Shown: piece after piece, positions 1 through 64,000 of the stretch
Layout of the letters: every line of letters begins with the position of its first letter
How positions within the stretch are numbered: the first letter of the stretch is position 1
Assembly: GCA_963830115.1 (NCBI GenBank)
Contig: CAWHLB010000015.1
Location: 129,178-193,177, forward strand
Direction of reading: 5' to 3'
Source: an uncultured delta proteobacterium
GTDB lineage: Bacteria > Myxococcota_A > Polyangia > Polyangiales > CAWHLB01
Length of the DNA stretch: 64,000 nucleotides
Program-made: the position numbers and the translations under genes
Notes under the pieces: model-generated
Told to the model about the DNA's origin: nothing
Seen by the model: the letters and a program-made list of their open reading frames with translations, nothing else
The model's database searches: none

Positions 1-918
1 CCCTCCGGGACGCTTTGCTCGGGTGGCACGTGCAATGGCTCTGGCGCGTGCGTGCCAAGCGGCCCCATGACGATTTACCTGACCTCCGGCGCGAGCTGGA
101 CGGTTCCGTCGAACTGGAACAACGCAAACAACACGATCGAAGTGATCGGCGGGGGCGGTGGCGGCGGCGGCGGCAGCTACTCCTCCGGGTACGGCGGCGG
201 CGGCGGTGGCGGTGGCGCGTACTCCAAGATCACCAACGCGACACTGACGCCGAGCTCCACCGTGGCCTACGCGATCGGCGGCGGTGGCGGCGGCGGCCCC
301 GGTGGCATGGCCCCTGGAGGCGACGGCACACTCGGCGCAGCGGGTGGCGCGACCTGGTTCTGCAACTCGGCGTCCAACTGCGGCTCGCTCGGGGGCTCCG
401 CCGTGATCGTCGGCGCCGCGGGCGGCGCGGGAGGTCCCATCCACCTTGGCACGGGCACCGGCGGAGCGGCGACGAGCGGCGTCGGCGCGGTGCGGTACTC
501 GGGCGGCGATGGCACGGAGGGTGGAACTCCGGACGACGAGTGTGTGTCGGGCGGCGGCGGAGGCGGAGCGGCCGGGCCGAACGGCGCCGGTCTCCCAGGC
601 GACTACGGCAGCTACTACCACTGCACGGTCGATGTGACGGGAGGCGCCGGTGGCGCCGGAGACAATGGGAGTGGCGGCGCCGGCGGCGGTACGACCGGCG
701 GCGCTGGCGGGAGCGGCACGGAGTGGGGTGTGTCCTACGGGTTGGGCGGTGGCGGCGGCGGAGGCGAAGCCAACGCCTCCATCTCCCAGGCGGGCGGGAT
801 GGGCGGCATCTACGGCGCGGGCGGTGGCGGCGGTGGCGCAAATCTGAGCCCTGGCACGACCATGGGCGCGGGTGGGAACGGGCGACAGGGCCTCATCGTC
901 ATCACCTACACGCCATAG
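1..918 (+). CDS. 5'-partial secreted/surface protein: Cys-rich segment plus C-terminal glycine-rich domain
   Basis: Frame open from base 1 (PSGTLCSGGTCNGSGACV), then SWTVP..IEVIGGGGGG ... GGNGRQGLIVITY, the pattern of the glycine-rich domain found in phage tail and surface proteins; TAG at 916-918. Confidence 0.8.
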   Translation, partial: PSGTLCSGGTCNGSGACVPSGPMTIYLTSGASWTVPSNWNNANNTIEVIGGGGGGGGGSYSSGYGGGGGGGGAYSKITNATLTPSSTVAYAIGGGGGGGPGGMAPGGDGTLGAAGGATWFCNSASNCGSLGGSAVIVGAAGGAGGPIHLGTGTGGAATSGVGAVRYSGGDGTEGGTPDDECVSGGGGGGAAGPNGAGLPGDYGSYYHCTVDVTGGAGGAGDNGSGGAGGGTTGGAGGSGTEWGVSYGLGGGGGGGEANASISQAGGMGGIYGAGGGGGGANLSPGTTMGAGGNGRQGLIVITYTP

Positions 919-951
919 CGACGACGCCCCTGGTGCGGCCCCCCACGCGGA

Positions 952-3026
952 TCAGGAGGGCCCCGCGTTGTCGCAGATGTTCGCGCTCGTGCACGTGAGG
1001 CCGTCACAGCAATCGCCTGCGCCGCCGCAGGATTCGCCGCGCTCACGACATGTCGGGGCCGGCGAGCAGGTCTCATCGGGTCCGCAGAAGCTGCTGCAGC
1101 ATTCCCCGTCCGCGCCGCACGTAGCGCCGTTCTCGTTGCAAGGGGGCGGCACCCACTGCGGCGAGAGGATCGTGGCGACCTCCTGACCCGCGAGATAGTA
1201 CGGAACCTCGGAGGGATCGGACGACCCGTCGGGAGTGCGCGTGATCGCGGTGACCCACACCTGCTTTTGCCCGTGAACGCCCGCCGGCACGTTGCCGTAG
1301 TCGTGCAGGGTGGTGAACAGGAGCCAGAAGTAGCCGCCCGAGTCGAAGGGCGAGAAGATGGGTCGGTAGGAGCCGTCGGTCGCTCCCGAGCCGTCCGCCG
1401 GTCCGAAGTTCGCGTTGTCGAGCCGCACCGGTGACCCACCGCTGGGCGCGATCATCCACAGCGCGCCCCGCGTGCCGGACAAGCCCCCCCGGTCTCCGCA
1501 TCGGTCCTGCGCGTGTCGCCGTGCTGATAGACGATCCAGTGCGAGTCGGGCGTCCACGAGGGGTGCCAATCGACCGCGCCTTCGGGCGAGGACGCAGCGC
1601 TGTGAACTACGCCCGACGAGCCGAAGCTACCGTCGGCCATCACGGGGGTGAGCGCGAGGTCGTTGCCGCGGTTGGTGTAGGCGATGGTCGATCCGTCGGG
1701 CGACCACTCGGGATCGAATCCGTCCCCCGCCTGTCCGGCGAGCGAGCTCACCTCGGCACCCGTGCTCATGTCGAGGATGTTGAACGGCAGGCTGGTGGGA
1801 TTCGCTCCGCAGTCACCCGCGACCACGCGTGTCGAGTCCGGATTGAACGATTCACAACGCCGCACGTCGTAGTGCACGGCGAAGAGGTTGGGGGCGGGGT
1901 CAGCCGTCAGATCGCGCGTGATGTCGAACGCCGTCACGGTCTCGGTCGGCTCACGGACAGCGATGAGGCGTCGCCCGTCGCGCGAAACCGCGTGGCAGCC
2001 AATGCACGTGTCGCCCGTGTGGGGCAAGAAGTCGACGAGCGATGCGGTCTGCACATCCAGGCGCATGAGGCGCGCCTGGGGAGGCGACCAGTAGTACACA
2101 GACCCGCCCAGCACCGCGTCGACGGTACGGAAGTCGGTCATGGCGCTCTGGTAGACGACGCCCCCCGAAGAGACCTCGACCGTTACCTGGATGGGCTGGC
2201 CGACATCGCTCCCCGCCATGGCGGGCCAGCTGTCGGTTGGGAGCTGCCAGCTGTCGTCGAACCCCGCCGCTCCGCGGAAGTAGCCGTCGAGCACCGCGTG
2301 GGGACGCGCGAGACGTACGTGCCACAGATCGTCCGCGGTGGGCGAGGGATGGTGCGGGGTCCACATGACCTTGGGCGGATACACGTTCCGAGGCATGACC
2401 GCGCTGGCCAGCGGGTAGTCGATCGCGGGCGCCGTCGAAGCATCCGTGCTCGGCGTCGCCCCGCCGAAGACGTCGGGATCGGTGGGCGACACGCCAGACC
2501 CGAGCACCGTCCCGTGCCAGTTCACGGTGAGCGTGGTCGACGCCGATGGCCCCGCGCCGCCCAACTGCACGCGGACCGTCGCGCTGCCGCCACTGCCCGA
2601 GGCCGTGAACAGGCCGGTCAGCAAGTTGATGCTGCCGATGGAGGCGTTGTCGATGGTGAACAGGAGTCCGCTCGTCAGGGTGCGTGTCGAGCCGTCGCGC
2701 TGTCGACCGAGGACCGTGAAGCTCAACGTGGAAGGATCGTCTGGAAGCTGGATGACAGGGTTGTCGGGCATGAGCGAGAGCGCGATCAGGTCGGTTGGGC
2801 TTCCGGCGTCCATGCCCTCCCCGGCGTCGGACGACGCCGGCATGGCCCTGCATCGTCCGTCGATGCAGACCTGGCTCGCCGCGCAGTCGTCACTGAGGTG
2901 GCAGGCTCTGCTCGAGCCCACGGTCCCGCCGCTGCAGGCCACGCCGAGCGCCGCGAGAGCCAGCGAGAGGAGCACCATGACCGCATGGCCAATTCTGGAC
3001 GTGTGGGTCGCGGTCTTCGTTCCCAT
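952..3026 (-). CDS. TolB-like/PD40 beta-propeller lipoprotein with Cys-rich C-terminal tail (one frameshift near 1485)
   Basis: Lipobox LGVAC; PD40 repeats PEWSPDG, PSWTPDS, PIFSP; ORFs 1452..3251 and 952..1569 join at the C homopolymer 1484-1490; Cys-rich tail (CGADGECCSSFC). Confidence 0.8.
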
Positions 3027-3067
3027 CGCTCGTTCCTCCCAGTTTCCTCGAGCGAGGGTAGACGGCG

Positions 3068-3082
3068 GCACGCGACGTGCCA
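3068..3082 (-). promoter_or_regulatory. Putative sigma54 -24/-12 promoter
   Basis: Minus strand reads TGGCACG-TCGC-GTGC (consensus TGGCACG-N4-TTGC), about 40 bp upstream of the ATG at 3026. Confidence 0.5.
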
Positions 3083-3247
3083 TGGGTTCCTCACGGGCAG
3101 GGACGGCGGAAGGCCCCCTCGTTGCACCGCGCGGTGGCGTCTCCGGGGCTTCTCGTCCCCAGAGCCCCGGGGTCCAGCGCGCCCCAGACCCCACCTCACG
3201 GGCGATCCCGGTGCGTCCCGAAGCTCCCCGGTGGCCGCGCCTGGGTT

Positions 3248-3577
3248 TCAAGTCCGAACGTCAGAGCTCGCACCATTCATGCGCCCCAGGCTTCGGGCGC
3301 ACTGGAACGCCATGGCAGCAAAGCCGAGAAAGGTCACTCCAGCAGCGTCCCAGGTCCGAATGTCGAGGTCACCGACGTGCGCGAGAAGAACGTAGGCGAT
3401 GGCCACGTTGAGGAGGCCCCATGCCACGTTCACGATGGGGGAAGAGAGCCCCTTGAACGGCGGCGACGCAAACGGGGTCTGCATCTGCCTACCCGCGACC
3501 CCCGCCATCAAGTGTGGCAAGCAGTTGGCGCAAAGGGCGCCACCGAAGAAGTAGGCAATGTAGTGGGGCCACGGCAT
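3248..3577 (-). CDS. Small integral membrane protein (about 3 TM)
   Basis: MPWPHYIAYFFGGALCANCLPHL...QTPFASPP...NVAWG; hydrophobic segments; directly downstream of the TolC-like gene. Confidence 0.7.
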   Translation of the reverse strand: MPWPHYIAYFFGGALCANCLPHLMAGVAGRQMQTPFASPPFKGLSSPIVNVAWGLLNVAIAYVLLAHVGDLDIRTWDAAGVTFLGFAAMAFQCARSLGRMNGASSDVRT

Positions 3578-3661
3578 GAATCCGCAGACCCTATGCGCTC
3601 GCATCGCGGCCGGCAACTCATGCTCGCTCATGCGAAACGACCAGGCCTTCGCCCCCCCCGT

Positions 3662-5183
3662 CTATCCACCCACCGCCTTGCGGAGGCGAGCGCCTGCAAT
3701 GCGAACGTCAATGGCGGCATTGAGCAGGCTCAAGCGCGCCGCTGTCAGCTCCGCGTCCGCGTCGAGCAAGTTGCTCGTCACTGCGCCGCCGGCGCGCAAC
3801 TGGGCGAGGCGGCCCCGGTAACTCGCCTCGGCCGCCTCGACGGCGACCCGCGCGGCCGTGAGCGCGGCGCGTGCGGCGACCTCTTGCTCGAAATCCGCCG
3901 TGACCTCGATTCGAACCTGTTCCTCGAACTGCTCGAGCGCGTCCCGCGCGGAGGCGAGCTGGGCGCTCGCCCGATCGTAGTTCGAGTTATGGATGAGGGC
4001 GTCGGTCGGTGACCACTCGGCTACGACGCTCACGTCCCACGCCGACTTCCACGCGTCCACCGACGGAATGATGCGGGAGTTGGGGTCACCATACTCGTAG
4101 TTGCCCACGGCGAACACACGAGGCCAGCGCTCGCCCGCGCGCGCCGTGGCCGCGTCACCGCGCGCGTACGCCTCCTCCCGCAACGCCTCGAGCTCCGGCC
4201 GATGCTCGATGGCGCGGCGCACGAGCTGTTCTTCGTCACGGTGCTCCACCGGCGGGTCGTGCGTGAGAATCCTCGCCGATTCGGATCTCCTTCGACGGGT
4301 CGAGATGGAGAACGGTGCGAAGCGTGCGCTCGGCGACTGCGACCCCACCTTTCGCGCGCGCCAGCATCACCTGGGCCACGGCGGTCTTGGCCTCCATCCC
4401 GTCTAGGTCGACGCCCGACGCCGCGCCGACGCGCTCCATCGCTTCGACTTGTCGCTGGTTTTCCTGAGCGTCGTGCAAGGACGCCTGGGCGAGCGCCAGG
4501 GCGCCCCTGGCCCGCACGTAGCCGAAGAAGGCTTCGCGCGCTCGCAATTCGAGCGCCTCCTTGGCCGCTTCGAGGACGTAGTCTTCGGCGTGTGCTCCAT
4601 GCTGGGCTGCGAGCGCCGCAGGAAGCAGGGTCATCAGGAGATCGGTAACCGGAACCGTGACCTGCGCGGTCACATCAAATTGGTCCTGAACGATCGGAAA
4701 CGTATAGGTCGTGAGGGCCCCGAGGACGCTTCGGACGGCGGGATCCTGCACCGCCGCGAGGTTCATCTGGAGCTCCTGCTGACCACCCGAGGAAAGGCCG
4801 GCGGAGAGGCCCGCGTTCGTGGCGTGGACCCGCGTGTAGCGACCGCGCACCATGATCTGCGGCAGCATCTCGAGCCAGGCCGCCGCTGCCGCCGCCCGAG
4901 CCGCGTCCGCATCCGCACGCGCCTGGCGAACGGCCGGTGCGTGCCCGAGCGCGATCGCTGCGGCGTGATCAGCCGTCAACCCCCCCCGCGTATAGAGCGA
5001 CTCCAGACGAAAGCCGGCGTGCTCGGCGACAGCAGCGTCCGATGGGTGCTGCCGGTGGTGGTGTCGATGTCGCTCCGCCTGGCTCGCCGAGGGAAACGCT
5101 GCGAGAAGGCAACACGCGGCGATCGACGCGAGCGCCGAGGCGCACCGCGTCGCGGGGAACCGGCCGCTCGTGGTGTCAGTCAC
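3662..5183 (-). CDS. TolC-family outer membrane efflux protein (one frameshift near 4269)
   Basis: Signal peptide (ASQA), OEP helical repeats, C-terminal LLDADAELTAARLSLLNA; ORFs 4236..5183 and 3662..4348 join as IGEDLTHDPP when one base of GAATC 4267-4271 is removed; start overlaps RND stop. Confidence 0.85.
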
Positions 5184-8100
5184 TCAGAGCCCCCCGAGGT
5201 GGGCGCCGTCAAAGGCAACGCCCCGCCGGAGACCTGGATGGGGCTGCCCACGAGCGTAGGCCCGTCATCGAGCTCGTCGTCCACCTGCTCCGGAAGCGGG
5301 CTCGCGAGCTGCACGTCCTCGCGGATCATCACCTTGTAAAGCGCCGGGACGACGAAGAGCGTGAGGAAGGTGGAGGCTAGGAGCCCCGAAATCATCGCCC
5401 ACGCCAACGGCGGCCACAGCGTCGACGAACTGAACGCCAGCGGCAAGAGGCCCGCGACCGTCGTTCCCGTCGTCAGCACGATTGGACGCGTCCTCGTGCG
5501 CACTGCCGCGATGAGAGCCTGTTCCGTGCGCATCCCGCTCGCGCGATCGCGCTCGACGAAGTCGAGCAAGACGATGGCGTTGTTTACCACGATTCCCGCG
5601 AGCGACAGCGCTCCGAGCAGTGACATGAAACCAAAGGGTTGCCTCGAAATGATGAGGCCCGGAATGATACCGACCATGCAGAGAGGAACCGTCGCCATCA
5701 CGATCGCCGTGCGACGGAAGGAGCGGAACTCGAAGACGAGACAAAGGACGATCAGGGCCAGGCCGATCGGAAAAACCTTCAGAAGCGATGCGTTCGCCTC
5801 GCCGGCACCCTGCACGGCGCCCGCGTATTCGAGGCGGACGCCCTTCGGTAGGTGATCGTGGGCGAGGCGCGCCTCGAGCGCCTCGAGCACCGGGCCGTAG
5901 GAGTGTCCCGGAAGCAACCCGGACATGACGTTTGCGAGGCGGTGACCGTTGCGACGCTCGATGTGGGCCGGACGCCACTCGACGTGAGCGGTCGCGACCT
6001 GTCCCAGCGGTACGAGCCCGCCCTTGCGCGTGGACACACCCATTCCCGGCAAGTCCTCGACGCGTGTGCGCTCACCCTGGCTCGAACGAAGAACGATTGG
6101 AACGGCCTGGTTCCCGCCGCGGTACTCGCCCACAGTCAAGCCGCGGCTCTGGGTGAGCATCGCCAAGGCCACATCCGATCGTGTCACGCCTTGGCGCGCG
6201 GCTGCAGCGTCGACGACATGAACACGGAGCGTCGGCGCACCGAGGTCGAGATCGCTGCGAACGTCGGTCGTGCCCTTGATGCGCTCGAGCTCCCGTAGCA
6301 CCGTTTCGGACGCCGCCGCGAGCTTCTTCCTCTCGTTGTCGTAGACGCGAACCACGATGGGGGCACGCACGTAGGGGCCCTGCTCCATCGACTGCACCGT
6401 CGCCTCCGCCTCCGGGAGCTTGGTGGCGACAATATGACGGGCCGCCGCGGCCACCGCGGCCACATCGGAAGCGGATCGCGTGGTCAACAGGATCGCAGCC
6501 AGGTTGGGAACGTGCGTAGGTGAGGACACGTTGTAATAGAACCGTGGAGGCCCGCGGCCGACGAACGTCGTGACATTGACGACGTCATGACGGCGAGCCA
6601 ACGCGCGTTCGATGACGTGGGCCGCCGCGTCCGTGTTTTCGATGTGCGTCCCCTCCCGCAAGTGCAGCTCGACCACGACCTGGTTGCGATCGGCGGAGGG
6701 AAAGAACCGCTGCCCAATGAGCCCAATACCCAACAACGAGCAGATCATCAGCGAGCCCGCGACGAGAAGGACGAGGCGGTGGCGGCGAACCCCCACGCCG
6801 CCAATGCGACTGGCCACGCGTTCGATCCAGCCTTCGCGGATGGCACGCCGCTCGAGCAGCCAGGCGGACATCAAGGGCGTGACGAACAGGGCTCCGAGCA
6901 AACTCAGCGTCAACGCGATGATGATGACGACCGGCAAGGCGCGAATGAAGTCCGCCGTCGTCCCCTTCGCGAGCAGCATCGGAAGATAGGCGGCCACCGT
7001 CGTCGCGGTGGCACCGGCCAGCGGAATCCCGAGCTCACGGACCGACGCCCGCGCCGCGTCGAGAGCCAACATTCCCTCGTCCAGCTTCGCCTGGATGTCC
7101 TCCACCACGACGATCGCGTTGTCGACGAGCATGCCGAGCGCGATGACGAACGCTGCGATCGACAACTGGTGGAGAACGCCACCCCCCATCCAATAGATCG
7201 CGAGCGTGCCGAGCGCGACGATGGGGACCATGGCCGACACGATGAGGGAAGATCGAAGTCCCATCGTCAGGAGGAGCATCACGGCGACGATCGCGATACT
7301 GGCCAGGAGGGAACGACCGAGCCCGCTGAGGCGCTGCGCCACGTAGTGCGGCTGGAAGGAAACCTCCTGAATCTGCAACGGTTGGAGTTCGTTCTGCATC
7401 CGCTCGACGGTCTTCCGAACACGCTCCCCGAGACGGATGAGGTTGATACCGTTCTGCGCCACGACACCGATGGCGACGGCCGGCTCGCCGTTCTGGCGCA
7501 TGCGAGCCTCGATCGGATCGGCCGGCCCGTGGCGAACGTGGGCGACCTCGCGAAGCTCGACGGACCCGCCCGACGGCAACATGATGGGCGTGTGCTCTAT
7601 GTCGGCAATCGATCCGAAGTCGGTTTCGGGGCTGAGGTCGGCACGCATCTGCCCGACCAAGACAGAACCGCCTGGGATGGCACTGTTGCGTCCCTGAAGC
7701 TCCGCGGCGAGGACGCGCTGATTGATGCCGAGGCGCTGGGCGGCGACCTGGTCGTACTCGATCGTGACCTGTTCGCCGGGATCGGCGATCATCGTTACGC
7801 GCGAGACGCCATCGATGTGCAGCAGGGCACGGCGCAGCTTGCGAGCCGCGGAGCGGAGAACAAGGGGATCGGTCGAACCGGTCACCGCGTACACCATCGA
7901 CTCTTGGTCGACGAACGAGTCGTTCAGCAGCGGCGCGCCCGCGTCCTTGGGCAGCTTGCGGCGTGCCCTAGCGATCGCATTCCGCACGTCGTCCCACGCG
8001 GAGTGCGTGTCGTAGATGTCCGGTCGTAGCTCCAAGGTGAAGAGCGCCACCCCCTGGCGCGAGGTCGCGTCCACGTATCGCAGAGCGTCCACCTGCTCGA

Positions 8101-8311
8101 GCTGCTCTTCCATGGGCTTGACGACGAGACGCTCGATCGTCTCTGCCTCTGCGCCCGGAAAGAGCACCGTCACGTCGCCGTAACGCGATGGGAAGGTCGG
8201 GTCCTCCTGGCGCGGCATGAACAGCCACGCTGCCACCCCCATCAAGGCAAAGATGGGAACGATGACGAGCACGATCCGCGAGTGCGGGTGCTTGCCGACG
8301 CCGCTGCTCAT
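5180..8311 (-). CDS. RND efflux permease (AcrB/AcrD/AcrF family)
   Basis: MPRQEDP, GMLVDNAIVVVE, FFPSADR, GIVVNNAIVL, RTRPIVLTTGTTVAGLLPL; own RBS (GGAG) and ATG at 8311; read in frame with the upstream MFP in the sequence as given. Confidence 0.9.
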   Translation of the reverse strand: MSSGVGKHPHSRIVLVIVPIFALMGVAAWLFMPRQEDPTFPSRYGDVTVLFPGAEAETIERLVVKPMEEQLEQVDALRYVDATSRQGVALFTLELRPDIYDTHSAWDDVRNAIARARRKLPKDAGAPLLNDSFVDQESMVYAVTGSTDPLVLRSAARKLRRALLHIDGVSRVTMIADPGEQVTIEYDQVAAQRLGINQRVLAAELQGRNSAIPGGSVLVGQMRADLSPETDFGSIADIEHTPIMLPSGGSVELREVAHVRHGPADPIEARMRQNGEPAVAIGVVAQNGINLIRLGERVRKTVERMQNELQPLQIQEVSFQPHYVAQRLSGLGRSLLASIAIVAVMLLLTMGLRSSLIVSAMVPIVALGTLAIYWMGGGVLHQLSIAAFVIALGMLVDNAIVVVEDIQAKLDEGMLALDAARASVRELGIPLAGATATTVAAYLPMLLAKGTTADFIRALPVVIIIALTLSLLGALFVTPLMSAWLLERRAIREGWIERVASRIGGVGVRRHRLVLLVAGSLMICSLLGIGLIGQRFFPSADRNQVVVELHLREGTHIENTDAAAHVIERALARRHDVVNVTTFVGRGPPRFYYNVSSPTHVPNLAAILLTTRSASDVAAVAAAARHIVATKLPEAEATVQSMEQGPYVRAPIVVRVYDNERKKLAAASETVLRELERIKGTTDVRSDLDLGAPTLRVHVVDAAAARQGVTRSDVALAMLTQSRGLTVGEYRGGNQAVPIVLRSSQGERTRVEDLPGMGVSTRKGGLVPLGQVATAHVEWRPAHIERRNGHRLANVMSGLLPGHSYGPVLEALEARLAHDHLPKGVRLEYAGAVQGAGEANASLLKVFPIGLALIVLCLVFEFRSFRRTAIVMATVPLCMVGIIPGLIISRQPFGFMSLLGALSLAGIVVNNAIVLLDFVERDRASGMRTEQALIAAVRTRTRPIVLTTGTTVAGLLPLAFSSSTLWPPLAWAMISGLLASTFLTLFVVPALYKVMIREDVQLASPLPEQVDDELDDGPTLVGSPIQVSGGALPLTAPTSGGSE

Positions 8312-9505
8312 GGAGACTCCTGCGGAGCTTCCGTTCGTCGGGTCCGGAGGGCTCGAGGTATCGCTGGGGCTTTCGCCGTGGACGATGGACACGGCCTCTC
8401 CGTCGACCAACGCGGCCTGGCCACCGACCACCACGGGCTCACCTTCCTGGACGCCAGCCGTAACAATTGCGCGATTGTCGACCAGCTCGCGCACGTGAAC
8501 GGGCACGCGCTTGGCGCGCCCCGCCTTGACGACGAAGACCGAAGGACTGTCACCGTTCGGATTGAGAATCGCGATGGCAGGCAGAGACATGCCGGGCGCG
8601 ACGTGCGTATGAAAGACGACCTCTGCGGCCATTCCCGGCACGACGGGCGCGGTGGGATCGATACGTACGACCACCGGGAACTGCCGTCCGACTTGTCCCG
8701 CGCTGTGACCGACGAGCCGTACGGTCCCGTGGATGTTCTTCAAGCCGGCGAGCGGCATGTTCACCTCGACCGCGCTCCCAGCATTGATCCGTGCGATCTG
8801 CGATTCGGGGACCTCGACCTCGACTTCGTCGCCAGCGACGCCGCTCAGGACCACCACGGGGCGGCCCGGTACGGCGAACTCACCGGGCTCGAGCAGAACC
8901 TGGCTCACGATGCCGTCGAATGGTGCCCGTAGGGTCGCCTCGTCGAGCATTCGGACAGCCTCTTCCCGCTGAGACCGGGCCGCCGCCCCCCCGGCGCGCA
9001 GGGCGCGCAGCTGCGCCGTCACCTGATCCACCTGGGCCTGGGAGACAGCGTCATCTCGCGCAAGCACGCGAGACCGATGCCGAGCGCGATACGCTTCACT
9101 CAGGTGAGCCGTCGCCTCCCGGGCTTGCGCAGCCGCGGCCTGTACCGCGGTCTTCAGGGGCGCTTGGTCGATCTGGGCGAGAACGTCCCCCGCGTGAACC
9201 TCGTCACCGATGTCTACGGGACGAGCCATGAGCCGCCCCCCGAGGGTGAACGACAGCTCCGCTCGATTGATCGCACGCGTGATCCCCGACGCCCGGAATT
9301 CGCGAACCCCGTCGTCGTGCGTCACCTTCGCGATCTGCACCGGCCGAGGCGTCTGCGCGGCAGGTGTCTCGGCGCCAGATCGCCCCTGAAAGACGACGAG
9401 CGTGACACCACCGACGCCCGCGATCGCAAGCACGACGGAAAGAACCACGGGAGCCGTCTTCTTCCGACGGCTCCCCGGACGCGTTGCTGTGGAAGGTCGT
9501 GCCAC
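8308..9505 (-). CDS. Efflux RND periplasmic adaptor (MFP) subunit
   Basis: N-terminal TM, LSFTLGGRL, VDIGDEVHAGDVLAQID, LRAPFDGIV, PGMAA, GVQEGEPVVVGG; probable true stop TGA 8308-8310 overlapping the RND ATG if one extra base at 8359 is removed. Confidence 0.85.
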
Positions 9506-9714
9506 GCTCCCTCAGCCCAGAGCGGCCACGTCGGGTCGGAGAGGAGCCCGGAGGCGCACGAGAGGAACATGACAGAGCCGGCCGGAGCCAAGGCAACGGC
9601 TCGCCGTCTTCTCGGTCGCGTGAGCCCGAGAGATGGCCGAGCTCCGATCCCGAGAGCTCCCCATGCTCTGGTCCGCGGCAGAACGAGGCAGCCATGGTGT
9701 CCGCACGGCGGGCA

Positions 9715-10575
9715 TCACGCCGACCGGAGGAGGAGGGTTTCGTCGCTGCGCTGGGTGCGCAAGTAGCCGCGAGTCGTGGGACGCAGGGTCTCGACCCGGT
9801 TCGAGCGACGCAGGAAGAGGTCCTGAAACACCTGCCGCGGCAACTTCGAAGGCCGTGGATTGCGCTCGGACGGCACGGAGCCAATCTCGATGCAAGACGG
9901 AAGACTGTCGATGAAGTGCTCGTGCACCGGGCGACCCGTGGACATGGGGCGGCGGTAGTGCCGGCGGAAGAACGTCACCGCCGCGCGCGCGTCCTGCACG
10001 AGCCCCACCACGGGCGCCGAGAGCTCCGCGTGGGCCTGCTCGCGGCCGAACCGCTGGAATCCGAACACGGCCCGGTACAAGGGGGCCGCGTTCGGATTCA
10101 CACCGACGACGACGTGGCTCGCATCGAGCACGTTCCGGGCGATGAAGTGGGCCGTCAGGTAGAGCAGCGTGGTCACGCCCGTGCGGCGGCAACGGGGCTC
10201 GACGGCGAGCGAGTTGAACTCGACGAGACACGCACCATCACGGCGCAGCGCTGCGAGGGCGTCCGGGTAGTCCTTGTCGAGTGGCAACCCGGCGGGGGAG
10301 TCCAGCGTGACGGTGAGGGTCGCCACGACCTCGTCGCCCTCGTAGGCCACGAGGACCGTGGCTTCTTCGAGCACGTGCTGCTCGGTGATGCGCATGCGCG
10401 GGGCGCAAAGCGGCTCGAGCCCGCGCGACGCGTACGCCTCGTGGAGCAGGGTAAAGGCCTGGTCGAGCTCGTCACTCGTCCTGGCGACGCGGATTCGGTA
10501 GCGGTCGAGGGGCGTGTCTTCGAGCCGTGCCTTCGACCGGATGACCCAGGCGGGACAGACCTTCAACCACCACAT
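9715..10575 (-). CDS. FeeM-type N-acyl amino acid synthase (GNAT fold), copy 2
   Basis: RIRVARTSDELDQAFTLLHEAY, TLTVTLDSPAGLPLD, VEFNSLAV, VGVNPNAAPLYRAVFGF; RBS GGGAGG before ATG 10575. Confidence 0.8.
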   Translation of the reverse strand: MWWLKVCPAWVIRSKARLEDTPLDRYRIRVARTSDELDQAFTLLHEAYASRGLEPLCAPRMRITEQHVLEEATVLVAYEGDEVVATLTVTLDSPAGLPLDKDYPDALAALRRDGACLVEFNSLAVEPRCRRTGVTTLLYLTAHFIARNVLDASHVVVGVNPNAAPLYRAVFGFQRFGREQAHAELSAPVVGLVQDARAAVTFFRRHYRRPMSTGRPVHEHFIDSLPSCIEIGSVPSERNPRPSKLPRQVFQDLFLRRSNRVETLRPTTRGYLRTQRSDETLLLRSA

Positions 10576-10976
10576 GCGCGCCTCCCGCCGGAAGGTGATT
10601 CGCCGGCACGATCTGTCGGTCGCATGAGGTCCAAGGTCGGCTAAGGCGTCGTCGCAAATCGTCCACCACGACGTTCCAAGTCCGCGTCTCGAAATCGATT
10701 TCTTTTGATCCGCCGCTCGGTCCGTGGGCACGAGCCGACCTCGGAGGCCGGCTCGTGCGCGGGGGCGGTCCTCCTCGACACCTCCGCCGAGTCTCCGACC
10801 ATCACGGCAACGGGCCATGGGCCCGCGAATCAGGTGGAGACGGGTCGGACCGGCCGAGAAGCCGGTTCCCTTTGGTGCACGGGTGGCCATGGGCCCGGCG
10901 GGGCGGCGCCAAGCCCCTTCGACGTCGCCGTCTTCTGGATCCACGGGTTCGTACCCTCCTTGGCCGCGCGCCGAGA

Positions 10977-13007
10977 TCATGCGGCGCTGGCTGTGCGGGT
11001 TGCCGCGAGCTTCGTGTCGCGTTTCGGCGCACTCCTCGACACGATGAGCTCCCGGAGCGGCTTGCGAACCGAGCGCGCCATCGTGGTGTGCGATCGCGGG
11101 GTGCCGAGCCGTCCCGCGAAGACGAGCGCTTCGACTCCCCGCTCCGGCCACAGCGCCTCGAGGGACTCACCGAGCGCCCGAGCCTGTTCGCGGATGGCGC
11201 GCGAGTCGGTGAACAGAACCCCGTCGAGGCCGTACCGGCCGAACGCGAGGGGCGCCATGCCCGGCTGCATGGCGAGGCCGAGCCGCGTCGCCTCGAGCCA
11301 CATGCGCTGCAGCCCCATGCCGGCGCGGAGCAGGGCGGGGACGCGCTCAGCGCGCGAAGGCGGGCTCCGAAACGCCACGAGGAACTGGGCCCCACAGGCC
11401 ATGCCCGGGAAGAGATCCATCTGTAGGCGGGGCAAGCCCGTGCCGGCGACGCGATTCATCCATTGGACGCGCGTGAAGCTCGAAAGCGCCCACCGCATCG
11501 AGGCGAGCGTGACGATGTCGAGGCCGAGCGAGTGGGCGGGGATGCCGTCGTCGCTCTGGTCGCGTTTGAAGTCGACGATGCGCTGATGCGCCGCGTGCGC
11601 TTCGGGGATCCTGAGGCGGATGTCGGTCGCCTGCATGTTGAGCTGCGTGAGCCTCCAGCGCTCGCGACGCGACTCGAGCCAGCGGACGGTGAGCTCCGGC
11701 CCGAGCGCGTCCTCGAGCGCCCGGCGCTCTTCGGGCCGGAGCGGTGTCGTGTGGTAGGCGTTGCGGTTCACCGAGCGGGCACGGAGAAAGGCGCACCGCG
11801 GGTCCTCCTCGACTGCGGCGTCTCGCGGCATCGATACGTCGATGCGCAAGACGCTGGGGTCGTCGTCTGCGTCGCCGGAAAGCTCCCAGCGCAGCGTTCG
11901 GCCGAAGCGAGTCGCAGCCACGCGCATCGTCTCGAGCAGGAAGCCGCCCGCGAGCCGCGTGAAGTTGCCGTCCAGGTCGTAGACGTCGCCCTCGGGGATC
12001 TGCAGGTGGACGCGCACGGTCTCGGGGCCCGTGCGCTCGAACCTCCACGGTTGGTGGTTGTCGCCGCTCGGTGCCCAGCGCGCCAGATCGAGGATCCTCT
12101 CGATGTCGTCTTCGGCGATTGTGGCGGGTGGCGCCGTTCGTGCGGCGCCGAGATCGTGCAGCATCGAAAAGAGCTTGCGCTTGACGGTCTGCAGAGGGTT
12201 CCTGTGCCCTGCGTGCAGGCGGCCGCGTCGCCACCGGCCCGTGAATGCATCGAACTGTTGGTAGCAGGGCGCCGCCCGGACCTTGCCGCGCCCGAGCAGG
12301 ATCTTGACGGCCTCCGTACCGACGACACCCGCGCAGAGCTGGCAGGCCATGGGAGTCGACGGCGCGCGACCCGCCACGAGGTCGAGCCACTGCGGCTCGG
12401 CGAGCGCTGGCATGTGCAGGGCCCCTGGCGCGAGCCCCGTCAGGAGCCGCGCGAGCTTCTCCTCGCGGCTCCGGCCGCGCCAGCCGAAGTACTGCTCGAA
12501 GGTCATCTGTCCCGGCATGAACACGAGGTACGCCACGCTCATCCCGATGGGCGCCGCCGTGGCCGCCGGGATCCCGAGCGCGGCACAGCGCTCGAAGACG
12601 AGCTCGCGCGCGTCGAGCGCGAAGGTATCGAGGCCGTCTACGTAGAGGTCCACGCCGCGGAGGAACGCGTCAACGTTCGTCGCGTCGATGCCTTCGGCAA
12701 AGGTGCGAATGCGAAGGTCAGGGTCGATGTCGCGGGCCATGGACTCCATCACCTCGACCTTCGGGCGCCCGACGGTGCTCATGGCCGAGCCGACCTGACG
12801 GTTGAAGTTCGCGAGCTCGAAGCGATCGAAGTCCGCGATGTGAAAGCCGCCGATGCCCAGTCGCGCGAGTGTCAGCAAGTGCGCGCCGCCGACGCCGCCC
12901 ATGCCTGCGATGGCGACGGTCTTGTCGCGAAGGAGTTGCTGCTCCCACGCGCCGAGCCAGCCCAGGTTGCGGGAGAAGGCTTCGTCATGGTCGAACGGCG
13001 TGTGCAT
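10977..13007 (-). CDS. oxzB: ThiF-family adenylyltransferase / nitroreductase di-domain protein (OxzB-like oxazolone synthetase)
   Basis: ThiF part: FSRNLGW, VAIAGMGGVGG, DFDRFELANFNRQ, GRPKVEV; nitroreductase part: ARWAPSGDNHQPWRF, RSVNRNAY, AGMGLQRMWLEATRLGLAMQP; ATG at 13007. Confidence 0.85.
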   Translation of the reverse strand: MHTPFDHDEAFSRNLGWLGAWEQQLLRDKTVAIAGMGGVGGAHLLTLARLGIGGFHIADFDRFELANFNRQVGSAMSTVGRPKVEVMESMARDIDPDLRIRTFAEGIDATNVDAFLRGVDLYVDGLDTFALDARELVFERCAALGIPAATAAPIGMSVAYLVFMPGQMTFEQYFGWRGRSREEKLARLLTGLAPGALHMPALAEPQWLDLVAGRAPSTPMACQLCAGVVGTEAVKILLGRGKVRAAPCYQQFDAFTGRWRRGRLHAGHRNPLQTVKRKLFSMLHDLGAARTAPPATIAEDDIERILDLARWAPSGDNHQPWRFERTGPETVRVHLQIPEGDVYDLDGNFTRLAGGFLLETMRVAATRFGRTLRWELSGDADDDPSVLRIDVSMPRDAAVEEDPRCAFLRARSVNRNAYHTTPLRPEERRALEDALGPELTVRWLESRRERWRLTQLNMQATDIRLRIPEAHAAHQRIVDFKRDQSDDGIPAHSLGLDIVTLASMRWALSSFTRVQWMNRVAGTGLPRLQMDLFPGMACGAQFLVAFRSPPSRAERVPALLRAGMGLQRMWLEATRLGLAMQPGMAPLAFGRYGLDGVLFTDSRAIREQARALGESLEALWPERGVEALVFAGRLGTPRSHTTMARSVRKPLRELIVSRSAPKRDTKLAATRTASAA

Positions 13008-13060
13008 GATCTCATCACTCCCTTCCCTGTTCCCCCGGGGTCCCGGACTCGCCCGCCCGG

Positions 13061-13938
13061 TCACGCGACACACGTGAGCGGCACGCGCGCCAGGGTCTCG
13101 TCCGAGCGGACTCGTTCGAGGTGCTCGCGCGCCGGTGGGCGCAGCGTTTGAACGCGATCCGTTCCTTGGAGGAAGAGCCGCTGGAAGACGGCGCGAGGCA
13201 TCTTCCAGCGGGTGACGGCCTCCGGGGAACGTTCGCCCGGTAGCTCGAGCCCGGGGATTCGGACGCTGACCGAAGATGTGCTCGGCGACGCTGTAGCCCG
13301 TCGGTAGCGGAGCTCGGTAGTGCTTGCGGCAGTGGCGCTCGTTCCGTTCTCGTTCGAGCTCCATTCCGATCACGGGTGCCGTGAGACTCGGCGTGATCCC
13401 GTGGCTCGCCGAAGACACCGAAGCCCCAGAGGGCGCGGTAGAAGGGCGCGGCCTTCGGGTGAATCCCGATCACGAGGCGATCGACCCCGAGCCAACCGAA
13501 GGAGAAACGTGCAGCGGCGAGGCTCAGGAGCTGACACACGCCGCTGTGATGACACCGGCCGACGATCCCGAACGAGCCGAGCTCCGCGATCCTCTCCCCA
13601 CGCTTCCGGAAGCCGCAAAGCCGAGCGCCGTAGTCGTTGTCGAGTGGCAGCCCGGCCGGCGAGTCCGTGGTCACCGTCATCGTCCCGACGAGCTGGTCTC
13701 CCTCGTAGCAGACCAATACGGTCGACTCCGGCAGGAGGTGTTGGTCCGTGATGCGCATGACCGGCGCGTCGAGGGACTCGATGCCTTGCCAGGCGTAGGC
13801 GATGTGGAGGAGGCGGAACGCTTGCTCGTAGTCCTCGGTCGTTCGTGCGATCCGCACGGTGAATCGAGCGGGGTCGATCTTGTGGAAGCCTGCCTTGCGT
13901 CGAATCAGGTGATCCTCGACAGCCCGGGGTGCCCGCAT
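13061..13938 (-). CDS. FeeM-type N-acyl amino acid synthase, copy 1 (frameshifts near 13387 and 13258)
   Basis: RIARTTEDYEQAFRLLHIAY, TMTVTTDSPAGLPLD, IGIHPKAAPFYRALWGF; after two +1 corrections the end reads KMPRAVFQRLFLQGTDRVQTLRPPAREHLERVRSDETL, aligning with copy 2 (KLPRQVFQDLFLRRSNRVETLRPTTRGYLRTQRSDETL); TGA 13061-13063; RBS AGGAAGGA before ATG 13938. Confidence 0.8.
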
Positions 13939-14077
13939 GACTCGTTCCTTCCTCGTGCCGGTCGCCTCCCCGGCACTCTTCGGTCCATGTCCGCTGGCCG
14001 GTGCGACCTTCACGGCCGAACCACTTTTCTTTCGCGGAGGTCGCATGGGCCGAGTGAAACGGCTCACTCATGTGTGA

Positions 14078-14145
14078 CGGGTCGCGCGGACGAGCGTGCG
14101 GCGCACCACCCATCGGGCGGCGGGTCGCGCGGACGAGCGTGCGGC
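14078..14145. repeat. Perfect 25-bp direct repeat, two copies
   Basis: CGGGTCGCGCGGACGAGCGTGCGGC at 14078-14102 and 14121-14145 (43-bp period), intergenic, upstream of the feeM-oxzB-feeM operon. Confidence 0.9.
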
Positions 14146-14186
14146 TCGCGCATCTCGCCAGGGGCCGAGAATCGGTCGGTCGCGCC

Positions 14187-15065
14187 TCAGCGGGCGAGGC
14201 CGGTCTGCATGCGAACCCGTTCGCTGAAGGGCCCCGTCGGGTGGCGCGCGAGGAAGCGGCTGGCGCGCGTGCGCGCCTGGTCCTGTCGGTTCAAACGGAC
14301 GAGCGCGAAGATCGCGATCGCCTGCCGCTCTTCCTGAAAGAGGCCGTTCGGAAACTGCCGCTGCCCTTGCTCGGCGAGGGCAAGGGCACGGGCGGGGTCT
14401 GCGGCGAGCGCGCGACGGGTTTCGGCGAGCAGGGCGATCTCCGCTCGGACGATGTCCTGCTTCGTGGTGGGCGCTGCCTGCGTCGGCTCCGGCGCGGCTT
14501 GCTCGTGCGGGGGTGCCGCCTGTTCGTGCGCCGGTGAGGTCTCCGTCCTGCGATTCGCGGTCGGCGGGGATGGGTGCCCCGAATGGCGAGCGTGGTGTCG
14601 GTGCTCGCGGGTCGGCGGGGCGAAGGTTGGCGGAGCGACTTCAGCGGGTCGGGCCGTGATCGGCGGAGCGCTGGCGGGCTTCGTCGCCGGAGCGCGTTCT
14701 GCGGGTGCAGCCGGCGCCGTCACGGCGGGTCGCGCGGGGGCGCTCTCCTTGGGCGCGCGCGACGCCCACATCCATACACCCACCCCGACGGAGGCCGTGA
14801 TCAACCCGGCCACGACGAGGCCCTTGATCCCCGCGGCCGCCGACGTCGTCGCCGCCCCAACGTGGGCCGTCGCCGGGCCCGTGCTCGGGGCATGGCTCGT
14901 GCTGCCGGCTCCCGTGCCACCGCTCGCCCCGATCGCGGCTTCGAATCGCGCGAGCCCGGCCGCGACGTCGTAGCGGGGAGTCCACTCGGCCGCATCCGCG
15001 AGGTCTTGATGCAGCTCTTCCGGCAGCGACGGATCATCGAGCAAGCGCGGCGGGTCGGCGCTCAT
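14187..15065 (-). CDS. Putative anti-sigma factor (single TM, Pro/Ala linker, C-terminal TPR-like domain)
   Basis: Start overlaps the ECF sigma stop; TM GLVVAGLITASVGVGVWMW; C-terminus EIALLAETRRAL..FPNGLFQEERQAIAI..FLARHPTGP. Confidence 0.7.
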   Translation of the reverse strand: MSADPPRLLDDPSLPEELHQDLADAAEWTPRYDVAAGLARFEAAIGASGGTGAGSTSHAPSTGPATAHVGAATTSAAAGIKGLVVAGLITASVGVGVWMWASRAPKESAPARPAVTAPAAPAERAPATKPASAPPITARPAEVAPPTFAPPTREHRHHARHSGHPSPPTANRRTETSPAHEQAAPPHEQAAPEPTQAAPTTKQDIVRAEIALLAETRRALAADPARALALAEQGQRQFPNGLFQEERQAIAIFALVRLNRQDQARTRASRFLARHPTGPFSERVRMQTGLAR

Positions 15066-15662
15066 CCGGCCCTCCTGCTGCTTCGGCTCGCTTCCTCTTG
15101 CACGAGCTTGCCGTGAGCCCGCTTGAAGTGCTCACGAGCGTGGTGCAAGCGCGAGTAAACGGTGCCCTTCGGTATGGAAAGCGCTTCGGAGATGCCCTCG
15201 CAGCTCACGCCCTCGAGCTCGTAGAGCACGAACACGGCGCGGTGGTCGAGGTCGAGGGCGTCCAGGGCTTCGGCGACGCGTCGGAGCGACTCTCGGGCCT
15301 CCGAGGTGGCCAGAGGGTTGCCGCCGGTGGCCACTGCCCCATCGACCCGTTCTGCATCCAGCACGGTTCGCTTGCGGCGAGCCGAGCGCCGATGATTCGA
15401 GGCGGTGCGCACGGCGATGGCAGCGAGCCACGTCGTGGCCTGTGCCGCCCGCCCCGTGGGGGCTTGCTCCCCCCGCTGCTCGAACCCACCCCGCCGATGT
15501 GCCGTCAAGAACACTTCCTGAACCACGTCGTCGATTTCCTCGGCCGGTAGACCGAGTCGACGGAACGAAGCGTGCCACAAAACCCGCATGCCGGCGGAAC
15601 AGCTCGCCGGCGTCCACCGTCGTCACACCCTGTTCATGTCCGGCACCGGGGCGGTCCATCAC
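15062..15662 (-). CDS. ECF RNA polymerase sigma factor (frameshift near 15563)
   Basis: ELFRRHAGFVARF joined to RRLG..IDDVVQEVFL, TTWLAAIA, RAVFVLYELEG, IPKGTVYSRLHHAR (regions 2 and 4). Confidence 0.9.
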
Positions 15663-16582
15663 TGAAAATCGAGCACGAGGTCGAGACCGAGGGCTGCGCC
15701 CGCGATCGGAAAGGTCTTTTCGGCGACGACGGGCCCGTCGACCCCCTGCGTCACCTGCGCGACCGGCCGCACGATGGGCACTAGCCCCTGGATGAAAGGC
15801 TCCACGCCGAAGGGACCCGCGAGCTGGATACGCGCCGCGAGGCGGAGCGAGGCAGCCACCCAGAGCAGGTCAGCGGTCTTGGATTGGTCGTACCCTGCCC
15901 CTTCGGCGTTCGCGAGCCCGGCTGCGATGCCCGGGCAGGCGGCCACGCGAACCCAATCGAAGTGATCGTAGATGCAGCCGTCGATGCGACCCCCGACGAG
16001 GGTGATCCGGGCGCTGCCGGGAGGGACCTGCACCCGTGTCGGCACGCTGGCCATCCCGCTCACCGCGAGCCCGAGCCGGCGCCAGGCCACCTCCACGCCG
16101 GCTTCGACTCCTGCGGTGATGTTCGGGACCACTTGCCACAGGCCGAGGCCGCCGACCTCGACCGCAAGGCTCGCCTCGTCGCTTCTCGGCTCGGAAGGAG
16201 GCGCGGGGACGCCGAGCGACCCCAGGATGGTCGAGTCGATGGCGAGCGCAACGGCGAGGCCGAGCGCGGCCTGTCGGTCGGGGCACGCAGCCGGTACGTG
16301 CGCAAACTGGCGCTCTGCGCTCTCGCGCCCGTTGCGGAGCATGTCGAAGCGGAGCGTTCCGGCGCTGGCGCGCACGCGCACACGCACGCGCGCGTCCACC
16401 GTGCCCCGGCCTAGCCAGGCGGCGACCCGCTGGGCCGCTGCCTCCCAATCGATGCAGCCGTCGTCACCCTGGACCGTGATGGCGCGTGCCAGGGGTTGCA
16501 TGGGAGCGGCCTGTGCATCCGCTCGTACGGCGGGCACGCCGGCCGAAAGAGCAAACGCGAGGACCGAGAGCGCGGTGCGCAC
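15659..16582 (-). CDS. Exported protein with probable C-terminal beta-barrel
   Basis: Signal peptide (RTALSVLAFALSAGVPAVRA), N-terminal domain with Cys pair, alternating beta strands ending LGLDLVLDFQ; stop overlaps sigma start. Confidence 0.65.
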   Translation of the reverse strand: MRTALSVLAFALSAGVPAVRADAQAAPMQPLARAITVQGDDGCIDWEAAAQRVAAWLGRGTVDARVRVRVRASAGTLRFDMLRNGRESAERQFAHVPAACPDRQAALGLAVALAIDSTILGSLGVPAPPSEPRSDEASLAVEVGGLGLWQVVPNITAGVEAGVEVAWRRLGLAVSGMASVPTRVQVPPGSARITLVGGRIDGCIYDHFDWVRVAACPGIAAGLANAEGAGYDQSKTADLLWVAASLRLAARIQLAGPFGVEPFIQGLVPIVRPVAQVTQGVDGPVVAEKTFPIAGAALGLDLVLDFQ

Positions 16583-16738
16583 GGTGCTACCGTGCCATCG
16601 CGCCGGCCGCGAACGCAATTGGGGCGCCGCTCCGCCGCCTTCACGGACCGACGAAACGCGCGGGAACCGATCGAGAGGGCGGCGGCTCGGTTGCGGGGCT
16701 GTGATAGGGTACGGGCTGTGCGCTGGCGGGCTTCCCAT

Positions 16739-18229
16739 GTGCGTTTCCTGCTGACGCTGTTCACCCCACGGCTGCTCCTCGGGGTCGTGCCCGCCGCCCT
16801 CGGTTGCAGCGCGACCGGCACGGTGGGCGTGGTTCAGGGCGCGGACGCCGGTGCGGGCGCGGACGCGGACGCCGGTGCGGACGCGGGCGCGAACCTGGCC
16901 TGCCCGCTAGGACGCACCAAAGGGACCGAGTGGGTGGTCGACGTGCCCCCGACGACGGCGGCGACCAGCGACAACCCGTTCCCCGCTGTCTTCCCCCGCG
17001 CTCCGGCCATCGACCGGCAGGGTCGGATCTTTCTCTCCCTCGAGGGCGAGGGCTCGGCGTTTTCGTTCAGCGGCACGGAATCTCCGGCGCCTCTTCCGGG
17101 CGCGCCTTCTCTCGGTCCGGTCAGCTCCATGCCTGTCGCCCTCGATGCCACCGGCGCGGCCATCCTCGCCTCGCCAAACCAGGTTCTGGCCCCCCCCGAC
17201 CCTTCCTCGTCCGTGTCCCAGCTCCGCTTCGACCGACCGGCGCCGGACGAGGCCGGCGGTGCATGGTTCCTCGCGAGCTTCAGCGGTAGCGTTCTCTTCA
17301 ACGGCACCTCGAGCCCACTGACGACGACGACCCAACGCATGGCCCTCCTTCATGTGACGGCATCCGGAAACGTCAATCGCTTCCAGGCCTGGGACCCAAG
17401 CCTCACCGGCGGCTACGGCGTGGCCTACGATGCAACCGGGCAGGAGGTCGCGATCGTCGGCGGAGCGAACGCCGCACCGCTGCTCGGCAACCTCACCGGC
17501 AGCTTCCTGAGCGTCTTTTCCGCGACCGATCTCGCGCATCCCCGCTGGTTCGCCGACGTCGCGCCCTACGAGCGACCGACCGAGCCCGCCTTCTACGGCC
17601 ACGCCGTCTTCATCGCCGGGCCGGGAAGCCACCAGCTCGCGATCCCGTTAGCCTCCGGACCGACGTTGTGGCTGCGCGAGGACGATCGAGGCCTCTCGTC
17701 GAACGTCTCGACATGGACGGCGACCAGCGGAGGCGAGTGGGAGCTCAATGATGTCCACGTCGATGACGCAGGCAACCGATACCTCGCGGGCAATGCGGTC
17801 GGACCCGGCGGGGACTTCGGCGACGGAATGGTGTTGCAGACGGGGTCGTCCGTGAGCCCCACCACCCCCGTGGTGGGCTTCGTCGTCTCCTTCGATGGCA
17901 GCAATGCGCTTCGATGGGTGCGGTTCTTCCAGACGTCCGATCCATCCCAGTTCTGCTACACCGATGCGATGAGCGCCGCGCCCGATGGGCGCGTCTACGC
18001 GCTGCTCGAGTGTCCCTCCGGCGTCACGTTGGATGTCGCAGGCACGACGGTCGCTTCCGTGGGGCGGGGGACCCTACTGGCCCTCGACGCCACGGGCCAC
18101 CTTCTGTGGTCTCGACTGATCCACCAAGACATCCACGAGGAGGTCGCCGCCGACCCGTGCGTCGACGCGGTCGTGGTCACGACGAGGAACCGCTACGATG
18201 CATGGATCGCGCGTTTCGTCGGACCGTGA
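16739..18229 (+). CDS. Lipoprotein with DAG linker and beta-propeller repeats
   Basis: Lipobox ALGC, ADAGAG repeats, VHVDDAGNRYLAG, AAPDGRVY, LDATGHLLWS, DAWIARF. Confidence 0.7.
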   Translation: MRFLLTLFTPRLLLGVVPAALGCSATGTVGVVQGADAGAGADADAGADAGANLACPLGRTKGTEWVVDVPPTTAATSDNPFPAVFPRAPAIDRQGRIFLSLEGEGSAFSFSGTESPAPLPGAPSLGPVSSMPVALDATGAAILASPNQVLAPPDPSSSVSQLRFDRPAPDEAGGAWFLASFSGSVLFNGTSSPLTTTTQRMALLHVTASGNVNRFQAWDPSLTGGYGVAYDATGQEVAIVGGANAAPLLGNLTGSFLSVFSATDLAHPRWFADVAPYERPTEPAFYGHAVFIAGPGSHQLAIPLASGPTLWLREDDRGLSSNVSTWTATSGGEWELNDVHVDDAGNRYLAGNAVGPGGDFGDGMVLQTGSSVSPTTPVVGFVVSFDGSNALRWVRFFQTSDPSQFCYTDAMSAAPDGRVYALLECPSGVTLDVAGTTVASVGRGTLLALDATGHLLWSRLIHQDIHEEVAADPCVDAVVVTTRNRYDAWIARFVGP

Positions 18230-18896
18230 TGCAGGCGGCGGCGCCCGTCCAGGGCATCAGGAGCCGCCGATAGAACAGCCCCACGCCACCCCACATCGTC
18301 GCGAACCACAGCGGTATGCCACCGCCCGGGTAGCTCCACTGCCCGGTGGCGACGCCGACGTGCTCTATCGCGGCGCCGACGAGGACGCCGTAGCCGACGT
18401 AGGCGAGGTCGAACGGGTCCGAGAGCACCAGGAGCGCGGCGAGGAGGACGGTCAGTGTGATGGGCAGCAAGAGGGCGCCGTTCGTCACGAGCGCGAAGGG
18501 AAGAGCGAACAGCACCGCGAAGACCGCCGCGATCTTGAAGCCCTCGTCGGGCACGGGTCCCCGCACCGCACGGCCGAAGTGGAGCAGGTAGAAGCCCCAC
18601 ATCACGAGCTCGTAGGCGGGCATGCCGAGAACGTCGGGGTGGCGAAAGGCGAAGACCCCGTGTCGCAGCGCGCCGACATTCATCGCGCAGAAGAAGAGGC
18701 ATCCCCCGACGAACACCGCTGCCTCGCGCCACGAGAGGCGCGGGAAGGACAGCGCCCACAGGACGAGGAGCGCGAGGAGCTTCCACAGGTTGCCCGGAAC
18801 GAGCGCGAGGATGGCCAGGGTGCCGACCAGCTGGAGGGCGCTCTGGGCGCGGCGACTGCGGCGAAACGCGGTCCACGGGTGCATGGCGCGCCTCAC
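18177..18896 (-). CDS. Integral membrane protein (DUF2878-like, two internal repeats)
   Basis: About 8 hydrophobic segments; paired motifs GVFAF.HP..LGMPAYELVMWG and GQWSYP..GIPLWFATMWG; start overlaps oxidase stop. Confidence 0.7.
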   Translation of the reverse strand: MRRAMHPWTAFRRSRRAQSALQLVGTLAILALVPGNLWKLLALLVLWALSFPRLSWREAAVFVGGCLFFCAMNVGALRHGVFAFRHPDVLGMPAYELVMWGFYLLHFGRAVRGPVPDEGFKIAAVFAVLFALPFALVTNGALLLPITLTVLLAALLVLSDPFDLAYVGYGVLVGAAIEHVGVATGQWSYPGGGIPLWFATMWGGVGLFYRRLLMPWTGAAACITVRRNARSMHRSGSSS

Positions 18897-20656
18897 GCTA
18901 CGGCCACCGGCTGCCCTTCGTCGTACGAGGGGTGATCTACTTCTTCGGTCTCGTCGCGCGTGAGCGCGTAGCGACCGGGGGCGATGAGGTGCTGCGGATC
19001 GACGGCCTCCTTGATCCGCGTCGCCAGCTGCCAGAAAGGCAGCTCCGGACGCACGAGGCGATCACGGAAGCGCGGGCCCACGCGGTAGGGGAGAAAGCCG
19101 CTCTTGCATCCCTCCGCGAGCAGCGCGTCGTAGCACGCGTGGGCCCGGGCGACCGCGGCGGGGTCGTCGCGATCGAACAGAAGCGGCACCGTGCTGTCGA
19201 AGCAGCGATCGGAGACGCTCGTCAGCGTGATCAACGGCTCGATGCCGTGAGCCACGCAGATCCGATCGACCATCGCCGTGTACCGGCGCACGGCCTCGGG
19301 GCGCATGGGCACGAGTGGCGCGTACCAGAGCAGGCCGCACCCGTCGCGCGCCGGATCGAGCGGCCTGCCCTCGGGGGCCCGCGTGCCCGCGCGCCAGTAG
19401 CAGAGCGGCAGCGCGACCTCGTTCGGCCGCCCGGTCAGCACCTCGAAGCTCGACTCGAGCGTCGCGACCAGCGCACCGAGGCGCTGGCGGGCGCGGCGCG
19501 GCAACACGCGGAGCAGCTTCTCGAGGAAGCGGACCGTGGACGGCCGCAGAAACAGGAGGCGTCGCGTCAGCGGACGGATCTCCTTGCGGATCATGCGCCG
19601 CACGGCGCGCACCACGTGGCGCGGTCCGTAGATCGTGCCCATGCCGGTCCAGGCCGCGACGCGATGCTGCTTGGCGAAGCGCGCCACCGTTTCGTCGTCG
19701 AGGACCTCGCCGCGCGCGTTCGGATCGCCGGGGTGCGGGATCGTCATCGAGAGGATGCGTCGGCGGTTCATCAGGTTGATCGATCCCGTGATGTTGCCGA
19801 CCGAGCGAAGCACGTTGCGCACGCGCTCGACCGCCGCCTCGAGCCGCGCGTCGTCCTCGACCCAGAAGTAGAAGGCCGCCACCTCTTCGGGCACGCGCGC
19901 GAGGACGATCGTGGCGCGCGTGACGATGCCGAGGCCGCCCTGAGCGAAGAGGCCGTCGACGTAGGGACCGAGGCCCCACTTGAAGAGCTGGTCGATCTCC
20001 TCGCCGCCGAGCTCCGCGAGGGCCGAGCGGTACACGCGGCCCTCGGGCAGCACCGCCTCGAGGGACATGACCGCGCCGAAGTGATCGGCGTGCGGCGTGA
20101 CGCCGTAGCCGCGCTCGAGCGCGTTGCCGAGCAGGCTACAGGAGGGACCGGCACCGGTCGTGGGCACCATGAAGGGCAGGCCCTGCTCGTCGAGGAAGCG
20201 CCGCAGGTCGCCCTGCGTGACGCCCGGCTCGACCGTGACCGTGCCGAGCTCGGCGTCGAAGGCGACGATGCGGTTCATGCCGGACAGGTCGACGAGCACG
20301 CCCTCGTCGGCCGAGGGGGTGGCCGTTCCGTAGCCCCAGTTCCTGCCCGTGCTCACCGGGTGCAGCGGGACGCGGTGCTGCCGCGCGATGTCGACGAGGC
20401 ACACCACCTGCTCGGTCGAGCGCGGACAGAGGGCGATGGGCGCCGAGCGCAGCGCGGCGTCCGTGTCGCGGCCGTAGCGATCCTTCGCCTCGGCCCCCAC
20501 TGCGACACCGCGCTCACCCAGCAGAACGCGCCACGCGGCGACGGCGCGCGGCAGGTCCGGGCCGTCGAGCGGCTCGCCGGTCGTCGCGGCCCGCAACCGT
20601 GCCTGCGACCCCTTGCGACTCTGAGCGTCCGTTCCGTGCCCCGTCGAAAGCGCCAT
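18893..20656 (-). CDS. FAD-binding oxidoreductase, vanillyl-alcohol oxidase / p-cresol methylhydroxylase family (FeeG/CndG-like)
   Basis: PVSTGRNWGYG, DLSGMNRI, VEPGVTQ, GNALERGYGVTP, FKWGLGPYVDGLF, GIVTRATI, IKEAVDPQHLIAPGRY. Confidence 0.88.
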   Translation of the reverse strand: MALSTGHGTDAQSRKGSQARLRAATTGEPLDGPDLPRAVAAWRVLLGERGVAVGAEAKDRYGRDTDAALRSAPIALCPRSTEQVVCLVDIARQHRVPLHPVSTGRNWGYGTATPSADEGVLVDLSGMNRIVAFDAELGTVTVEPGVTQGDLRRFLDEQGLPFMVPTTGAGPSCSLLGNALERGYGVTPHADHFGAVMSLEAVLPEGRVYRSALAELGGEEIDQLFKWGLGPYVDGLFAQGGLGIVTRATIVLARVPEEVAAFYFWVEDDARLEAAVERVRNVLRSVGNITGSINLMNRRRILSMTIPHPGDPNARGEVLDDETVARFAKQHRVAAWTGMGTIYGPRHVVRAVRRMIRKEIRPLTRRLLFLRPSTVRFLEKLLRVLPRRARQRLGALVATLESSFEVLTGRPNEVALPLCYWRAGTRAPEGRPLDPARDGCGLLWYAPLVPMRPEAVRRYTAMVDRICVAHGIEPLITLTSVSDRCFDSTVPLLFDRDDPAAVARAHACYDALLAEGCKSGFLPYRVGPRFRDRLVRPELPFWQLATRIKEAVDPQHLIAPGRYALTRDETEEVDHPSYDEGQPVAVA

Positions 20657-20956
20657 GGCGACCTCCAAACAGTGGGTCGCACCGGCTCGGCAGACGGCTA
20701 AACGAAACTCTGGCCTCGGGGGGTCGCGCCGAAAAGGCCCCGAGCAGGCGGCGAGCGGCCTCGGCGAACCGGCCCTCGGGACGGCGGCTCGGGTAGTCCC
20801 GAGGCAGGGGCCGTTCCGCGGGAGCGGGCGAGGGCGCCGACGCATGCGGCGCTCGCGAGCACCATGCTATCTTCGTCGGGCGCTTGCCGCTCCTAGCTTC
20901 CCGGCGCCGGTCATCCGCCCACCGTGGATGGACGAGAGGCGGAAAGCAGGATCCGA

Positions 20957-21570
20957 ATGTTCGACGTGATCAAGCGGATCGGTTTTCGCCTCAGGATCCT
21001 GAAGATCCTGCTCCGGGAGGCGATCGGCACCCGTCGCTTGAGGCGAGAGCCGGAAGTCTCGCTGGTGATGTCCGAAGAGGAAGAGGTCCTTGCGTTCGCC
21101 GACGCGGGCACACAGCAGAGCTCCTCCGCGCCTTCTACATCCTGAATGCGGGCCTCACGAGCCAGGTGATCCAGGGCTGCGACCGCGTGCTCGACCTCGG
21201 CTGCGGGCCGGGAAACCAGCTCGCTTTGGTGGCAGAGCTCAACCCGTCTTCGGAGTTCACAGGCGTCGATCTGTCGCCAAAAATGTTGGAGGTAGCGAGG
21301 AAGAACATCCGCGCGAAGAATCTGCAAAATGTGAATGTCAAGCTCGGAGACATTACTCGCCTGGAGTTTCCAGACCAAGGCTTCGACGCGATCATTTCAA
21401 CCCTGACCCTGCACCATCTTCCCGACAAGGATCTTCTGAGGGCGACGTTCAGGGAAATCAAGAGGCTCTTGAAGCCCGGAGGCAAGGTGTTCCTCATGGA
21501 CCACGGTCGCCTCAAGTTCGTCGACTCCATCCTCGCGATTTCTTACAAAGACTATTATTGGATGCCCAAA
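20957..21570 (+). pseudogene. Class I SAM-dependent methyltransferase, frameshift near 21115 and apparently 3'-truncated
   Basis: RREPEVSLVM N-terminus (ORF 20924 frame), then VLDLGCGPG, GVDLSPKML, LHHLP, LLKPGG (ORF 20884 frame); runs abruptly into kinase sequence near 21568; visibly more AT-rich than flanks. Confidence 0.7.
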
Positions 21571-22415
21571 GCGCGATCGAGAACGACATCCGCCTTCTCA
21601 GGAGGGCGAAGCCGCTTCTCCGGTCGGTCCTCGGCGTTCGGAATCTGAGCGAGCTCCTCGAGGAGTTGCGGGTGTTTCTCCTCGGAGAGTGTGATTTGGA
21701 GGCGGAGGCGGCCGTGCAGCAGAGGTACGGGCGCATGTTCGCCGGCGACCCGGATGTGCTCGTTCCCAAGGTGTACCCGGAGCTCACGAAGAGCGAAGTC
21801 TTGACCACCGAGTACGTCGAAGGCCTCCGATACTACGAGTTTGCCGCGACGGCGCCCGAGGCCGTGAAGAACAAGGCAGGCGCGGTGATATGGCGCGTCG
21901 CGACCGAGGCGATCTTCAAACATCGCATCTACAACGCCGATCCCCATCCGGGGAACTACATCTTCGTGGGCGACAAGGTCTGTTTCATCGACTTCGGTTT
22001 CGCCAAGGAATTCTCGCCGGCGTTCATCGATGCGTGGCGCGATCACACCATCGCCCTCATGGATGGAAACCTCGAGGATTCCGTGGGCGCCACGAAGAGG
22101 ATGGGCTTGCAGATCGAGGATCCCGAGCTCTGGAAGCAGCTGTTCGAGGCGATGCGTGGGGTCGACGCAGCGTGGGTCGATGACGAGGTCTACGAGTTCA
22201 CCAGGGCCGCGGTGCTGACCCAGATGCAGAGCTCGAGGAAGCTCTTTCGGCTCCTCCGCGGCGCGCGCCTGCCGAAGGAGTACGTGGCCATCACGCGCGT
22301 TCTGTGGGGTCACCACGCTCTGTTGGGGGACCTGAAGTCGAGAGCGCACTGGAAGCGTATCTTGGAGCGGGTCGTACGAAAGGCCCCCGAGGAGAGCCTC
22401 GCACAAAGCCTCTAA
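21568..22415 (+). pseudogene. AarF/ABC1/UbiB kinase, 5'-truncated
   Basis: SAIENDI, ECDLEAEA, VPKVYPEL, VLTTEYVEG, NADPHPGNY, IDFG present; N-lobe motifs (AAASIGQVH, VAVKVQYP) absent. Confidence 0.75.
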
Positions 22416-22574
22416 CGTTAGAGCAGCCGGTTGAGGAGCTGCTCACGCCGCCTCGCGGCCGGGTCCACCGTGTCTGGCGCTGTCCCTCCTCCTCCACGGC
22501 CGCCCCGACCACAATCCAGCGTTGAGCTCGCCGCGCTCGCTTGCGCGGACGCTTTCCGTGCGCGAGCCTGCGGC

Positions 22575-23086
22575 ATGCGCTTCGCTCCGGTCGTCGCAGT
22601 CGTCTTCGTCGCGTTGTGGGCCACGAGCGCGCGTGCGGATCCGCGGATCGGGTCGAAGATGCCGCACGCCGTGCTCACCGACCACGCCGGCGCGCACGTG
22701 GTGCCCACGCCGCGCGCGGGCTCCGTGCTCGTCGTCGACTTCTTCGCGACGTGGTGCGGCCCTTGCCATCAGGCGCTCGAGGCCCTCGACGCAATCGCGC
22801 GCAACGAACCCGCGCACGTGCGGCTGCTCGTGGTCGCGGTCCGCGAGAACCCAGGGGTCGTCGACCGGTTTTTCGCGAGCCATCCGCTGCGCCCCCACGC
22901 CAGGGTGCTGTTCAATCGAACCGGAGCGGCTGCGCTCGCCTGGGGGATGCACCGATTTCCAACGACGTTCGTCGTCGACGGGGGGGGGGGACAATCCGCC
23001 ATATCAACCGCGGCTATGGGCCCGGGTATCCGGCGCGTGTGCGCCGCTGGATCGAATCGCTCATCGCAGAGCGGACCGCTAGGTGA
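22575..23086 (+). CDS. TlpA-family thiol:disulfide oxidoreductase (frameshift in G run 22980-22990)
   Basis: Signal peptide, VVDFFATWCGPC, FPTTFVVD; continues GTIRHINRGY in the neighbouring frame after the G homopolymer. Confidence 0.85.
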
Positions 23087-23207
23087 TGGCGTCGAGGCTG
23101 CCCCGTTGACGGGCTTCTGTACTTCGGCGATGAGATGCCGCAAGACAAGTACGTGCGGTCCTCAGGACATCATTAGGTGAGCGTCGGAGCGCTCCTCGGA
23201 ACGAGGC

Positions 23208-24020
23208 GTGTGGCCAAGGAGTCGACGGGGTAGTTTGTTGCGGCGCGTGGTGCTCTTGCTCGTGATTTCGCTCTGCCTGGTGGCCGGCTCCGGTTGCACC
23301 ACAATCGTCGTGCTCTTCCCCGAGCTCGACGGAGGTCAGGCGCTCGATGGGAACGGGGAGAGCCATCGAGACGGAGGTTCCCTGGATGCCATGAGCAGCG
23401 TCGACGCCCAGCCCGACGCCGTCTGCGGGACAGGGTCGTGCAGCGCGAGCCCCTGTCGGCTCGTGAGCCCCCAGTGCGGCTGCCCGTGCGGTCAGGCGTG
23501 TTACGCCTCCCTTGCCGGACCCACCTGTGCAACGGCGGGCACGGCGGGTGTGAACGAGGCGTGCAACACCGATGGCGACTGCCGTGCGGGGCTCGCGTGC
23601 GTCGGGGTCAATGGCGCCAGTGCCTGCACGCCCTATTGCGACTCCGACGCCCAGTGCACCTCGCAGGTCTGCTGGATGGGCAGCGGGGCCAACGTTTGTC
23701 CTCACGCCTGTGACCTGGCGGCCCAGACCGGTTGCCCGACGGGAGAGGACTGCATCGATCTGAAGGGAACGAGCGTCGACACGGGCGCTCAGGTCCGGAG
23801 CTCGGTCTGCGGCATCAAGCCGGCTTCCGGTGCGGTCGGCACCGATTGCACCGGGGAGTCGATAACGAACTGGATCTGCGGGCCCGGCCTCTTCTGCGTC
23901 AGCAACGCATGCCAACGGTACTGCCGCATCGACGCACCCGCCTGTCCCGCCGGGAAGACGTGCCGGTCCGTCAGCCCTCCGGTCACGGTCGGCACGGTCG
24001 TGTACGGAGCGTGCCTCTGA
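23208..24020 (+). CDS. Cys-rich lipoprotein
   Basis: Hydrophobic signal with AGSGC lipobox; repeated modules CRLVSPQCGC, CDLAAQTGCPTGEDC, CGPGLFC..CQRYC. Confidence 0.75.
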   Translation: MWPRSRRGSLLRRVVLLLVISLCLVAGSGCTTIVVLFPELDGGQALDGNGESHRDGGSLDAMSSVDAQPDAVCGTGSCSASPCRLVSPQCGCPCGQACYASLAGPTCATAGTAGVNEACNTDGDCRAGLACVGVNGASACTPYCDSDAQCTSQVCWMGSGANVCPHACDLAAQTGCPTGEDCIDLKGTSVDTGAQVRSSVCGIKPASGAVGTDCTGESITNWICGPGLFCVSNACQRYCRIDAPACPAGKTCRSVSPPVTVGTVVYGACL

Positions 24021-24216
24021 TCAGAACGGCATGCTGCTTCCGGAAGTCTTGGAGTCTTGGGGACGGTTCGGGGTCGCGACAGAACGGTCGTCCAGGAGCC
24101 GACCCTGACGGACCGTCGCGCGTGCAATTCCGTGCGAGCGCACCGCGGGCCGGGTACCCTCCGGGGTCGGGCTCATAATCCGTCATGCCTCGTGCGCGCT
24201 CCTCGCTACCCTCGTC

Positions 24217-25239
24217 GTGACGGCGGCCTCAGCTGGGGCGCTCGCTGCACCACCCGGTGCGTCGGCCCCCACGCCCCTCGTCGTCTTGACGCGGAACGAC
24301 ACGCCGCCGAGGTTCGACACGAGCCGCATTACCGAGGCGCTCGGCCTCTACGCCGAAGGTTCCCGCCTCGTCCTTCACGCGCTCGACGCGCCCGGCCCCG
24401 AGACGCGGAGCGAGCTCGAAGCCTTGGTCCGAAGCCGCATGGAGGGCCTCCATGCGAAGCGTGCCGTCTGGTGGGAGTGGAGTCCGGCGGGGGACCGCTT
24501 CACGGTGCACCTGATGGCTTCCGGCTCAGCCGTCGGCGACGACCTCGCGTTCAGCGTGGACTACCCTTCGGCGCCCACGGCCGACTTCTACCGTCAGGTC
24601 GCCCTGAAGCTGCGCACCCTGCTCCACGTGCTCGGCGAGGAGAGCGCGATGAGCACCGCGCCGGCACCGGTGGCTCCTCGAGCGCCGCGGCCTTCGCCCT
24701 CACCGAAGGCGGCAAGGCACTCGACGGCGCGCCCCGTGCGACTCACCGCCGGCATCTTCGCCGCGGGCCTGCTCCCGACCGACACCTGGCAGCCCGCGGC
24801 TCTGTTCGGTCTATCGGCGGGGCTCGAGTGGCAGCGAATCGGCATCGAGCTCAGCGCGGACCGCAGCCTGGGCGCGCCCAGGAGCACCACCGAGGGCCGC
24901 GGCACGGTGACCCTGTCGAGCGTGGTCGTGAGCGGCACCTTGAGCCTCACCTGGAGCGCCGTCCGTATCGGTCCCGTGCTCGGAGCCGGCATCGTCTGGG
25001 CGCAGGCAACCGGCCAGCTCACCGGTCAGGCCGAGCAACGAAGCGGGGACGGCGTGCTGCCCATGGGACGGCTCGGCGTCCGGCTCGCCCTGAGTCCGGT
25101 GAAAGGCTTCGAGGTCGCGCTGGTTCCAGAGGTCGACCTGTTCTTTCATCGAACCCGCATTTTCCTGCACGATACGATGTTGTTCGATTCGGGTTGGGTG
25201 CTCCCGAGGCTGGATCTCGAGCTCGGGCTCCGGCTCTGA
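24217..25239 (+). CDS. Exported protein with probable C-terminal beta-barrel (start uncertain)
   Basis: N-terminal domain, Pro-rich linker, alternating beta strands ending LDLELGLRL; directly upstream of an ECF sigma gene. Confidence 0.65.
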   Translation: MTAASAGALAAPPGASAPTPLVVLTRNDTPPRFDTSRITEALGLYAEGSRLVLHALDAPGPETRSELEALVRSRMEGLHAKRAVWWEWSPAGDRFTVHLMASGSAVGDDLAFSVDYPSAPTADFYRQVALKLRTLLHVLGEESAMSTAPAPVAPRAPRPSPSPKAARHSTARPVRLTAGIFAAGLLPTDTWQPAALFGLSAGLEWQRIGIELSADRSLGAPRSTTEGRGTVTLSSVVVSGTLSLTWSAVRIGPVLGAGIVWAQATGQLTGQAEQRSGDGVLPMGRLGVRLALSPVKGFEVALVPEVDLFFHRTRIFLHDTMLFDSGWVLPRLDLELGLRL

Positions 25240-25311
25240 ACACGCGAAGCGGCTCTGAGCACCCGGGAGGGCGCGAGGTCCCCTTAGCCGATTCCGAAGG
25301 CCGGGCGACTC

Positions 25312-25929
25312 ATGGTCGAGAGACGTGAAACGACTGCCGATCTCCCACTTCCGGACCTGATCGAGCGTGCGGCGGCGGGGGACCGGTCTGCCCAGCAGCG
25401 CGTGCTGGAGTCTCAATATGACTTCGTCCGACGAATGCTCTATCGCCTCGCGGGCCCCTCGGCCGACATCGACGATCTGCACCAGACGGTGCTGCTTCGG
25501 ATCCTCACCAGCCTCGGCAGCTACCGGGCCGACGCCGCGCTGTCGACGTGGGTGGCGAGCATCTGCGTGCATGTGTGCAAGGACCACTGGCGCCGGCGAA
25601 AGGTGCGCTCGGTCATGCTGACGGGCAAAGGGGCACACGCGGCGATCGACGCGACCGAGGGTGGACACGACCCCGAGGGCGGCGCAATCCGCAGAGAGCA
25701 GCTCGCGCTGGCTCGGGCGGCGCTCGAGCAGATGCCCCCGAGCCAGAGGACGGCCTACGTGCTCCGTATCGTGTATGGCTACTCCGTGGACGAGATCGCG
25801 AAGATCACGAATGCGGCGCGTTCGACGACGCGAATGCGCCTCTATTACGGCCGCAAGACGTTCGCCAAGGCCCTCGCGGAGCTCGGCGAAAGGGCGGACG
25901 CGATCGCGTTGCAGGAGGAAGAGACGTGA
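25312..25929 (+). CDS. ECF RNA polymerase sigma factor
   Basis: AAAGDRSA, DIDDLHQTVLLRI, LSTWVASI, RTAYVLRIVYGYSVDEIA, STTRMRLYYGRK. Confidence 0.9.
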   Translation: MVERRETTADLPLPDLIERAAAGDRSAQQRVLESQYDFVRRMLYRLAGPSADIDDLHQTVLLRILTSLGSYRADAALSTWVASICVHVCKDHWRRRKVRSVMLTGKGAHAAIDATEGGHDPEGGAIRREQLALARAALEQMPPSQRTAYVLRIVYGYSVDEIAKITNAARSTTRMRLYYGRKTFAKALAELGERADAIALQEEET

Positions 25930-27287
25930 CGCGGGCCTGCAATCGCATTCGCCCGTTGCTCGGCGAGCTCGCGGCCGGCGTCCTCGAGGACCCGTGGCGC
26001 ATGCGCGCGGAGGAGCATCTGCAGGCGTGTGCGGACTGCCGGCACCAGCACGGACTGGCGGCGGCCGCGGTCAGCGCCTTGCGAGGAGAGCCACCCGCGC
26101 TCGAGGCCGACATCCGTCGGGCCCACATCCGGGCCGCCCTGGACGCAGGCGACGATGCACGCGGGCGGACGGGTGCGCCTCGGCGGTGGCTTTGGGCCGG
26201 AGGGCTCGCAGCGGGCGTCGCAGCGGCCGCCGCGTTGGTCCTGGTGCTCTGGCCCCGCACCGGGGGGCCCGGGATGCGTGGAGGCGAGGGCCCCGTGCTC
26301 GTCGCCGGCCAGATGGTGTCGGGCCCGCGGCATTACCAGCCCGGTGATTCGCTGGCGCTCGGCGGCTCACTTCAGGTCGCCGGCTCCACGCCCGCGCAGC
26401 TCCGCTTGGCGGACGGCTCGCGGGTGGCCGCGGCGCCGACGAGCAGCTTGCGTCTGCAAACGGGCACGAGCGGGTGGACGCTCGCGCTGACGCGAGGGCG
26501 CGTGCGCCTGCACGTAACGCACCAGCCTCCGGGCCAATCGGTGCACGTGCAGACGCCGGAGGCCACGGTCCGTGTGATCGGCACGCGCTTCGAAGTCGAG
26601 CGGTGCACGAGCCGCGCGACCGCCGTCTCGGTGCGGGAAGGTGTCGTCGGCGTCCACGCCGACCGCACGGGGGTCGAATCAGAAGCTCCGCGCCGGAGGC
26701 TCACTGCTCATCCAGCGCGATGGCACCGTGGTGCCTGGTCGGCGCTGCCCGGAAGAGGCTGCCACGGCTGCCACGAGCTTGGGGACACCCCGCTCTGCGG
26801 CCCCGGCAGACGCCGGAACGCCAGCCGACGCCGGATCTGCCACCACGGTCGGGAATGGGGCGGCCGCCCACGGATTCGAATCCGGCTGGCACCCGCGTCG
26901 CGGGCACCGAGCGTCGCCCAGATCCGGCGTCGCGTCCGCGCCGGTCAAATCGCAGAGGCGCGCGAGCTCATCCGACGCGCGCGCCGCGACGCGCCCAGGC
27001 GGCGCCCCTACCTCGCGGAGATCGCCATCGTCGAGGCCGAGGCAGACCTCGCCGAGTCGCACTATCGGCGCGCCATCGACGCGTACCTCGGCGTGCGGCA
27101 GAGCTTCCCTGACACGCCCCAGGCCGAGTCCGCGCTCTTCGCCGCAGCCCAACTCTCCATGGACCACGAAGGCCACGCGCGGGGGGCGCAGCTGCTCCGG
27201 AGCTACTTGACGGCCTACCCCCAGGGTCGGTTCCGGTCCGACGCACAACGTCTGCTCGAGATGCTCTCGAGGCGCACGCCTCCCTGA
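25926..27287 (+). CDS. Anti-sigma factor: zinc-finger + TM + FecR domain + TPR (internal compensating frameshifts 26678-26882)
   Basis: HLQACADC (HxxxCxxC), TM, FecR motifs LRLADGSRV, LTRGRV, VQTPEATVRVIGTRFEV, VSVREGVV; TPR end FPDTPQAESALF, YLTAYPQGRF; GTG overlaps sigma stop. Confidence 0.85.
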   Translation: MTRACNRIRPLLGELAAGVLEDPWRMRAEEHLQACADCRHQHGLAAAAVSALRGEPPALEADIRRAHIRAALDAGDDARGRTGAPRRWLWAGGLAAGVAAAAALVLVLWPRTGGPGMRGGEGPVLVAGQMVSGPRHYQPGDSLALGGSLQVAGSTPAQLRLADGSRVAAAPTSSLRLQTGTSGWTLALTRGRVRLHVTHQPPGQSVHVQTPEATVRVIGTRFEVERCTSRATAVSVREGVVGVHADRTGVESEAPRRRLTAHPARWHRGAWSALPGRGCHGCHELGDTPLCGPGRRRNASRRRICHHGREWGGRPRIRIRLAPASRAPSVAQIRRRVRAGQIAEARELIRRARRDAPRRRPYLAEIAIVEAEADLAESHYRRAIDAYLGVRQSFPDTPQAESALFAAAQLSMDHEGHARGAQLLRSYLTAYPQGRFRSDAQRLLEMLSRRTPP

Positions 27288-27554
27288 CCGAGCTCGACTC
27301 CTAGCTTGCACCCCAGTGTCGGTTCGCTCGACGACGTGACAGGCACGGGCGCGGACGGAAACAGATTCGTCCCCATGCGAGCACAGAACGTTTCGCGGCA
27401 GGCTTCAACGGCTCGCTCGCCCAGGACATTCGGACAGGCGATCTTGTGAACTGCGACATCGCGCTCAATGAGTTCGAGGTCGTTCGGGTGAGCGCCATTC
27501 CAAGGTGGTCCGACGAAGGGAAGCGCTACGGCATCCTGCGCGGGCCGTCGGCCT

Positions 27555-27851
27555 CTAGGGGAACCATGCGAGCCACTCACGCAGGACGCCCAGGCGCTCG
27601 GGCACGAAGCGGTAGACGCGCTCGCGGCCGCGGCGCTCGTGCGCCAAGAGGCCCGCGGCTTCGAGCGCTTGCAGGTGGCGCGTCGTGGTGGGCCACGCGT
27701 GGCGGAAGCGTTGCGCGATCGCGCCGGCCGTCGCCTCGCCGCCGCGCATGTGAATGGTCATGAGGATTTGCCTGCGCGCCGGATGGGCGAGGGCCTTGCA
27801 CACGGCGTCGAGCGCTTCGAGGCGCGCCTTCGTCTCGGCCGCGCGGCTCAC
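27555..27851 (-). CDS. ArsR/SmtB-family transcriptional regulator
   Basis: DAVCKALAHPARRQIL, TAGAIA, TTRHLQALEAAGL, RRGRERVY. Confidence 0.88.
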   Translation of the reverse strand: MSRAAETKARLEALDAVCKALAHPARRQILMTIHMRGGEATAGAIAQRFRHAWPTTTRHLQALEAAGLLAHERRGRERVYRFVPERLGVLREWLAWFP

Positions 27852-28168
27852 CCCGCGTCGAGGGGCTCGAGCTCTAGGATGCTCATGGTCTCGAGCACCG
27901 GACCCATGGGCTCCCACACCGCCATGACCTCGGGGGTCTGGTGTGCGAGGCCCGACGCCTCGCCGTCGCGCCACGCGAACATCTCGACGAAACACGTGGC
28001 GTCCGCGCGCTTGTCGTGGGCGCGCCACGTGCGGACGGGCTCGTCGGTGATGAGCCCGACGCCGCGCAGCGCCGGCGCGTGCTTCTTCACGAGGGCGAGC
28101 AACTCGTCGGCCTTGCCCTTCTTGGCGCGGTAGATGACGAGAGTCGGAACGGGTGCGGAGCTCGGCAT
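27848..28168 (-). CDS. Small dimeric alpha/beta-barrel (ABM-like) protein
   Basis: VIYRAKKGKADELLALV..FVEMFAW..AHQTPEVMAVW; RBS AAGGAGG; stop overlaps ArsR start. Confidence 0.7.
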   Translation of the reverse strand: MPSSAPVPTLVIYRAKKGKADELLALVKKHAPALRGVGLITDEPVRTWRAHDKRADATCFVEMFAWRDGEASGLAHQTPEVMAVWEPMGPVLETMSILELEPLDAG

Positions 28169-28198
28169 GGGAACGCCTCCTTGCGAACGAAGAGGGAT

Positions 28199-28224
28199 GT
28201 CGTTTAGCATGATCGCTAAATGAC
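28199..28224. promoter_or_regulatory. Palindromic operator, probably for the adjacent ArsR regulator
   Basis: GTCGTTTAGC-ATGATC-GCTAAATGAC, 9 of 10 arm positions complementary, AT-rich, 30 bp upstream of the ABM-arsR operon. Confidence 0.7.
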
Positions 28225-28295
28225 GCAAGCGCGAAACGCGGGAGGGGTCGTGGACACGATGTGCTCCAGCCTCGCGGGTGAAAGAGGGGTGTGAG

Positions 28296-28386
28296 ATGGG
28301 CTCGTCACGAAAGAAGAGCGACGCGGCGCTGCGGGAGCTTTTGGCCTTCGGGCTCGCCTATCCCGGGGCTGCGCGCTCTCCTTGGT
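28296..28386 (+). pseudogene. N-terminal remnant of an MmcQ/YjbR-family gene
   Basis: MGSSRKKSDAALRELLAFGLAYPGAARSPW resembles the start of YjbR-family proteins; similarity ends at SPW; RBS GAGGGG. Confidence 0.5.
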
Positions 28387-28552
28387 CGAGTGGACGACCT
28401 TCTTCGCGAGCTCCTTTGCGGCGTGACTGGCCCTTTCCACGCTCTCCTGCAGGCGGTGCCCCCATGCGGAGCGTGCCGCTGCTGTGGGACGCCCGCTCGC
28501 ACCACGGGGAAATCCTCGCGGCGCGTCCGGGCGTCCCCGTGCGGACGGCGGG

Positions 28553-30346
28553 CTACGGCCTCACGCTGAAGTCGACGCGGACAGAGCGCTTGCCCGTCGG
28601 CGGGAAGTGGATGTGCCGGAGCTTCTTGACGACGCACTCCGCGAACTGTGGCGGATCGCCATTGTTGGGTTCCGGTCGCGCGTCCAGCACCGCGCCGTTG
28701 CCGGCCACGTCGATCTCGAAGTCGCGGCCTTGGTTGACCGTGGGGATCGGGACCGTGCGCGGCCAGCAGTCGGCCCATCCACCCTCGGCCTCGACCGGAC
28801 CGCGGAAGTCGTCCGGGTGGGTGCCGCGCCCGAAGGAGCCGCCACCGTAGGTGACGCGTGGGCGCGGGTAGCGGCGCGGATGATCGCGGCGCCGGGGAGC
28901 GGTGCCGTGGGCGGGCTGCGGGGTGTCGTGGTCCGCGTGGTCCTCCGCCCTACCCGTGGGCCCGACGGGCGTGACGGGGTGGGGCTTCGGAGGGGGCGTG
29001 GTCGTTCCCGCCGCGGGGACCATCGGCGCTTCAGTCGGTGTGACGGGCGTCGGCGTGGGGGTCGACGAGCTGCTCTTCACGGTGGCGATCGCGTTCGACG
29101 GCTCGCCGCCCGCGTGGGCGACGGGCGCGCTGCTCGAGCCCTGGCTCGACATCATGTGCCCGCCCAAGAACGCGAGCGTGGCCATCGCGAGCGCACCGCC
29201 GGCGAGCGCGATGGGCCAAAGACGGAACCCGTTCTGCGCTCGGACGTCTCGCGCCGGCGGCGCCAGGGGCGCGGGCGAAGCGACCGGCTGGGCGATCGGG
29301 CCGGAAGGCGTAGCGGCGAGGGGCACCGCGGCAGTCGCGGCGCCCTGTGGCGTGCCTGCACCGCCCATCACCGGCGTGGGCGCGCCGGCGCCGTTCGGGA
29401 TCGGCGTCGCCATCGTCGGCGCAGTCGCCATCGCCGGGTCGCTCGCGGCGCGCACCATCGGGCCCTGTTCGCCCGGTTGCATCGCACGGAGCGCCTCGGC
29501 CATCTCGTGGGCGCTCTGCCATCGCTCGGCGGGATCCTTCGCCATCGCTCGCGCGATGATCCTGGAGAGCGCAGGGGAGATGTCCGGCCGGAAGGTCTCA
29601 ATCGGCTGCGGAGTCTCGCTCAGCACCGAGAACAGGAGCGCGTTGTAGTTCTTCCCGGTGAACGGGGGCCGGCCCGTGAGCGCTTCGTAGCAGACGGCCC
29701 CGAGCGCGTAGAGGTCGGCGCGCTGGTCCACATCGTCGCCCCGCGCTTGCTCCGGCGCCATGTAGAGCGGCGTTCCGATGAGCATGCCGGTCGCCGTCAG
29801 CTTGGCGGCGGCTTCGTCGTCGAGGAGCTTCGCGATGCCGAAGTCGAGGACCTTCACGCTCGCCCCGATGCCAGGGACGTTCGCGAGGAAGATGTTGTCC
29901 GGCTTGAGATCACGGTGGACGAGGTGCGCGGCGTGCGCGGCTTCGAGCGCGGAGAGCGTCTCCCTCGCGACGCAAACGACCTCGGCTTCAGAGAGCGTGC
30001 CTCGCTCGATGCGCGCCGAGAGCGGCTCTCCCGACAGGAGCTCCATCGCGATCCACGCCGAGGCGCCCTCCTCGTGACCGAAGTCGAGGATCTGGACGAT
30101 GTGCGGGTGGGCGAGGCGCCCGGCGCGCTCGGCTTCGGCTTTGAAGCGGAGGATCATCTCGCCGTTCTGCGCGAGCATGGGCTGGAGCACCTTGAGCGCG
30201 ACCGTACGTGCAAGGCTCTCCTGCGTCGCTGTGTAGACGACGCCCATTCCGCCCTGCCCCAGGAGGTCGCCGAGGCGATAGCGCCCGCCGATGATCTTCC
30301 CGGAGAGCTGTCCGATTGGAGAGCTCGCCTGTCCGTCATCCGACAT
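28553..30346 (-). CDS. Membrane Ser/Thr protein kinase (Pkn2 type)
   Basis: LGQGGMGVVY, VALKVL, HRDLKPDN, DFGIAK, GTPLYMAPE; TM; Pro/Thr linker; small C-terminal domain (ECVVKKLRHIHFPP). Confidence 0.95.
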   Translation of the reverse strand: MSDDGQASSPIGQLSGKIIGGRYRLGDLLGQGGMGVVYTATQESLARTVALKVLQPMLAQNGEMILRFKAEAERAGRLAHPHIVQILDFGHEEGASAWIAMELLSGEPLSARIERGTLSEAEVVCVARETLSALEAAHAAHLVHRDLKPDNIFLANVPGIGASVKVLDFGIAKLLDDEAAAKLTATGMLIGTPLYMAPEQARGDDVDQRADLYALGAVCYEALTGRPPFTGKNYNALLFSVLSETPQPIETFRPDISPALSRIIARAMAKDPAERWQSAHEMAEALRAMQPGEQGPMVRAASDPAMATAPTMATPIPNGAGAPTPVMGGAGTPQGAATAAVPLAATPSGPIAQPVASPAPLAPPARDVRAQNGFRLWPIALAGGALAMATLAFLGGHMMSSQGSSSAPVAHAGGEPSNAIATVKSSSSTPTPTPVTPTEAPMVPAAGTTTPPPKPHPVTPVGPTGRAEDHADHDTPQPAHGTAPRRRDHPRRYPRPRVTYGGGSFGRGTHPDDFRGPVEAEGGWADCWPRTVPIPTVNQGRDFEIDVAGNGAVLDARPEPNNGDPPQFAECVVKKLRHIHFPPTGKRSVRVDFSVRP

Positions 30347-30644
30347 GGAGTGCGATCCTGTCACGACGCGCGGCGACTTGCACGACCGGAGCGCGCCTCT
30401 CTCGAGCGGCCACGTGCTCGAGTCGGAACCGACAACGCCGTGTCGCGCCTGCGGCGGGACAGGTAGCCGGTCGTGTAACCGACGGTCCGGGGTGGGCATA
30501 CGAGGGCAGGTTGCTGGGACGCACGTGGGTCCCGCGACGAGGAAGTCCCTGGGCACGAGCGAGCGATCAGGGAGGGCCTGGGCTCATCCGCGACCGCGCC
30601 TCGCGCCAGTGGATAATTGCCCACCATCGAAAAGGAGAATCGAC

Positions 30645-31148
30645 ATGCGTTGGTTGAAAGCAGCAGGAGTCGGCGTGGTCGGGAGCCTGGTCATGTTGGT
30701 GGTGATGAAGCCACTGATCGCGATGGGCGTGGCGCCGTTCAACGTGCCGCCATCCGCCGCATTCTTGGTGAAGCTCGGCCTCCCGGCCAAGCCGCTCGCG
30801 CTCCTCGTGCACCTCGGCTACGGCGCGAGCATGTCGGTCGCGCTCTATGCCATCGCGCGCGACGAGGTGAACCTGGCTCGCGGTCTGCTCTTCGCCGGTG
30901 GGTTGTGGCTCGTCATGATGGTCGTCTACTCGCCGATCATGGGGTGGGGCTTCTTCGGGTTCGGCGCGTCGGCATCGGCATTGCCGCCCACCCATCCATT
31001 GCACCTGGCGCCGGGCCCGAAGTACCTGATGGCGACCCTGGTCCTCCATCTACTGTATGGGGCCACCGTTGGGCTTCTGAACCAGCTGTGGGTCCGTCGC
31101 GAGCAACCGGCCGGGGTGGGCTTGGAGGCCGCCTCTCGTCGAGCCTGA
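30645..31148 (+). CDS. 4-TM membrane protein
   Basis: RBS AAGGAG; hydrophobic helices with paired HLGYG and HLLYG motifs. Confidence 0.75.
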   Translation: MRWLKAAGVGVVGSLVMLVVMKPLIAMGVAPFNVPPSAAFLVKLGLPAKPLALLVHLGYGASMSVALYAIARDEVNLARGLLFAGGLWLVMMVVYSPIMGWGFFGFGASASALPPTHPLHLAPGPKYLMATLVLHLLYGATVGLLNQLWVRREQPAGVGLEAASRRA

Positions 31149-31189
31149 TCGGCCCGAGGCGCTACCGCCACACGAGACGTCGCAGGTAG

Positions 31190-31233
31190 AGGGGCTCGAG
31201 CACTCGATAATCATCACGAGAGCTCGAGCCCCT
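31190..31233. terminator. Strong stem-loop downstream of 31148 (terminator-like)
   Basis: AGGGGCTCGAGC (31190-31201) pairs perfectly with GCTCGAGCCCCT (31222-31233), plus inner CTCG/CGAG; no clear U tract. Confidence 0.5.
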
Positions 31234-31408
31234 GCACATGACGGTGCGGCCCCCGCTGCCGGCAAGGTCCACCATGTGGGCTCCCGTGGTCGAGCCACCG
31301 TCGTTCCGTTCGACCGCTGTGGTACGGCTGCCGCGCATCGTGTCTCGTGGGAGACGATCGAAGGGCCACCGCCGGCTGTGCGCCCCACCGTTCGCGACAT
31401 GAGCGTGC

Positions 31409-31423
31409 TGGCACGCGCGTTGC
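31409..31423 (+). promoter_or_regulatory. sigma54 -24/-12 promoter of the alpha-2-macroglobulin operon
   Basis: TGGCACG-CGCG-TTGC, exact consensus, 55 bp before ATG 31478 (RBS GAGGGAG). Confidence 0.75.
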
Positions 31424-31477
31424 GTTGCGTGCGGGTCGGGGCCGCTCGGCGTTGGCCCCGATGGTGAGGGAGCCTGC

Positions 31478-34400
31478 ATGTACCGACTGAACCGGGCGCT
31501 CGGCGCGCTCCGTAGGCCGTCGATAGCCGTCGTCCGCGTCCTGGTCCCCCTTCTCGCGCTTTCCTGCGGCGGCGGGCAGCAGCCGCCCCCCCGGATTGCC
31601 CGTGTTGCCGGGGGAGCGCACGTGCTGCAGGCACGGGCCACGACCGAGGCGCCTGTCGATGTCCACGGCCCCGTTCGCGTCCTCAGCCACAGCCCCGAGG
31701 GCAAGACCGATGGCCATGTCGAGGTGTCGGCAATCTTCGATCGCCCGATGATCGCCCTCGATCGCGCCGACGCCACGCACGCGCCCGCAATCCGGTTCTC
31801 GCCGCCAGTGAACGCAGAGGAACGCTGGCTCGGGACACGGGTCGTCACGTTCGTCCCGACGGCGCCCCTGGCCGCTGCAACCCGCTATACGGTCACGGTC
31901 CCGTCGGGGACCCGTGCGATCGACGGGAACACCGTGGCCGCGGATGTGCAGTGGACCTTCTCGACGCCGCGGCCGACGGTGGCTCAATCCGATCCGCCCG
32001 AGGGATAGCGAGGCCAGCTCCCGACCCGGCAGGTCGACCTCTACTTCAATCAACGCGTGAGCCCGGGCGCCATCGCACGGGCGGCGTATTTCACGGCGAG
32101 CGGAGTCGATGGCCACATCGGCTTGACCGTATCGCGGCCCGACGCGGCCAATCCCAAGCGCGTTCGGGTCAAGGCTGTTCGCGCGTTTCCGCTGCCCTCC
32201 CGCGTCGAGCTGCACGTCCCGGCTGGGCTCGTCGGCGACGAGGGTCCCCTGCCGAGCGACCGAGAGTGGGTCACGGAGTTTCGCACCTACGGTCCCTTCC
32301 GCCTGGCGGTCGAGTGCACCGAGCGTCCCGGCGGATGCCATCCGGACGCGGCCCCCGCGCTCGAGTCCGACAATGCCTTCTCTCCGCGCGACGTGCGCCG
32401 ATTCATCCACGTCACGCCCGCGCTCGAGCGGCCCGCTTCGAGGGACAACGCCGTCGATGACCCCGAAACCCGGACGACCTACTACACGCTCGGGTACGGC
32501 CTCCGATACGGCCAGACGTACCGCGTGACGATATCACCCCAGCTTCGCGACGAATTCGGGCAGAGGTACAGTGGGCCGCGCACGCTGACGTTCAAGGGCG
32601 GGAGCTACCCCGCCTCGGCGCGCCTCGCCATGGACGGTCGCACCCTCGAAGCGTCGGCGAACGGGCGGATCGCGGCGCGCGCAGCGAACGTTCGCACCGC
32701 GAGGCTCAGGATCGCACGCGTCGCGCCGGACAAGCTCGGGCACTGGCTGTCCACGGTCGCCTCGAACACACCCATGGTGCCTGGGCACGATGGCGTCACC
32801 GAGCGGCTGCTCCGCCTGAATCTCGGTCCAGGAGACCGGCACGACCTGGCACTCCAGCTCGCGCCCGCCTTGCGCCACGGACACGGAATGGTCGCGGTCG
32901 AATTCGGGAGCGACCAGAGTGAGAGCTACGCGAAGTATCGCCGCGCCCTCGTGTCGGTGACCGACCTTGCAGAGACGGTGAAGGTCTCGCCCAACGGTGC
33001 CCTGGTCTGGGTCACCCGGCTCCACGATGCGAAGCCGGTCGAGGGCGCCCACGTGCAGGTGTTGCGCCGGGGCGCCTCGCCCACGGCCCTCGGCATCACC
33101 GACGCGAACGGGTTCGTGCATGCAACGGCCGCCCAAATCTACGGCGACGGGCGGTCGTCCGACGACGACGCGGAGAGGCTCGTCTTCCTCGCGACGACCG
33201 ACGATGATGCGACCTACGTCGCACCCGCCGAGACCGGCGTCTCCGCCTGGGACCTCGGGGTCCCGGTCGCTTGGGACGGCCCGAGCGCGAGCCTGGAGGG
33301 GTACGTCTTCCTCGAACGCGGCATCTATAGCCCAGGAGAAGACCTGCGCCTCGAGGGCGTCGTCCGTCGCTGGACCGACCACGGACTGATCAACGTACGC
33401 GGGAGCGTGCACGTGACGGTCACCGACAGCCAGGGCAACGCGTTCCATGAAGCAGACGTGGCCCTGTCCGACTTCGGAACGTTCGTCGAAAAGGCGCCCA
33501 TCCCCGCCAGCGCGCCGCTCGGACCCGTCCAGGTCGAAGCGACCATGGAAGGCCGGTCCTTCTCTGCGACCGCGACCGTGGAAGAGTACCAACCGGCCCA
33601 GTTCGAGGTGAGCGTCACTCCGCGCGCGGCCTCGGTTGTTCGCGGGCAGCCCGTCGACTTCGACATCGGGGGCGACTATCTCTTCGGCGCGCCCATGCAG
33701 GGGGCCCACGTGCGGTGGACCGCCACCTGGTCGAGGACGCCCCTCTCGGTGCCCGGCCTCGGCGCCTTCGTGTTCGGCGACGACGCATGGGATGGCAGCG
33801 AGAGCGAGGACTCGCAGACGGACGCCCTCGCCGACGGCGAAGGCGACCTGGGCGCCGAGGGGGACCTCACCGCGACGGTCGCGAGCCAAGGGCCGATGTT
33901 CGCCTGGCCGGCACGCATCGCTGTGGAGGCCACCGTCAGCGGGCTCGGCGGCCACCAGATCGCAAATCGCGCAAACATGCTCGTCATGCCCGCCGCCTTC
34001 GCCGTGGGTGTGAAGCAATCGTCCTGGCTCGCCCACGTCGGCGACCCGCACGAGGTCCAGGTCGTCGCCACCGACACGGCAGGGCATCGGCGCAAGGGCG
34101 TTCGGATCGACGTGACGACAGAGCAGGTGCGGTGGCGGTCGGTGCGCCGCGCCGGCGCGACCGGGGCCTTCAGCTACGAGACGACGGCCGTCCGAAGGCC
34201 CGACGGCTCCTGCCACGTCACGAGCGGCCAGGATCCGGTCGTGTGCCGCGTGGCCGTGAGCCGGCCCGGGATGCACGTCCTCCAGGTCCGCGCGATCGAT
34301 CGCGGCGGGCGGGTGACCAAGTCCCGCGTCAACTTCTGGGCGTGGGGCGGTCATGGATACGACTGGGCGATCGACCAGACGGCCAAGATCGCGCTCCGGC

Positions 34401-37138
34401 CGGATCGAGCCAGCTATCACATCGGTGATACGGCGCACATTCTCGTCCCCTCCCCCTACGATCACGCCGATGCCCTCATCACGGTGGAGCGCGCCGGCAT
34501 CGTCCACCAGGAACGCCGGACGTTGGTGGGCAACACGCCGACCATCGACGTGCCGATCACGAAGGCATTCGTGCCGAACGCGTTCGTCAGCGTGGTGCTG
34601 TTGCGCGGGCGGACCCCGCAGCACCGCGGTTCGAAGGACTCGGGGCGCCCCCAGTACAAGATGGGCACCGTGATGCTGAAGGCGGACGCGAGCGCCCACC
34701 GGCTCGAGGTCCAGGTCACGCCGGACGCAGCGAACAAACGCCCGGGCTCCGAGGTCTCGGTCGACGTCCACGTGCGGGATGTCTCCGGACGCCCGGTGGA
34801 CTCCGAGCTCGCGTTCTACGCGGTCGACGAGGGGGTGCTGAGCCTCACCGCCTATCGCACGCCCGACCCCTTCTCGGCGATGTATGCCACGCGCGGTCTC
34901 TCCGTGCGCACGGGCGAGAGCCGCACGTCGCTCATGACGCCCGTGGCACCCACGTCGATGGAGGACAAGGGTGGCGACGCCGGTGGTGGCGGCGGTGGTG
35001 GTGGTCCACCTCTTCGGAGTCGCTTTCGGGCGGTCGCGTTCTACGACGGGGCCGTTCTGACAGGCGCCGATGGCGACGCGATGGTGCGCTTCCGCCTTCC
35101 CGAAAACCTCACTCGCTTCCGGCTGATCGCAGTCGCTGCATCCCGTGGCGGCGAGCTCGGAAGCGGCGAATCGAGCGTGACGACATCGAAGCCGCTGCTG
35201 GTCCGCCCGATGCTGCCGACGTTCGTGCGGGTCGATGACACGATGCGCGCGGGGGTGGTCCTCCATTCGAAGCTCCATCACGCCGGAATGGCCACCGTGA
35301 CCGTCGAGGCCGACGGCATCGCCGTCGACGGCCCGCACGAGAAGCGGGTGCGGGTCGAAGCGGACGGCGGCGTCGAGGTGATGTTCGCCTTCCGCGCAAC
35401 ACAGCCCGGAAAGGCGCGCTTTCGGTTCCGCGCCCGCATGGACGGGAACGAGGACGGGGTCGAGGTCACGCGCCCCGTCGAGATGCCGGCAGACCTCGAG
35501 ACGGTGACCGCCTATGGGCAGACGCAGGGCCACGTCCGCGAGCAACTCGTGCCGGCTCGGGGCGTGCGGCACGACGTCGGTGGGCTCGAGGTCACGGTTG
35601 CCTCGAGCGCCCTGGTGGGACTGAAGGATCCCGTGCGCGCGCTGATCGACTACCCCTACGAGTGCACCGAGCAGCTCAGCTCGAAGCTGATTCCCCTCGC
35701 TTCGTTCGAGGATCTCGCGAGCGTGTTCGGGCTGCCCCACGGGGACGATCTCACCCACCGGATCGACGACACGATTCACACGATCGAGAAGCGCCAGCGC
35801 TGGGATGGATCGCTTGGGCTGTGGTCGGCGGACGATGCCTGGCGTGACCAAGAGTTCGACGCGTTTCTCACCGCCTATGCGCTCATCGCCCTCGACACCG
35901 CCAAGAAGCACGGCCACGCGGTGGACGCGGACGCGCTCCGCAGCGGCGAGAGGTTCCTCGAGAGCTACCTGCGGTATCGGAGCACATCGAGCGTCTGGAG
36001 TCGTGTGGCGCAGGGGTATGCGGCCTACGCGCTCGCGTCCCTCGGAGCCCCCGACGCCTCGGCGAACACCTTCCTCTTCGAGCACCGGACCGACCTTCCC
36101 CTCGAGAGCCGGGCGATGCTGGCCCACACGATCCTGCTCTCCCACGGGGACCGAGCCGCCGTGGCCGAGTTGCTCCGCGACGTCGCGAACCACGCACGCC
36201 AGACCGCGGCGGAAGCCCATCTCGCGGAGAACTTCGGCGACGGCTACCAGACGATGATGGCGTCCGACGCACGGTCGACCGCCATCTGGCTGCGCGCGCT
36301 TCTGGCGTTCCAGCCCGACAGTCCGCTCGTGACGAAGATCGTGCGCTGGCTCGTGGGTGTGCGGCGCCCCGACGGCGGCTGGGAGAACACCCAGGAGACC
36401 ACCTGGGCCCTCCTCGCGCTCAACGACTACTACCGCGCCCGCGAGCAACAGACGCCCCGCTTCGATGCCAGGGTGTCCATGGGCTCACGCGTGCTGAGCG
36501 CGCATTTCGAGGGGCACAGCCTGCGCGCCCAGCGCATGACCGTGCCGGCCGCCCAGCTGCCGAGCACCGACAGCGTGATCGACATCATGCGCGACGGGGT
36601 CGGGACGCTGTTCTACGCGGCACGCTTCCAGTACGCCCGCGCCGACCTGCCCCACGACCCGCTCGACCGTGGATTCATCGTCCAGCGACGCTACGAACGG
36701 CTCGTCACGCGGGGCGGGGGCGTCGAGGCGACCGGCGGGCCGACCACCCGATTCCATCGAGGCGACCTGGTGCGGGTGACCCTCGATGTGGTGGTCACGC
36801 AGCGACGGAACTTCGTCGTCGTCGACGACCCGACGCCGCCGGGACTGCAGGTGGTCAACTTCGCCCTCGCGACCGCGACACGATCCTATGGGTCCGGCGA
36901 CGACTCGGAGCCCATCACGGTCGGCCGTCCCTACGACCCATTCGAGCACCGCGAGGTTCGGCACGACCGCGTCGTGCTCGCCGTCCACGCCCTCGAACCG
37001 GGCATCTACCGCGCCACGTATGTCGCGCGGGCAGTGACGGCCGGCCACTACGCCGTTCCCCCGACGATGGCTGAGGAGATGTATACACCCGAGACGTTTG
37101 GTCGTACCGCGGGTGCGGTGGTCGAGGTCGCCCCGTGA
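31478..37138 (+). CDS. Alpha-2-macroglobulin-family lipoprotein with N-terminal Ig-like domains (in-frame TAG at 32006-32008)
   Basis: Lipobox ALSC; ERGIYSPGE, VEEYQP, AVDEGVL, thioester YPYECTEQ, WENTQET, AEEMYTPE; ORFs 31478..32008 and 32057..37138 are in the same frame. Confidence 0.92.
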
Positions 37139-39438
37139 CCTCGCGGCGATGGCGACCATGGCCGACGATGCGCGGTCGAGCTCGGGCCGTGAGCCCGACG
37201 CGCAGGCCCCGGGCGAGGTTGCTCGCTCTGGTCTTGGCGTTGGTCGGACTCGCCTGCCTCGTCTACGTGCCGCCCCTGCCTCACGCCCTTCGCCAGGGCG
37301 CAAGGGCCCCTCGCTCTGTTCGGTTCGTCGACGCCGAAGGGCGGGAGCTCTGCGAGACGACCGACGCCCGGGAGCAGTACAGGCGCTGGGCTCGCCTCGA
37401 CGAGATCCCGCGAACGCTGATCGACGCCGTCATCGCCTCGGAGGACGGCCACTTCCTCGAGCATCCCGGCGTCGACCCCATCGGTGTGGTGCGCGCGGCT
37501 TGGCTCGACGTGCGCCACCGACGGATCGTTTCGGGAGCCTCGACGATCACCATGCAGGTCGTCCGGATGGCCTTCGGATTGCCGCGGACGGTCATCGGCA
37601 AGATTGAACAGGGAGCGCTTGCGCTCTGGCTCGAACGGCGCATGAGCAAGCGCGCGATCCTCGAGGCCTATCTGAACCTCGCGCCCTTCGGGCGAAACAT
37701 CGTCGGGGTCGACGAGGCGGCACGGACCTTCTTTGGCAAGTCGCCGGCACACCTGACCCTCGGCGAGGCCGCCGCCCTCGCGACACTGCCGCGCGCGCCG
37801 ACCGGCTACGACCCGTACCGAAGGGTTGCATCTCTCATCCCACGGCGCGCACACATCTTGTCGCTCATGGCCGACGCGGGGACGATCACTCGCGCCGATG
37901 AGGCACGGGCGAGCGCGGAGCCTCTCCGGCTCTCGCACGCCTCCCGTCCCTTCGTGGCCCCGCATTTCGTGCTCGCTGCGCGCGCCGAGGCGCGTCGAGA
38001 CCGCATGCGCAAGGGTGCGGTCGCGGTCCGCACGACCCTCGATCCCCGGGCTCAGGCGGCAGCGGAGACGGCCTGCAGCTCTGGTCGTCGACCACCTCGA
38101 GGACCGGCACGTGACGAACTGTGCGGTCGTCGTCATGCGCGTATCGACGGGCGACATCCTCGCCATGGTCGGATCGGCCCACTTCTTCGATCCGGCCCAC
38201 GATGGGCAAGTCAACGGCGCGCTGGCCCTGCGCCAACCCGGAAGCGCCCTCAAGCCGTTCGTCTACGGGCTCGCGTTCGAACGGGGCCTCACCCCCGCCA
38301 CGGCGATCGCGGACGAAGCCGCGCGCTTCGCAACCGCAGAGGGCGACTTCATTCCCCGCAACTACGACAATCGCTTTCATGGCCCGGTACGCGCGCGGGA
38401 GGCGCTCGCCAACTCCTACAACATTCCGGCTGCGCGCGTGGCCGAGTCGGTGGGCCCGGGGGCGATCCTCGAGCGGCTTCACGCGCTCGGGTTCGGTTCG
38501 CTCGACGAGAGCGCAGACCACTATGGTGTCGCCATCGCGTTGGGAGACGGGGAGGTGCGGCTCGTCGAGCTCGCGGGGGCATACGCGACTATCGCCCGCG
38601 GTGGGGAATACCTGACACCGCGCATGGTCGCCGCGTTCGACCGGCGGACAGCGAGTGGGGCTCTCGTGACCAACCGCGTGCCGCGAGAGGCACCCCGCCG
38701 CGTCATGCCCAGAGCGGTCGCCTTTTTGCTCACGGACATTCTTTCGGATCGGAGCGCGCGTCTGCCGGCGTTTGGCGGATCGAGCGCCCTCGAGCTTCCG
38801 TTCCCGGCGGCCGCCAAGACGGGAACTTCGAAGAACTACCGAGACAACTGGACCATCGGGTTCGCGGGCGACGTGGTCGTGGCCGCGTGGGTCGGGAACT
38901 TCGACGGGTCACCGATGCGCGGCGTGAGCGGCGTGACTGGCGCGGCGCCCGTCTTCCGATTGGTCCTCGCCTCGGTGCTCGGCAGGGGCGCCCCGAGCGC
39001 GCGGGTCGCACCGCCCGCGCACGTGGTCTCGGCACGGATCTGCCCGCTTTCGGGGAGCTCGCTGGACCGGGCTGCCCCCACAGCATCGAGGAGTACTTCC
39101 TCGAAGGAACGGCCCCGACCACGCTGTGTCACCTCCAGGGCGCCGGCGCCGAGCCCCGGAACGACGGTCCCGTCGCGATCGTCGAGCCGCACGACGGCGA
39201 TCGATACATGCTCGATCCGACGCGGAGCGCAGCGAGTCAGGCAATTCCCATTCGCGCCCGTGGAACCGCCGTCGGCCGTCTCCGCCTGACGATGGATGGT
39301 CGCCCGCTCGCAACCGGCGTGAGCGAGGTGCTCTGGACTCCCGTCCCCGGCACGCACCGCATCCTGGCGAGCGACGGGGCTCACTCGACGTCGGTCGTGA
39401 TCCACGTCGGCGGCGTCACGCGATCGGCACGGAGATAG
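37135..39438 (+). CDS. pbpC: Penicillin-binding protein 1C (frameshifts near 38080 and 39055)
   Basis: Transglycosylase SEDGHF, GASTITMQ, YLNLAPFG; transpeptidase PGSALKPF, NSYN, AKTGTS in the 37826 frame; C-terminal domain back in the first frame; canonical partner of A2M. Confidence 0.9.
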   Translation: MTSRRWRPWPTMRGRARAVSPTRRPRARLLALVLALVGLACLVYVPPLPHALRQGARAPRSVRFVDAEGRELCETTDAREQYRRWARLDEIPRTLIDAVIASEDGHFLEHPGVDPIGVVRAAWLDVRHRRIVSGASTITMQVVRMAFGLPRTVIGKIEQGALALWLERRMSKRAILEAYLNLAPFGRNIVGVDEAARTFFGKSPAHLTLGEAAALATLPRAPTGYDPYRRVASLIPRRAHILSLMADAGTITRADEARASAEPLRLSHASRPFVAPHFVLAARAEARRDRMRKGAVAVRTTLDPRAQAAAETACSSGRRPPRGPARDELCGRRHARIDGRHPRHGRIGPLLRSGPRWASQRRAGPAPTRKRPQAVRLRARVRTGPHPRHGDRGRSRALRNRRGRLHSPQLRQSLSWPGTRAGGARQLLQHSGCARGRVGGPGGDPRAASRARVRFARRERRPLWCRHRVGRRGGAARRARGGIRDYRPRWGIPDTAHGRRVRPADSEWGSRDQPRAARGTPPRHAQSGRLFAHGHSFGSERASAGVWRIERPRASVPGGRQDGNFEELPRQLDHRVRGRRGRGRVGRELRRVTDARRERRDWRGARLPIGPRLGARQGRPERAGRTARARGLGTDLPAFGELAGPGCPHSIEEYFLEGTAPTTLCHLQGAGAEPRNDGPVAIVEPHDGDRYMLDPTRSAASQAIPIRARGTAVGRLRLTMDGRPLATGVSEVLWTPVPGTHRILASDGAHSTSVVIHVGGVTRSARR

Positions 39439-39563
39439 AACGCTCACGGGCAGACCGGACCGGGAGAGGCCGATCGATGCCTTGCTCGCGCACGCCGCAG
39501 TCCCCCACTGACGTAGCTCGTCATGGCCCGTCGTGGGCGCGCGGTCGGGTAGACTGGGAGCCT

Positions 39564-41241
39564 ATGCCAGAGGTTGATTCATCCTGCTGGAGAGTGCGGG
39601 GCTCGATCGTGGGGGCGCGGTGGGGGCGCGCCGCCGGCCTGTGCGGGCTCGTCGCGGTGCTCGCGTCGGGTGCGTGCAGCGGACACGGGTCGTCGACCAC
39701 GGGCCGGTCGGCGGGAGCGACGACCACAGGGCACTCGCCCGACCCCGGGGGACGGTCGCCCTCGTCGCCCTCGTCGCCCTCACCCGGTTCGAAACGGGGG
39801 GCGAACGCCGGTCCTGGCGCCAACGACGCGATTGTCGACCTGCTTCACGCAGTGCCGTCGACCGTGCTCGTGTCCTCCGCCTTTCGCAGCCGCCTCACAG
39901 AGGCGCAGAACCTCGTCGACGGCGACCTGGCGACCGCCTGGGACTCGGCGACCGGCGATTCTCGTCGGGGCCTTCATCGAGGTGCGCGTGCCCCCTGAAG
40001 CCAGGGTGACGGCGATTGCGATGACCGCCGGCTACACGGGGCACGGTGGCCCGGTCGACCTCTTCACGGGGAACCACCGCGTCGCCTCCGTTCACATCCG
40101 GCACGGGGACGTGGACCTCGGGGTGCATTCCCTCGACACATCGTCGCGCGAGATGCAGCGCATTCCCATCGTCGCCGGCGGCGGGACGTACCGGATTGAG
40201 ATCGCCGCCCTGGTCGACGGGTCCCATCCCGCCTGGCAGGAGACCTGCATCTCGGAGCTGCGTGTGATGGGCCACGCCCCCGGACAACGGCCCGGCGAGC
40301 TCACGCCGAAGGTCGTGCTCGCCCCCCAGCGTCGAGCCCACGACGACGCCATGTACATCGCGGTGCCCCGGAAGCTCGTGAGGTTCGACGCCGATGGCCA
40401 GGTGCAGGTGCGAGACCATGTCTACGCCATCGCCGAGGGGCCCGGCAGGGCGCTCTACGCTGCGACGGAGGACGATGTCCGCACGCTTCCCGACCTGGAC
40501 CGGCACGTCGCACCGATCCTCAACAGCCTCGGCTCCTTCGTGACAGGCCTCGCGCTGCAGCGCGACGGCCAGCTCTGGCTCGTCACGATTTCGAACCTCG
40601 CGCACTTCGACGGAAGGTCGTGGGAGGAGCTGCGAGCGCGACCCTTTGGCTGGGACGTGAGGGATGTCACCGTCACACGCGATGGCACCGTCTGGGTCTC
40701 GACGCGCGGTGGCCTGTACCGACGGCGAGGCCCGGGCTTCGAGGCCGTGACGATCGAGGGCGTTCGGTCGGCCACGTTCGGCCAGTTCGTCCAGGGCGCG
40801 CAGCGCCCCACGCTGGCGTCGGACGCGGGGCTCGTCGCGTACCATCATGGGCACTGGGCCCTCACGCCGATGCACGTTCCGGAGCCGCTCCGCGGAGGCG
40901 CGTTTCGCTCGGATGGAGCGTTCGCCACCAGCGACGGTGCCGAGCTGGTGGTCGTGCTGCCCAACGGAAAGCAGCAAACCCTCGACCTGTCGTCGATCGT
41001 GCCAGGCGTCCACACCCTCGGCCCCATCGAGTGGGACGCCGCGGGCCGCGTATGGGCATCGACCGGTACGGGGATCGTCGTGGTCGACGCCGGCCTCCGG
41101 ACCGTGCTCCGCGCCTACACGCCCGAGTCGATTCCGGGCCTCGATGGCAGGAAGATCACCCGCATCCTCTGCCGAGGCGCGTGCGTGACGCTTCCCGGCC
41201 ACGCGTTCGAGCCGGCCGCGCACCACGGAACGCATCCCTGA
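39564..41241 (+). CDS. Lipoprotein with discoidin-like glycan-binding domain and beta-propeller (frameshift near 39958)
   Basis: Lipobox SGAC; VSS..NLVDGDLATAW, corrected TGDLVGAFIEV..ISELRVMG; propeller repeats RDGQLWL, RDGTVWV, DAAGRVW. Confidence 0.7.
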
Positions 41242-41350
41242 GCACGGGGCGCGACCGGATGACGTGGGACGCTCTTCGACCCCGCGTGAAGGCAGACCGG
41301 TCACGGCAGGGAGGGCCGCGACCGGCCCGCGGGCCGAGCTCACCGCGCCC

Positions 41351-42514
41351 TCACCGAAGCCGGTACCTGGCGCCTTCGCGCAGGGCCTTCAACGTGTAGA
41401 AACGCTCCCGCCAGTAGATGCCGCCGCGCAGGAGGGCGAGCACGCCGGTCCGCACGAAGAGCCACGCCGCGGTGGTGGTCCCGAGCGGCACGAGCAACGC
41501 GGGCACGGACGGCTGCCGCACCCAGCGGTTCACCGCCACCGAGACGGAGACTGCGAGGACGCACACCGCCGCGGCCGACAGGCGGAGGACGAGGGGGGTC
41601 GTGGGCCAGACGAGGGCGAGGAAGGGCGCGAGCTCGAGCGACCACAGGACGAGCCCGCCCGCGATGAGGCCACGCGGGCCGATGGCGGCCACGCCCGCCA
41701 CCTTCTCCACCTTGCGCGCCATGTCGCCCACCGACGTGTAGAACTCGAGCCCCATGGCGCCGCGACCGTTCACCATGGCCTGACGTGCACCCGCCCGTTT
41801 CAGCATCTGCCCGAGGGCGATGTCGTCGCCGATCTCCATCCTCAGCCACTCGAGGCCCGGCGTCCTGTCGTAGGCGCTCCGGCGCACGAGGTTGAAGGCG
41901 CCGCACCCGAAGGAAGCGCTCGAGGCCGCGTCGCCGACCGACCAGGCGCGCGTCGAGACGAGCAGGAGCCGCACCATGGTCGCCATGACGGCGTCGAGAG
42001 CGACTCCGCGGGACCATACGGTCGGCAGCGCGCCGACGTGGTCGACGCCGCGCGCTTCGGCCCACGCGATCACGGTGCGGAGTGTGTCGGGAGCGAGGTG
42101 CACGTCCGCATCCGAGAAGAGCAGCCACTGCCCGCTCGACGCCGCGACCCCGCAGTGCATGGCGTACAGCTTGCCGAGCCATTCGGAGGGCAGGTCCGCG
42201 ACGTGGATGGCCGTGACCCGTTCGTCGCGGGCCGCCACCGCATCGACGATCGGTCCCGTGCCGTCGGTCGAGCGGTCGTCGACGACGACGATCTCGAGAT
42301 CCGGGTAGTCCTGTGCGAGCTTGGACGCGAGCGCGGGCTCGATGTGGCGCACCTCGTCGCGCGCGGGCACGACGATCGACACCTTCGGCCACACGGGCGG
42401 CGGCGGGGCCTCCATGCGCTCGACCACGGGCACCGTGCGCACCACCCGTATCAGGACGATGGCGTGGAGCGTCCATACGACGATGCCGATGGCGACCAGG
42501 ACTGGGGGGATCAT
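41351..42514 (-). CDS. Glycosyltransferase family 2, membrane-bound (lipid/terpenoid GT type)
   Basis: SIVVPARDE, VDDRSTDGT, WLGKLYA, FSDADV, GAFNLVRR, GDDIALG, C-terminal TMs and IYWRER. Confidence 0.9.
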   Translation of the reverse strand: MIPPVLVAIGIVVWTLHAIVLIRVVRTVPVVERMEAPPPPVWPKVSIVVPARDEVRHIEPALASKLAQDYPDLEIVVVDDRSTDGTGPIVDAVAARDERVTAIHVADLPSEWLGKLYAMHCGVAASSGQWLLFSDADVHLAPDTLRTVIAWAEARGVDHVGALPTVWSRGVALDAVMATMVRLLLVSTRAWSVGDAASSASFGCGAFNLVRRSAYDRTPGLEWLRMEIGDDIALGQMLKRAGARQAMVNGRGAMGLEFYTSVGDMARKVEKVAGVAAIGPRGLIAGGLVLWSLELAPFLALVWPTTPLVLRLSAAAVCVLAVSVSVAVNRWVRQPSVPALLVPLGTTTAAWLFVRTGVLALLRGGIYWRERFYTLKALREGARYRLR

Positions 42515-42706
42515 GGGCAGGCTGCGATAGCACGAGTCGCGCCGTCGCCACATCCCTCACCATCGCGCGGCCCGGAGATCGCGAGGCTGACACCACGGCA
42601 TCGGGGGCGGTCCCCCGTCGCGAACGCGTGCCAAGATGGCAGCTGCCCACGACGAGGCACCGTTCGGCCGCGGCACCTCCGCGGTCGGTCCGCGCGCCGC
42701 GTTCCG

Positions 42707-42961
42707 CTACTGCGCCCGCTGCAGCGGGAAGCCGGGCTTTCCCTGCGCCGTGAGGACCATGTGCGTGGGATCGGTGAAGATGGCCGTGCTCGTCTTCGTC
42801 CCGTGGTCGTCCGTCGTGCGCATCGTGACCGAGTGAGCGTCGCTCGCGGTGACCTCGTAGTGCCCCGGCTGTGTCTTCGGCGTATGGGTCATGGGATTGT
42901 TGATCGTGACGGAGAAGGTGCCTTCGTTTCCGAACTTAAACCGGGGCTGCATGGCGGCCAT
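42707..42961 (-). CDS. Small hypothetical beta-rich protein, possibly a 5'-truncated lipocalin-like fragment
   Basis: FKFGNEGTFSV..GHYEV..MVLT..LQR with coding-like codon use; no signal peptide. Confidence 0.45.
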   Translation of the reverse strand: MAAMQPRFKFGNEGTFSVTINNPMTHTPKTQPGHYEVTASDAHSVTMRTTDDHGTKTSTAIFTDPTHMVLTAQGKPGFPLQRAQ

Positions 42962-43000
42962 GAACGTGAGCCCCAGGCAGCCCGACCCCGCCCGACGAGG

Positions 43001-43861
43001 TCAGTCCTCGGAGCGGCGGCGATGCCCGGGCGATGGGCCGAAGGAGCCGCGAAGGCCGACGCTCACGATCGGTCCGTAGCGCACGGGCGCGGCGAGAACC
43101 GGGAGCGAGACCTCGGGAACGATCGAAACGTGGGAGCCCAGGTGCAGGTCTGCGCCGAGCACGACAATCGGGTTCAGGGGCCCCGAGCGGACGTTGGCGT
43201 CGATCGTGGTCGACGTGAGCTGCGCGGTGTTGGTCGGATGGGTCTGGGTCACGACACCTCCCCATAGGCCCACATCCCCATTGGCGCGGTAGTGCACCGC
43301 CAAGCCCAAGGACAATAGGGCGACCCAGGGGTGCCCGTAGTCCTCGATGGGCGCCGCGGGCCGCGACGAGCTGCAGCGGCTGGCGCAGGTCGCCTCGATG
43401 TGCGTCGGCACCTCTACCATGCCCGCGTCGAGGGTGAGTCGGAGGTCCCATGCGGGGCTGCTCGTCGGAACGCGCAGCATCAGGCCGGCGCCCCACGTCT
43501 GCGTGTCGTGTCCCGGATTGCCGAGCGTCGTGGGCGCAGCGCGCATGGCACCCGCGCTCAGGCCCCGCCGGTAGAAAAAGCGCATGCCTTGGTTCTCGGC
43601 GAAGCGCACCGCGATGGACCCGTCGAGCTGCGTGCGCGGGATCCACAGGCCGACATTCTCGTTCGGGGCGGTCTCCGGCTCGGAGAGGAAAGCGACGGTG
43701 GAGTCGCCGACGAAGAGATCGGCGGCGCTGTCGAAGCTCGGCGGGGGCAGGGGCGTGGCCGCGGGCACGAGCGACGACTCGCGTACCAGGAAGGTGGAAC
43801 AGCCGGAGGCCGGCACGACGCAGGCGGCGGCAAGGAAGGGGGCGGTGAGGCGACAAACCAC
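43001..43861 (-). CDS. Lipoprotein / outer-membrane beta-barrel hypothetical protein
   Basis: Lipobox ASGC; alternating beta strands ending VSVGLRGSFG. Confidence 0.6.
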   Translation of the reverse strand: MVCRLTAPFLAAACVVPASGCSTFLVRESSLVPAATPLPPPSFDSAADLFVGDSTVAFLSEPETAPNENVGLWIPRTQLDGSIAVRFAENQGMRFFYRRGLSAGAMRAAPTTLGNPGHDTQTWGAGLMLRVPTSSPAWDLRLTLDAGMVEVPTHIEATCASRCSSSRPAAPIEDYGHPWVALLSLGLAVHYRANGDVGLWGGVVTQTHPTNTAQLTSTTIDANVRSGPLNPIVVLGADLHLGSHVSIVPEVSLPVLAAPVRYGPIVSVGLRGSFGPSPGHRRRSED

Positions 43862-44078
43862 GGCCCCTGACGGTGCAAACTGCGTGCCGGTCCGCACGGG
43901 AGCCGTGGATCCGACAATGGCTAAAGAGCCCCGGAAACCGCATGTGTCGCGCTGTGCCGCGTCTTCTTCGATTTGGCCCTTTTCACGTCGGCCCGGGCGC
44001 CGCAAGGTCGGGCCCATGGGTGGACACGACACCGAAGGCGAGCACGGGCTGTCGCGCCAGGGGTCGAGGGCGCGCCCC

Positions 44079-44966
44079 ATGGGGACGTTCGAGCTGCTCC
44101 AGGTCGACGTGTTCACGCGGACCCCGCTTCGGGGCAACCCGTGCGCGATCGTCTTCGATGCCGACGACCTCGATGCGGACGAGATGCTCGCCGTGGCCCG
44201 GGAGATGAACCTCTCGGAGACGGTCTTCCTGAAACGGTCCGCATCTTCGGATTTCAGGGCGATCTACTACACGCCGAGAGAAGAGATCCCGCTCGCCGGC
44301 CATCCCACGATCGCGACGGCCCACGCGCTGCTCGACACCAAACGGATCGCGCCCGCGCGCCTCCCGTGCTCCATCTCCCTCGAGCTCACGGCGGGCCGCG
44401 TGCGCGTCGACATCGAACGGGACGGGGACGGAACCCGGATCGTCATGTACCAGCTCGAGCCGCGCTTCCTCCGCACCTACGACGCCTCCGTCGTCATGCC
44501 GGTCTTCGGGCTCGAGCCGGCCGACCTGCGCCCCGGCGCGCCGATCGAGACCGTGAGCACCGGCACGCCCATGCTCATGGTGCCGGTGCGGGACCTGTCG
44601 TGCTTGAGACGCGCCGAGCTCCGCGTCGCGCCGTATCTCGAGCTGAAGGAGCGGGGGGACTTCTTCAGCCCGCACCTGTTTTCGATGCCCGGGATGACGC
44701 CGGGGGCCGATACGTTCGCGCGTCACTTCGGCGTGCCGCCCGATACCTACGAAGACCCCTTCACCGGATCGGCCTCGGGGTGTATGGCCGCCTACCTGTG
44801 GCGGCACGGCATGATCGACGGTCCCGCGATCGTCGCGGAGCAGGGCCACCTCATGGGCAGGCCGGGAAGAGCGAGGCTCGAGGTCGTCGGGCCACGGCAC
44901 GCCATCGAGACGGTGAAGCTGATCGGGACGGCGGTGACGACGATTCGCGGGCAGCTCCTGCTGTAG
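44079..44966 (+). CDS. PhzF-family isomerase
   Basis: QVDVFT..GNP, AREMNLSETVF, EIPLAGHPT, STG, EDPFTGSA, EQG..MGRP. Confidence 0.92.
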   Translation: MGTFELLQVDVFTRTPLRGNPCAIVFDADDLDADEMLAVAREMNLSETVFLKRSASSDFRAIYYTPREEIPLAGHPTIATAHALLDTKRIAPARLPCSISLELTAGRVRVDIERDGDGTRIVMYQLEPRFLRTYDASVVMPVFGLEPADLRPGAPIETVSTGTPMLMVPVRDLSCLRRAELRVAPYLELKERGDFFSPHLFSMPGMTPGADTFARHFGVPPDTYEDPFTGSASGCMAAYLWRHGMIDGPAIVAEQGHLMGRPGRARLEVVGPRHAIETVKLIGTAVTTIRGQLLL

Positions 44967-45047
44967 GCGCGCGGAGCGGGGCCACCGCGGCGGGCCCCCG
45001 GCTCTTCTCTTGTCGGCGATGCACCGGGCGGGTGACAATCGACGGCG

Positions 45048-46316
45048 GTGGCGCGCTTTCTTCGAGCGGCGGTGATGGTGTCGGCGTGTAGTGCCCTGTC
45101 GTGCAGCGGCGGCTACACGGTGGTCGTGCGCTTCGCCCCGCCGACCCTCGCCGTTCAGGCGAGGCGGGTCGAGCTGAGCCTGGTGCAGACCTGCCTTGCG
45201 CCGGGGATCGATACCGGGGAACCGGTCGCGGCGCTGCGTACCATCGAGCTGGCGCGCGGTGCGACGCACACCGGCTTCGGGAACGTGCAGCCGGGCACCT
45301 ACGGCCTGTACGCGCGCGCCTTCGGCCCGTCGTGCGGGCTCGTGGGAACGGGCTGCGCGCCGGTGACCTTCATCGCGGGCGGCAGCGGCGAACGCGTGGT
45401 CGTCGTCCACGGCCTCGCGGGACCGTCCGACTGCCCTTCGGCCCAGTGCGTCGACGGAGCATGCCTCGAGCCCGACGCCGGCCGACGGGGGACGCGGGAG
45501 GTGGCCCGGACGCGGGAGGCAGACGGTCGGCGCAGACGCGGGAGGATGGAGCGCGGCGCAGACGCGGGAGGCATGGACGCGTCGGCGCACGACGCGGGCG
45601 GCATGGATGCCTCGACCCGCGATGCAGGAGGCATGGACGCCTCGGTTCGCGACGCGGGCGGAGGGGTGGATGCGGGGACCGATGCGGGCGGCGAGATGGA
45701 TGCGAGTATCGACGCGGGGCCCACCCTGCCCCCGTGGGACGCAGGCGATCTCTTCATGGACGCCGGCGCCCTCGGCCAGCCTCCGTGGACCCCCCTCGAG
45801 GTCACCGCCAGCAGCAGCTGCCCTTCGATCACGGCGTGCGGGGGCGATGTCGTCGGCACCTGGGACGTGAGCGGTGGGTGCTTCGACGTGAACGTGGGCC
45901 CCTTGATGACTACGTGCCCGACCGCGATGGTGAGCACCCGCGGTCGCGTGCGCGGCCGCTTCACCTTCGACGGGACGACGTCGTCGCGCATCACCGAGCA
46001 GGAGGCCGACGCCAATGTGTCGATTCCGGCGAGCTGTTTGGGCACCCTCGGCGACTGCTCGAACATTGCGACGGGGTTCCGCATGCTCGGGCTGGAGACG
46101 GTGTGCGCCGTGGACTCCTCAGGCGGCTGCCAATGTGCGGTGCGCAACATCGTCGCGATCAGCTACGCGGGCACCTACTCGATCATGAGCAACCAGATCG
46201 TGACCGGCGGCGAGACGTGGAACTACTGCGTCACGGGAACCGCCATGACCTACGAGGACGTGACCGGCGGCTCGGACCCCCAGCCCCCCGGCACGGTCGA
46301 TCTGACGAAGCGCTGA
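45048..46316 (+). CDS. Lipoprotein with DAG-repeat linker and Cys-rich C-terminal domain
   Basis: Lipobox ALSC; ACGGDVVGTW, NYCVTG; residues encoded at about 45480-45555 look locally out of frame. Confidence 0.75.
   Translation: MARFLRAAVMVSACSALSCSGGYTVVVRFAPPTLAVQARRVELSLVQTCLAPGIDTGEPVAALRTIELARGATHTGFGNVQPGTYGLYARAFGPSCGLVGTGCAPVTFIAGGSGERVVVVHGLAGPSDCPSAQCVDGACLEPDAGRRGTREVARTREADGRRRRGRMERGADAGGMDASAHDAGGMDASTRDAGGMDASVRDAGGGVDAGTDAGGEMDASIDAGPTLPPWDAGDLFMDAGALGQPPWTPLEVTASSSCPSITACGGDVVGTWDVSGGCFDVNVGPLMTTCPTAMVSTRGRVRGRFTFDGTTSSRITEQEADANVSIPASCLGTLGDCSNIATGFRMLGLETVCAVDSSGGCQCAVRNIVAISYAGTYSIMSNQIVTGGETWNYCVTGTAMTYEDVTGGSDPQPPGTVDLTKR
45561..45720 (+). repeat. Coding 30-bp tandem repeat (DAGGMDASxx), about 5 copies
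   Basis: Units start at 45561, 45591, 45621 (close copies) and 45651, 45681 (degenerate). Confidence 0.85.
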
Positions 46317-46442
46317 CGGGGCCACGGCGGCCCCTACCTCCCCCAGCCGGCCGAAGCTCCGCAACTCCCTCCCGTCTACCGCGGCGGCTTGACGGGGGGC
46401 GGCTTTCGCGGCTTGCTTGCCCGCTTCGTGGTGGAGGACTCC

Positions 46443-49400
46443 ATGCGCTTTTCGAGCATTGTCGCCGTTCTTGTCGCCTGCGTCGTAAGCTCCCTCGGCT
46501 GCAACCAGGCCCAACCCCCCATCGACCGCGTCCAGCCGAACGCCATCGACAAGTCGCTGTTCGATGGCGAGTGGTACTACCTGCAGACGGTCATCGACGC
46601 GCCCTACGAGACCCAGTTCACCTTCGTCGGCGACCAGTCCTCGCTCGAGAAGATCCGCTGGGACATCCAGGAGAACTACCTGGTGGCCCGGCGTAGCTAT
46701 CAGTGGATCGCCGGAAGCCAGGACCCGGGCATCTCGGGGCGCAGCGACGCCCAGGGCGCCCCGGTCGGCATGTGGAAGATCGAGTCGCACTTCGACATCC
46801 GCCGCCAGTACAACCCGACGACGGGCGAGCAGCTCAACGTCGTCGAGGAGAACACGACCGACCGCCCCTGGTACGAGCGAAAGTACATGCGGGTCGACTG
46901 GTCGAAGAACCTCATCACCGATACGCACCTGTTCCAGGTCGCGCGCTACTTCGACGGCGTCACGATGGAGCCCGAGTCGTACTACGTGAACGACCCGTCG
47001 GACCCCGATGCGCCGAAGTTCGACAAGGACCCGACGACGGGCCAGGTCAACTACATCGACATCGTCGGCAAGGTCTTCGCGCAACCGACGACGGTCAACA
47101 TCGAAGGATGGGGACCGGTCCCGACCTGCTGGCTCGAGGGCAACGAGCACCTCGACTGCTCGTCCGCGGAGATCACGGTCCGTCACTCCTTCCTCAAGGT
47201 CGACCCGAAGGACGACTACCAGCCCTTCGACTACACGGGCGACCGGATGAGCCAGTTCGGCTACTTCGTCAGCGAGCGCGCCGGCTACGACCCGCACTAC
47301 GGCGTGGTCGACCCCGCGCGCTACAGGTTCTCGGACCGCCACGACATCTGGGCGGCGAGCCATCGGAGCGACGCGAGCGGCCAGCCCATCTCGTGCACGG
47401 CCGACAGCGATTGTGACGACGGCCGCGGCTCGGTGTGCGACATGGATTGGGCCAAGGCGCATCGCACCGATCACGGCCTGTGCACCATCGCCTACCGCGA
47501 TCGAACCGTGCGACCCATCGCCTACCACGTCTCGGACAACCTCCCCGAGGACCTGTTCCCCGACGCCCAGTTCCTCGTCGACGGCTGGTCGGGCGCCCTG
47601 CACGACACGGTGGCGTCCCTCCGCGAGAACGAGTGCCTCGCCCACGGCAGCGGCGCCGGGCAGTGCAGCGACGAGCGCAACCGCCCCGATGCAGCGCACC
47701 CCTTCGTCCTCTGCCACAACCCCGTCGCCGACGGCGATCCCGAAGCATGCGGAGCGAGCGGCACCGTCGCGCGCATCGGCGATCTTCGCTACAATCTCAT
47801 CGGCTGGGTCAGCGACCCGGGGCTCGGCAACCCGCTCGGCTACGGACCCTCGGCAGCGGACCCGGAGACCGGTCGCATCGTCCAGGCCAACGCCTTCATC
47901 TACGGCGCCGACGTGGAGTGGTACGCCACCTATGCACGTGACCTCATCGCCATGCTCAACGGCGACCTGTCGGAGGCGGACCTCACGAGCGGCGCCGCCG
48001 TGGACGCGTGGGTGCAGAACATGCAAGCGCCCGGATCGGCCCTCCGACACGTGGTCGACGTCACGGGCGCCGACGCGTCACGCATCGACCAGGCGATGGA
48101 CTTCCGCTGGGCGCGGCCGGGTGCCGGCCCCGGTCGGTCGCGCGGCAAGCCTCGCTCCTTCGCCGAAATGAGGAGCCGCTTCCACGCGGCCGAAGCCCGC
48201 ATCGCCCAGGCGGGCGGGTACGGCACGGGCGACGGAAGCGGTGCCGCACGGCTCGCGGCGCTCCACGGCACTCCCCTCGAACGCGCCCTCGTCGGCGCCG
48301 AGGCGCGCGTCGCGGCGGGCATCGATCCGCACCAGCCCGTGGACGACTCCGTGCTTGCCGCGGCGTCCCCCTTGTCGGGCCACAGCCTGGCGCACGAACG
48401 GGCCCTCGCCCGGGCGCGCCAGAAGCTCCGCTCCGAGCCCTGCATGCTCGGGCAGGACTTCGCCGACGACGGCCTGCTCGGCCTCGCGCGGGCGGTGCAG
48501 AAGGCCGTCCGCGACGGCAGCGGGACGATGGACTGGTACGGCAAGACCTACTCGGTGCTCGGGCCCGACGGCCACATCGACTACGAGGCCGTGCGCACGA
48601 TGCTACGGCACCCGATCTTCGAGGCGACCACGGCCCACGAGGTCGGTCACACCCTCGGCCTCCGCCACAACTTCTCCGGCTCCTACGACTCGGTGAACTA
48701 CCACCACCAGTACTGGCAGCTCCGGGATGACGGCAACATGCAGCCGCGCGCCTGGGACCCCATGACCCAGGCCGAGATCGACGGACGCGAGCGCGAGTAT
48801 CAGACGTCGACGGTCATGGACTACGGCAACAACTTCGTCGTGACCGATGCGGCGGGCGTTGGCCACTACGACCGCGCCGCCATCAAGATGGGCTACGGCG
48901 ACCTGGTCGAGGTCTTCACGAACGCCCACGACACGCACGACGTGGCCGAGTGGAACGCGTTGCAGCAGGAGGGCTGGGAGGTGCACCTCAAGGAGAGCTC
49001 CTTCCTGAACGGCTACCCCATCTCCGCCTACACGTACACCGACTTCCCGGGCCTCGTCGGCGGCATCAATCACCTGGAGCAACGCGCGGACGTGCCCTAC
49101 ACGAGCTTGCGTCCCGAGCCGATGCTGGCGGCGAACGGGTTCACCGCAAATGTCGTCGATGCCCAGGGGCGGCCCGCCGTGCCCTACCGCTTCTGCAGCG
49201 ACGAACAGGTGAACCTGGACCCGAGCTGCATGACCTACGACGCCGGTGCGGATCCCTACGAGTCGTTGCAGAGCATCATCGACTCGTACTGGAACTACTA
49301 CCCGCTCGCGGCCTTCCGGCGCGGCCGGATCGGCTTCAACCCGAGCGACTACTACTGGCGCGTGGCCAACCGCTACTTCGCGAAGCTCCAGGAGGCGAAC

Positions 49401-50351
49401 CAGCTCTACGCCCTCAACCGCAGCTTCTACGAGGACGCATGGGCCGGCGACCCGAGCCTCGCCGACTTCTGGACGCGCGAAGACGGCTACGGCGCGTGGA
49501 CGCTCGGCGTCGGCGAGAGCTACGCCCTGCTCACGCGTGTGCTCGCGACACCGGCGCCTGGCGGCTACTCCCACACGACGCGCCCCGACGGCACCGATGC
49601 GCTCGGCACGGACTTCTACTCGAGCTCGCCCGACGCCAACGTTTCCTTCGACGACGGGCGCGCCCTCGAGACGACGTGGGACTTCAGCCAGGGCTACTAC
49701 TGGTTCGACCAGATCGCGCGGGCGGGCTTCTTCATCGACAAGGCGCTCGCCATCCAGGTCCTGACCGATCCGACCACCTACTTCATCGGTCGCGACACCA
49801 GCGCCGACGTGCGCCAGTACGAGCTCAGCTTCTACTCGACCTTCGGGCCGAGCCTGACGGGGCTCATGCGCGGGCTCCTCTCCGAGGACTGGAACACGTT
49901 TGCGCCGCGCGTGGGCACCGACGGGAACCTGGTCTATCCGGACCCCTTGCAGCTCGCCCAGGGCGACATGCCGGGCGCGCCCGTGGACCCCGACGCGTCC
50001 TTCAGCCTCGCGCTCTACGGCGCCGTCTTCGGCATGGCGCTCGTGCCCGAGACCTACGACCTGGACTACCTGAACCGCGCGCGCATCTGGGCCCAGGGCA
50101 GCGCCGAGGCGATCGATCCGGCGCCGGGCACCCCGCTCGTCAGCTACACCGATCCCCGGAGCGGCCTGGTCTACCAGGCCGTGTCCTATCCCGACGGGAG
50201 CGGAACGGAGACGGGCGTGGGGGCCCAGATGATCGACCACGCCCTTTCGCTGGACGCCGCGGGCCCGGACGGCCAAGCCGCCCTCCCCCGCTACGTCGAT
50301 CAGCTCGACATGGTCCGCTCCCTGAGCTGGTATCTCGGCTTCGGCCCGTAA
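46443..50351 (+). CDS. Large zinc-dependent metalloprotease lipoprotein (myxobacterial type)
   Basis: RBS GGAGG; lipobox SLGC; IDRVQPN, ADPETG, HEVGHTLGLRHNF (HExxHxxGxxH), Met-turn STVMDY, YRFCSDE. Confidence 0.9.
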   Translation: MRFSSIVAVLVACVVSSLGCNQAQPPIDRVQPNAIDKSLFDGEWYYLQTVIDAPYETQFTFVGDQSSLEKIRWDIQENYLVARRSYQWIAGSQDPGISGRSDAQGAPVGMWKIESHFDIRRQYNPTTGEQLNVVEENTTDRPWYERKYMRVDWSKNLITDTHLFQVARYFDGVTMEPESYYVNDPSDPDAPKFDKDPTTGQVNYIDIVGKVFAQPTTVNIEGWGPVPTCWLEGNEHLDCSSAEITVRHSFLKVDPKDDYQPFDYTGDRMSQFGYFVSERAGYDPHYGVVDPARYRFSDRHDIWAASHRSDASGQPISCTADSDCDDGRGSVCDMDWAKAHRTDHGLCTIAYRDRTVRPIAYHVSDNLPEDLFPDAQFLVDGWSGALHDTVASLRENECLAHGSGAGQCSDERNRPDAAHPFVLCHNPVADGDPEACGASGTVARIGDLRYNLIGWVSDPGLGNPLGYGPSAADPETGRIVQANAFIYGADVEWYATYARDLIAMLNGDLSEADLTSGAAVDAWVQNMQAPGSALRHVVDVTGADASRIDQAMDFRWARPGAGPGRSRGKPRSFAEMRSRFHAAEARIAQAGGYGTGDGSGAARLAALHGTPLERALVGAEARVAAGIDPHQPVDDSVLAAASPLSGHSLAHERALARARQKLRSEPCMLGQDFADDGLLGLARAVQKAVRDGSGTMDWYGKTYSVLGPDGHIDYEAVRTMLRHPIFEATTAHEVGHTLGLRHNFSGSYDSVNYHHQYWQLRDDGNMQPRAWDPMTQAEIDGREREYQTSTVMDYGNNFVVTDAAGVGHYDRAAIKMGYGDLVEVFTNAHDTHDVAEWNALQQEGWEVHLKESSFLNGYPISAYTYTDFPGLVGGINHLEQRADVPYTSLRPEPMLAANGFTANVVDAQGRPAVPYRFCSDEQVNLDPSCMTYDAGADPYESLQSIIDSYWNYYPLAAFRRGRIGFNPSDYYWRVANRYFAKLQEANQLYALNRSFYEDAWAGDPSLADFWTREDGYGAWTLGVGESYALLTRVLATPAPGGYSHTTRPDGTDALGTDFYSSSPDANVSFDDGRALETTWDFSQGYYWFDQIARAGFFIDKALAIQVLTDPTTYFIGRDTSADVRQYELSFYSTFGPSLTGLMRGLLSEDWNTFAPRVGTDGNLVYPDPLQLAQGDMPGAPVDPDASFSLALYGAVFGMALVPETYDLDYLNRARIWAQGSAEAIDPAPGTPLVSYTDPRSGLVYQAVSYPDGSGTETGVGAQMIDHALSLDAAGPDGQAALPRYVDQLDMVRSLSWYLGFGP

Positions 50352-50520
50352 TCGGCCGTCGTCGCCCGCGACGGAGGGCGAGCTCCTGCCGTTCCTCGAG
50401 GACCTCGTTCTGCGAGCGCGCGGCCTCCTGATCGCCACGTGAAGCTTCGCGGCGCGAAGCCCGCGGCCCCCTCCGATGCCGGCTTGTGCACCGCCGGCCG
50501 TGGGCTACTGTCCCTCCGCC

Positions 50521-51162
50521 ATGTCCACGCCCCCCATCCCCCAATCGATCAAGCTCACCTATTTCGACATCCACGGCGGTCGCGGCGAGGCGGCGCGGAT
50601 CGCGCTGTCGATCCGCGGCATTCCGTTCGAGGACGACCGCATCCAGCGCGGGCGCTGGGCCGAGCTCAAGCCCACCATGCCCCTTCGCCAGCTTCCGGTC
50701 CTCGAGGTGGAGGGCAAGCGCATCACGCAGTCGAACGCGATCAACCGCTACGTCGGCAGGCTCGCCGGCCTCTATCCCGACGACCCGTGGCAGGCCGCCA
50801 TTGCCGACGAGGCGTGCGACGCAGTCGAGGCATTCTTCGCCGTGCTCGCCCCGACCTATCACATCGAGGATGCGGCCGAGATGCAGCGCGCGCGCGCGGC
50901 GATCGTCGACGAACCGTTGCCGCTGTACATGGGGGCCCTCGCGGGGATGCTCGCCGAGCGCGGGGGCGAGTGGTTCGCCGACAACCGGCTCACCGTGGCC
51001 GATCTCAAGGTCCGCGAGTGCATCCGCTACCTGACCATCGGAACGCTCGACCACATTCCGCAGGACCTCGTCGGCCGCCTCCAGCCCACCCTCGTGGAGC
51101 ACCTCGAGCGGGTCATGCGCCATCCGGGGGTGCGCGCGTACTACGAGCGCGTCGGGGCGTAG
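50521..51162 (+). CDS. Glutathione S-transferase (Tyr-type, sigma-like)
   Basis: KLTYFD..GRGEAAR, QLPVLEVEG, TQSNAINRY, LTVADL. Confidence 0.92.
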   Translation: MSTPPIPQSIKLTYFDIHGGRGEAARIALSIRGIPFEDDRIQRGRWAELKPTMPLRQLPVLEVEGKRITQSNAINRYVGRLAGLYPDDPWQAAIADEACDAVEAFFAVLAPTYHIEDAAEMQRARAAIVDEPLPLYMGALAGMLAERGGEWFADNRLTVADLKVRECIRYLTIGTLDHIPQDLVGRLQPTLVEHLERVMRHPGVRAYYERVGA

Positions 51163-51465
51163 CTCCCGCCGGGGTATCGGAGTGGTCGCCTGCCCGGACG
51201 CCGGGAGGTCGTGGCCGTCGCGGCACCCGACGGGCATCTCGTCGCCGTCGCCCAGGCGAGGCGCCGCCTCGAGGGGATGGCCCGCCTCGCGGATCTGCTC
51301 CGCGGCAACGCGGGCCCTTACCGCTGAGGCGCCGCCGGACCGGGCTCATGTCCCCGTCGGATTGACGCGGGGAGGCTCAACGCGTGCGCCCGGGGCCGAG
51401 CGGAGGGAATTTTCGGACCGGTCGGGCCGTAGAACGACTCCGCGAGCCACGCGAACGGCTGCTCC

Positions 51466-51605
51466 ATGCGTGGTGTCGGGCGCGATGTCGTCTACTCCCT
51501 GACACTGGCCACGACGAAGCACGTGGTCCTGACCACCATCGCGCCCGTGTCCGGGAGCTACGACACGGTGCTCCACGTGCGCACGACCTGCACCGACGCC
51601 GCCCC
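51466..51605 (+). pseudogene. Isolated fragment of a myxobacterial extracellular beta-sandwich domain
   Basis: DVVYSLTL..VVLTT..SYDTVLHVRTTC matches a recurrent secreted-protein module but has no N- or C-terminal context. Confidence 0.45.
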
Positions 51606-51755
51606 ACCTGGCAGCGGGTTGAGCTCGCGGCGGCCGGGCGTGCGCGCGTGCTAGAAACGCGTCGGGGCGCAACCCCCGTCGCGATGTCGGAGAGCCCGCT
51701 CCGCGGGTCTGGTGCCGCCCCGTCACCTCGCCTAGTCTCAGACCGATCGAGTCGC

Positions 51756-54700
51756 ATGACGAGGCGCGAGCACCCTCAATCACGGCAGGACGCAACCCTC
51801 CTGGCGGTCATGGCCGGCCGCCTCGAGGCAGCACCCTACGCTCCGCTGTACACGTTCCTCGGACCCCGAGGAAACGAGGCGGACTCGGCCGATTGCGAGG
51901 AGGTCGTGCGGCGCGCGGCCGGCGCGGCCGACCTCCTCGAGGCGGCGGGCGTGGGGCCCGGGGATCGCGTTCTTCTGGTCTTTCCCCCGGACGGGCTCGA
52001 GCTCGTCACGAGCTTCTTCGGATGCCTGCTGCTCGGCGCCATCGCCGTCCCGGTCGCGAGCCCGGACCCGCGACACCTCGCGCAGGAGCTGCCCAAGCTC
52101 CGCCACATCGCGATGGACAGCGGCGCCCGCGTCGCCCTCACCCACGCCAAGTACCGAGCGCTCACGACGATGGCGTCGGTACGGGACGGTGTGAGCCGCC
52201 TCCTAAAGGGCCGCCCACCCGACAGGGAGCGCTGGCCGGAGGTCACATGGCTCCTGTCCGACCGCATCCGGCGGGCAGACGCCGGAGCGGCCGCCACACG
52301 TCTCGCGCACGGTGCGCGCACCCAGCGCCCGGACGACGTCGTCTACCTCCAGTACACCTCCGGCTCGACGTCGGCGCCGAAGGGCGTGGTCGTGCGCCAC
52401 CGGAACCTGCTGCACAACCTCTCGCTCATGGCGCGCAACACGCACGTCGACGCGGCGTCGGTTCTCGTGGGCTGGGTGCCCCTGTTCCACGACATGGGGC
52501 TGGCCGGCGGGATCCTCAACGCGATGAGCGCCGGGGCACGATGCGTCTTCTTCTCGCCCATGAGCTTCCTGGCCAATCCCCGCCTCTGGCTCGAGACCAT
52601 CGATCGCTACGGAGGCACGCACATCGCTGGGCCGAACTTCGGCTACGAGTACGTGCTGCGCGGGTTGCGCAACGGCGACGCCTTCGATCTGTCGACCCTG
52701 CGCGCCGCGCTCCAAGGTGGTGAGTCGATGCGGGTCACGACCATGTCGCGGTTCGAGGCGGCTTTCGGATCGATGGGCTTCGACGCCGCGACCTTCTGCA
52801 ACGTGTACGGCATGGCCGAGGCCGTGCTCTTCGTCACCGGTCAGGCGGGGCGAAGGCCGTCCCTGTTGCGCGGCGACCGAGCAATCATGGACCGGGAAGG
52901 CACCCTCGTCGCCCCCGCACCCGGTGCGCCGGCGGTGACACTGGTGGGGAGCGGCGTCCCGGACGCGGAGATGGGCGTGTCGGTGCTCGCCGTCAATCCC
53001 GCGACCCATCGGCCACGGCCGGACGGCGTCGTGGGCGAGCTGTGGGTGTCGAGCCCGAGCGTGTCGACGGGCTACTGGGGACGCAGGGAGGCGGAGAACG
53101 CGGCGGTCTTCGCTGCGCGCCTTTCGAGCGACGACGGTGGAGAGGACCCGCGACGATTCCTCCGCACGGGCGACCTCGGGGTGATCCACGAAGGCGAGGT
53201 GTTCGTCTGCGGCCGCCTCAAGGACCTCATCATCATCGGCGGTCGCAACATCCACCCCCAGGACCTGGAGGAGGCGGTAGTCGCCTCCGACCCGATCCTG
53301 CGGCCGGGCAACGCGCTCGCCTTCGGGGTCGAGGTGGACGGGACCGAGCGTGTGGTGGTGGTCGCGGAGGTGCGCAGGAAGCTCCTCGAGCGAAAGGACC
53401 TCCCCGCGCTCCTCACGCGCGCCATCGCCGCGATCCGAGCGGCGGTCGCGGCCCACGGCGGGGTCCAGTGCCACGACGTCCTGCTCCTTCGCCCGGACAC
53501 GATCCCGAAGACGACCAGCGGGAAGCTGCGCCGCCGGGAGTGCAAGGAGCGGTGGGCGGACGGCTCACTGCACGCGACCAATCGACGCCTCGGTCGTCCG
53601 GCACGGACGCCGGCACCGCCACGGGGTGAGGCCGCACCGTTCGCCGATCGCCCGAACGCGGGCGGCTCGGAGGGACGCGACGCCTACCTGCTCCGTCTGC
53701 TCCAGACCGAGGTCGCGGCGGCGCTGCACCTGGCCGACCCCGACGACGTGTCGGTGGATCGACCGCTCCTCGACCTGGGCCTCGATTCGCTCGGGTTGAT
53801 GGATCTGGGCAGGCGCCTCGAGGATCGGCTGGGGATGGCGGTGCCGCCGGCGAGCCTGAGCGATGCGTCGAGCCTGCGCGCGCTGGCCGACCTCCTCCTC
53901 GCGCGCTTCGAGCTGCCACCCGACGACGAGGGGCGGGCGCACCCGAGCCCGCACGCGGTCCACGCCGGAGACGTGCCGTTCACGGCCGGCCAGCTCGAGT
54001 CCCTGCGCCTAGGTCAGTGGAGCTGGTGGAACCGCGCCGCCCTCCTCACCGTCCATCGCCCGATCACCCCGGAGCAGCTCCACCGGGCGGCGTCGGTCCT
54101 GGTCGCCCACCACCACGCCCTGCGCCTCCGGTTCCACCGCGACGGCGACCGCTTCACCCAGCACTACGGAGACGTGGACGGAAGCTTCGCGGTCGAGTCG
54201 ACGTCCTTGACGGCGCCGGACGAGGGCACCCGCCGCGACGCGCTCCTTCGCGCGATGGACGTCCAGCACCGACGCGTGGACCTGGAGCGCGGCCCCGTCC
54301 TTCGCCTCCTGTTGGTGGAGGGGCTCGGGCCCACCCAATGCCTCTTCGTCACGATCAACCACCTGGTGATGGACGCCTTCACGCTCGGGATCCTCGTCGA
54401 CGAGCTCGACCACCTCTGCCATCTGGACGAGATGGAGAGGCCCCTGCGCCTCTCCCGGACCTCGACCCGGTTCGAGGACTACGCCCGTTGGGTGAACGAC
54501 TTCGCGCGGGGAGCCGCCGTCGACGACCTGGTCTTCTGGCAGGCGCAGCTCGACACGCCGCCGCCCTGCGCCTACGACTCGCGCGTCCAGGAGCCCGTCC
54601 GGATGGCCGACCTGGCGAGCGGCGGTGAGCGCTTCACGGAGGCGGAGACGCGCGCGCTCCGGGAGGTCTGCACCGAGGGCCGTCGCGCACCCATCGCGAC

Positions 54701-55286
54701 GACGCTGCTCGCGGCGTTGGTGCGGACGGCTCGAGGTCGGTGGGGGTGCGGGCGCCTGACGGTCAAGCTCTCGAGCTCGGGCAGGCAAGCCGCGGTGCAC
54801 GGGCTCGACGTGTCGCGGACGTTGGGTGAGATGGACTGCGCGTTCCCGCTGGCCGTCTCCCACACCGCATCCGAGCGCCCCATCGAAACCGTCGCGGCGG
54901 TGCGCGATCGCCTGGCGTGCGTCCCCTCCGCGGGGATCTCGTTCGACGCCCTCGCGCACCTGAACGACGACCCGGCGGTGCGGGACCGCATTGCCAGCGC
55001 ACCCGCGCCGACGCTATGGTTCAACTTCGCGGGGGAGGTGCCGTCTCGCAGCCGCCCGACCGGCCTCTTCTCCGTCCTCGAAGGTCCGCTGGGTGCCATG
55101 TGGGATCCCCGAGCCGGCGTGAAACAGCCTCCATTGCTGGTCGAGTGCTCCATCGTGGGGGGCGCTGCGCGTACGCACTGGTTCTATTCGCGGGAGCACC
55201 TGGGCTGGTCCGAGTCGGAGATCGACCTGTGGCGCGCGCGCTTCCGTGAGGAAGTGCTCGCCCTCGCACGAGCTGGAACGAGTTAG
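51756..55286 (+). CDS. Fatty acyl-AMP ligase - carrier protein - condensation-domain protein
   Basis: FAAL: YLQYTSGSTSAPKGV, WVPLFHDMGL, YGMAEA, LRTGDLG, GRNIHPQDLE, IPKTTSGK; ACP LGLDSL; C-superfamily domain HHALRLRF, INHLVMDA, FNFAG; no thioesterase. Start may be 51684. Confidence 0.9.
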   Translation: MTRREHPQSRQDATLLAVMAGRLEAAPYAPLYTFLGPRGNEADSADCEEVVRRAAGAADLLEAAGVGPGDRVLLVFPPDGLELVTSFFGCLLLGAIAVPVASPDPRHLAQELPKLRHIAMDSGARVALTHAKYRALTTMASVRDGVSRLLKGRPPDRERWPEVTWLLSDRIRRADAGAAATRLAHGARTQRPDDVVYLQYTSGSTSAPKGVVVRHRNLLHNLSLMARNTHVDAASVLVGWVPLFHDMGLAGGILNAMSAGARCVFFSPMSFLANPRLWLETIDRYGGTHIAGPNFGYEYVLRGLRNGDAFDLSTLRAALQGGESMRVTTMSRFEAAFGSMGFDAATFCNVYGMAEAVLFVTGQAGRRPSLLRGDRAIMDREGTLVAPAPGAPAVTLVGSGVPDAEMGVSVLAVNPATHRPRPDGVVGELWVSSPSVSTGYWGRREAENAAVFAARLSSDDGGEDPRRFLRTGDLGVIHEGEVFVCGRLKDLIIIGGRNIHPQDLEEAVVASDPILRPGNALAFGVEVDGTERVVVVAEVRRKLLERKDLPALLTRAIAAIRAAVAAHGGVQCHDVLLLRPDTIPKTTSGKLRRRECKERWADGSLHATNRRLGRPARTPAPPRGEAAPFADRPNAGGSEGRDAYLLRLLQTEVAAALHLADPDDVSVDRPLLDLGLDSLGLMDLGRRLEDRLGMAVPPASLSDASSLRALADLLLARFELPPDDEGRAHPSPHAVHAGDVPFTAGQLESLRLGQWSWWNRAALLTVHRPITPEQLHRAASVLVAHHHALRLRFHRDGDRFTQHYGDVDGSFAVESTSLTAPDEGTRRDALLRAMDVQHRRVDLERGPVLRLLLVEGLGPTQCLFVTINHLVMDAFTLGILVDELDHLCHLDEMERPLRLSRTSTRFEDYARWVNDFARGAAVDDLVFWQAQLDTPPPCAYDSRVQEPVRMADLASGGERFTEAETRALREVCTEGRRAPIATTLLAALVRTARGRWGCGRLTVKLSSSGRQAAVHGLDVSRTLGEMDCAFPLAVSHTASERPIETVAAVRDRLACVPSAGISFDALAHLNDDPAVRDRIASAPAPTLWFNFAGEVPSRSRPTGLFSVLEGPLGAMWDPRAGVKQPPLLVECSIVGGAARTHWFYSREHLGWSESEIDLWRARFREEVLALARAGTS

Positions 55287-55293
55287 CGCTTCC

Positions 55294-56553
55294 ATGGCGG
55301 ATCGAGCGACCACATTTCGCGAAGGGACGTCGGCGACCACGACTCGAAGGAGCGGCCGCGCCGCGTCGAGCGAGCACGCGCCCGGGCCGTTCCGGGGGCT
55401 GGCGGACCGGGCCTTTGCCATGGCCTTCCAGCAGATCTTCACCTTCCCCCTCCTCTACGAGGATTCGGAGGTGGACAACCAGGTCCTCGGCCTCCGTCCC
55501 GACTCCCGGGTCCTTTCGGTGAGCGGGGCCGGTTGCGGCGTGGCCGGGCTCCTGGCCGCCCATCCGGCGCGCATCGACGCGGTGGACACCAACCGCCATC
55601 ACTTGGCCCTGACCGCGCTCAAGGTCGCGGCGGCTCGCCGGATGTCGTCCCATGACGAGCTGTACCAGCTCCTCGGACGGGGCCGACACGACCACCCGGC
55701 GCGCATCCTCGGGCCGCTCATGAACGGCTTGCCGGCGTGGGTGGGGCGCTACTGGAACGAGAACCACCGCCGCTTTCGACGCAACGTCTATGGCGAAGGG
55801 CTGGTCGGCAGCTTTCAGAAGTGGCTGCGGCACGAGACCGGCCTCGACGCCGGGTTCCTTCGCGCCATGCAACCCCTGGCCATCGAGGATCGTCTGGCAC
55901 ACCTTTCGCCGGTGCTCGACGCGGTGCGGTGCTCGCGGTTGTTCCGCGTCGTCGCCAACAGCCCGCTCTTCCTGCTCGGCCACGGCATCAACTTCGAGCA
56001 ACGGCAACGCAACCTCCGTGCCCATCAGGCCCGGAGCATGGTGGAGGTCGTGACCGCGCACCTCGAGCGCCTGGCCTACACCGACCTCGAGACCAACTGG
56101 TTCGTATGGGTCGGCCTGACCGGCGCCTTCAACCACGATCACCCCGACGCCGTGCCTCCCTACCTGCGCGCCGAGAGCCACAGGAGGTCGCGCGAAGCGC
56201 CCACCGACGTGGTCTTCCACCACCTCCCCCTAAAGCGCGTGCTCGCCGCGGCGGCGCCCGGACGCTGGTCCCACTTCTCGCTGTGCGACGTGCTGGACTG
56301 GATGCCCGCAGACACCCAGCGTCGCCTGCTGCAGCACATCGCCCATGTCGGTGGCCCGGGTGCCGTCGTCCTGACGCGCAGCGTGGAAGATGCGTGCGTC
56401 GTCGATCGCCTCGGTCTCGACGGGATGTACGAACGGCTCGAGCCGCGCTCGAGCGAGGCCGGCCAGAGGGAACGGACGAGGCTCTACGCGCGCGTCGGTG
56501 TCTACCGCGTGACCGGCGGACCGAACGGATCGACGGCGAGCGCTGGCGCATGA
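55294..56553 (+). CDS. btaA: SAM:diacylglycerol 3-amino-3-carboxypropyl transferase (DUF3419, BtaA-like)
   Basis: YEDSEVD, SVSGAGC, IDAVDTNRHHLAL..LK, NWF, PPYL, LCDVLDWM, GAVVLTRS, ERTRLY. Confidence 0.85.
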   Translation: MADRATTFREGTSATTTRRSGRAASSEHAPGPFRGLADRAFAMAFQQIFTFPLLYEDSEVDNQVLGLRPDSRVLSVSGAGCGVAGLLAAHPARIDAVDTNRHHLALTALKVAAARRMSSHDELYQLLGRGRHDHPARILGPLMNGLPAWVGRYWNENHRRFRRNVYGEGLVGSFQKWLRHETGLDAGFLRAMQPLAIEDRLAHLSPVLDAVRCSRLFRVVANSPLFLLGHGINFEQRQRNLRAHQARSMVEVVTAHLERLAYTDLETNWFVWVGLTGAFNHDHPDAVPPYLRAESHRRSREAPTDVVFHHLPLKRVLAAAAPGRWSHFSLCDVLDWMPADTQRRLLQHIAHVGGPGAVVLTRSVEDACVVDRLGLDGMYERLEPRSSEAGQRERTRLYARVGVYRVTGGPNGSTASAGA

Positions 56554-57203
56554 CCGCCGTGTCGGCACCGCCGGAGGGAAGCCGCGCCGAGGCGCAGGCG
56601 GCCCATCGCGCGTTCCTCGACCGCTACTATCGAGCCACCCATCGCGTCTACGACGTCTCGCGCAAGTACTTCCTGTTCGGACGCGACGCGGTCCTCGATC
56701 GCCTCCTCGACGACGACTGGAGCACGCTCGTGGAGATCGGCCCCGGCACCGGCCGCAACCTGCACCGCCTGCACCGCCGCCGGCCCGAGGCGCGCCTCGG
56801 CGGGCTCGAGGCGAGCGACGTCATGCTCTCCCATGCGCGACGCCGCTGCCCATGGGCGCGCTTCGAGCCCGGCCTCGCCGAGGACGGTGACCTGCGGGCC
56901 GTCCTCGGCACGCCCCCGGAGCGCATCCTGATCTCCTACAGCATGTCCATGTTCCAGGCCCCGGGGCGCGCCATCGACAACGCCCTCGGACAGCTCGCTC
57001 CGGGCGGCGAGCTGTGGGTCGTGGACTTCTCCGACCTCGCGCGGACACCCACCTTGCCGCGAACGGCGATGCTCCGATTCCTCTCGGCCTTTCACGTCCG
57101 CCCCGTCGCGGACGACCTCCTGCGCGACCGTGGCGCGCGCCATCTCGAGCACGGCCCCGGCCGCTACTTCGTCGTCGCGCGGTTCGTCGCCGAGGGCGGG
57201 TGA
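56550..57203 (+). CDS. btaB: SAM:diacylglycerylhomoserine N-methyltransferase (BtaB-like)
   Basis: LDRYYR..VYDVSRKYFLFGRD, EIGPGTGRNL, SYSMSM, LAPGGELWVVDF, LSAFHV; ATGA overlap with btaA. Confidence 0.88.
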   Translation: MTAVSAPPEGSRAEAQAAHRAFLDRYYRATHRVYDVSRKYFLFGRDAVLDRLLDDDWSTLVEIGPGTGRNLHRLHRRRPEARLGGLEASDVMLSHARRRCPWARFEPGLAEDGDLRAVLGTPPERILISYSMSMFQAPGRAIDNALGQLAPGGELWVVDFSDLARTPTLPRTAMLRFLSAFHVRPVADDLLRDRGARHLEHGPGRYFVVARFVAEGG

Positions 57204-58054
57204 GCTCCCCTCGGGCGGCGCTCGGTGTCACGCAACGGGCTCGCCCTGTCCTATCGCGTCGTCGGACGGGGCTCCCCTGTCCTGTTCATCGCGGGCTATG
57301 GTCGATCCGGGAGCAGCTGGCTCCCGTGGCTGGAACAGGTGGGCCCCCTGCCCTTCCGGGTCGTGCTCATGGACAACCGAGGCACAGGCGAATCGACGGT
57401 GTCGAAGCGGCCCTACACCATGGCGACCCTGGCCGACGACGCGGCGACGGTGCTGCGCGATGCCGTCGGCGGCGAGCCCGCCATCGTGGTGGGCCACTCG
57501 ATGGGCGGGATGGTCGCGCAGCATGTGGCCCTCCGGCACCCGGAGCAGGTGGCGGGGATGGTGCTGTCGTCCAGCTCCGCGCGCGTGGAGATTTTCCGCC
57601 CGGCCTCGGTGCGCTCCCTGCCCCTGACCGTGCTGGCGACCCTCTCGCGCGACGTGCGGGTGTGGCAAATGTGCGACGGACTGCTCGTGCACGAGCACAG
57701 GCGCGGAGCCGCGGCCCACGCGCTCTTGTCCCCGCTGCGCCAGTTACAGAAGGCCGAGCCCTACTCGCGCCTGAACTCCGCCATGCAGCTCTGCGCCATG
57801 TCCTTCCACCGGACGCACCGACGCCTCGGTGCCGTGCGTGTCCCCGTCGAGGTGGTGGTCGGTGCCGGCGACCGCGTGCTGTCGCCCGAGGCTCCCATCG
57901 CCTCGCGCGAAACTTCCCCGATGCACGCCTCACGGTCCTTTCGAACGTGGGTCACGCGATCCCCTTCGAGCAACCCCTCGCGATCGCGAAGGCCCTCACG
58001 CGGCTCCGCGAGAGGATCACGGCGGCGCCGGGCGCGGTGGCACCTCGAGGCTAG
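57200..58054 (+). CDS. Alpha/beta hydrolase (frameshifts near 57225 and 57890)
   Basis: DNRGTGES, GHSMGG, GAGDRV; catalytic His (VGHAIPFEQP) in the neighbouring frame; GTGA overlap with btaB stop. Confidence 0.85.
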   Translation: MSSPRAALGVTQRARPVLSRRRTGLPCPVHRGLWSIREQLAPVAGTGGPPALPGRAHGQPRHRRIDGVEAALHHGDPGRRRGDGAARCRRRRARHRGGPLDGRDGRAACGPPAPGAGGGDGAVVQLRARGDFPPGLGALPAPDRAGDPLARRAGVANVRRTARARAQARSRGPRALVPAAPVTEGRALLAPELRHAALRHVLPPDAPTPRCRACPRRGGGRCRRPRAVARGSHRLARNFPDARLTVLSNVGHAIPFEQPLAIAKALTRLRERITAAPGAVAPRG

Positions 58055-59738
58055 CGAAGAAGCGAGCGCGACAGAGCAGCGGCACCAGCAGGAGGCTGTG
58101 CAGCAGGAGCTGCTTTGCGGCCCCGCGCTCGCCCTGGTACGAGCTCATGTACGTGCGCTCACGAAACGCCACATGGGACGCCTCCTGGGCCAGGGTGCCG
58201 AAGACGAGCAGCCCCGCGTAGAGGGGCCACCCGAGGGGCGGCAGGGCGAGGTAGATGCCCAGCACCGCGCCGGCGTAGAGGGCCGACATGGAGGCGGTGT
58301 GATCGGGGGCGGTGTAGTAACAGAAGAAGACGTAGTAGACCGCGAGGCAGACCGCCGCGGCCGCGGGCGTCCAGCCGAGCGCACGCGCGCCGACGCCGAC
58401 GAGCCCCAGCACGCCGAGCAGGCCGAGCGCCGTGGTGAGCAGGTGGACCGAGACGTTGCCCGGTCTCCGATGGAAGCGTGAGAACGCCTCGTAGGTCTCT
58501 TCGAAACGATAGGTGCCCCCCACGTGCCAGTCGCCGATCTCCTGGCAGAGGACGATCAGGTAGCAGGCCATGTGGGCGATCAGCAGGGGCCACCACGCCG
58601 CTCGGAACGTCGCGTTCATCATGAGCCCGGCCAAGCCGATCCACTTGCCGACGATCATGGGGTGGGGAATCACCGAGTAGGGGAACCCCGAGGTCTTTTC
58701 TTTCGGGACGACACCGAGCTCGACGCCGAAGTAGGTCCGGTCGGCGCCGAGCCGGAGGAAGGCGAGCCCGGACAGCCCGAAGCCGAGGGCGGCGACGCCC
58801 AGCGACGGGATGTCGAGGGGCACGCCCGCGTACTCGTAGAACAGGAAGCCGAGGGCCAGGGTCTGGAACAGGGAGGCGTCGCGCCGAAGCTTGCCGGGCT
58901 CGACCGCACGAAACGTGTAGGCGAGCAGATACAAAAGGTAGTGAACGAAGCTGAACAGGTACACCCGCTCGACGGGATGGCCCCACGTCACGCCCCCGAG
59001 AAGCAGGATCACCAAGAGGTTCAGGACGCCGGCGTGCTCGTTGAACAGGCCGTAGAGAAAAGTGCTCGCGTTGACGAGAACGCCCAGCAGCTTGCCGAGC
59101 CAGGTGCGGGGGTTCTTGCTCGCGAGGAAGAGCTGCCGTGCCCTCCGGTTGTACGCCGCGTTCCAGGCCGCGAAGGCCGCGTGCACGGGCCGGAGCCATC
59201 GCGGCGCGACCGCGTAATGCACCTTGAGACAGATGCGGCTGTCGGTCAGCAGCTCCTGTGCGTCACCATCCTTGACGATGTGGTGGAGGTCACGGTTGTA
59301 ATCGAACCAGCAAAACTGTCCCGAGGCGAGCGTGGTCCGGGACTTGTGGTTTTCGAAGACGGTGGTGACGCGGTCACTGCCGCGGATGACGATGAGACAC
59401 CGGAGCAGGGTGAGGAACGGGATGAAGCCGAAGGGCCCGTCGATGTGCCGCTGCAGGAAGACATAGTCGGACCCCTTGGCCCCCATGTGGGTCACGTAGA
59501 CCTCGTTCATGGCGTCGACGTGATGGACGTCGCATCCGGGGAAGGCCTCGCGGATGCTGTCCCGGATGGCGGTCGAGTCCTTGAGCTGACCGAACGCCTC
59601 GCGTTCCCTCGGGGGCAGGTCCGCCTCCCAGAGGTGGAGCGTCTCGTTGGGGTCGTGCTGCTGCTGCACCGTGAAGTCCAGCATCGTCTGGATGTGGCTG
59701 CCGGTGGGCTCCTCGACCAGGCCGATTCCGGGTTTCAT
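58017..59738 (-). CDS. Three-domain membrane protein: HxD...H metal-dioxygenase-like + PEMT phospholipid methyltransferase + Mpo1/DUF962-like
   Basis: N-terminal GSDYVF..HIDGP..FDYNRDLHHI..LKVHY; central LGADRTYFGVELG..GFPYSVIPHPMIVG; C-terminal FHRRPGNVSVH..AQEASHVAF.E; single uninterrupted frame. Confidence 0.75.
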   Translation of the reverse strand: MKPGIGLVEEPTGSHIQTMLDFTVQQQHDPNETLHLWEADLPPREREAFGQLKDSTAIRDSIREAFPGCDVHHVDAMNEVYVTHMGAKGSDYVFLQRHIDGPFGFIPFLTLLRCLIVIRGSDRVTTVFENHKSRTTLASGQFCWFDYNRDLHHIVKDGDAQELLTDSRICLKVHYAVAPRWLRPVHAAFAAWNAAYNRRARQLFLASKNPRTWLGKLLGVLVNASTFLYGLFNEHAGVLNLLVILLLGGVTWGHPVERVYLFSFVHYLLYLLAYTFRAVEPGKLRRDASLFQTLALGFLFYEYAGVPLDIPSLGVAALGFGLSGLAFLRLGADRTYFGVELGVVPKEKTSGFPYSVIPHPMIVGKWIGLAGLMMNATFRAAWWPLLIAHMACYLIVLCQEIGDWHVGGTYRFEETYEAFSRFHRRPGNVSVHLLTTALGLLGVLGLVGVGARALGWTPAAAAVCLAVYYVFFCYYTAPDHTASMSALYAGAVLGIYLALPPLGWPLYAGLLVFGTLAQEASHVAFRERTYMSSYQGERGAAKQLLLHSLLLVPLLCRARFFASLEVPPRPAPP

Positions 59739-60023
59739 CGGAGGCCCTCCCCGGGCGACGAAGGCGGCCGCCCGGATGGACGGGGGCGCGCGCGAGGCGG
59801 TCCGTGGTGCTGCTCCGAGCCCTCCCAATCACGTGCACGCCCTCGGCTCGGCACCCGCCGACGGTACCACGGAGGGAAGAGGTCGCGACGCAGAGCGGGC
59901 GTGGATGCCATCGAGGGTCCGGCGGCTCGGAGCACCGATTTTCCTTTCCAGCGTTCCTGCGACTTTATACCATCGCGCGTGCGTCTGGCCCGGTCGCCGA
60001 AGTTGGAACAGACGAAGTCATGC

Positions 60024-61676
60024 ATGCAGCGGCCAACTGAAACGCGGGCGCCTGACACCGGTGTGCGCTCGCCTTTCGGCCAGCAGGACATCGTCGACGC
60101 CGTTCGGCGAACACGGGAGTCGTTGCAGCTGCTCCGAGACCCGCTCACTGGCACGATGGGCGTCGCCGCCGCGGGAGCCGCCGACCCGTCGCCGGCACGC
60201 GCCCGTGCGAGCGGATGGGAGCCGATGGGCGTGCTGCCGCCCCTCTACCCGGAGTGGCTCGGGGACCGCGCCTTCGCGGAGGCCCACGCCGTGCGCTTCC
60301 CCTACGTGGCCGGCTCCATGGCCAACGGCATCGCCACGCCTGCGCTCGTCGTGGCCATGGCGCGTGCCGGCATGCTCGCCTTCTTCGGCGCGGCCGGGTT
60401 GTCCCTCGCGCGCGTCGAGGCCGGGGTCGACGAGATCGCGCGGCGCCTCGAGGGGCGGCCCCTCGCCTGGGGCGCCAACCTCATCCACTCGCCCCAGGAG
60501 CCGGCCCTCGAAGAGGCGGTCGCCGACCTCTACGTCCACAGGGGCGTGCCGCGGGTGGAGGCCTCCGCCTTCATGGCGCTCGCGCCGAGCGTGGTCCGCT
60601 ACGCCGCCGCCGGTCTCCACGTCGACGCCCAGGGCGAGATACGACGGCGCCACCGGGTCCTCGCGAAGGTCTCCCGCGCCGAGGTCGCCCGTCCGTTCAT
60701 GTCGCCGGCGCCGGCGGAGATGCTGCGCGCCCTGGTCGCGTCGGGACGCCTGTCCGCAGAGGAGGCTCGCCTCGCGGCCCTCGTGCCGGTGGCGACCGAC
60801 ATCACGGTGGAGGCGGACTCGGGAGGCCACACCGACAACCGCCCCCTCGCCGCGCTCTTGCCGACCCTGTTCCGGCTCCGGGACGAAATCGAGTCGACCC
60901 TCGGCAGGCCCGGCACGATCCGTATCGGCGCCGCCGGCGGGCTCGGCACCCCCCAGGCCGTCGCCGCGGCCTTCGCCCTCGGCGCCGCCTACGTGATGAC
61001 CGGCTCGATCAACCAGGGCGCCCTCGAGTCGGGTTTGTCCGACGAGGGCAAGCGGATGCTCGCCGGCGCGGGGATCGCCGACGTCGCCATGACCGCTGCC
61101 GCCGACATGTTCGAGCTGGGGGTCAAGCTGCAGGTGCTCGCGCGCGGCACCATGTTCGCCGTGCGCGCCAACAAGCTCTACGAGACCTACCGTGCACACC
61201 CCGCCCTCGACGCGCTGCCCCCGGCCCTGCGCGCCGAGCTCGAGCAGAGGGTCTTCGGCGCGTCCCTCGACACTGTGTGGGAAGATACAAAGTCCTTCTG
61301 GCGCGATCGCGACCCCGAGCAAGTCGCGCGCGCGGAGGCCGATCCGAAGCACCGGATGGCGCTCGTCTTTCGCTGGTACCTCGGGCTGTCGAGCCGCTGG
61401 GCCATCGTGGGGGAGGCCTCGCGCCGCGCGGACTTCCAGATCTGGTGCGGGCCGGCCATGGGCGCCTTCAACGACTGGGTGAAGGGCTCGTTTCTCGAGG
61501 CGCCCGAGGAGCGCACCGTCGTCCAGATCGCCCACAACCTCCTCGAAGGGGCGGCCGTGATGACGCGCGCCCAGCAGCTTCGGAGCCACGGCGTGCCGGT
61601 GCCGGCGCGCGCATTCCAGTTTCGGCCGCGACGGCTCGCGTATGGCCCTGCGACCGCAGAACGGGAGGATCGATGA
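60024..61676 (+). CDS. pfaD: PfaD-family enoyl reductase (myxobacterial Pfa1)
   Basis: YVAGSMANGIA, NLIHSP, AKVSRAEVA, EADSGGHTDNRP, GAAGGLGTP, AADMFELG, QIWCGPAMGAFN. Confidence 0.95.
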   Translation: MQRPTETRAPDTGVRSPFGQQDIVDAVRRTRESLQLLRDPLTGTMGVAAAGAADPSPARARASGWEPMGVLPPLYPEWLGDRAFAEAHAVRFPYVAGSMANGIATPALVVAMARAGMLAFFGAAGLSLARVEAGVDEIARRLEGRPLAWGANLIHSPQEPALEEAVADLYVHRGVPRVEASAFMALAPSVVRYAAAGLHVDAQGEIRRRHRVLAKVSRAEVARPFMSPAPAEMLRALVASGRLSAEEARLAALVPVATDITVEADSGGHTDNRPLAALLPTLFRLRDEIESTLGRPGTIRIGAAGGLGTPQAVAAAFALGAAYVMTGSINQGALESGLSDEGKRMLAGAGIADVAMTAAADMFELGVKLQVLARGTMFAVRANKLYETYRAHPALDALPPALRAELEQRVFGASLDTVWEDTKSFWRDRDPEQVARAEADPKHRMALVFRWYLGLSSRWAIVGEASRRADFQIWCGPAMGAFNDWVKGSFLEAPEERTVVQIAHNLLEGAAVMTRAQQLRSHGVPVPARAFQFRPRRLAYGPATAEREDR

Positions 61677-64000
61677 GCGACGGGATCGAGAGTGCACGTG
61701 CCGCATCGGGGCGCGTGCCGCCCATCGCCGTCGTGGGCGTGGGTGCCCACTTCCCGGGGTCGACCGACGTGCTCGGCTTCTGGCGCGACATCCTGGAGGG
61801 CCGCGACCGGCTGACGGAGGTGCCGCGGACCCATTGGCTGTCGTCCGACTACTTCGATGCGACGCCGGGCACGCCCGACAAGGTGTACGCGACGCGGGGC
61901 GGCTTCCTCCCGTCCGTGCCCTTCTCGCCGGTGGACTTCGGCATGCCACCGAACACGCTCCCCGCGACCGACTCGGCCCAGCTCCTCGCCCTCCGCGTCG
62001 CCAAGCGCCTCCTCGAAGATGCGACGCGCGGTCGCTTCGCGTCGGTGGACCGGAGCCGCATGAGTGTCGTTCTCGGCGTGGCCTCGGCCACCGAGCTCGT
62101 GGGCCACATGGCGGGCCGCCTGCAGCTGCCCGTGTGGAAGCGCGCGCTACGGGAGGCCGGGCTCGCGGACGGAGAAGTCGAGCGGGTCAGTCAGATCCTG
62201 GCGGCCTGCTACACGCCCTGGCAGGAGAGCACGTTCCCCGGGCTCCTCGGCAACGTGGTCGCCGGTCGCGATCGCCAACCGGCTGGACCTCGGGGGAACC
62301 AACGCCGTCGTCGACGCGGCGTGCGCCAGCTCGCTCGCGGCCATCGACATCGCCATGAACGAGCTCGCCCTCGATCGGGCGGACCTGGTGGTCACGGGCG
62401 GCGTCGATGCGTTGAACGACATCTTGATGTTCATGTGCTTCGCCCAGACCGGCGCCCTCTCGAAGAGCGGCGATTGCCGCCCCTTCTCGGACGAGGCCGA
62501 CGGCACCATGCTCGGCGAGGGCGTCGGCATGCTCGCCCTCAAGCGGCTCAGAGACGCCGAGCGCGACGGCGATCCCGTCTATGCGGTGCTGCGCGGGATG
62601 GGCACCTCCTCCGACGGACGCGCGAGCAGCATCTACGCGCCTCTGCCCCGAGGTCAGGCCGCCGCCCTGCGCCGCGCCTACGAGCGCGCCGGCTATGGCC
62701 CGGCGACGATCGAGCTGCTCGAGGCCCACGGCACGGCAACGCCTGTCGGCGACGCGGCGGAATTCGAGTCGACGCGAACCGTCTTCGAGGAGGACGGCGC
62801 GCCGCGGCGACGCTGCGCGCTCGGCTCGGTCAAGTCGCAGATCGGCCACACCAAGGCGGCGGCAGGCGCGGCGGGCGCTGATCAAGACCGTGATGGCGCT
62901 CCATCACCGCACGCTTCCACCGACGATCAAGGTCCGGGCACCGAACCCCGCCCTGCGCATCGAGGAGAGCCCCTTCTACCTCAACACGGAAGCGCGCCCG
63001 TGGATCGCACCCCCCGACCGTCCGCGCCGCGCCGGGGTCAGCGCCTTCGGCTTCGGCGGCACCAACTTCCACCTCACGCTCGAAGAGTACCGCGGCACGG
63101 GCCCGCGCCCGCCGCGCCTGCGGACCCTGCCCTCCGAGCTCTTGCTCTTCGGGGGCGCCGATGCGGGCGACCTGGCCGCCCAGTGCCGCGAGGCCGTGGA
63201 CCTGGTCGGAGCGCCGGGCGCCATCGCGCACCTCGCCCGGCGGACCGCAGCGCGAGCTCGACGCGACCGCCGCCCGCGCGCCTCGCGATTGTCACCGACG
63301 ACGACGCGGCGCGGGACAAGCTCGCCCAGGCGACGGCGGCCCTCGAGGCGACCACCTCGTCCCACTTCTCCTTGCCGCAGGGTATCCACTTCGGCAGCGG
63401 ACCGGCCGCCGGCGGGGTCGCGTTCCTGCTCCCGGGTCAGGGCAGCCAGTACACGGGCATGGGGCGCGACCTGGGGCTCCACTTCGACGCGGCGCGCGCG
63501 GTGTGGGATCGCGCCGCCGCCCTCGACTTCGGCGATGGCTTGCACCGGCGAGTCTTTCCGCCGCCGCCCTTCGGGCGAGAGGAGCGCGAGGAGGCGGAGC
63601 GACGTCTGCGCGCGACCGAATGGGCCCAGCCCGGCATCACCGCCATGAGCCTCGGCATGCTGGCGCTGCTCCGATTGGTGGGCCTCGCGCCCATGTGTGT
63701 TGGAGGTCATAGTCTCGGCGAGCTCACGGCGCTCTTCGCGGCGGGCGTGCTCGATGAGCGGGGCGCCGTGGGGGTGGCGCGCCGGCGCGGCGAGCTGATG
63801 GCGAAGGCCAGCGAGGTCCCTGGCGCCATGACGGCGGTGTTCGCGGACGTGGACACGCTGCGCGCGCTCCTGTCTTCGTGGAAGAGCGACGTCGTCGTGG
63901 CGAACCACAACGCGCCCGGGCAGGCTGTGCTCTCGGGCGCGGTCGCCGCCATCGAAGAGGTCGAGCGCCGCCTCGCCGGGGAGGCGATCACGACGCGGCG
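61673..64000 (+). CDS. pfaA: Iterative type I PUFA synthase, KS-MAT region (PfaA / myxobacterial Pfa2); 3'-partial, frameshifts near 62268, 62876, 63246, 63277
   Basis: PIAVVG, FPGLLGNVVAGR-IANRLD, DAACASSL, EAHGTAT, KSQIGHTKAAAG, SAFGFGGTNFH; AT LPGQGSQY, GHSLGEL, ANHNAP; ATGA overlap with pfaD. Confidence 0.92.

Follow-up and report, generated by a model that had tools for sequence, protein, structure and literature searches.

A myxobacterial gene cluster resembling acyl-oxazolone pathways, with two FeeM-type synthases and an adjacent RND efflux pump

Does a myxobacterium carry a pathway for acyl-oxazolones, and does an efflux pump encoded beside it belong to that pathway? The question is raised by genes found in a 64,000-nucleotide stretch of DNA (the window, meaning the whole stretch analysed), in which the original prediction had recognized an oxazolone-type cluster equipped with its own exporter. 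Its premise that OxzA/OxzB chemistry is established agrees with the available part of the work of de Rond et al. (bioRxiv 10.1101/2020.06.11.147165), where N-acyl-Tyr/Phe are products of OxzA and are converted with ATP to oxazolones by OxzB, a ThiF-nitroreductase. The oxazolone-type reading proved largely right. Judging from the gene content, the cluster is likely to be a myxobacterial version of the OxzAB, or NAS-ThiF-nitroreductase, pathway that is directly followed by an RND exporter of the tripartite type, while substrates, products, the molecule carried by the pump, co-regulation and any role of a neighbouring ECF sigma pair are matters that we infer.

Pfam and NCBIfam searches recovered the seven predicted co-oriented genes, all on the minus strand, between 3248 (the stop of a 127-aa membrane protein gene) and 13938 (the ATG of feeM1). 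In the direction of transcription they are feeM1, oxzB, feeM2, the three genes of an RND pump and the 127-aa gene. Intergenic distances amount to 53 nt between feeM1 and oxzB, about 400 nt between oxzB and feeM2 (10576..10976), 209 nt between feeM2 and the first pump gene and 30 nt between the last pump gene and the 127-aa gene. The longest gap is without a clear coding signal, third-position GC being weak in all frames, and contains neither a promoter-like site nor an Rfam match. Given the two longer gaps, both non-coding, a single operon is at most putative. In a scan of 3000-14400 neither kind of signal rose above chance: promoter-like sites numbered 0 (0.5 in shuffled sequences) and terminator-like sites 6 (5.2 in shuffled sequences). 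An Rfam search of 2500-16500 returned no match at E<=0.1. The third-position GC plot confirmed the frames of oxzB and of both feeM genes; for the periplasmic adaptor gene of the pump it was not discriminating, first-position GC being equally high.

The core of the cluster is the oxzB homologue (10977..13007, minus strand), an intact frame of 676 aa that holds both an N-terminal, E1-like adenylating ThiF domain (146.6 bits in Pfam) and a C-terminal nitroreductase/FMN-oxidase domain (Nitroreductase, 42.3 bits). In NCBIfam the protein exceeds the cut-off of PRK08223 with 401 bits, and its residues 305-587 match an Acg-family FMN oxidoreductase at 93.6 bits. No other ThiF-nitroreductase fusion is present in the 6.87-Mb assembly. 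The protein shares 51% identity, at 97% coverage, with P0057 of Skermanella aerolata, which from its species name we take to be the one that de Rond et al. expressed. Identity is 41% to the protein of a Pseudoalteromonas ardens locus (L074), and 50-61% to more than 100 ThiF+NTR proteins, S. aerolata included. Each column that is invariant in an alignment of 23 family members is retained. Moreover, its GxGGxGG motif and D59, R70, K83 and D127 align with MoeB, the four residues falling on D62, R73, K86 and D130, the ATP-site residues of that enzyme. The cluster resembles OxzA/OxzB of Pseudoalteromonas rubra, S. aerolata and others, as far as these are described in the available text, in its fusion of about 670 aa, its adjacent N-acyltransferase and its conserved motifs.

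On either side of oxzB lies a FeeM-type N-acyl amino acid synthase gene, both on the minus strand: feeM1 (13061..13938) and the intact, 286-aa feeM2 (9715..10575). Their products score 104.7 and 130.2 bits with the Pfam family FeeM (PF21926; cut-off 27), and a genome-wide search (106.4 and 133.5 bits) detected no other FeeM-family gene in the assembly, so that both FeeM genes of this genome flank oxzB. The two are 49% identical over 174 aa. The nearest solved structure to feeM2 is FeeM from soil DNA (PDB 2G0B), which belongs to the same Pfam family as both genes; the similarity is weak (E 0.0017) and the FeeMs of the cluster carry about 90 extra C-terminal residues that are conserved in Sandaracinus copies. 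Neither protein matched PF13444 (Acetyltransf_5) at E<=0.01, and FeeM-type and Acetyltransf_5-type sequences were separated in a tree at support 100. By sequence, both acyltransferases belong to the FeeM/NasY branch and not to the Acetyltransf_5-type OxzA of the P. ardens locus. The NCBIfam model NF011425 (989 positions) appears to describe a FeeM-ThiF-NTR fusion, because both FeeMs match its positions 25-210 and OxzB its positions 312-797. An N-acyltransferase next to oxzB, which the original prediction expected of homologues, was encoded by 37 of the 71 ORFs found just upstream of oxzB in other genomes (25 Acetyltransf_5-best and 12 FeeM-best), and a FeeM-type NAS gene also adjoins oxzB in Massilia polaris (L073). 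In comparison with OxzA/OxzB as so far described in the accessible text, the present cluster differs in having two acyltransferases, one on each side of oxzB, followed by a tripartite RND pump.

RpoC places the host in Myxococcota, near Polyangiales/Sandaracinaceae, and so bears out the label "myxobacterial"; the survey of de Rond et al. found, in its available part, alpha-, beta- and gammaproteobacteria only (bioRxiv 10.1101/2020.06.11.147165). OxzB and both FeeMs each group with copies from Sandaracinus MAGs at SH-like support 99, OxzB with two of them, which suggests that all three share ancestry with the Sandaracinus genes. OxzB itself sits in a branch rich in alphaproteobacteria, yet is paired with FeeM-type synthases. 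The first OxzB tree left out 26 of the 80 loci, and the second was built on 27 chosen rows, with L006 and L073 left out (internal stops). When 60 other genomes of the same order were searched with OxzB, only one (G022) matched, and in the ThiF part only. At its locus a ThiF gene is accompanied by a nitroreductase-like gene in convergent orientation and by an MBL-fold gene, after which come MFP-RND-OMF; FeeM is absent, and the arrangement is related but different; the G022 RND protein is only 26-35% identical to that of the cluster and is therefore not clearly the same pump. The order feeM-oxzB-feeM-pump was seen in none of 29 metagenome loci, many of them on short contigs. As had been supposed, no characterised myxobacterial example was found in the oxazolone literature, in so far as its text was available: the homologues present in public MAGs from Sandaracinus sp. 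(L009 and L014) are uncharacterised, a literature search found no work joining oxazolone, myxobacteria and ThiF, and myxobacteria were not found in the titles or abstract openings of the tyrazolone, phenazolone, tryptazolone or oxzAB literature, nor in those of its texts that were searched.

Downstream of feeM2, a complete tripartite RND set is encoded together on the minus strand: the periplasmic adaptor MFP (about 8308..9505; TIGR01730, RND_mfp, 198.8 bits against a cut-off of 94.9, with HlyD_D23 and HlyD_3), a full-length inner-membrane RND permease of 1043 aa (5180..8311; ACR_tran 542.9 bits, covering 11-1019 of 1021 positions) and a TolC-like outer-membrane factor, OMF, with two OEP repeats (3662..5183; 46.9 and 64.9 bits). 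Two start/stop overlaps may act as signals for translational coupling: GTGA, where the OMF gene begins with GTG before the RND gene has ended, and ATGA (8311-8308), where the ATG of RND shares bases with a TGA that is read in the +1 frame. In this order of MFP, 12-helix permease and two-repeat OMF with overlapping start and stop codons, the set is similar to AcrAB-TolC-type systems. Unlike in those, the permease is divergent and falls below NCBIfam cut-offs for multidrug permeases (RND_permease_2, 443.9 bits, cut-off 1250). The last gene (3248..3631, minus strand) encodes a hydrophobic membrane protein of 127 aa with no NCBIfam family and, in Pfam, only a sub-threshold ABC2_membrane match of 19.7 bits; the clusters closest to it in the Atlas (score 0.94) consist of unnamed integral membrane proteins some 110 aa long.

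Whether this pump serves the oxazolone genes is the point at which another explanation holds best. A serious possibility, which we rate at somewhat under an even chance, is that the pump and the small membrane gene form an unrelated general efflux system and that the biosynthetic unit is feeM1-oxzB-feeM2 only. The 209-nt gap ahead of the MFP gene would fit it, as would the presence of about 8 RND loci in the host genome. By tblastn, only 4 of 80 other loci had an RND or MFP gene no more than 10 kb from oxzB, leaving 76 without a pump, and one was found near oxzB in 1 of 29 metagenome loci; these frequencies are about chance level for genomes with roughly 8 RND genes. In addition, the oxazolones of Mycobacterium are found mainly in cell pellets, according to the available text. 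On the other hand, the pump is co-oriented and an immediate neighbour, and an exporter starts right after oxzB in two independent loci among the 80 (MFP-RND in L018; MFP with an ABC-2 exporter in L064). MFP-RND genes near ThiF-type genes recur in G022 and L121. The mycobacterial tyz genes likewise lie beside a gene of the RND superfamily, mmpL9, as their authors remarked in the accessible part of their reports, which ask whether mmpL9 transports the lipids (PMC10404671 and PMC12856293); here the pump is tripartite and not of the MmpL type, and the phyla differ. The tie between pump and oxazolone genes is thus circumstantial, and export of the products is something we infer from adjacency alone. 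Still, an efflux pump beside oxazolone genes hints that the molecules are secreted.

If the cluster works as a version of the OxzAB pathway, each FeeM-type synthase would N-acylate an aromatic amino acid, by analogy most likely Tyr or Phe, with a fatty acyl group taken from either acyl-ACP or acyl-CoA. The ThiF domain would then adenylate the carboxylate with ATP, and the amide oxygen would close a 5(4H)-oxazolone ring. The FMN nitroreductase-type domain with O2 would desaturate the C-alpha/C-beta bond to give a 4-arylidene acyl-oxazolone, and the MFP-RND-OMF pump would expel the product, either as the oxazolone or, after ring opening, as an N-acyl 2,3-dehydro-amino acid.

This last alternative leads to a second explanation, in which the same enzymes have another end product: N-acyl dehydro-amino acids would be formed, with the oxazolone only a transient or hydrolysed intermediate. 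We regard this as quite possible, although it is not the outcome we expect. N-acyl dehydrotyrosines are the compounds associated with clusters of NAS, ThiF and nitroreductase in Thalassotalea, Massilia and Stieleria; oxazolones were not observed there in the part of the report at hand (PMC12479983). These NasY-ThiF-nitroreductase clusters (stieleriacines, kyonggic acids, thalassotalic acids) share with the present one, as described in that part, the FeeM/NAS hallmark gene and the same ThiF and nitroreductase logic, and they offer a precedent for multiple NAS genes per cluster. The producers were compared by description, the sequence of M. polaris serving as a stand-in, and the FeeM-type genes found here match the type beside its oxzB. 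Furthermore, oxazolones hydrolyse at pH 8 with a half-life of hours, according to the available text of de Rond et al. (bioRxiv 10.1101/2020.06.11.147165). Against this explanation, the same source reports that five fused OxzB pairs, including oxzAB of S. aerolata, yielded oxazolones in E. coli, and the fused TrzS of mycobacteria gives tryptazolones in the accessible portions of PMC10404671 and PMC12856293. Dehydrotyrosine producers, by contrast, have separate ThiF and nitroreductase genes, together with methyltransferases and, in the available description, no exporter (PMC12479983), whereas the present cluster has a fusion and a pump. With the mycobacterial TyzACB and TrzAS systems (PMC10404671, PMC12856293), as far as described there, it shares an acyltransferase, a ThiF cyclase and a flavin oxidase, TrzS being a fusion as well; in sequence it is distant from these enzymes (158 bits with the Rv1355c-family model, cut-off 476). 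By analogy, what accumulates may be the ring-opened form, N-acyl 2,3-dehydro-amino acids, instead of oxazolones.

As assembled, several of the genes are interrupted. feeM1 is spread over three frames, with breaks at about 13386 and 13256 caused by one extra base each; the three pieces detected by tblastn run collinear to feeM2 and to the Sandaracinus FeeMs. The OMF gene lies in two frames owing to one extra base at 4268, and its halves directly adjoin at residues 370/371 when aligned to the OMF of G022, which lies in a single frame. An ECF sigma gene upstream of the cluster is apparently split as well by one extra base near 15575, its region-2-like N-terminus being in the other frame. The three breaks between feeM1 and the membrane gene could be taken to mean that the cluster is decaying, with feeM1 and OMF as true pseudogenes and at most feeM2-oxzB functional. 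However, we find this very improbable and dropped it: all four breaks are single-base (+1) insertions past which similarity is undiminished, the same genome has its essential rpoB gene broken into 8 pieces in several frames and rpoC into 2, other RND genes of the genome are also fragmented, and completeness is 70.8% with only 38 contigs. Because rpoB and rpoC are split too, the breaks in feeM1, the OMF gene and the sigma gene are almost certainly assembly errors. In the assembly, MFP and RND form one 1441-aa ORF with no stop between them; on sequence grounds this fusion is probably another artefact, because the +1-frame TGA overlaps the RND ATG, and the assembly error rate points the same way.

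Least credible of all is a part for the fusion in other ThiF chemistry (RiPP azoline/azole formation or sulfur transfer) and not in N-acyl amino acid cyclisation, an explanation set aside even though peptide-modifying systems, too, contain ThiF and McbC-like nitroreductase domains (PMC12596934, in its available part), since the match to the OxzB family is full-length and goes beyond separate domains, NAS genes lie on either side of oxzB, a FeeM-ThiF-NTR fusion model is on record, and no YcaO or precursor-like family was found by Pfam among the scanned ORFs.

Upstream of feeM1 and on the same strand lies the ECF sigma factor gene (15062..15662; Sigma70_r4_2 43.1 bits, Sigma70_ECF and a partial r2 in Pfam), whose stop is overlapped by 4 nt by the start of a gene for a 292-aa protein (14187..15065). 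This protein has one hydrophobic segment and no Pfam or NCBIfam family, and its position and overlap make it a putative anti-sigma factor. From its position, the ECF sigma factor is a possible regulator of the cluster. A role as stress signal has been suggested for oxazolones in the available text of de Rond et al. (bioRxiv 10.1101/2020.06.11.147165). It is tempting, but rather doubtful, to see in the whole a stress-controlled secreted lipid signal, in which the ECF sigma/anti-sigma pair would turn on two N-acyl amino acid synthases feeding one oxazolone synthetase, and a dedicated tripartite RND pump, aided perhaps by the small membrane protein, would export reactive acyl-oxazolones.

The cluster extends the pathway to Myxococcota, with an enzymology that is otherwise as already described. 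It also offers a simple test of whether acyl-oxazolones are made for secretion, because its synthetase is flanked by two synthases and then followed by a complete outer-membrane-spanning pump. The independent exporter-linked loci L018 and L064 should back such a test. If the stress-controlled, secreted signal were true, this would be the first oxazolone pathway to include an exporter of its own and would give a handle on the purpose of acyl-oxazolones.

The cluster runs along the minus strand, and the coordinates and gene list of the original prediction were right. It opens with feeM1 (13938-13061; Pfam FeeM, 104.7 bits), which is followed by oxzB, coding for a ThiF-nitroreductase fusion enzyme of 676 aa (13007-10977; Pfam ThiF 146.6 and Nitroreductase 42.3 bits), and by feeM2 (10575-9715; 286 aa; FeeM 130.2 bits). 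The roughly 400 nt between oxzB and feeM2 (10976-10576) showed neither a coding signal nor a promoter-like site, and matched nothing in Rfam. After a gap of 209 nt (9714-9506) come the genes of the periplasmic adaptor (MFP, 9505 to about 8308; TIGR01730 198.8 bits, above cut-off), the RND permease (8311-5180; ACR_tran 542.9 bits, positions 11-1019 of 1021), the outer-membrane factor (OMF, 5183-3662; two OEP repeats) and a hydrophobic 127-aa protein without family (3631-3248). Upstream of the cluster, and co-oriented with it, an ECF sigma gene (15662-15062) overlaps by 4 nt, stop codon on start codon, with the gene of a single-pass 292-aa protein without family (15065-14187) that lies directly before feeM1. 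A 650-aa ORF matching FAD_binding_4 (18893-20845, minus strand; 91.9 bits) is found upstream of the sigma genes.

As assembled, feeM1 spans three reading frames and the OMF gene two, and the ECF sigma gene has the same kind of break. Similarity to relatives runs on past every break in feeM1 and OMF with nothing lost: the three pieces of feeM1 are collinear with feeM2 and two Sandaracinus FeeMs, and the two OMF halves, aligned to the OMF of G022 (a genome of the same order, with this gene in one frame), meet at residues 370/371. Every break comes down to a single surplus base. At 13386 and 4268 this is a T just ahead of CTCACG, and near 13256 it is a C within a CCCC run. Outside the window, on contig C4 of the source genome, the essential rpoB (187143-191205) lies in eight pieces over several frames and rpoC (182989-187027) in two. 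Since the extra bases are single, the similarity is unbroken and rpoB and rpoC are likewise split, these breaks are almost certainly assembly errors. Other RND genes of the genome are also fragmented, and the assembly is 70.8% complete, yet in only 38 contigs. MFP and RND form a single 1441-aa ORF. The N-terminus of an RND permease being cytoplasmic, joining a periplasmic adaptor to it would give the wrong topology, and in the +1 frame, past the last conserved MFP residues, a TGA overlaps the RND start (ATGA), mirroring the GTGA overlap at RND/OMF; the fusion is therefore probably one more single-base error. With an indel about every 0.6-4 kb, each apparent "fusion", "split gene" or "pseudogene" of this genome calls for a check against reads. 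The extra T before CTCACG accounts for two of four frame breaks, TCTCACG occurring three times in the window; this may reflect base-calling that fails systematically at a sequence motif, possibly a methylation motif, or coincidence.

The myxobacterial origin originally proposed was borne out by the intact part of RpoC, which is 82-91% identical to proteins labelled, where labelled, Myxococcota, Polyangiales, Sandaracinaceae or Sandaracinus. The source genome is the sole representative of its family and genus among the genomes compared. A search with the fusion enzyme returned 1730 relatives, of which the best 120 are 48-61% identical; 119 of these have 96-100% coverage (the other 83%), and both Pfam domains are present in 119. 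Sequence comparison agreed with the expected kinship to OxzB: a Skermanella aerolata protein among these best 120 is 51% identical, and the oxzAB of that species is one of five pairs reported to give oxazolones in E. coli, ATP being required by P. rubra OxzB in vitro (de Rond et al., bioRxiv 10.1101/2020.06.11.147165). The fusion enzyme retains every column that is invariant across 23 aligned sequences, among them the glycine-rich loop, NRQ, K83, D124/D127 and the RWAPSGDNxQPW motif; D59, R70, K83 and D127 align with MoeB D62, R73, K86 and D130. No solved structure was found within the OxzB family, the nearest being MoeB, ThiF and TcdA. The enzyme groups with two metagenome relatives, P0002 (62%) and P0005, and with both oxzB copies of one Sandaracinus MAG (L009 and L014), with support 99 in two trees, and this group falls inside the alphaproteobacteria-rich half, together with the S. 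aerolata protein.

N-acyltransferases do adjoin oxzB homologues elsewhere, as anticipated. For 71 ORFs lying just 5' of oxzB in other genomes, the best match was Acetyltransf_5 in 25 cases, FeeM in 12, and another family or none in 34. Pseudoalteromonas ardens belongs to the 25, whereas feeM1 and feeM2, in which Pfam gave no PF13444 match, are FeeM-type. They are the only FeeM genes genome-wide, share 49% identity over 174 aa and form one clade with the two Sandaracinus FeeMs (support 99), whose sister (support 84) comprises the FeeMs of a Planctomycetota MAG and of locus L064. Judging by these placements, myxobacteria pair an "alpha"-branch OxzB with FeeM-branch synthases. About 90 residues past the FeeM domain (9715 to about 10000 in feeM2; 13061 to about 13385 in feeM1) are conserved in the two FeeMs of the window and the two of Sandaracinus, for example K-M/L-P-R-x-V-F and R-T-Q-R-S-E/D-E-T, and matched no family. 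In the 989-position NCBIfam "hypothetical protein" model NF011425, FeeM matches positions 25-210 and OxzB 312-797; the model appears to be a three-domain single-chain form of the pathway, tying FeeM to ThiF-nitroreductase function. Outside the window, a synthase 3' of oxzB was seen only at L014 (1/60 downstream ORFs). Several synthase genes per cluster are shared with the Stieleria clusters, a precedent described in PMC12479983.

We infer the link between pump and biosynthesis from adjacency, its sole evidence. An MFP or RND gene occurs within 10 kb of oxzB in 4/80 other genome loci (tblastn) and in 1/29 metagenome loci, which is close to chance since the source genome holds about eight RND loci. 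Direct adjacency is more telling. The exporter starts right after oxzB in two proteobacterial loci, L018 of Porticoccaceae (oxzA-oxzB-MFP-RND, 9135-16297) and L064 (feeM-oxzB-MFP-ABC ATPase-two ABC-2 permeases, 9054-17449). G022, the only same-order genome with an OxzB match (L085:12756-19998, L086:1-1710), and metagenome locus L121 (10001-18661) carry a stand-alone ThiF (54-62% identity with the ThiF part of the fusion enzyme), a convergent nitroreductase-like gene, then MFP-RND(-OMF). G022 additionally has an MBL-fold gene, and its RND is only 26-35% identical to that of the window. No FeeM gene was detected at either locus. Mycobacterial tyz also adjoins an RND-type transporter, mmpL9 there as against a tripartite MFP-RND-OMF here, and export was considered possible by its authors (PMC10404671, PMC12856293).

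The pathway most likely runs in four steps: either FeeM would N-acylate an aromatic amino acid, the ThiF domain would adenylate the carboxylate and close the ring, the flavin domain would desaturate, and the pump would efflux the product. Because oxazolones are reported to hydrolyse within hours at pH 8 (bioRxiv 10.1101/2020.06.11.147165) and N-acyl dehydrotyrosines were obtained from producers with NAS-ThiF-nitroreductase clusters (NAS, N-acyl amino acid synthase; PMC12479983), the species accumulating outside the cell may be the open-chain acid. The adjacent ECF sigma pair is an attractive candidate regulator, since antibiotics induce oxazolones in P. rubra and Colwellia (bioRxiv 10.1101/2020.06.11.147165). 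In the Sandaracinus MAG, the order feeM-oxzB-GT1 glycosyltransferase-AMP-binding enzyme-hexapeptide transferase (L009:67-6700) points to a product that is glycosylated or acylated further; a scan of 60 ORFs 3' of oxzB showed GT1 directly after it in 11 cases.

No literature joining oxazolone, myxobacteria and ThiF was found; in papers naming tyrazolone, phenazolone, tryptazolone or oxzAB, myxobacteria are absent from titles and abstract openings, and "myxo" from the texts looked up. Uncharacterised Sandaracinus homologues are already in public data. The myxobacterial host lies outside the alpha-, beta- and gammaproteobacteria to which the OxzB survey of de Rond et al. is confined in its available text (bioRxiv 10.1101/2020.06.11.147165). 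The cluster belongs to an already known kind of pathway, of which its two flanking synthases and complete tripartite pump are accessory differences.

Follow-up and report, generated by a model that had tools for sequence, protein, structure and literature searches.

A FAAL-carrier-C gene joined to btaA and btaB homologues beside a PUFA-synthase-type cluster: a candidate cassette for a betaine-type lipid

In the 64-kb window, by which we mean the whole stretch of DNA that was analysed, a single packed unit made up of the genes for a FAAL-carrier-C protein, for homologues of BtaA and BtaB and for an alpha/beta hydrolase is followed by a convergent gene for a membrane protein and then by pfaD, pfaA and, past the end of the window, pfaC (Table 1). 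As the first-pass annotation had stated, the FAAL-carrier-C reading frame ends at 55286, btaA starts at 55294, and btaA and btaB share an ATGA overlap. The FAAL-carrier-C frame opens with an ATG and has its stop codon at 55284-55286, btaA starts with an ATG after a 7-nt gap, and the 217-aa methyltransferase begins at the overlap. A GTGA overlap proposed for the start of the hydrolase gene had to be dropped, because the frame at 57200 has no family match and the hydrolase frame starts with a GTG 21 nt past the btaB stop. The same annotation had placed pfaD and pfaA 2 kb further on; both genes are indeed there, but the convergent 573-aa gene between them and the packed unit had been missed. The reading frames of FAAL-carrier-C, btaA, btaB, pfaD and pfaA are backed by a plot of the GC content at third codon positions.

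Table 1. Features of the locus, in window positions.
Feature	Position	Strand	Basis
FAAL-carrier-C, 1176 aa (P0001)	51756..55286	+	Pfam: three domains
FAAL-carrier-C sub-domains	ligase ~51756-53615; carrier ~53697-53897; epimerisation-type C-superfamily ~53961-55283	+	
BtaA homologue (DUF3419), 419 aa (P0002)	55294..56553	+	PF11899
BtaB-like small SAM methyltransferase, 217 aa (P0003)	56550..57203	+	Methyltransf_25 below cut-off; position after BtaA
Alpha/beta hydrolase, ~276 aa when read through	57225..58054	+	Abhydrolase_1; frame break ~57890
Convergent membrane protein, 573 aa (P0204)	58017..59738	-	GC3 frame plot; PEMT match
pfaD (pfa1), enoyl reductase of PUFA-synthase-type cluster, 550 aa	60024..61676	+	TIGR02814
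pfaA (pfa2), 5' part, running off window	61721..64000	+	KS-AT-carrier(s)-KR-PS-DH

The FAAL-carrier-C protein matches the Pfam families AMP-binding (E 2e-62), PP-binding (6e-14) and Condensation (1e-21). The solved structures closest to its first 620 aa are FAALs, namely 7r7e (E 5e-95), FadD32, FadD23, FadD28 and 3pbk, and both the adenylation motifs and the serine of the carrier DSL motif are invariant in 19/19 orthologues. The last domain had been called a C domain; it does belong to the C superfamily, but instead of a standard condensation domain it is an epimerisation-type fold with NHxxxDG, and its nearest relatives by sequence and by fold are E domains. Comparison with the E domains PvdL E2, TycA, GrsA and TycB3 gave E-values of 1.5e-44 to 1e-16 for the sequence and of 4e-29 to 1e-23 in Foldseek (TM 0.72-0.80), while PapA5 was absent from the PDB sequence matches at E<=0.01. 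All seven E-type motif regions could be identified in order when the alignment was read by eye, and N, H and D are invariant in the motif NHLVMD(A/G). Since the first His of HHxxxDG is lost (HH reads NH, the catalytic His being kept) and EGHGRE reads SSSGRQ, with loss of the E-domain Glu, epimerisation by this domain is unlikely. Its chemistry is uncertain, because it groups with E domains and not with known ester- or amide-forming C domains and because motif residues are lost; it could be non-catalytic or serve for docking.

The BtaA homologue, which reaches 167 bits against PF11899 (DUF3419; cut-off 28.2), is predicted to be a SAM-dependent 3-amino-3-carboxypropyl transferase, and its gene is the single DUF3419 gene found in this genome, a 70.8%-complete draft. 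It is 65-72% identical to homologues from Micromonosporaceae and 40-47% identical to those from Myxococcota, and the FAAL-linked BtaA proteins form a clade that is set apart by one split (SH-aLRT 100) on a long separate branch. When they were aligned with the plain btaAB group, 64 columns were conserved alike and 7 differed, all of them conservatively. By this alignment the BtaA core is unchanged between the two groups, with no radical substitutions that would hint at a new acceptor. The BtaB-like methyltransferase scores 24.6 bits against Methyltransf_25, which is under the cut-off of 27; a BtaB homologue (41-76% identity) lies within ~160 nt downstream of BtaA in 75/78 related loci; in two of the exceptions (L006, L067) the contig breaks off too soon, and in the third (L076) the distance is 4.8 kb.

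A lack of conservation of the linkage between FAAL-carrier-C and btaA in other genomes had been named beforehand as something that would refute the proposal of a joint pathway. The linkage is conserved, with FAAL-carrier-C directly upstream of BtaA in 8/8 genome loci of the BtaA clade versus 0/70 plain btaAB loci. Among 14 soil-metagenome loci, 9 hold at least the C-BtaA junction; 13 of the 14 are informative, and in 4 of these BtaA does not lie directly downstream of FAAL-carrier-C. In each of the 18 other loci with both matches, the distance from the end of the C-domain match to the start of the BtaA match lies between -70 and +51 nt. A full-text literature search found no description of a system with this combination, in line with what the annotation had supposed. 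The cassette had been sought as a system of the Myxococcota, but it proved to be typical of Micromonosporaceae: the source of the window is the sole myxobacterial genome in which it was found, with close homologues in none of 200 other genomes of the host's order.

The two further genes differ in how constantly they accompany the cassette. The hydrolase (86 bits against Abhydrolase_1) occurs in 7/8 genome loci, the eighth contig ending earlier, and in L101, but in only 4/8 metagenome loci that span its site. On this distribution it is dispensable in the cassette and optional elsewhere, and its absence from the other 4 metagenome loci weakens the earlier idea of lipid remodelling in which the hydrolase removes an acyl chain and FAAL-C adds one. 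In the window the GHSMGG serine and GAGD motifs belong to its first frame; NVGHAIPFEQP belongs to a second, which carries the catalytic-His tail up to the stop at 58054. An orthologue aligns with one frame up to 57890 and with another from there on. Orthologues of the membrane protein (63-70% identity) adjoin the cassette in 6/8 genome loci, in L101 and in 8/8 metagenome loci that reach the site, and by this measure the convergent gene is part of the conserved set. The protein starts with a domain that resembles 2OG/Fe(II) oxygenases, continues with a PEMT-like methyltransferase domain (27-29 bits) in its centre and ends in a helical module that is weakly Mpo1-like (17.6 bits, under the cut-off of 24). 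Across 24 homologues the residues H98, D100, H152, R168, K172 and H174 do not vary, and in a structure model with pLDDT 83 the N-terminal domain matches PHD2, a viral prolyl hydroxylase and AndA, with which a lead from a protein-language-model Atlas agrees.

PfaD scores 640 bits against TIGR02814 (cut-off 449) and is 61% identical to its counterpart in a Sandaracinaceae MAG and 58-60% identical to actinomycete PfaD. On the contig beyond the window, the full pfaA (KS-AT-carrier(s)-KR-PS-DH) extends to the window-equivalent position ~68030 and pfaC (KS-CLF and FabA-type dehydratases) to ~74665; neither the pfaC pieces here nor two actinomycete PfaC proteins that are intact gave a match to PF01553/AGPAT. 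The neighbourhood of the cassette and a PUFA-synthase-type cluster, too, is conserved as had been claimed: 6/8 FAAL-linked genome loci (actinomycete) have pfa genes no more than 10 kb away, versus 0/70 plain btaAB loci, and pfaD lies divergently upstream of the cassette in 4/6 informative metagenome loci. Three gene orders occur in actinomycetes (divergent in Actinoplanes/Paractinoplanes; convergent in Asanoa, where the membrane gene is the last gene of the pfa operon; co-directional in the MAG L002), and the window presents a fourth. In a 301-genome family sample, PfaD (at least 56% identity) was present in 6/10 carriers versus 8/291 others, figures that are descriptive as kin are not independent. 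PfaD was not found in the BtaA-linked carriers G205 (E<=1e-20) and G414 (E<=1e-30), so pfa genes are not required for the cassette.

The host is a soil myxobacterium, a piece of its RpoB being 82% identical to that of a Sandaracinaceae MAG. Its cassette is 58-76% identical to the Micromonosporaceae cassettes (8 genome loci), while its myxobacterial kin have plain btaAB only (40-47% identity). In a comparison that also covered PfaC, cassette identity was 60-75% between the host and actinomycetes and 75-83% among actinomycetes. Its PfaC is 46-50% identical to actinomycete PfaC and the relative's PfaC 48-49%, with 70% among actinomycetes. As the neighbouring pfa genes are thus no nearer to the actinomycete ones than the relative's are, the cassette probably arrived separately; it was probably gained horizontally from an actinomycete-like lineage and now stands beside a resident PUFA-synthase-type cluster.

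We propose, with a probability of about one half, that the locus encodes a self-contained lipid-assembly cassette, which leads to a homoserine-betaine lipid by an acyl-loading route of its own. The ligase would adenylate a free long-chain fatty acid and load it onto its own carrier domain. Where the pfa cluster is adjacent, the loaded acid would be the Pfa product, freed by the hydrolase or another thioesterase, a release step that we propose because these PfaC proteins have no AGPAT off-loading domain. The C-type domain would then pass the chain on to a lipid acceptor, at a hydroxyl (or amine) group, BtaA and BtaB would equip the diacylglycerol-like lipid so formed with a head group of the trimethylhomoserine type, and the membrane protein may alter this head group or the chain further. 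As the product we predict a non-standard betaine lipid of the DGTS type, with an acyl composition set by a dedicated thiotemplated route and not by the general phospholipid pool. The conserved association of FAAL and betaine-head-group genes beside a PUFA synthase points to an undescribed membrane-lipid pathway.

It is rather unlikely that two independent functions merely travel together, with BtaAB making ordinary DGTS from membrane diacylglycerol and FAAL-carrier-C an unrelated acylated product of the N-/O-acyl type. The unchanged BtaA core and the 70 plain btaAB loci would fit such a separation, as would the 4/10 carrier genomes in which FAAL-carrier-C has no detectable BtaA (G301 and G337, and G405 and G444, where it stands alone among unrelated genes), an occurrence which implies that FAAL-carrier-C has a function of its own. 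However, members of the BtaA clade are always found with FAAL-carrier-C (8/8 genome loci, G414 and 9 metagenome loci), with constant gene order and near-zero spacing in all these loci, the genes moved together from one phylum to another, and the BtaA-less copies fall mostly in one nested clade of the C-domain tree (6 rows, SH-aLRT 97), which suggests secondary loss and not an independent origin. In the established FadD/Pks pairs of mycobacteria, a FAAL provides the PKS with its fatty-acid starter, and by this logic FAAL-carrier might be a loading module that primes the Pfa-type synthase, the C-type domain off-loading the chain and BtaAB decorating a hydroxyl of a polyketide-like lipid instead of diacylglycerol. 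FAAL-carrier-C does adjoin pfaC/pfaA even where btaAB are missing (G337, L098), and in 3 genomes and 4 metagenome contigs the FAAL gene and pfaD are direct neighbours that point away from each other; we nonetheless consider this quite improbable, given the full cassettes of G205 and G414, where no PfaD was found at the E-values above, the differing histories of cassette and pfa genes in the host genome and a BtaA free of radical substitutions pointing to a new acceptor. That the locus is a decaying relic of transfer, or the contig an assembly or binning chimera, is very improbable. The frame breaks in the hydrolase gene and in pfaA/pfaC (in pfaA at ~62270, ~62865 and 63100-63270 inside the window), the draft state of the genome and a left border with a gene fragment and a 73-nt duplicate from the end of the upstream GST gene speak for it. 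Against it, the essential rpoB is itself split into 8 frame pieces, which makes indel errors of the assembly the most likely cause of the breaks, and the three largest cassette genes are full-length with 60-75% identity and all motifs. The cassette is also embedded in a contig of 258.5 kb, with Gram-negative-type genes on one side (OEP, and an alpha-2-macroglobulin whose matches are all from myxobacteria) and on the other a pfa cluster that is slightly closer to a myxobacterial relative, and its GC3 resembles that of its neighbours.

The proposed cassette recalls the FadD (FAAL)-PKS-PapA (C-superfamily acyltransferase) logic of mycobacterial envelope lipids, in that a FAAL would put a fatty acid on a carrier, the candidate for its transfer to an alcohol or amine is a C-superfamily domain, a large iterative synthase lies alongside and the setting is actinomycete. 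It differs in that FAAL, carrier and C-type domain are joined in a single polypeptide, the C-type domain is epimerisation-type, the synthase is Pfa-type and the head group is predicted to derive from SAM. Unlike the NRPS epimerisation domains that are its best sequence and fold matches, the C-type domain closes the polypeptide and stands behind a carrier for acyl instead of aminoacyl groups. With the BtaA/BtaB pathway for DGTS of Rhodobacter sphaeroides (Klug and Benning 2001, as cited in PMC6383925), the cassette shares a DUF3419 protein followed by a translationally coupled SAM methyltransferase of ~210 aa; BtaA and BtaB by themselves are enough for DGTS in other bacteria, according to the work cited there, whereas in the cassette clade FAAL-carrier-C always comes first and an oxygenase/methyltransferase-like membrane protein goes with the set. 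'Type L' secondary-lipid clusters have been reported, in the account of PMC3098273, from both Actinobacteria and Deltaproteobacteria. The pfa genes follow the pfa1-pfa2-pfa3 order of terrestrial myxobacteria (Aetherobacter, Sorangium, Minicystis), as outlined in PMC8436480, with matching pfaD, pfaA (KS-AT-carrier-KR-DH) and pfaC (KS-CLF-FabA dehydratases). In that outline, an AGPAT domain of Pfa3 terminates the chain by transfer into phosphatidic acid; none was detected at the PfaC end here, so this step is not encoded in the present PfaC, and the FAAL cassette is a candidate substitute for it.

Four plus-strand genes, coding for FAAL-carrier-C, a BtaA homologue, a putative methyltransferase and an alpha/beta hydrolase, are closely packed and, together with a convergent membrane-protein gene, make up what we call the cassette; the features are listed in the table. 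At 70% GC the DNA has numerous open antisense frames, and a plot of GC content per codon position was used to tell the real reading frames from them. The first-pass annotation had placed pfaD and pfaA 2 kb beyond the hydrolase. Their presence and order stand, but the gap holds the membrane-protein gene, which had been overlooked. The hydrolase had also been assigned a GTGA overlap; this was withdrawn, as that frame has no family match and the hydrolase frame begins at the GTG at 57225. Scans for structured RNAs gave no Rfam match in 50000-64000 (E≤1) and no tRNA in 40000-64000, and a promoter and terminator scan returned one promoter-like and two terminator-like sites, which were not above shuffled sequences. 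To the left of the cassette, the end and stop of a GST gene (…RHPGVRAYYERVGA, then stop) are duplicated by a 73-nt direct repeat (75% identical, 51117-51699); the second copy sits 510 nt further on, immediately ahead of the FAAL start. An open fragment between the two copies (…DVVYSLTLATTKHVVLTTIAPVSGSYDTVLHVRTTC…) has coding-like GC3 and no start. The GST-end copy and the gene fragment at this border may represent a recombination scar. Neither of the two upstream neighbours in the table, the DUF4953-matching protein and the alpha-2-macroglobulin, was found near actinomycete cassettes.

Features of the window discussed in the text, with window coordinates
Feature	Position	Strand	Remarks
Bacterial alpha-2-macroglobulin, 1709 aa	32009-37138		upstream neighbour
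1345-aa protein	46317-50351		upstream neighbour; short Met-zincin (DUF4953) match
FAAL-carrier-C, 1176 aa	ATG 51756, stop 55286	+	Pfam AMP-binding, PP-binding, Condensation
BtaA-family (DUF3419) gene	55294-56553	+	PF11899, 167 bits (gathering cut-off 28.2)
BtaB-like SAM methyltransferase, 217 aa	start 56550	+	ATGA overlap with btaA
Alpha/beta hydrolase	GTG 57225 to 58054	+	frame break at ~57890
Membrane protein, 573 aa	58017-59738	-	convergent; occupies most of the 2-kb gap to pfaD
pfaD	60024-61676	+	TIGR02814, 640 bits (cut-off 449)
pfaA	after pfaD, runs off the window	+	partial TIGR02813 matches, Pfam domains

The adenylation domain of FAAL-carrier-C (PF00501, E 2e-62) is nearest to solved fatty acyl-AMP ligases (FAALs) and is predicted to be such a ligase. 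The top PDB hits of the first 620 residues are the FAALs 7r7e (5e-95), 3kxw, FadD32, FadD23, 3pbk and FadD28, and the leading NCBIfam models bear the name fatty-acid--AMP ligase, although every score is below the high cut-off of its model. The motifs YTSGSTSxPKG, GRxKD and PKTxSGK stay unchanged in all orthologues (19 of 19). The same is true of the GLDSL motif (G675-L679) of the carrier domain (PF00550, 52 bits), which bears the phosphopantetheine serine.

The C-terminal domain, referred to here as the C-type domain, scores 78 bits with PF00668, and its model (pLDDT 70) is predicted to adopt the two-lobed chloramphenicol-acetyltransferase-like fold. All top PDB fold matches of the model are E or C domains (probability 1.00), E domains ranking ahead of C domains. 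By sequence, the closest PDB entries are PvdL E2, TycA E and GrsA E, and the domain also matches the E-domain part of a PvdL model. The signature motif of E domains, EGHGRE, contains their catalytic Glu; in 13 of 13 sequences this position reads SSSGRQ (or FS(S/T)GRQ, ASSGRQ), and the catalytic Glu is absent. The HHxxxDG site reads NHLVMD(G/A), in which Asn stands in place of the first His throughout, while the catalytic second His and the Asp never vary. Assignment as an epimerisation domain proper of the NRPS type was rejected: E domains are nearest, but TIGR01720 reaches 37.7 bits, under its cut-off of 74.2, and the Glu motif is not that of E domains. Because His and Asp are kept while the Glu motif is replaced, we expect that the domain would carry out acyl transfer instead of epimerisation, which is the weakest of the inferred steps in the mechanism. 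If true, this would be the first function for an epimerisation-type domain placed after an acyl carrier.

In the BtaA homologue the PF11899 match spans profile positions 5-381 of 385. Identity is 65-72% to proteins from Asanoa, Actinoplanes, Paractinoplanes and soil metagenomes, and 40-47% to those from Myxococcota. When compared with plain BtaA proteins, which come from loci that lack FAAL-carrier-C, 64 conserved columns are in common and 7 differ, all of them conservatively. Aminocarboxypropyl transfer is therefore likely to be retained, probably with a diacylglycerol-like acceptor. The BtaB candidate fits in size, position and its EIGPGTG motif (GxGxG type); its Methyltransf_25 score, 24.6 bits, falls short of the cut-off (27), and none of the NCBIfam models gives it a name. 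A methyltransferase homologue is located at most ~160 nt downstream of BtaA in 75 of 78 related loci.

These 78 loci were obtained in a scan for BtaA homologues with one genome per species. FAAL-carrier-C (58-75% identity) lies directly upstream of BtaA in eight of them, seven from Micromonosporaceae and one from an actinomycete MAG, and the linkage for which the first-pass annotation had suggested a synteny search is thus conserved in eight other genome loci. The methyltransferase and hydrolase then follow in seven of the eight, one contig ending early, and the convergent membrane gene is found in six, the actinomycete MAG being without it and one contig ending early. In the remaining 70 loci BtaA occurs without FAAL-carrier-C, and the methyltransferase adjoins BtaA in 68, is 4.8 kb away in one and meets a contig end in one. 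The search had been proposed for Myxococcota. Across a further 200 genomes belonging to the window's own order, no match to the C-type domain exceeded 31% identity, an ordinary NRPS similarity. A collection of 5.8 billion proteins contains 45 cluster representatives of the C-type domain at 54-63% identity, of which all named ones are Micromonosporaceae, and the next are at 31% or less. A tblastn search of a plasmid collection with the C-type domain gave no match.

That the cassette unites two unrelated functions which merely travel together is an explanation we consider unlikely, though not negligibly so, and the separability of the modules bears on it. Among 301 genomes of the Actinoplanes family, ten carry the C-type domain; six of these have the full cassette, and BtaA was not found in the other four (G301, G337, G405 and G444). 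In loci L099 (G405) and L100 (G444) FAAL-carrier-C is solitary among unrelated HTH/DUF433-PIN genes; in L097 (G301) its neighbours code for an MFS transporter, a TetR regulator and a further AMP-binding enzyme, and in L098 (G337) it converges with pfaC/pfaA and has a gene for a large, weakly patatin-like protein on its upstream side. Copies without BtaA mostly form one nested clade in the C-domain tree (6 rows, SH-aLRT 97), and loss of the head-group module therefore looks secondary in the sequences compared. Of 13 informative metagenome contigs, 9 have BtaA directly after the C-type domain, and the membrane gene is present in all 8 contigs that reach its site. The hydrolase, taken as a member of the operon at first, keeps this place in 7 of the 8 genome loci, but 4 of the 8 metagenome contigs spanning its site are without it.

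The cassette is also linked to a PUFA-synthase-type cluster. Beyond the window, on the same contig, pfaA continues with KS-AT-carrier-KR-DH and pfaC encodes KS-CLF and FabA-type dehydratases; judged by predicted domain order the Pfa-type cluster, here frame-broken, is complete with PfaD, PfaA and PfaC. PF01553 (AGPAT) had no match in the broken-up pfaC or the 3 kb downstream of it; at E≤0.01 the PfaC proteins of the actinomycete loci L007 and L098 gave none either. The 2.8 kb after pfaC (12900-15680 of L092, the DNA downstream of the window; window-equivalent ~74900-77680) has a GC3 of 0.97 and in plus-strand reading gives a Pro/Gln/Val-rich repeat (…VPQVPQLARSVSVSTQLVPQSVGVPPPQ…) with interspersed stops and no Pfam match; it may be an assembly-broken repeat protein, or the antisense of one. 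Genes of the pfa type are found within 10 kb in 6 of the 8 FAAL-linked genome loci, compared to none of the 70 plain btaAB loci. Their arrangement varies: in Actinoplanes and two Paractinoplanes pfaD-pfaA-pfaC is divergent from the FAAL gene, in two Asanoa a single operon of pfaD-pfaA-pfaC and the membrane gene runs towards the cassette, in the actinomycete MAG pfaC lies ahead of the FAAL gene on the same strand, and the window has a fourth order. Divergent pfaD was also seen in 4 of the 6 metagenome contigs with enough upstream DNA. In the family sample PfaD (at least 56% identity) occurs in 6 of the 10 carriers of the C-type domain compared to 8 of the 291 other genomes, a purely descriptive comparison, as kin are not independent, in which two partial PfaD matches (one from an unpublished genome) were left uncounted. 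Flags of '1 TGA inside' on PfaD matches were not taken as internal stops, the TGA being the gene's own stop codon in all four cases cut out. PfaD was not found in G205 and G414, both of which have the full cassette. The association of the cassette with pfa genes could also mean that FAAL-carrier is the primer module of the Pfa synthase and that BtaA acts on a non-glycerol lipid, which we hold to be improbable.

The assembly (G000) is a 6.87-Mb draft in 38 contigs, 70.8% complete, and the window lies inside a contig of 258.5 kb. Several genes are frame-broken: the end of the hydrolase, which includes the catalytic His (NVGHAIPFEQP), is read in a different frame, and pfaA has three frame changes inside the window (~62270, 62865 and 63100-63270). 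The rpoB gene (contig 4, 187143-191205, L090/L091) is likewise split into 8 pieces in differing frames with no stops inside the pieces, which points to frequent single-base indels as a property of the assembly; these probably also depress the completeness estimate. Since rpoB is equally broken, the pseudogene reading of hydrolase and pfaA was set aside, and the breaks in the hydrolase and pfa genes are probably assembly errors and not decay. That the cassette in this genome is a dead relic or a chimera we hold to be very improbable. An RpoB piece of 566 aa is 82% identical end to end to that of a Sandaracinaceae MAG and 71% to that of Nannocystis punicea, with short partial matches only in two actinomycete genomes. 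Among the window's genes is also one for an outer-membrane efflux protein, and the encoded alpha-2-macroglobulin has hits in both myxobacterial genomes tested and in neither of two actinomycetes. By these three markers the genome is assigned to a myxobacterium.

A transfer of the cassette between phyla appears clear from sequence comparison. The cassette clade in the BtaA tree has an SH-aLRT of 100, and in both the BtaA and the C-domain tree the window is sister to the actinomycete sequences, not nested within them, on a long branch. Both trees are unrooted and were made in quick mode; the BtaA tree omits 28 of the 78 rows, in which the matched stretch ran past a stop, and the C-domain tree has 28 rows. 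Since the cassette is broadly present in actinomycetes, a donor of actinomycete type is favoured. The cassette proteins of the window are 60-75% identical to those of actinomycetes, against 75-83% among actinomycetes, whereas PfaC of the window is 46-50% and that of the Sandaracinaceae relative 48-49% identical to actinomycete PfaC, against 70% among actinomycetes. PfaC and PfaD of the window are slightly nearer to the relative (53% and 61%). This contrast indicates separate histories, and the cassette probably arrived separately and now lies beside a pfa cluster of resident type, which lends independent support to a functional tie. No empty insertion site was found near the relative's pfa cluster (G203 contig 18, 32 kb), where only pfa genes and kinases match the window. 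Cross-phylum transfer to a place beside a resident pfa cluster would be a neat case of modular pathway assembly.

The convergent membrane protein is a candidate three-part enzyme, with a 2OG/Fe(II)-oxygenase-like N-terminus, a PEMT-like centre and a weakly Mpo1-like end. The N-terminal domain has no Pfam match; its model matches PHD2, vCPH and AndA (E 2e-4 to 1e-3, target-normalised TM 0.43-0.60), and all 24 sequences compared keep H98-x-D100 and H152/H174. The oxygenase call of the protein-language-model Atlas (score 0.83) and its look-alike clusters of diatom and chlorophyte proteins are regarded as leads only. PF04191 (PEMT) is marginal, at 27.1 bits for the whole protein and 29.1 bits for the central part against a cut-off of 25, and covers profile positions 8-94 of 105. 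The C-terminal helical module carries the motifs HxxxxNxxxH…TT.G and ERTY.SSY. In distant homologues (P0237-P0248, from Myxococcales MAGs and a Pyramimonas green-alga record) the Mpo1-like module is N-terminal, a predicted domain permutation within one family. A distant homologue of the protein lies beside plain btaAB in 7 of the 70 loci (L034, L036, L037, L038, L045, L062 and L073). The membrane protein, of which algae also have homologues, is a candidate for unexplained head-group steps of betaine lipids.

Betaine lipids substitute for phospholipids when phosphate is scarce, and the bacterial pathway is held to require no more than BtaA and BtaB, acting on membrane diacylglycerol. Based on the present data, we give a probability of about one half to the best-supported reading, that a dedicated acyl-loading route feeds the BtaA/BtaB head-group module and is often supplied by a Pfa-type synthase without an AGPAT domain for off-loading. 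If true, some soil bacteria would assemble or modify betaine lipids using selected acyl chains, and the delivery of products by Pfa-type synthases that lack an AGPAT domain would be explained. A more far-reaching proposal, which we consider improbable, is a thiotemplated, phospholipid-independent route to a new class of betaine lipid. In this route a chain released from the PUFA synthase would be re-activated by the FAAL, esterified by the repurposed epimerisation-type domain and capped with trimethylhomoserine by the BtaA and BtaB homologues; the oxygenase/PEMT-like/Mpo1-like membrane protein would then re-tailor the head group, and the whole module would be exchanged between phyla and plug into resident pfa clusters. 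The re-tailoring could be an oxidative conversion of the DGTS-to-DGTA type, for which a literature search and text from PMC6383925 gave no named enzyme. As Asanoa, Actinoplanes and Paractinoplanes are cultured carriers, direct testing is possible.

No paper linking BtaA/DUF3419 with a FAAL, a C domain or a bacterial PUFA synthase was found in a full-text search that covered few subscription journals. In its accessible part PMC7923214 mentions DUF3419 only as a flanking gene, and that of PMC11631085, on aminolipids, does not describe the present system. According to the available text of PMC8436480, Pfa3 of the PUFA synthase of terrestrial myxobacteria ends in an AGPAT (PF01553) domain, and in this the Pfa cluster of the window, without AGPAT at the PfaC end, differs from it. 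The BtaAB betaine-lipid pathway and the lipid lines built from FAAL, PKS and acyltransferase are known kinds, of which we see the cassette as a variant.

Follow-up and report, generated by a model that had tools for sequence, protein, structure and literature searches.

The window analyzed here is a stretch of 64,000 nucleotides, and all coordinates are positions counted in this window rather than in a gene (Table 1). Its central feature for this report is a minus-strand gene whose predicted product joins an oxygenase-like domain, a PEMT-type methyltransferase core, and an Mpo1-like domain. DUF3419 (BtaA-family) and methyltransferase genes lie on one side and PfaD- and PfaA-like genes on the other, which agrees with the placement of the gene between btaAB and pfa in the preliminary description.

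Table 1. Features of the locus, in window coordinates (strand: -, minus; +, plus)
Feature	Position	Strand	Details
FAAL-like adenylation, carrier, and condensation domains	51384..55286	+	Pfam AMP-binding, PP-binding, Condensation
DUF3419 (BtaA-family) gene, divergent member	55246..56553	+	PF11899, 167.4 bits (cut-off 28.2)
Class-I SAM methyltransferase, BtaB-like by position	56550..57203	+	Start approximate; Methyltransf_25, 24.6 bits, below cut-off 27
Alpha/beta-hydrolase gene	57225..58054	+	Convergent with three-module gene; 3' ends overlap by ~38 nt
Three-module gene	58017..59738	-	573 codons plus stop (58017-58019); order oxygenase, PEMT-like, Mpo1-like
Mpo1/DUF962-like membrane module, residues 405-573	58020..58526	-	Sub-threshold in Pfam; hhalign support
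PEMT-type (PF04191) core, residues 314-400	58539..58799	-	LGxDRTYFGxELG, FPYxxIPHPMIxG, Q399-E400
Linker, residues 180-313	58800..59201	-	Long helix, then about four predicted membrane helices joining oxygenase to methyltransferase core (model, hydrophobicity, K/R counts)
Soluble beta-rich domain, residues 1-179	59202..59738	-	Fe(II)/2-oxoglutarate oxygenase fold (Foldseek, VIA-align)
H152 (59283-59285) to R168 (59235-59237)	59235..59285	-	Proposed distal His; proposed 2-oxoglutarate C5-carboxylate binder
H98-I99-D100 (HIDGP)	59439..59447	-	Proposed metal-binding HxD; conservation, weak PhyH alignment
Shine-Dalgarno-like run GGGGAGGG	59745..59752	-	7 nt 5' of ATG 59736-59738; read from sequence
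PfaD-family enoyl reductase	60270..61676	+	Divergent from three-module gene; TIGR02814, 631.6 bits (cut-off 449); true start perhaps further upstream
PfaA-like KS/AT gene	starts ~61700		Frame changes seen

The open frame on the minus strand spans 58017..59828 and would encode 603 amino acids from a TTG codon, and the ATG at 59736-59738 yields a protein of 573 residues with the N-terminus MKPGIGLVEE. This ATG (MKPG) is also the start in all close homologues. The GC content by codon position is 0.67/0.46/0.90, and the high value at third positions persists along the entire frame, which indicates a coding sequence rather than a chance high-GC open frame. Homologues align end to end at 63-70% identity, and the AlphaFold2 model is of high quality (pLDDT 94.7, pTM 0.92). 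The gene is intact and encodes a three-module membrane enzyme. Both the single clean frame and the triple-domain fusion described earlier are upheld: every quoted motif is present, and the three-module anatomy is supported by an oxygenase fold, a PEMT match above its cut-off, and an Mpo1-like assignment from profile comparison. Public records name the relatives "methyltransferase," "phospholipid methyltransferase," or "phosphatidyl-N-methylethanolamine N-methyltransferase"; the second of these names covers at best one third of the protein.

The N-terminal module (residues 1 to about 200) adopts a double-stranded beta-helix when the AlphaFold2 model is compared with known structures. The best Foldseek matches are PHD2 (6zbo_A, E 9.6e-4) and AndA (5zm2_C, E 1.0e-3). 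VIA-align ranks AviO1 first (4xaa_A; Z 12.8, rmsd 3.0, 166 aligned), followed by ColD, AsqJ, EvdMO1, HalB, and PhyH (2a1x_A, Z 11.1); 95 chains reach Z>=8, and Fe(II)/2-oxoglutarate oxygenases dominate among the matches listed. Atlas neighbors of the module are 2OG-FeII_Oxy clusters, with a score of 0.88 that we treat as a lead only. The model thus supports an Fe(II)/2-oxoglutarate oxygenase fold for this module. By sequence, residues 1-300 match nothing in Pfam at E<=1, NCBIfam gave no family either, and a PDB sequence search and a profile search of all PDB sequences returned nothing relevant.

We propose a metal triad of H98, D100, and H152 (the last within NRDLHHIV) because of its conservation, the fold, and a statistically weak alignment to PhyH. 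Specifically, hhalign places H98-x-D100/H152 of the protein on the triad of PhyH-family proteins and R168 on the PhyH arginine with a probability of only 10%. In an alignment of 131 family sequences, H98 is retained in 106/106, D100 in 105/106, H152 in 113/115, and R168 in 117/117. Likewise, K172 (118/119) and H174 (116/118) are located on the same strand as R168, the modeled strands being 152-156 and 167-179. The fold and these near-invariant residues bear out the HxD...H dioxygenase-like domain claimed for this region, with the metal triad remaining putative.

The methyltransferase core carries a PEMT-type motif, LGADRTYFGVELG...GFPYSVIPHPMIVG, at residues 330-364. Its Pfam match of 27.2 bits passes the cut-off of 25, as expected from the earlier assignment of a PEMT domain, and among 50 relatives the profile matches 44 at E<=0.01 and 34 at or above the cut-off. 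Key residues are again strongly conserved in the 131-sequence alignment (G331 120/120, H359 115/118, E400 116/119). The FPY..IPHPM..G ... QE motif presumably marks the place where PEMT/ICMT enzymes bind SAM. Structural comparison of the membrane part gives ICMT as the best match (5vg9_A; Z 6.9, 115 aligned), with SRD5A (7c83_A, Z 6.5) and Ma-ICMT (4a2n_B, Z 4.8) also recorded, and all three values fall below the noise level for helical proteins. A Foldseek search with this part returned nothing at E<=1e-3. We consider ICMT-like methylation of a carboxyl group to be as plausible for this module as PEMT-like N-methylation. Loops rich in lysine and arginine occur at residues 331-359, 403-425, and 525-539, and together with the helix count they suggest that all three motif sets reside on the side of the membrane that holds the soluble domain.

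The C-terminal module contains the segments FHRRPGNVSVH (H423-x4-N428-x3-H432) and AQEASHVAFRE (Q518-x3-H522-x4-E527). In a 24-sequence alignment of module-bearing forms, whose first row numbers these positions H464/N469/H473/Q563/H567/E572, residues H423, H432, Q518, H522, and E527 are invariant, and N428 is conserved in at least 90%. The Pfam Mpo1-like profile (PF06127) scores the module at 13.6 bits (E 0.073), under the cut-off of 24; of 50 relatives, 11 match at E<=0.01 and one exceeds the cut-off (24.7 bits), and one further relative reaches it (24.2 bits). In profile-profile comparison against 20 genuine DUF962 proteins taken from related genomes, hhalign gives 73.7% probability for the module (E 2.9e-5, 37 columns) and 94.1% for the N-terminal module of permuted family members (E 1.2e-7, 65 columns), and aligning one of these modules with the other gives 99.9% (E 1e-32). 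The PEMT region, used as a control, matches DUF962 at 0.5%. The Mpo1-like domain proposed earlier is therefore sub-threshold in this protein by Pfam, but is backed by profile comparison and by the two relatives above the cut-off.

The family comprises 599 clusters at 50% identity, and we determined architectures by using hmmsearch with the three module profiles on the best 150 of the 599 representative clusters. Within these 150, the order Mpo1-oxygenase-PEMT is the most frequent (73, plus 2 with a split PEMT match), followed by the two-module oxygenase-PEMT form (26) and by the order of the protein described here, oxygenase-PEMT-Mpo1 (16, plus 1). The remainder carry PEMT alone (13), oxygenase alone (11), or other orders (8). 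The fused modules thus recur in two circular orders, and the Mpo1-like module is absent from about a quarter of these relatives. In four Pirellulales-order genomes the PEMT and oxygenase parts are separate adjacent genes, and one genome has a PEMT-then-oxygenase fusion. In searches limited to shared 5-residue words, the only named eukaryotic homologues are those of two dictyochophytes (marine stramenopile algae), Pseudopedinella and Florenciella. Giant viruses also carry relatives, most of whose 29 loci are oxygenase-only, and none of the 29 has btaA or btaB within 6 kb. The family therefore displays shuffled, two-module, and split forms alongside conserved residues at its putative metal and SAM sites.

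These architectures bear on the possibility that the PEMT module alone is active, as an ordinary N-methyltransferase of phospholipids or of diacylglyceryl-homoserine, and that the other two modules are structural. This would match the public names of the relatives and the fact that PEMT is the only Pfam family above cut-off. However, the oxygenase set (HxD, His, and Arg) and the Mpo1-like set (His, Gln, and Glu) vary hardly or not at all across phyla, algae, and viruses, and oxygenase-only members exist (the 11 noted above among the best 150 of 599 clusters, and most giant-virus loci). Moreover, a separate BtaB-like methyltransferase gene is already present in 31/42 related loci. We therefore regard this explanation as very improbable.

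Across phyla, the family is associated with betaine-lipid genes. Of 42 related loci representing four phyla, 29 have a BtaA-like gene no more than 4 kb away, 31 a BtaB-like gene, and 31 either of them; a gene for a PlcP-like metallophosphoesterase is within 5 kb in 14. The other 11 loci have no btaA or btaB within 4 kb, and in 6 of the 11 the available sequence extends 4 kb or more in each direction. Rhodopirellula baltica, Stieleria, and Rubripirellula share an operon of the order phosphoesterase, DUF3419, methyltransferase, and three-module gene, which in Rubripirellula adjoins a phosphate porin gene. In this phosphoesterase-btaA-btaB arrangement, the family member follows btaA/btaB directly and on the same strand. 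In the gammaproteobacterium BD1-7, the order is three-module gene, DUF3419, and methyltransferase. Pfam matches back the operon order in five loci.

Co-occurrence points the same way. Of 121 genomes from the Pirellulales (the order of R. baltica), 9 carry the family and 44 carry PF11899 (btaA), which is found in 9/9 family carriers versus 35/112 non-carriers (hypergeometric P 6e-5, with the relatedness of the genomes ignored). PF11899 is also present in 5/5 tested carrier genomes from four phyla, including Plesiocystis, where it is on a different contig number from the family member. Synteny and co-occurrence, both observed in four phyla, thus lend strong support to the link between a lipid-tailoring enzyme and btaAB suggested in the preliminary description. 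Because the family adjoins betaine-lipid genes in several phyla, its members probably alter those lipids.

The other neighbors in the window tell a more local story. Orthologues of its DUF3419 gene adjoin family members in Micromonosporaceae and Myxococcota loci, and the BtaB-like gene is kept beside the BtaA-like gene in related loci. In contrast, the FAAL-carrier-condensation gene (whose best NCBIfam matches are fatty acyl-AMP ligase subfamilies, all under cut-off) and the alpha/beta-hydrolase gene were seen as neighbors only in this genome and Micromonosporaceae, and PfaD/KS genes are present in 3/7 Micromonosporaceae loci. The link to pfa is local, unlike the link to btaA/btaB. Given these additional genes, the lipid backbone in this genome and in Micromonosporaceae may be unusual. 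The hydrolase reading frame shifts near 57887 relative to homologues, and this and the frame changes in the pfaA gene point to possible partial decay or misassembly of the local cluster.

Such neighbors invite the proposal that the protein is a self-contained machine for alpha-oxidation and methylation of acyl chains rather than head groups, in which a PhyH-like oxygenase 2-hydroxylates a fatty acyl chain, C1 is then lost as CO2 through the Mpo1-like module so that an odd-chain acid is left, and the ICMT-like module methylates a carboxylate. LpxO and OlsC provide precedent, as oxygenases that 2-hydroxylate lipid-bound acyl chains. Human phytanoyl-CoA 2-hydroxylase (2a1x_A, Z 11.1) is among the structural matches, genes for the FAAL-like protein and a Pfa-type synthase lie beside the gene both in the window and in Micromonosporaceae, and yeast Mpo1 acts on 2-hydroxy fatty acids as a one-step dioxygenase (PMC10398889). 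Yet PhyH is one of many oxygenase matches at similar Z, the partner kept across phyla is btaA/btaB rather than fatty-acid genes, and the FAAL and pfa neighbors are limited to this genome and a single lineage. In addition, the putative active sites are predicted to lie at the membrane surface and not deep in the bilayer, and two-module forms that lack the Mpo1-like module are common (26 of the best 150 of 599 clusters). Although 2-hydroxylation with one-carbon chain shortening, as suggested in the preliminary description, may occur, we judge the acyl-chain scheme as a whole to be unlikely.

DGTS is made by BtaA and BtaB by way of diacylglyceryl-homoserine. We favor, by somewhat better than even chances, the interpretation that the protein is an undescribed accessory enzyme that oxidizes and methylates the head group of the lipid made by BtaA and BtaB. 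The scheme below, from the substrate and the target atoms to the sequence of reactions and the final lipid, is inferred. The enzyme would be an inner-membrane, multi-center tailoring step of the betaine-lipid pathway, acting on the head group of DGTS or of an unmethylated precursor at the cytoplasmic membrane face. The oxygenase module would use Fe(II), 2-oxoglutarate, and O2 to hydroxylate or otherwise oxidize a carbon of the homoserine-derived head group, and the PEMT/ICMT-like module would use SAM to methylate either the carboxylate of the head group or the hydroxyl just formed. The Mpo1-like module, which a majority of relatives but not all of them possess, could add a second O2-dependent step, perhaps an Mpo1-type oxidative cleavage or decarboxylation beside a carboxylate. 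These steps would yield a modified betaine lipid that is so far undescribed. Literature searches turned up neither experiments nor lipid analyses on a carrier organism.

A role in betaine-lipid turnover could also be imagined, wherein an ether-linked or ammonium-bearing carbon is hydroxylated, the head group is lost, and diacylglycerol is recycled. Fe(II)/2-oxoglutarate oxygenases are known that cleave ethers (TfdA) or hydroxylate trimethylammonium compounds (gamma-butyrobetaine and trimethyllysine hydroxylases), and the family is strictly nested within btaA-bearing genomes. However, a degrading enzyme makes little sense directly after biosynthetic genes on the same strand, and the conserved SAM-methyltransferase module would have no role in cleavage. 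We find turnover quite improbable.

More specific than the general head-group modification that we favor is the speculation, made in the preliminary description, that the protein is the missing DGTS-to-DGTA enzyme. [quoted passage not shown] Under phosphorus stress it was found in the size fraction of marine heterotrophic bacteria, and how these bacteria make it "awaits further characterization" (PMC4796936). Members of the family accompany btaA/btaB and plcP-like genes in Planctomycetota and Myxococcota from the sea and in the BD1-7 gammaproteobacterium, the family is also present in marine stramenopile algae, and its Mpo1-like module resembles an oxidative decarboxylase (Mpo1; PMC10398889).

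The distribution of the family weakens this speculation. DGTA and lyso-DGTA are reported as the predominant polar lipids of Chloracidobacterium (PMC12816986). Of 401 Acidobacteriota genomes searched, 3 carry the FMO gene, and we infer that these represent Chloracidobacterium. All three have PF11899, as a plain methyltransferase-btaA pair, and none matched the whole-protein profile or the oxygenase-domain profile (0/3 each), whereas both positive-control genomes did. A motif scan of 185,579 species genomes likewise revealed no such record. The inferred Chloracidobacterium genomes therefore have btaA/btaB without a family member. Among eukaryotes, searches limited to shared 5-residue words gave no named diatom, brown alga, or haptophyte homologue, leaving Pseudopedinella and Florenciella as the only named ones. 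Furthermore, roughly one relative in four has no Mpo1-like module, and a methyltransferase has no obvious role in isomerization. We consider identity with the DGTA enzyme doubtful. It is similarly doubtful that a DGTS-to-DGTA route via this family operates in marine Planctomycetota, Myxococcota, some gammaproteobacteria, dictyochophytes, and giant viruses, with Chloracidobacterium and the classical DGTA algae using another route or a relative too distant to recognize.

Betaine lipids take the place of phospholipids when phosphorus is scarce and are a major lipid class in the sea. To our knowledge, only the two steps to DGTS, catalyzed by BtaA and BtaB, are known for their synthesis. The enzymes of DGTA formation are described as unknown, and nothing is stated to be known about DGCC synthesis (PMC10685587). 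The family described here is widespread and uncharacterized, has two predicted oxygen-dependent metal centers and a membrane methyltransferase, and is tied genetically to btaA/btaB. It predicts a betaine-lipid modification that is absent from current lipid maps and gives a handle to find one. The copies in dictyochophyte algae and giant viruses suggest that this modification also matters in host-virus lipid remodeling.

Each module has recognizable counterparts. The oxygenase module shares its fold (Z 11-12.8) with PhyH/prolyl-hydroxylase-type oxygenases (AviO1 4xaa, AsqJ 6k0e, PHD2 6zbo, PhyH 2a1x), and its conserved HxD, more distal His, and Arg on the next strand would be the counterparts of their active-site residues. 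A sequence relationship is not detectable. Unlike any of the matched oxygenases, the module is joined here to a polytopic membrane methyltransferase. The central module belongs with the PEMT/ICMT superfamily (PF04191; 5vg9, 4a2n) by a marginal score above the cut-off, but it is embedded between two other putative catalytic modules, and its genomic partner is btaA/btaB instead of phospholipid synthesis genes. The H-x4-N-x3-H motif and the later Q/G-x-x-H motif align with those of genuine DUF962 proteins, the family of yeast Mpo1, a one-step Fe2+-dependent 2-hydroxy fatty acid dioxygenase that decarboxylates oxidatively (PMC10398889). In contrast to these proteins, the module described here contains two additional helices as an insertion. 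Within the family it never forms a protein by itself, and it is located at either end of the protein or is absent.

At the level of the pathway, OlsC, OlsD, and OlsE are hydroxylases and OlsG is an N-methyltransferase of ornithine lipids. These lipids are found in hydroxylated and N-methylated forms (PMC12971839). Their tailoring follows a common logic with the scheme that we favor, namely oxygenase and methyltransferase steps on a phosphorus-free lipid. However, the lipid class is different, the proteins are unrelated, and the predicted activities are fused here in one polypeptide. Finally, the "type 1" plcP-btaA-btaB clusters described for marine bacteria (PMC4796936) contain the same three genes in the same order as the Planctomycetota loci, and the latter carry the three-module gene as an extra, fourth gene.

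The target gene lies on the minus strand within an open frame spanning window positions 58017..59828, and an ATG at 59736-59738 yields a 573-residue protein whose N-terminus, MKPGIGLVEE, is common to all of its close homologues. A GGGGAGGG run sits 7 nt upstream of this ATG. The window DNA is ~70% GC and carries chance long open frames on several strands. We rejected the possibility that the target is such a frame based on its GC content by codon position (0.67/0.46/0.90), with a GC3 signal that is unbroken along the entire frame, and on homologues that align from end to end. A fusion created during assembly was likewise rejected, given that 32 close homologues and many distant ones share the identical architecture. 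Thus, unlike the chance frames of high-GC DNA, the target open frame is truly coding.

Proteins of this type are named phospholipid methyltransferase in public records. The HxD...H, PEMT-type, and C-terminal His-containing motifs quoted in the preliminary description are all found in the protein and, across its relatives (the family), are far more conserved than their surroundings. In an alignment of 131 sequences, the oxygenase module retains H98 (106/106), D100 (105/106), H152 (113/115), R168 (117/117), K172 (118/119), and H174 (116/118), and the PEMT module retains G331 (120/120), H359 (115/118), P360 and M361 (118/120), and E400 (116/119). Among 24 aligned proteins bearing the C-terminal module, there is no variation at H423, H432, Q518, H522, or E527, and N428 occurs in at least 90%.

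AlphaFold2, supplied with 131 relatives, gave a very confident model (pLDDT 94.7, pTM 0.92) in which a beta-rich domain at residues 1-179 is followed by one long helix and roughly a dozen membrane helices. Residues 1-300 match no Pfam family, NCBIfam holds no family for the protein, and PDB searches with the protein sequence or with an oxygenase-domain profile returned nothing relevant. Queried with the complete model, Foldseek ranked Fe(II)/2-oxoglutarate oxygenases highest, with PHD2 (6zbo_A, E 9.6e-4) and AndA (5zm2_C, E 1.0e-3) ahead of OkaE, AsqJ, and prolyl hydroxylases. VIA-align, an all-against-representatives structural alignment independent of Foldseek, gave AviO1 as the best match (4xaa_A; Z 12.8, rmsd 3.0, 166 residues), together with ColD, AsqJ, EvdMO1, and HalB, and aligned human phytanoyl-CoA hydroxylase with Z 11.1. 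A Z of at least 8 is reached by 95 chains, and every match listed falls within model residues 1 to about 200. The Protein Atlas placed the N-terminal part near 2OG-FeII_Oxy clusters with a score of 0.88, which is below 0.9 and is taken as a lead only.

By its predicted fold, the N-terminal third of the target is an Fe(II)/2-oxoglutarate oxygenase, and by sequence it is an orphan, belonging to a sequence family without a curated model. We regard the H98/D100/H152 metal triad as likely but not proven, because hhalign of this domain against 17 PhyH-family proteins drawn from related genomes gave a probability of only 10%. In that lone alignment, H98-x-D100, H152, and R168 fall on the HxD, distal His, and Arg of PhyH.

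The membrane part carries a Pfam PEMT domain (PF04191) at residues 314-400 that scores 27.2 bits against a cut-off of 25. The same domain was matched in 44 of 50 scanned relatives, 34 of these at or above the cut-off. When residues 205-573 were modeled separately (pLDDT 95.6), Foldseek returned no match at E ≤ 1e-3. The best VIA-align match was to a eukaryotic isoprenylcysteine carboxyl methyltransferase (ICMT; 5vg9_A, Z 6.9, 115 residues, 16% identity) over residues 292-408, with steroid 5-alpha-reductase at Z 6.5 and Ma-ICMT further down at Z 4.8. These scores lie within helical-protein noise and are consistent with the Pfam call rather than constituting independent proof of it.

For the C-terminal part, the Pfam Mpo1-like (PF06127) match is sub-threshold (13.6 bits, E 0.073, residues 411-471), VIA-align gave no clear structural match, and the Protein Atlas returned, at a score of 0.84 (<0.9, again a lead only), a single neighbouring cluster in which 11% of the members carry PF06127. 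Among the 50 scanned relatives, 11 have an Mpo1-like match at E ≤ 0.01, one of which is above the cut-off (24.7 bits), and one further relative scores 24.2 bits. In distant relatives (~36% identity), one of which is named as coming from a Myxococcales MAG, the last 170 residues are missing, and an N-terminal extension bears the H-x4-N-x3-H ... Q-x3-H-x4-E pattern seen in the target C-terminal module. Local hhalign establishes homology between the N-terminal and C-terminal modules (probability 99.9%, E 1e-32). Against 20 genuine DUF962 proteins from genomes of the window's order, the N-terminal-type module reaches 94.1% (E 1.2e-7) over 65 columns covering both His motifs, the target C-terminal module reaches 73.7% (E 2.9e-5) over the first motif only, and the PEMT region, serving as the control, reaches 0.5%. 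Of the three modules originally proposed, the oxygenase is upheld by its fold and the PEMT domain by a score above cut-off, whereas the Mpo1-like assignment falls below the Pfam cut-off, though profile comparison supports it.

A HMMER scan of 1.84 billion representatives identified 599 clusters at E ≤ 1e-3. We labeled the best 150 of these 599, some of which are fragments, with three module profiles. The order Mpo1-oxygenase-PEMT is present in 73 (2 more have a divided PEMT match), oxygenase-PEMT in 26, and the target's own order, oxygenase-PEMT-Mpo1, in 16 (plus 1); PEMT only (13), oxygenase only (11), and other orders (8) were also found. In the order of Rhodopirellula baltica, four genomes carry the PEMT and oxygenase parts as separate adjacent genes, and another (G227) encodes a PEMT-then-oxygenase fusion, the opposite order. 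Therefore, the oxygenase and methyltransferase modules form a constant pair, to which the Mpo1-like module is often, but not always, added. That the parts have fused repeatedly and in differing orders is a classical indication that they serve one pathway. Split or reversed PEMT and oxygenase genes occur in genomes G302, G286, G259, G251, and G227 of the R. baltica order and in G086 of the window's phylum; in three of these genomes the PEMT-like and oxygenase-like genes lie divergently beside btaA.

The target gene is convergent with a row of four genes and divergent from the genes for PfaD and a PfaA-like KS/AT protein (see table). Asanoa, Actinoplanes, and Paractinoplanes homologues (64-67% identity) have the same surrounding gene set, with pfa genes on the other side.

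Features of the window, with coordinates, strand, and supporting detail
Feature	Coordinates	Strand	Detail
HlyD-type membrane-fusion domains plus full AcrB-type RND pump	5180-9505	-	single 1441-aa frame
FeeM-type N-acyl amino acid synthase	9715-11151	-	
ThiF/nitroreductase-domain protein	10977-13418		between the FeeM-type genes
FeeM-type N-acyl amino acid synthase	13015-14067	-	
Bacterial alpha-2-macroglobulin, then PBP1C-type transglycosylase	32057-39438	+	alpha-2-macroglobulin of 1693 aa
Fatty-acyl-AMP-ligase-like adenylation, carrier, condensation protein	51384-55286	+	
DUF3419 (BtaA-family) protein	55246-56553	+	167 bits
Small class-I methyltransferase	about 56550-57203	+	
Alpha/beta hydrolase	57225-58054	+	frame change near 57887
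Target gene	58017..59738	-	573 aa
PfaD			TIGR02814, 631.6 bits; divergent from target
PfaA-like KS/AT protein	about 61340-64000	+	four pieces, three frames

The neighbouring hydrolase and pfaA genes both show frame changes relative to Actinoplanes homologues; no sequencing run is listed over 57000-64000. Compared with its Paractinoplanes and Asanoa homologues, the hydrolase switches frame at about 57887, the second frame matching until about 58006, and the GC3 frame shifts at the same place; the cause is either a genuine frameshift or an indel introduced in assembly. The pieces of the PfaA-like gene, as aligned to a Paractinoplanes homologue, are separated by frame changes near 62270, 62870, and 63200-63270, and its Pfam KS N-terminal domain is split over two open frames. 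This gene is either decayed or affected by several assembly indels within 2 kb. Elsewhere, the FeeM-type genes and the gene between them (9715-14067) may represent another lipid or small-molecule cluster. HlyD-type fusion proteins and AcrB-type RND pumps are normally encoded by two genes, and the single frame carrying both is either a gene fusion or the result of a lost stop codon. The pairing of alpha-2-macroglobulin with PBP1C is usual in Gram-negative bacteria.

The neighbourhood survey covered 42 related loci (Micromonosporaceae, Myxococcota, Planctomycetota, and one BD1-7 gammaproteobacterium) and looked for btaA (DUF3419, PF11899) and btaB (its neighbouring SAM methyltransferase gene), which together make the betaine lipid DGTS. 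A BtaA-like gene is located within 4 kb in 29/42 loci, a BtaB-like gene within 4 kb in 31/42, and one or the other in 31/42; a PlcP-like metallophosphoesterase gene is found within 5 kb in 14/42. Six well-flanked loci have no BtaA or BtaB gene near the target relative, and in five more without these genes one flank is too short to judge. By Pfam, R. baltica, Stieleria bergensis, and a Rubripirellula MAG each have the genes in the order phosphoesterase - DUF3419 (380-407 bits) - methyltransferase - target, the MAG operon adjoining a phosphate-selective porin gene. In the BD1-7 genome the row reads target - DUF3419 - methyltransferase.

The DUF3419 proteins found with the family fall into two kinds that are only about 23-26% identical to each other (window 55246-56553 compared to 7881-9086 of the R. 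baltica locus, L039). The divergent kind occurs in the window, Myxococcota, and Micromonosporaceae (167-200 bits), and the canonical kind in Planctomycetota (380-407 bits).

Among 121 sampled genomes of the R. baltica order, the family is present in 9 and PF11899 in 44. PF11899 occurs in 9/9 family carriers versus 35/112 non-carriers (hypergeometric P 6e-5, a significance overstated by the relatedness of the genomes), and in 5/9 carriers the two genes are within about 2.5 kb. PF11899 was also found in 5/5 carrier genomes from four phyla. It is not adjacent in Plesiocystis pacifica, where it has a different contig number and no btaA lies within 10 kb of the target relative. The co-occurrence with lipid genes anticipated at the outset is therefore evident both from the 31/42 loci and from the carriers. 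In these samples the family is never found without btaA, yet btaA occurs without the family, which is the behaviour of an accessory to the btaA/btaB pathway.

Only 2/201 sampled genomes of the window's phylum carry the family, and this rarity points to horizontal spread. The source genome is a 6.9-Mb assembly (70.8% complete), and the RND efflux, outer-membrane factor, and alpha-2-macroglobulin/PBP1C genes of the window indicate a Gram-negative organism. Two dictyochophyte stramenopiles, Pseudopedinella elastica and Florenciella parvula, supply the named eukaryotic members. No further named eukaryote was returned by cluster look-ups or by a profile search that started from 24 eukaryote- and virus-type sequences, both of which needed shared 5-residue words for a match. 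Several eukaryote-type sequences open with a hydrophobic, signal-peptide-like stretch. An AT-rich branch of the family derives from giant-virus metagenome assemblies (29 IMG/VR loci, L069-L097; GC 0.22-0.48). Alignment covers almost the whole protein in L069-L071, extends through the C-terminal end of the AT-rich query at low identity in L094-L097, and is restricted to the oxygenase part in most of the remaining loci. Neither btaA nor btaB is found within 6 kb of these relatives (0/29 loci).

The preliminary description had floated the target as the enzyme that converts DGTS to its isomer DGTA. Three 3.7-Mb genomes among 401 high-completeness Acidobacteriota genomes carry a gene for FMO protein, which we take to mark Chloracidobacterium, and these are presumably members of that genus. 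DGTA and lyso-DGTA are reported as the predominant polar lipids of Chloracidobacterium species (PMC12816986). PF11899 is present in 3/3 of the FMO-bearing genomes, where a methyltransferase gene and btaA stand as a simple pair that adjoins no other lipid gene. However, neither a whole-protein profile nor an oxygenase-domain profile matched any of them (0/3 each), whereas the positive controls, R. baltica and Plesiocystis, did match, and a motif scan of all 185,579 species genomes returned no such record either. Likewise, searches limited to shared words yielded no named diatom, brown alga, or haptophyte homologue. These absences make it improbable that the family converts DGTS to DGTA. Some probability remains because lineages may differ in their route to DGTA, the lipid assignment of this genus rests on PMC12816986, and the eukaryote searches depended on shared words. 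The suggestion was a reasonable one: DGTA is assumed to arise from DGTS by decarboxylation and recarboxylation through an unknown enzyme and mechanism (PMC10685587), bacterial DGTA synthesis still awaits characterisation (PMC4796936), and no assigned DGTA enzyme was found in a literature largely without subscription journals. If the acidobacterial lipid really is DGTA, then either the extra step is encoded elsewhere or BtaA and BtaB suffice there. One such bare methyltransferase-btaA pair is on the smaller replicon of an FMO-bearing genome (locus L174, G561:C2:797000-814000, 7911-10012, minus strand). On their other replicon these genomes have a PEMT-family gene that stands alone, in keeping with the methylated phosphatidylethanolamines of the genus.

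The target is a three-centre membrane enzyme whose catalytic-type residues are conserved and which is genetically linked to btaA/btaB. Each module is of a known enzyme kind, and the three-part architecture is apparently new: we found no paper describing it or the family in searched literature that largely excludes subscription journals. K/R-rich loops at residues 331-359, 403-425, and 525-539 alternate with short uncharged loops. Based on these loops and on the helix count, the SAM-type loop and both His clusters would share the side of the soluble oxygenase domain, predicted to be the cytoplasmic surface, and this topology fits a head-group enzyme rather than one acting far down among the acyl chains.

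DGTS carries a homoserine betaine head group in ether linkage, with its alpha-carboxylate at the membrane surface. Oxygenases of this fold commonly hydroxylate carbons beside carboxylates and ammonium groups. We propose that the oxygenase module oxidises a head-group carbon of a betaine lipid, and that the PEMT/ICMT-like module methylates the head-group carboxylate or the newly made hydroxyl. ICMT methylates the alpha-carboxylate of prenylcysteine, which the DGTS alpha-carboxylate resembles. Where present, the Mpo1-like module would add an Mpo1-type oxidative step, either cleavage or decarboxylation, and the end product would be a betaine-lipid derivative not yet described. Taken together, this combination of activities seems to us slightly better than an even prospect. 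Yeast Mpo1 itself is a one-step 2-hydroxy fatty acid dioxygenase (PMC10398889).

The family is a well-supported lead to an unknown betaine-lipid step rather than a solved function. The plcP-btaA-btaB arrangement has been tied to phosphorus-stress lipid remodelling in marine bacteria (PMC4796936), and the Planctomycetota operons described above show the same arrangement with one extra gene, the target.
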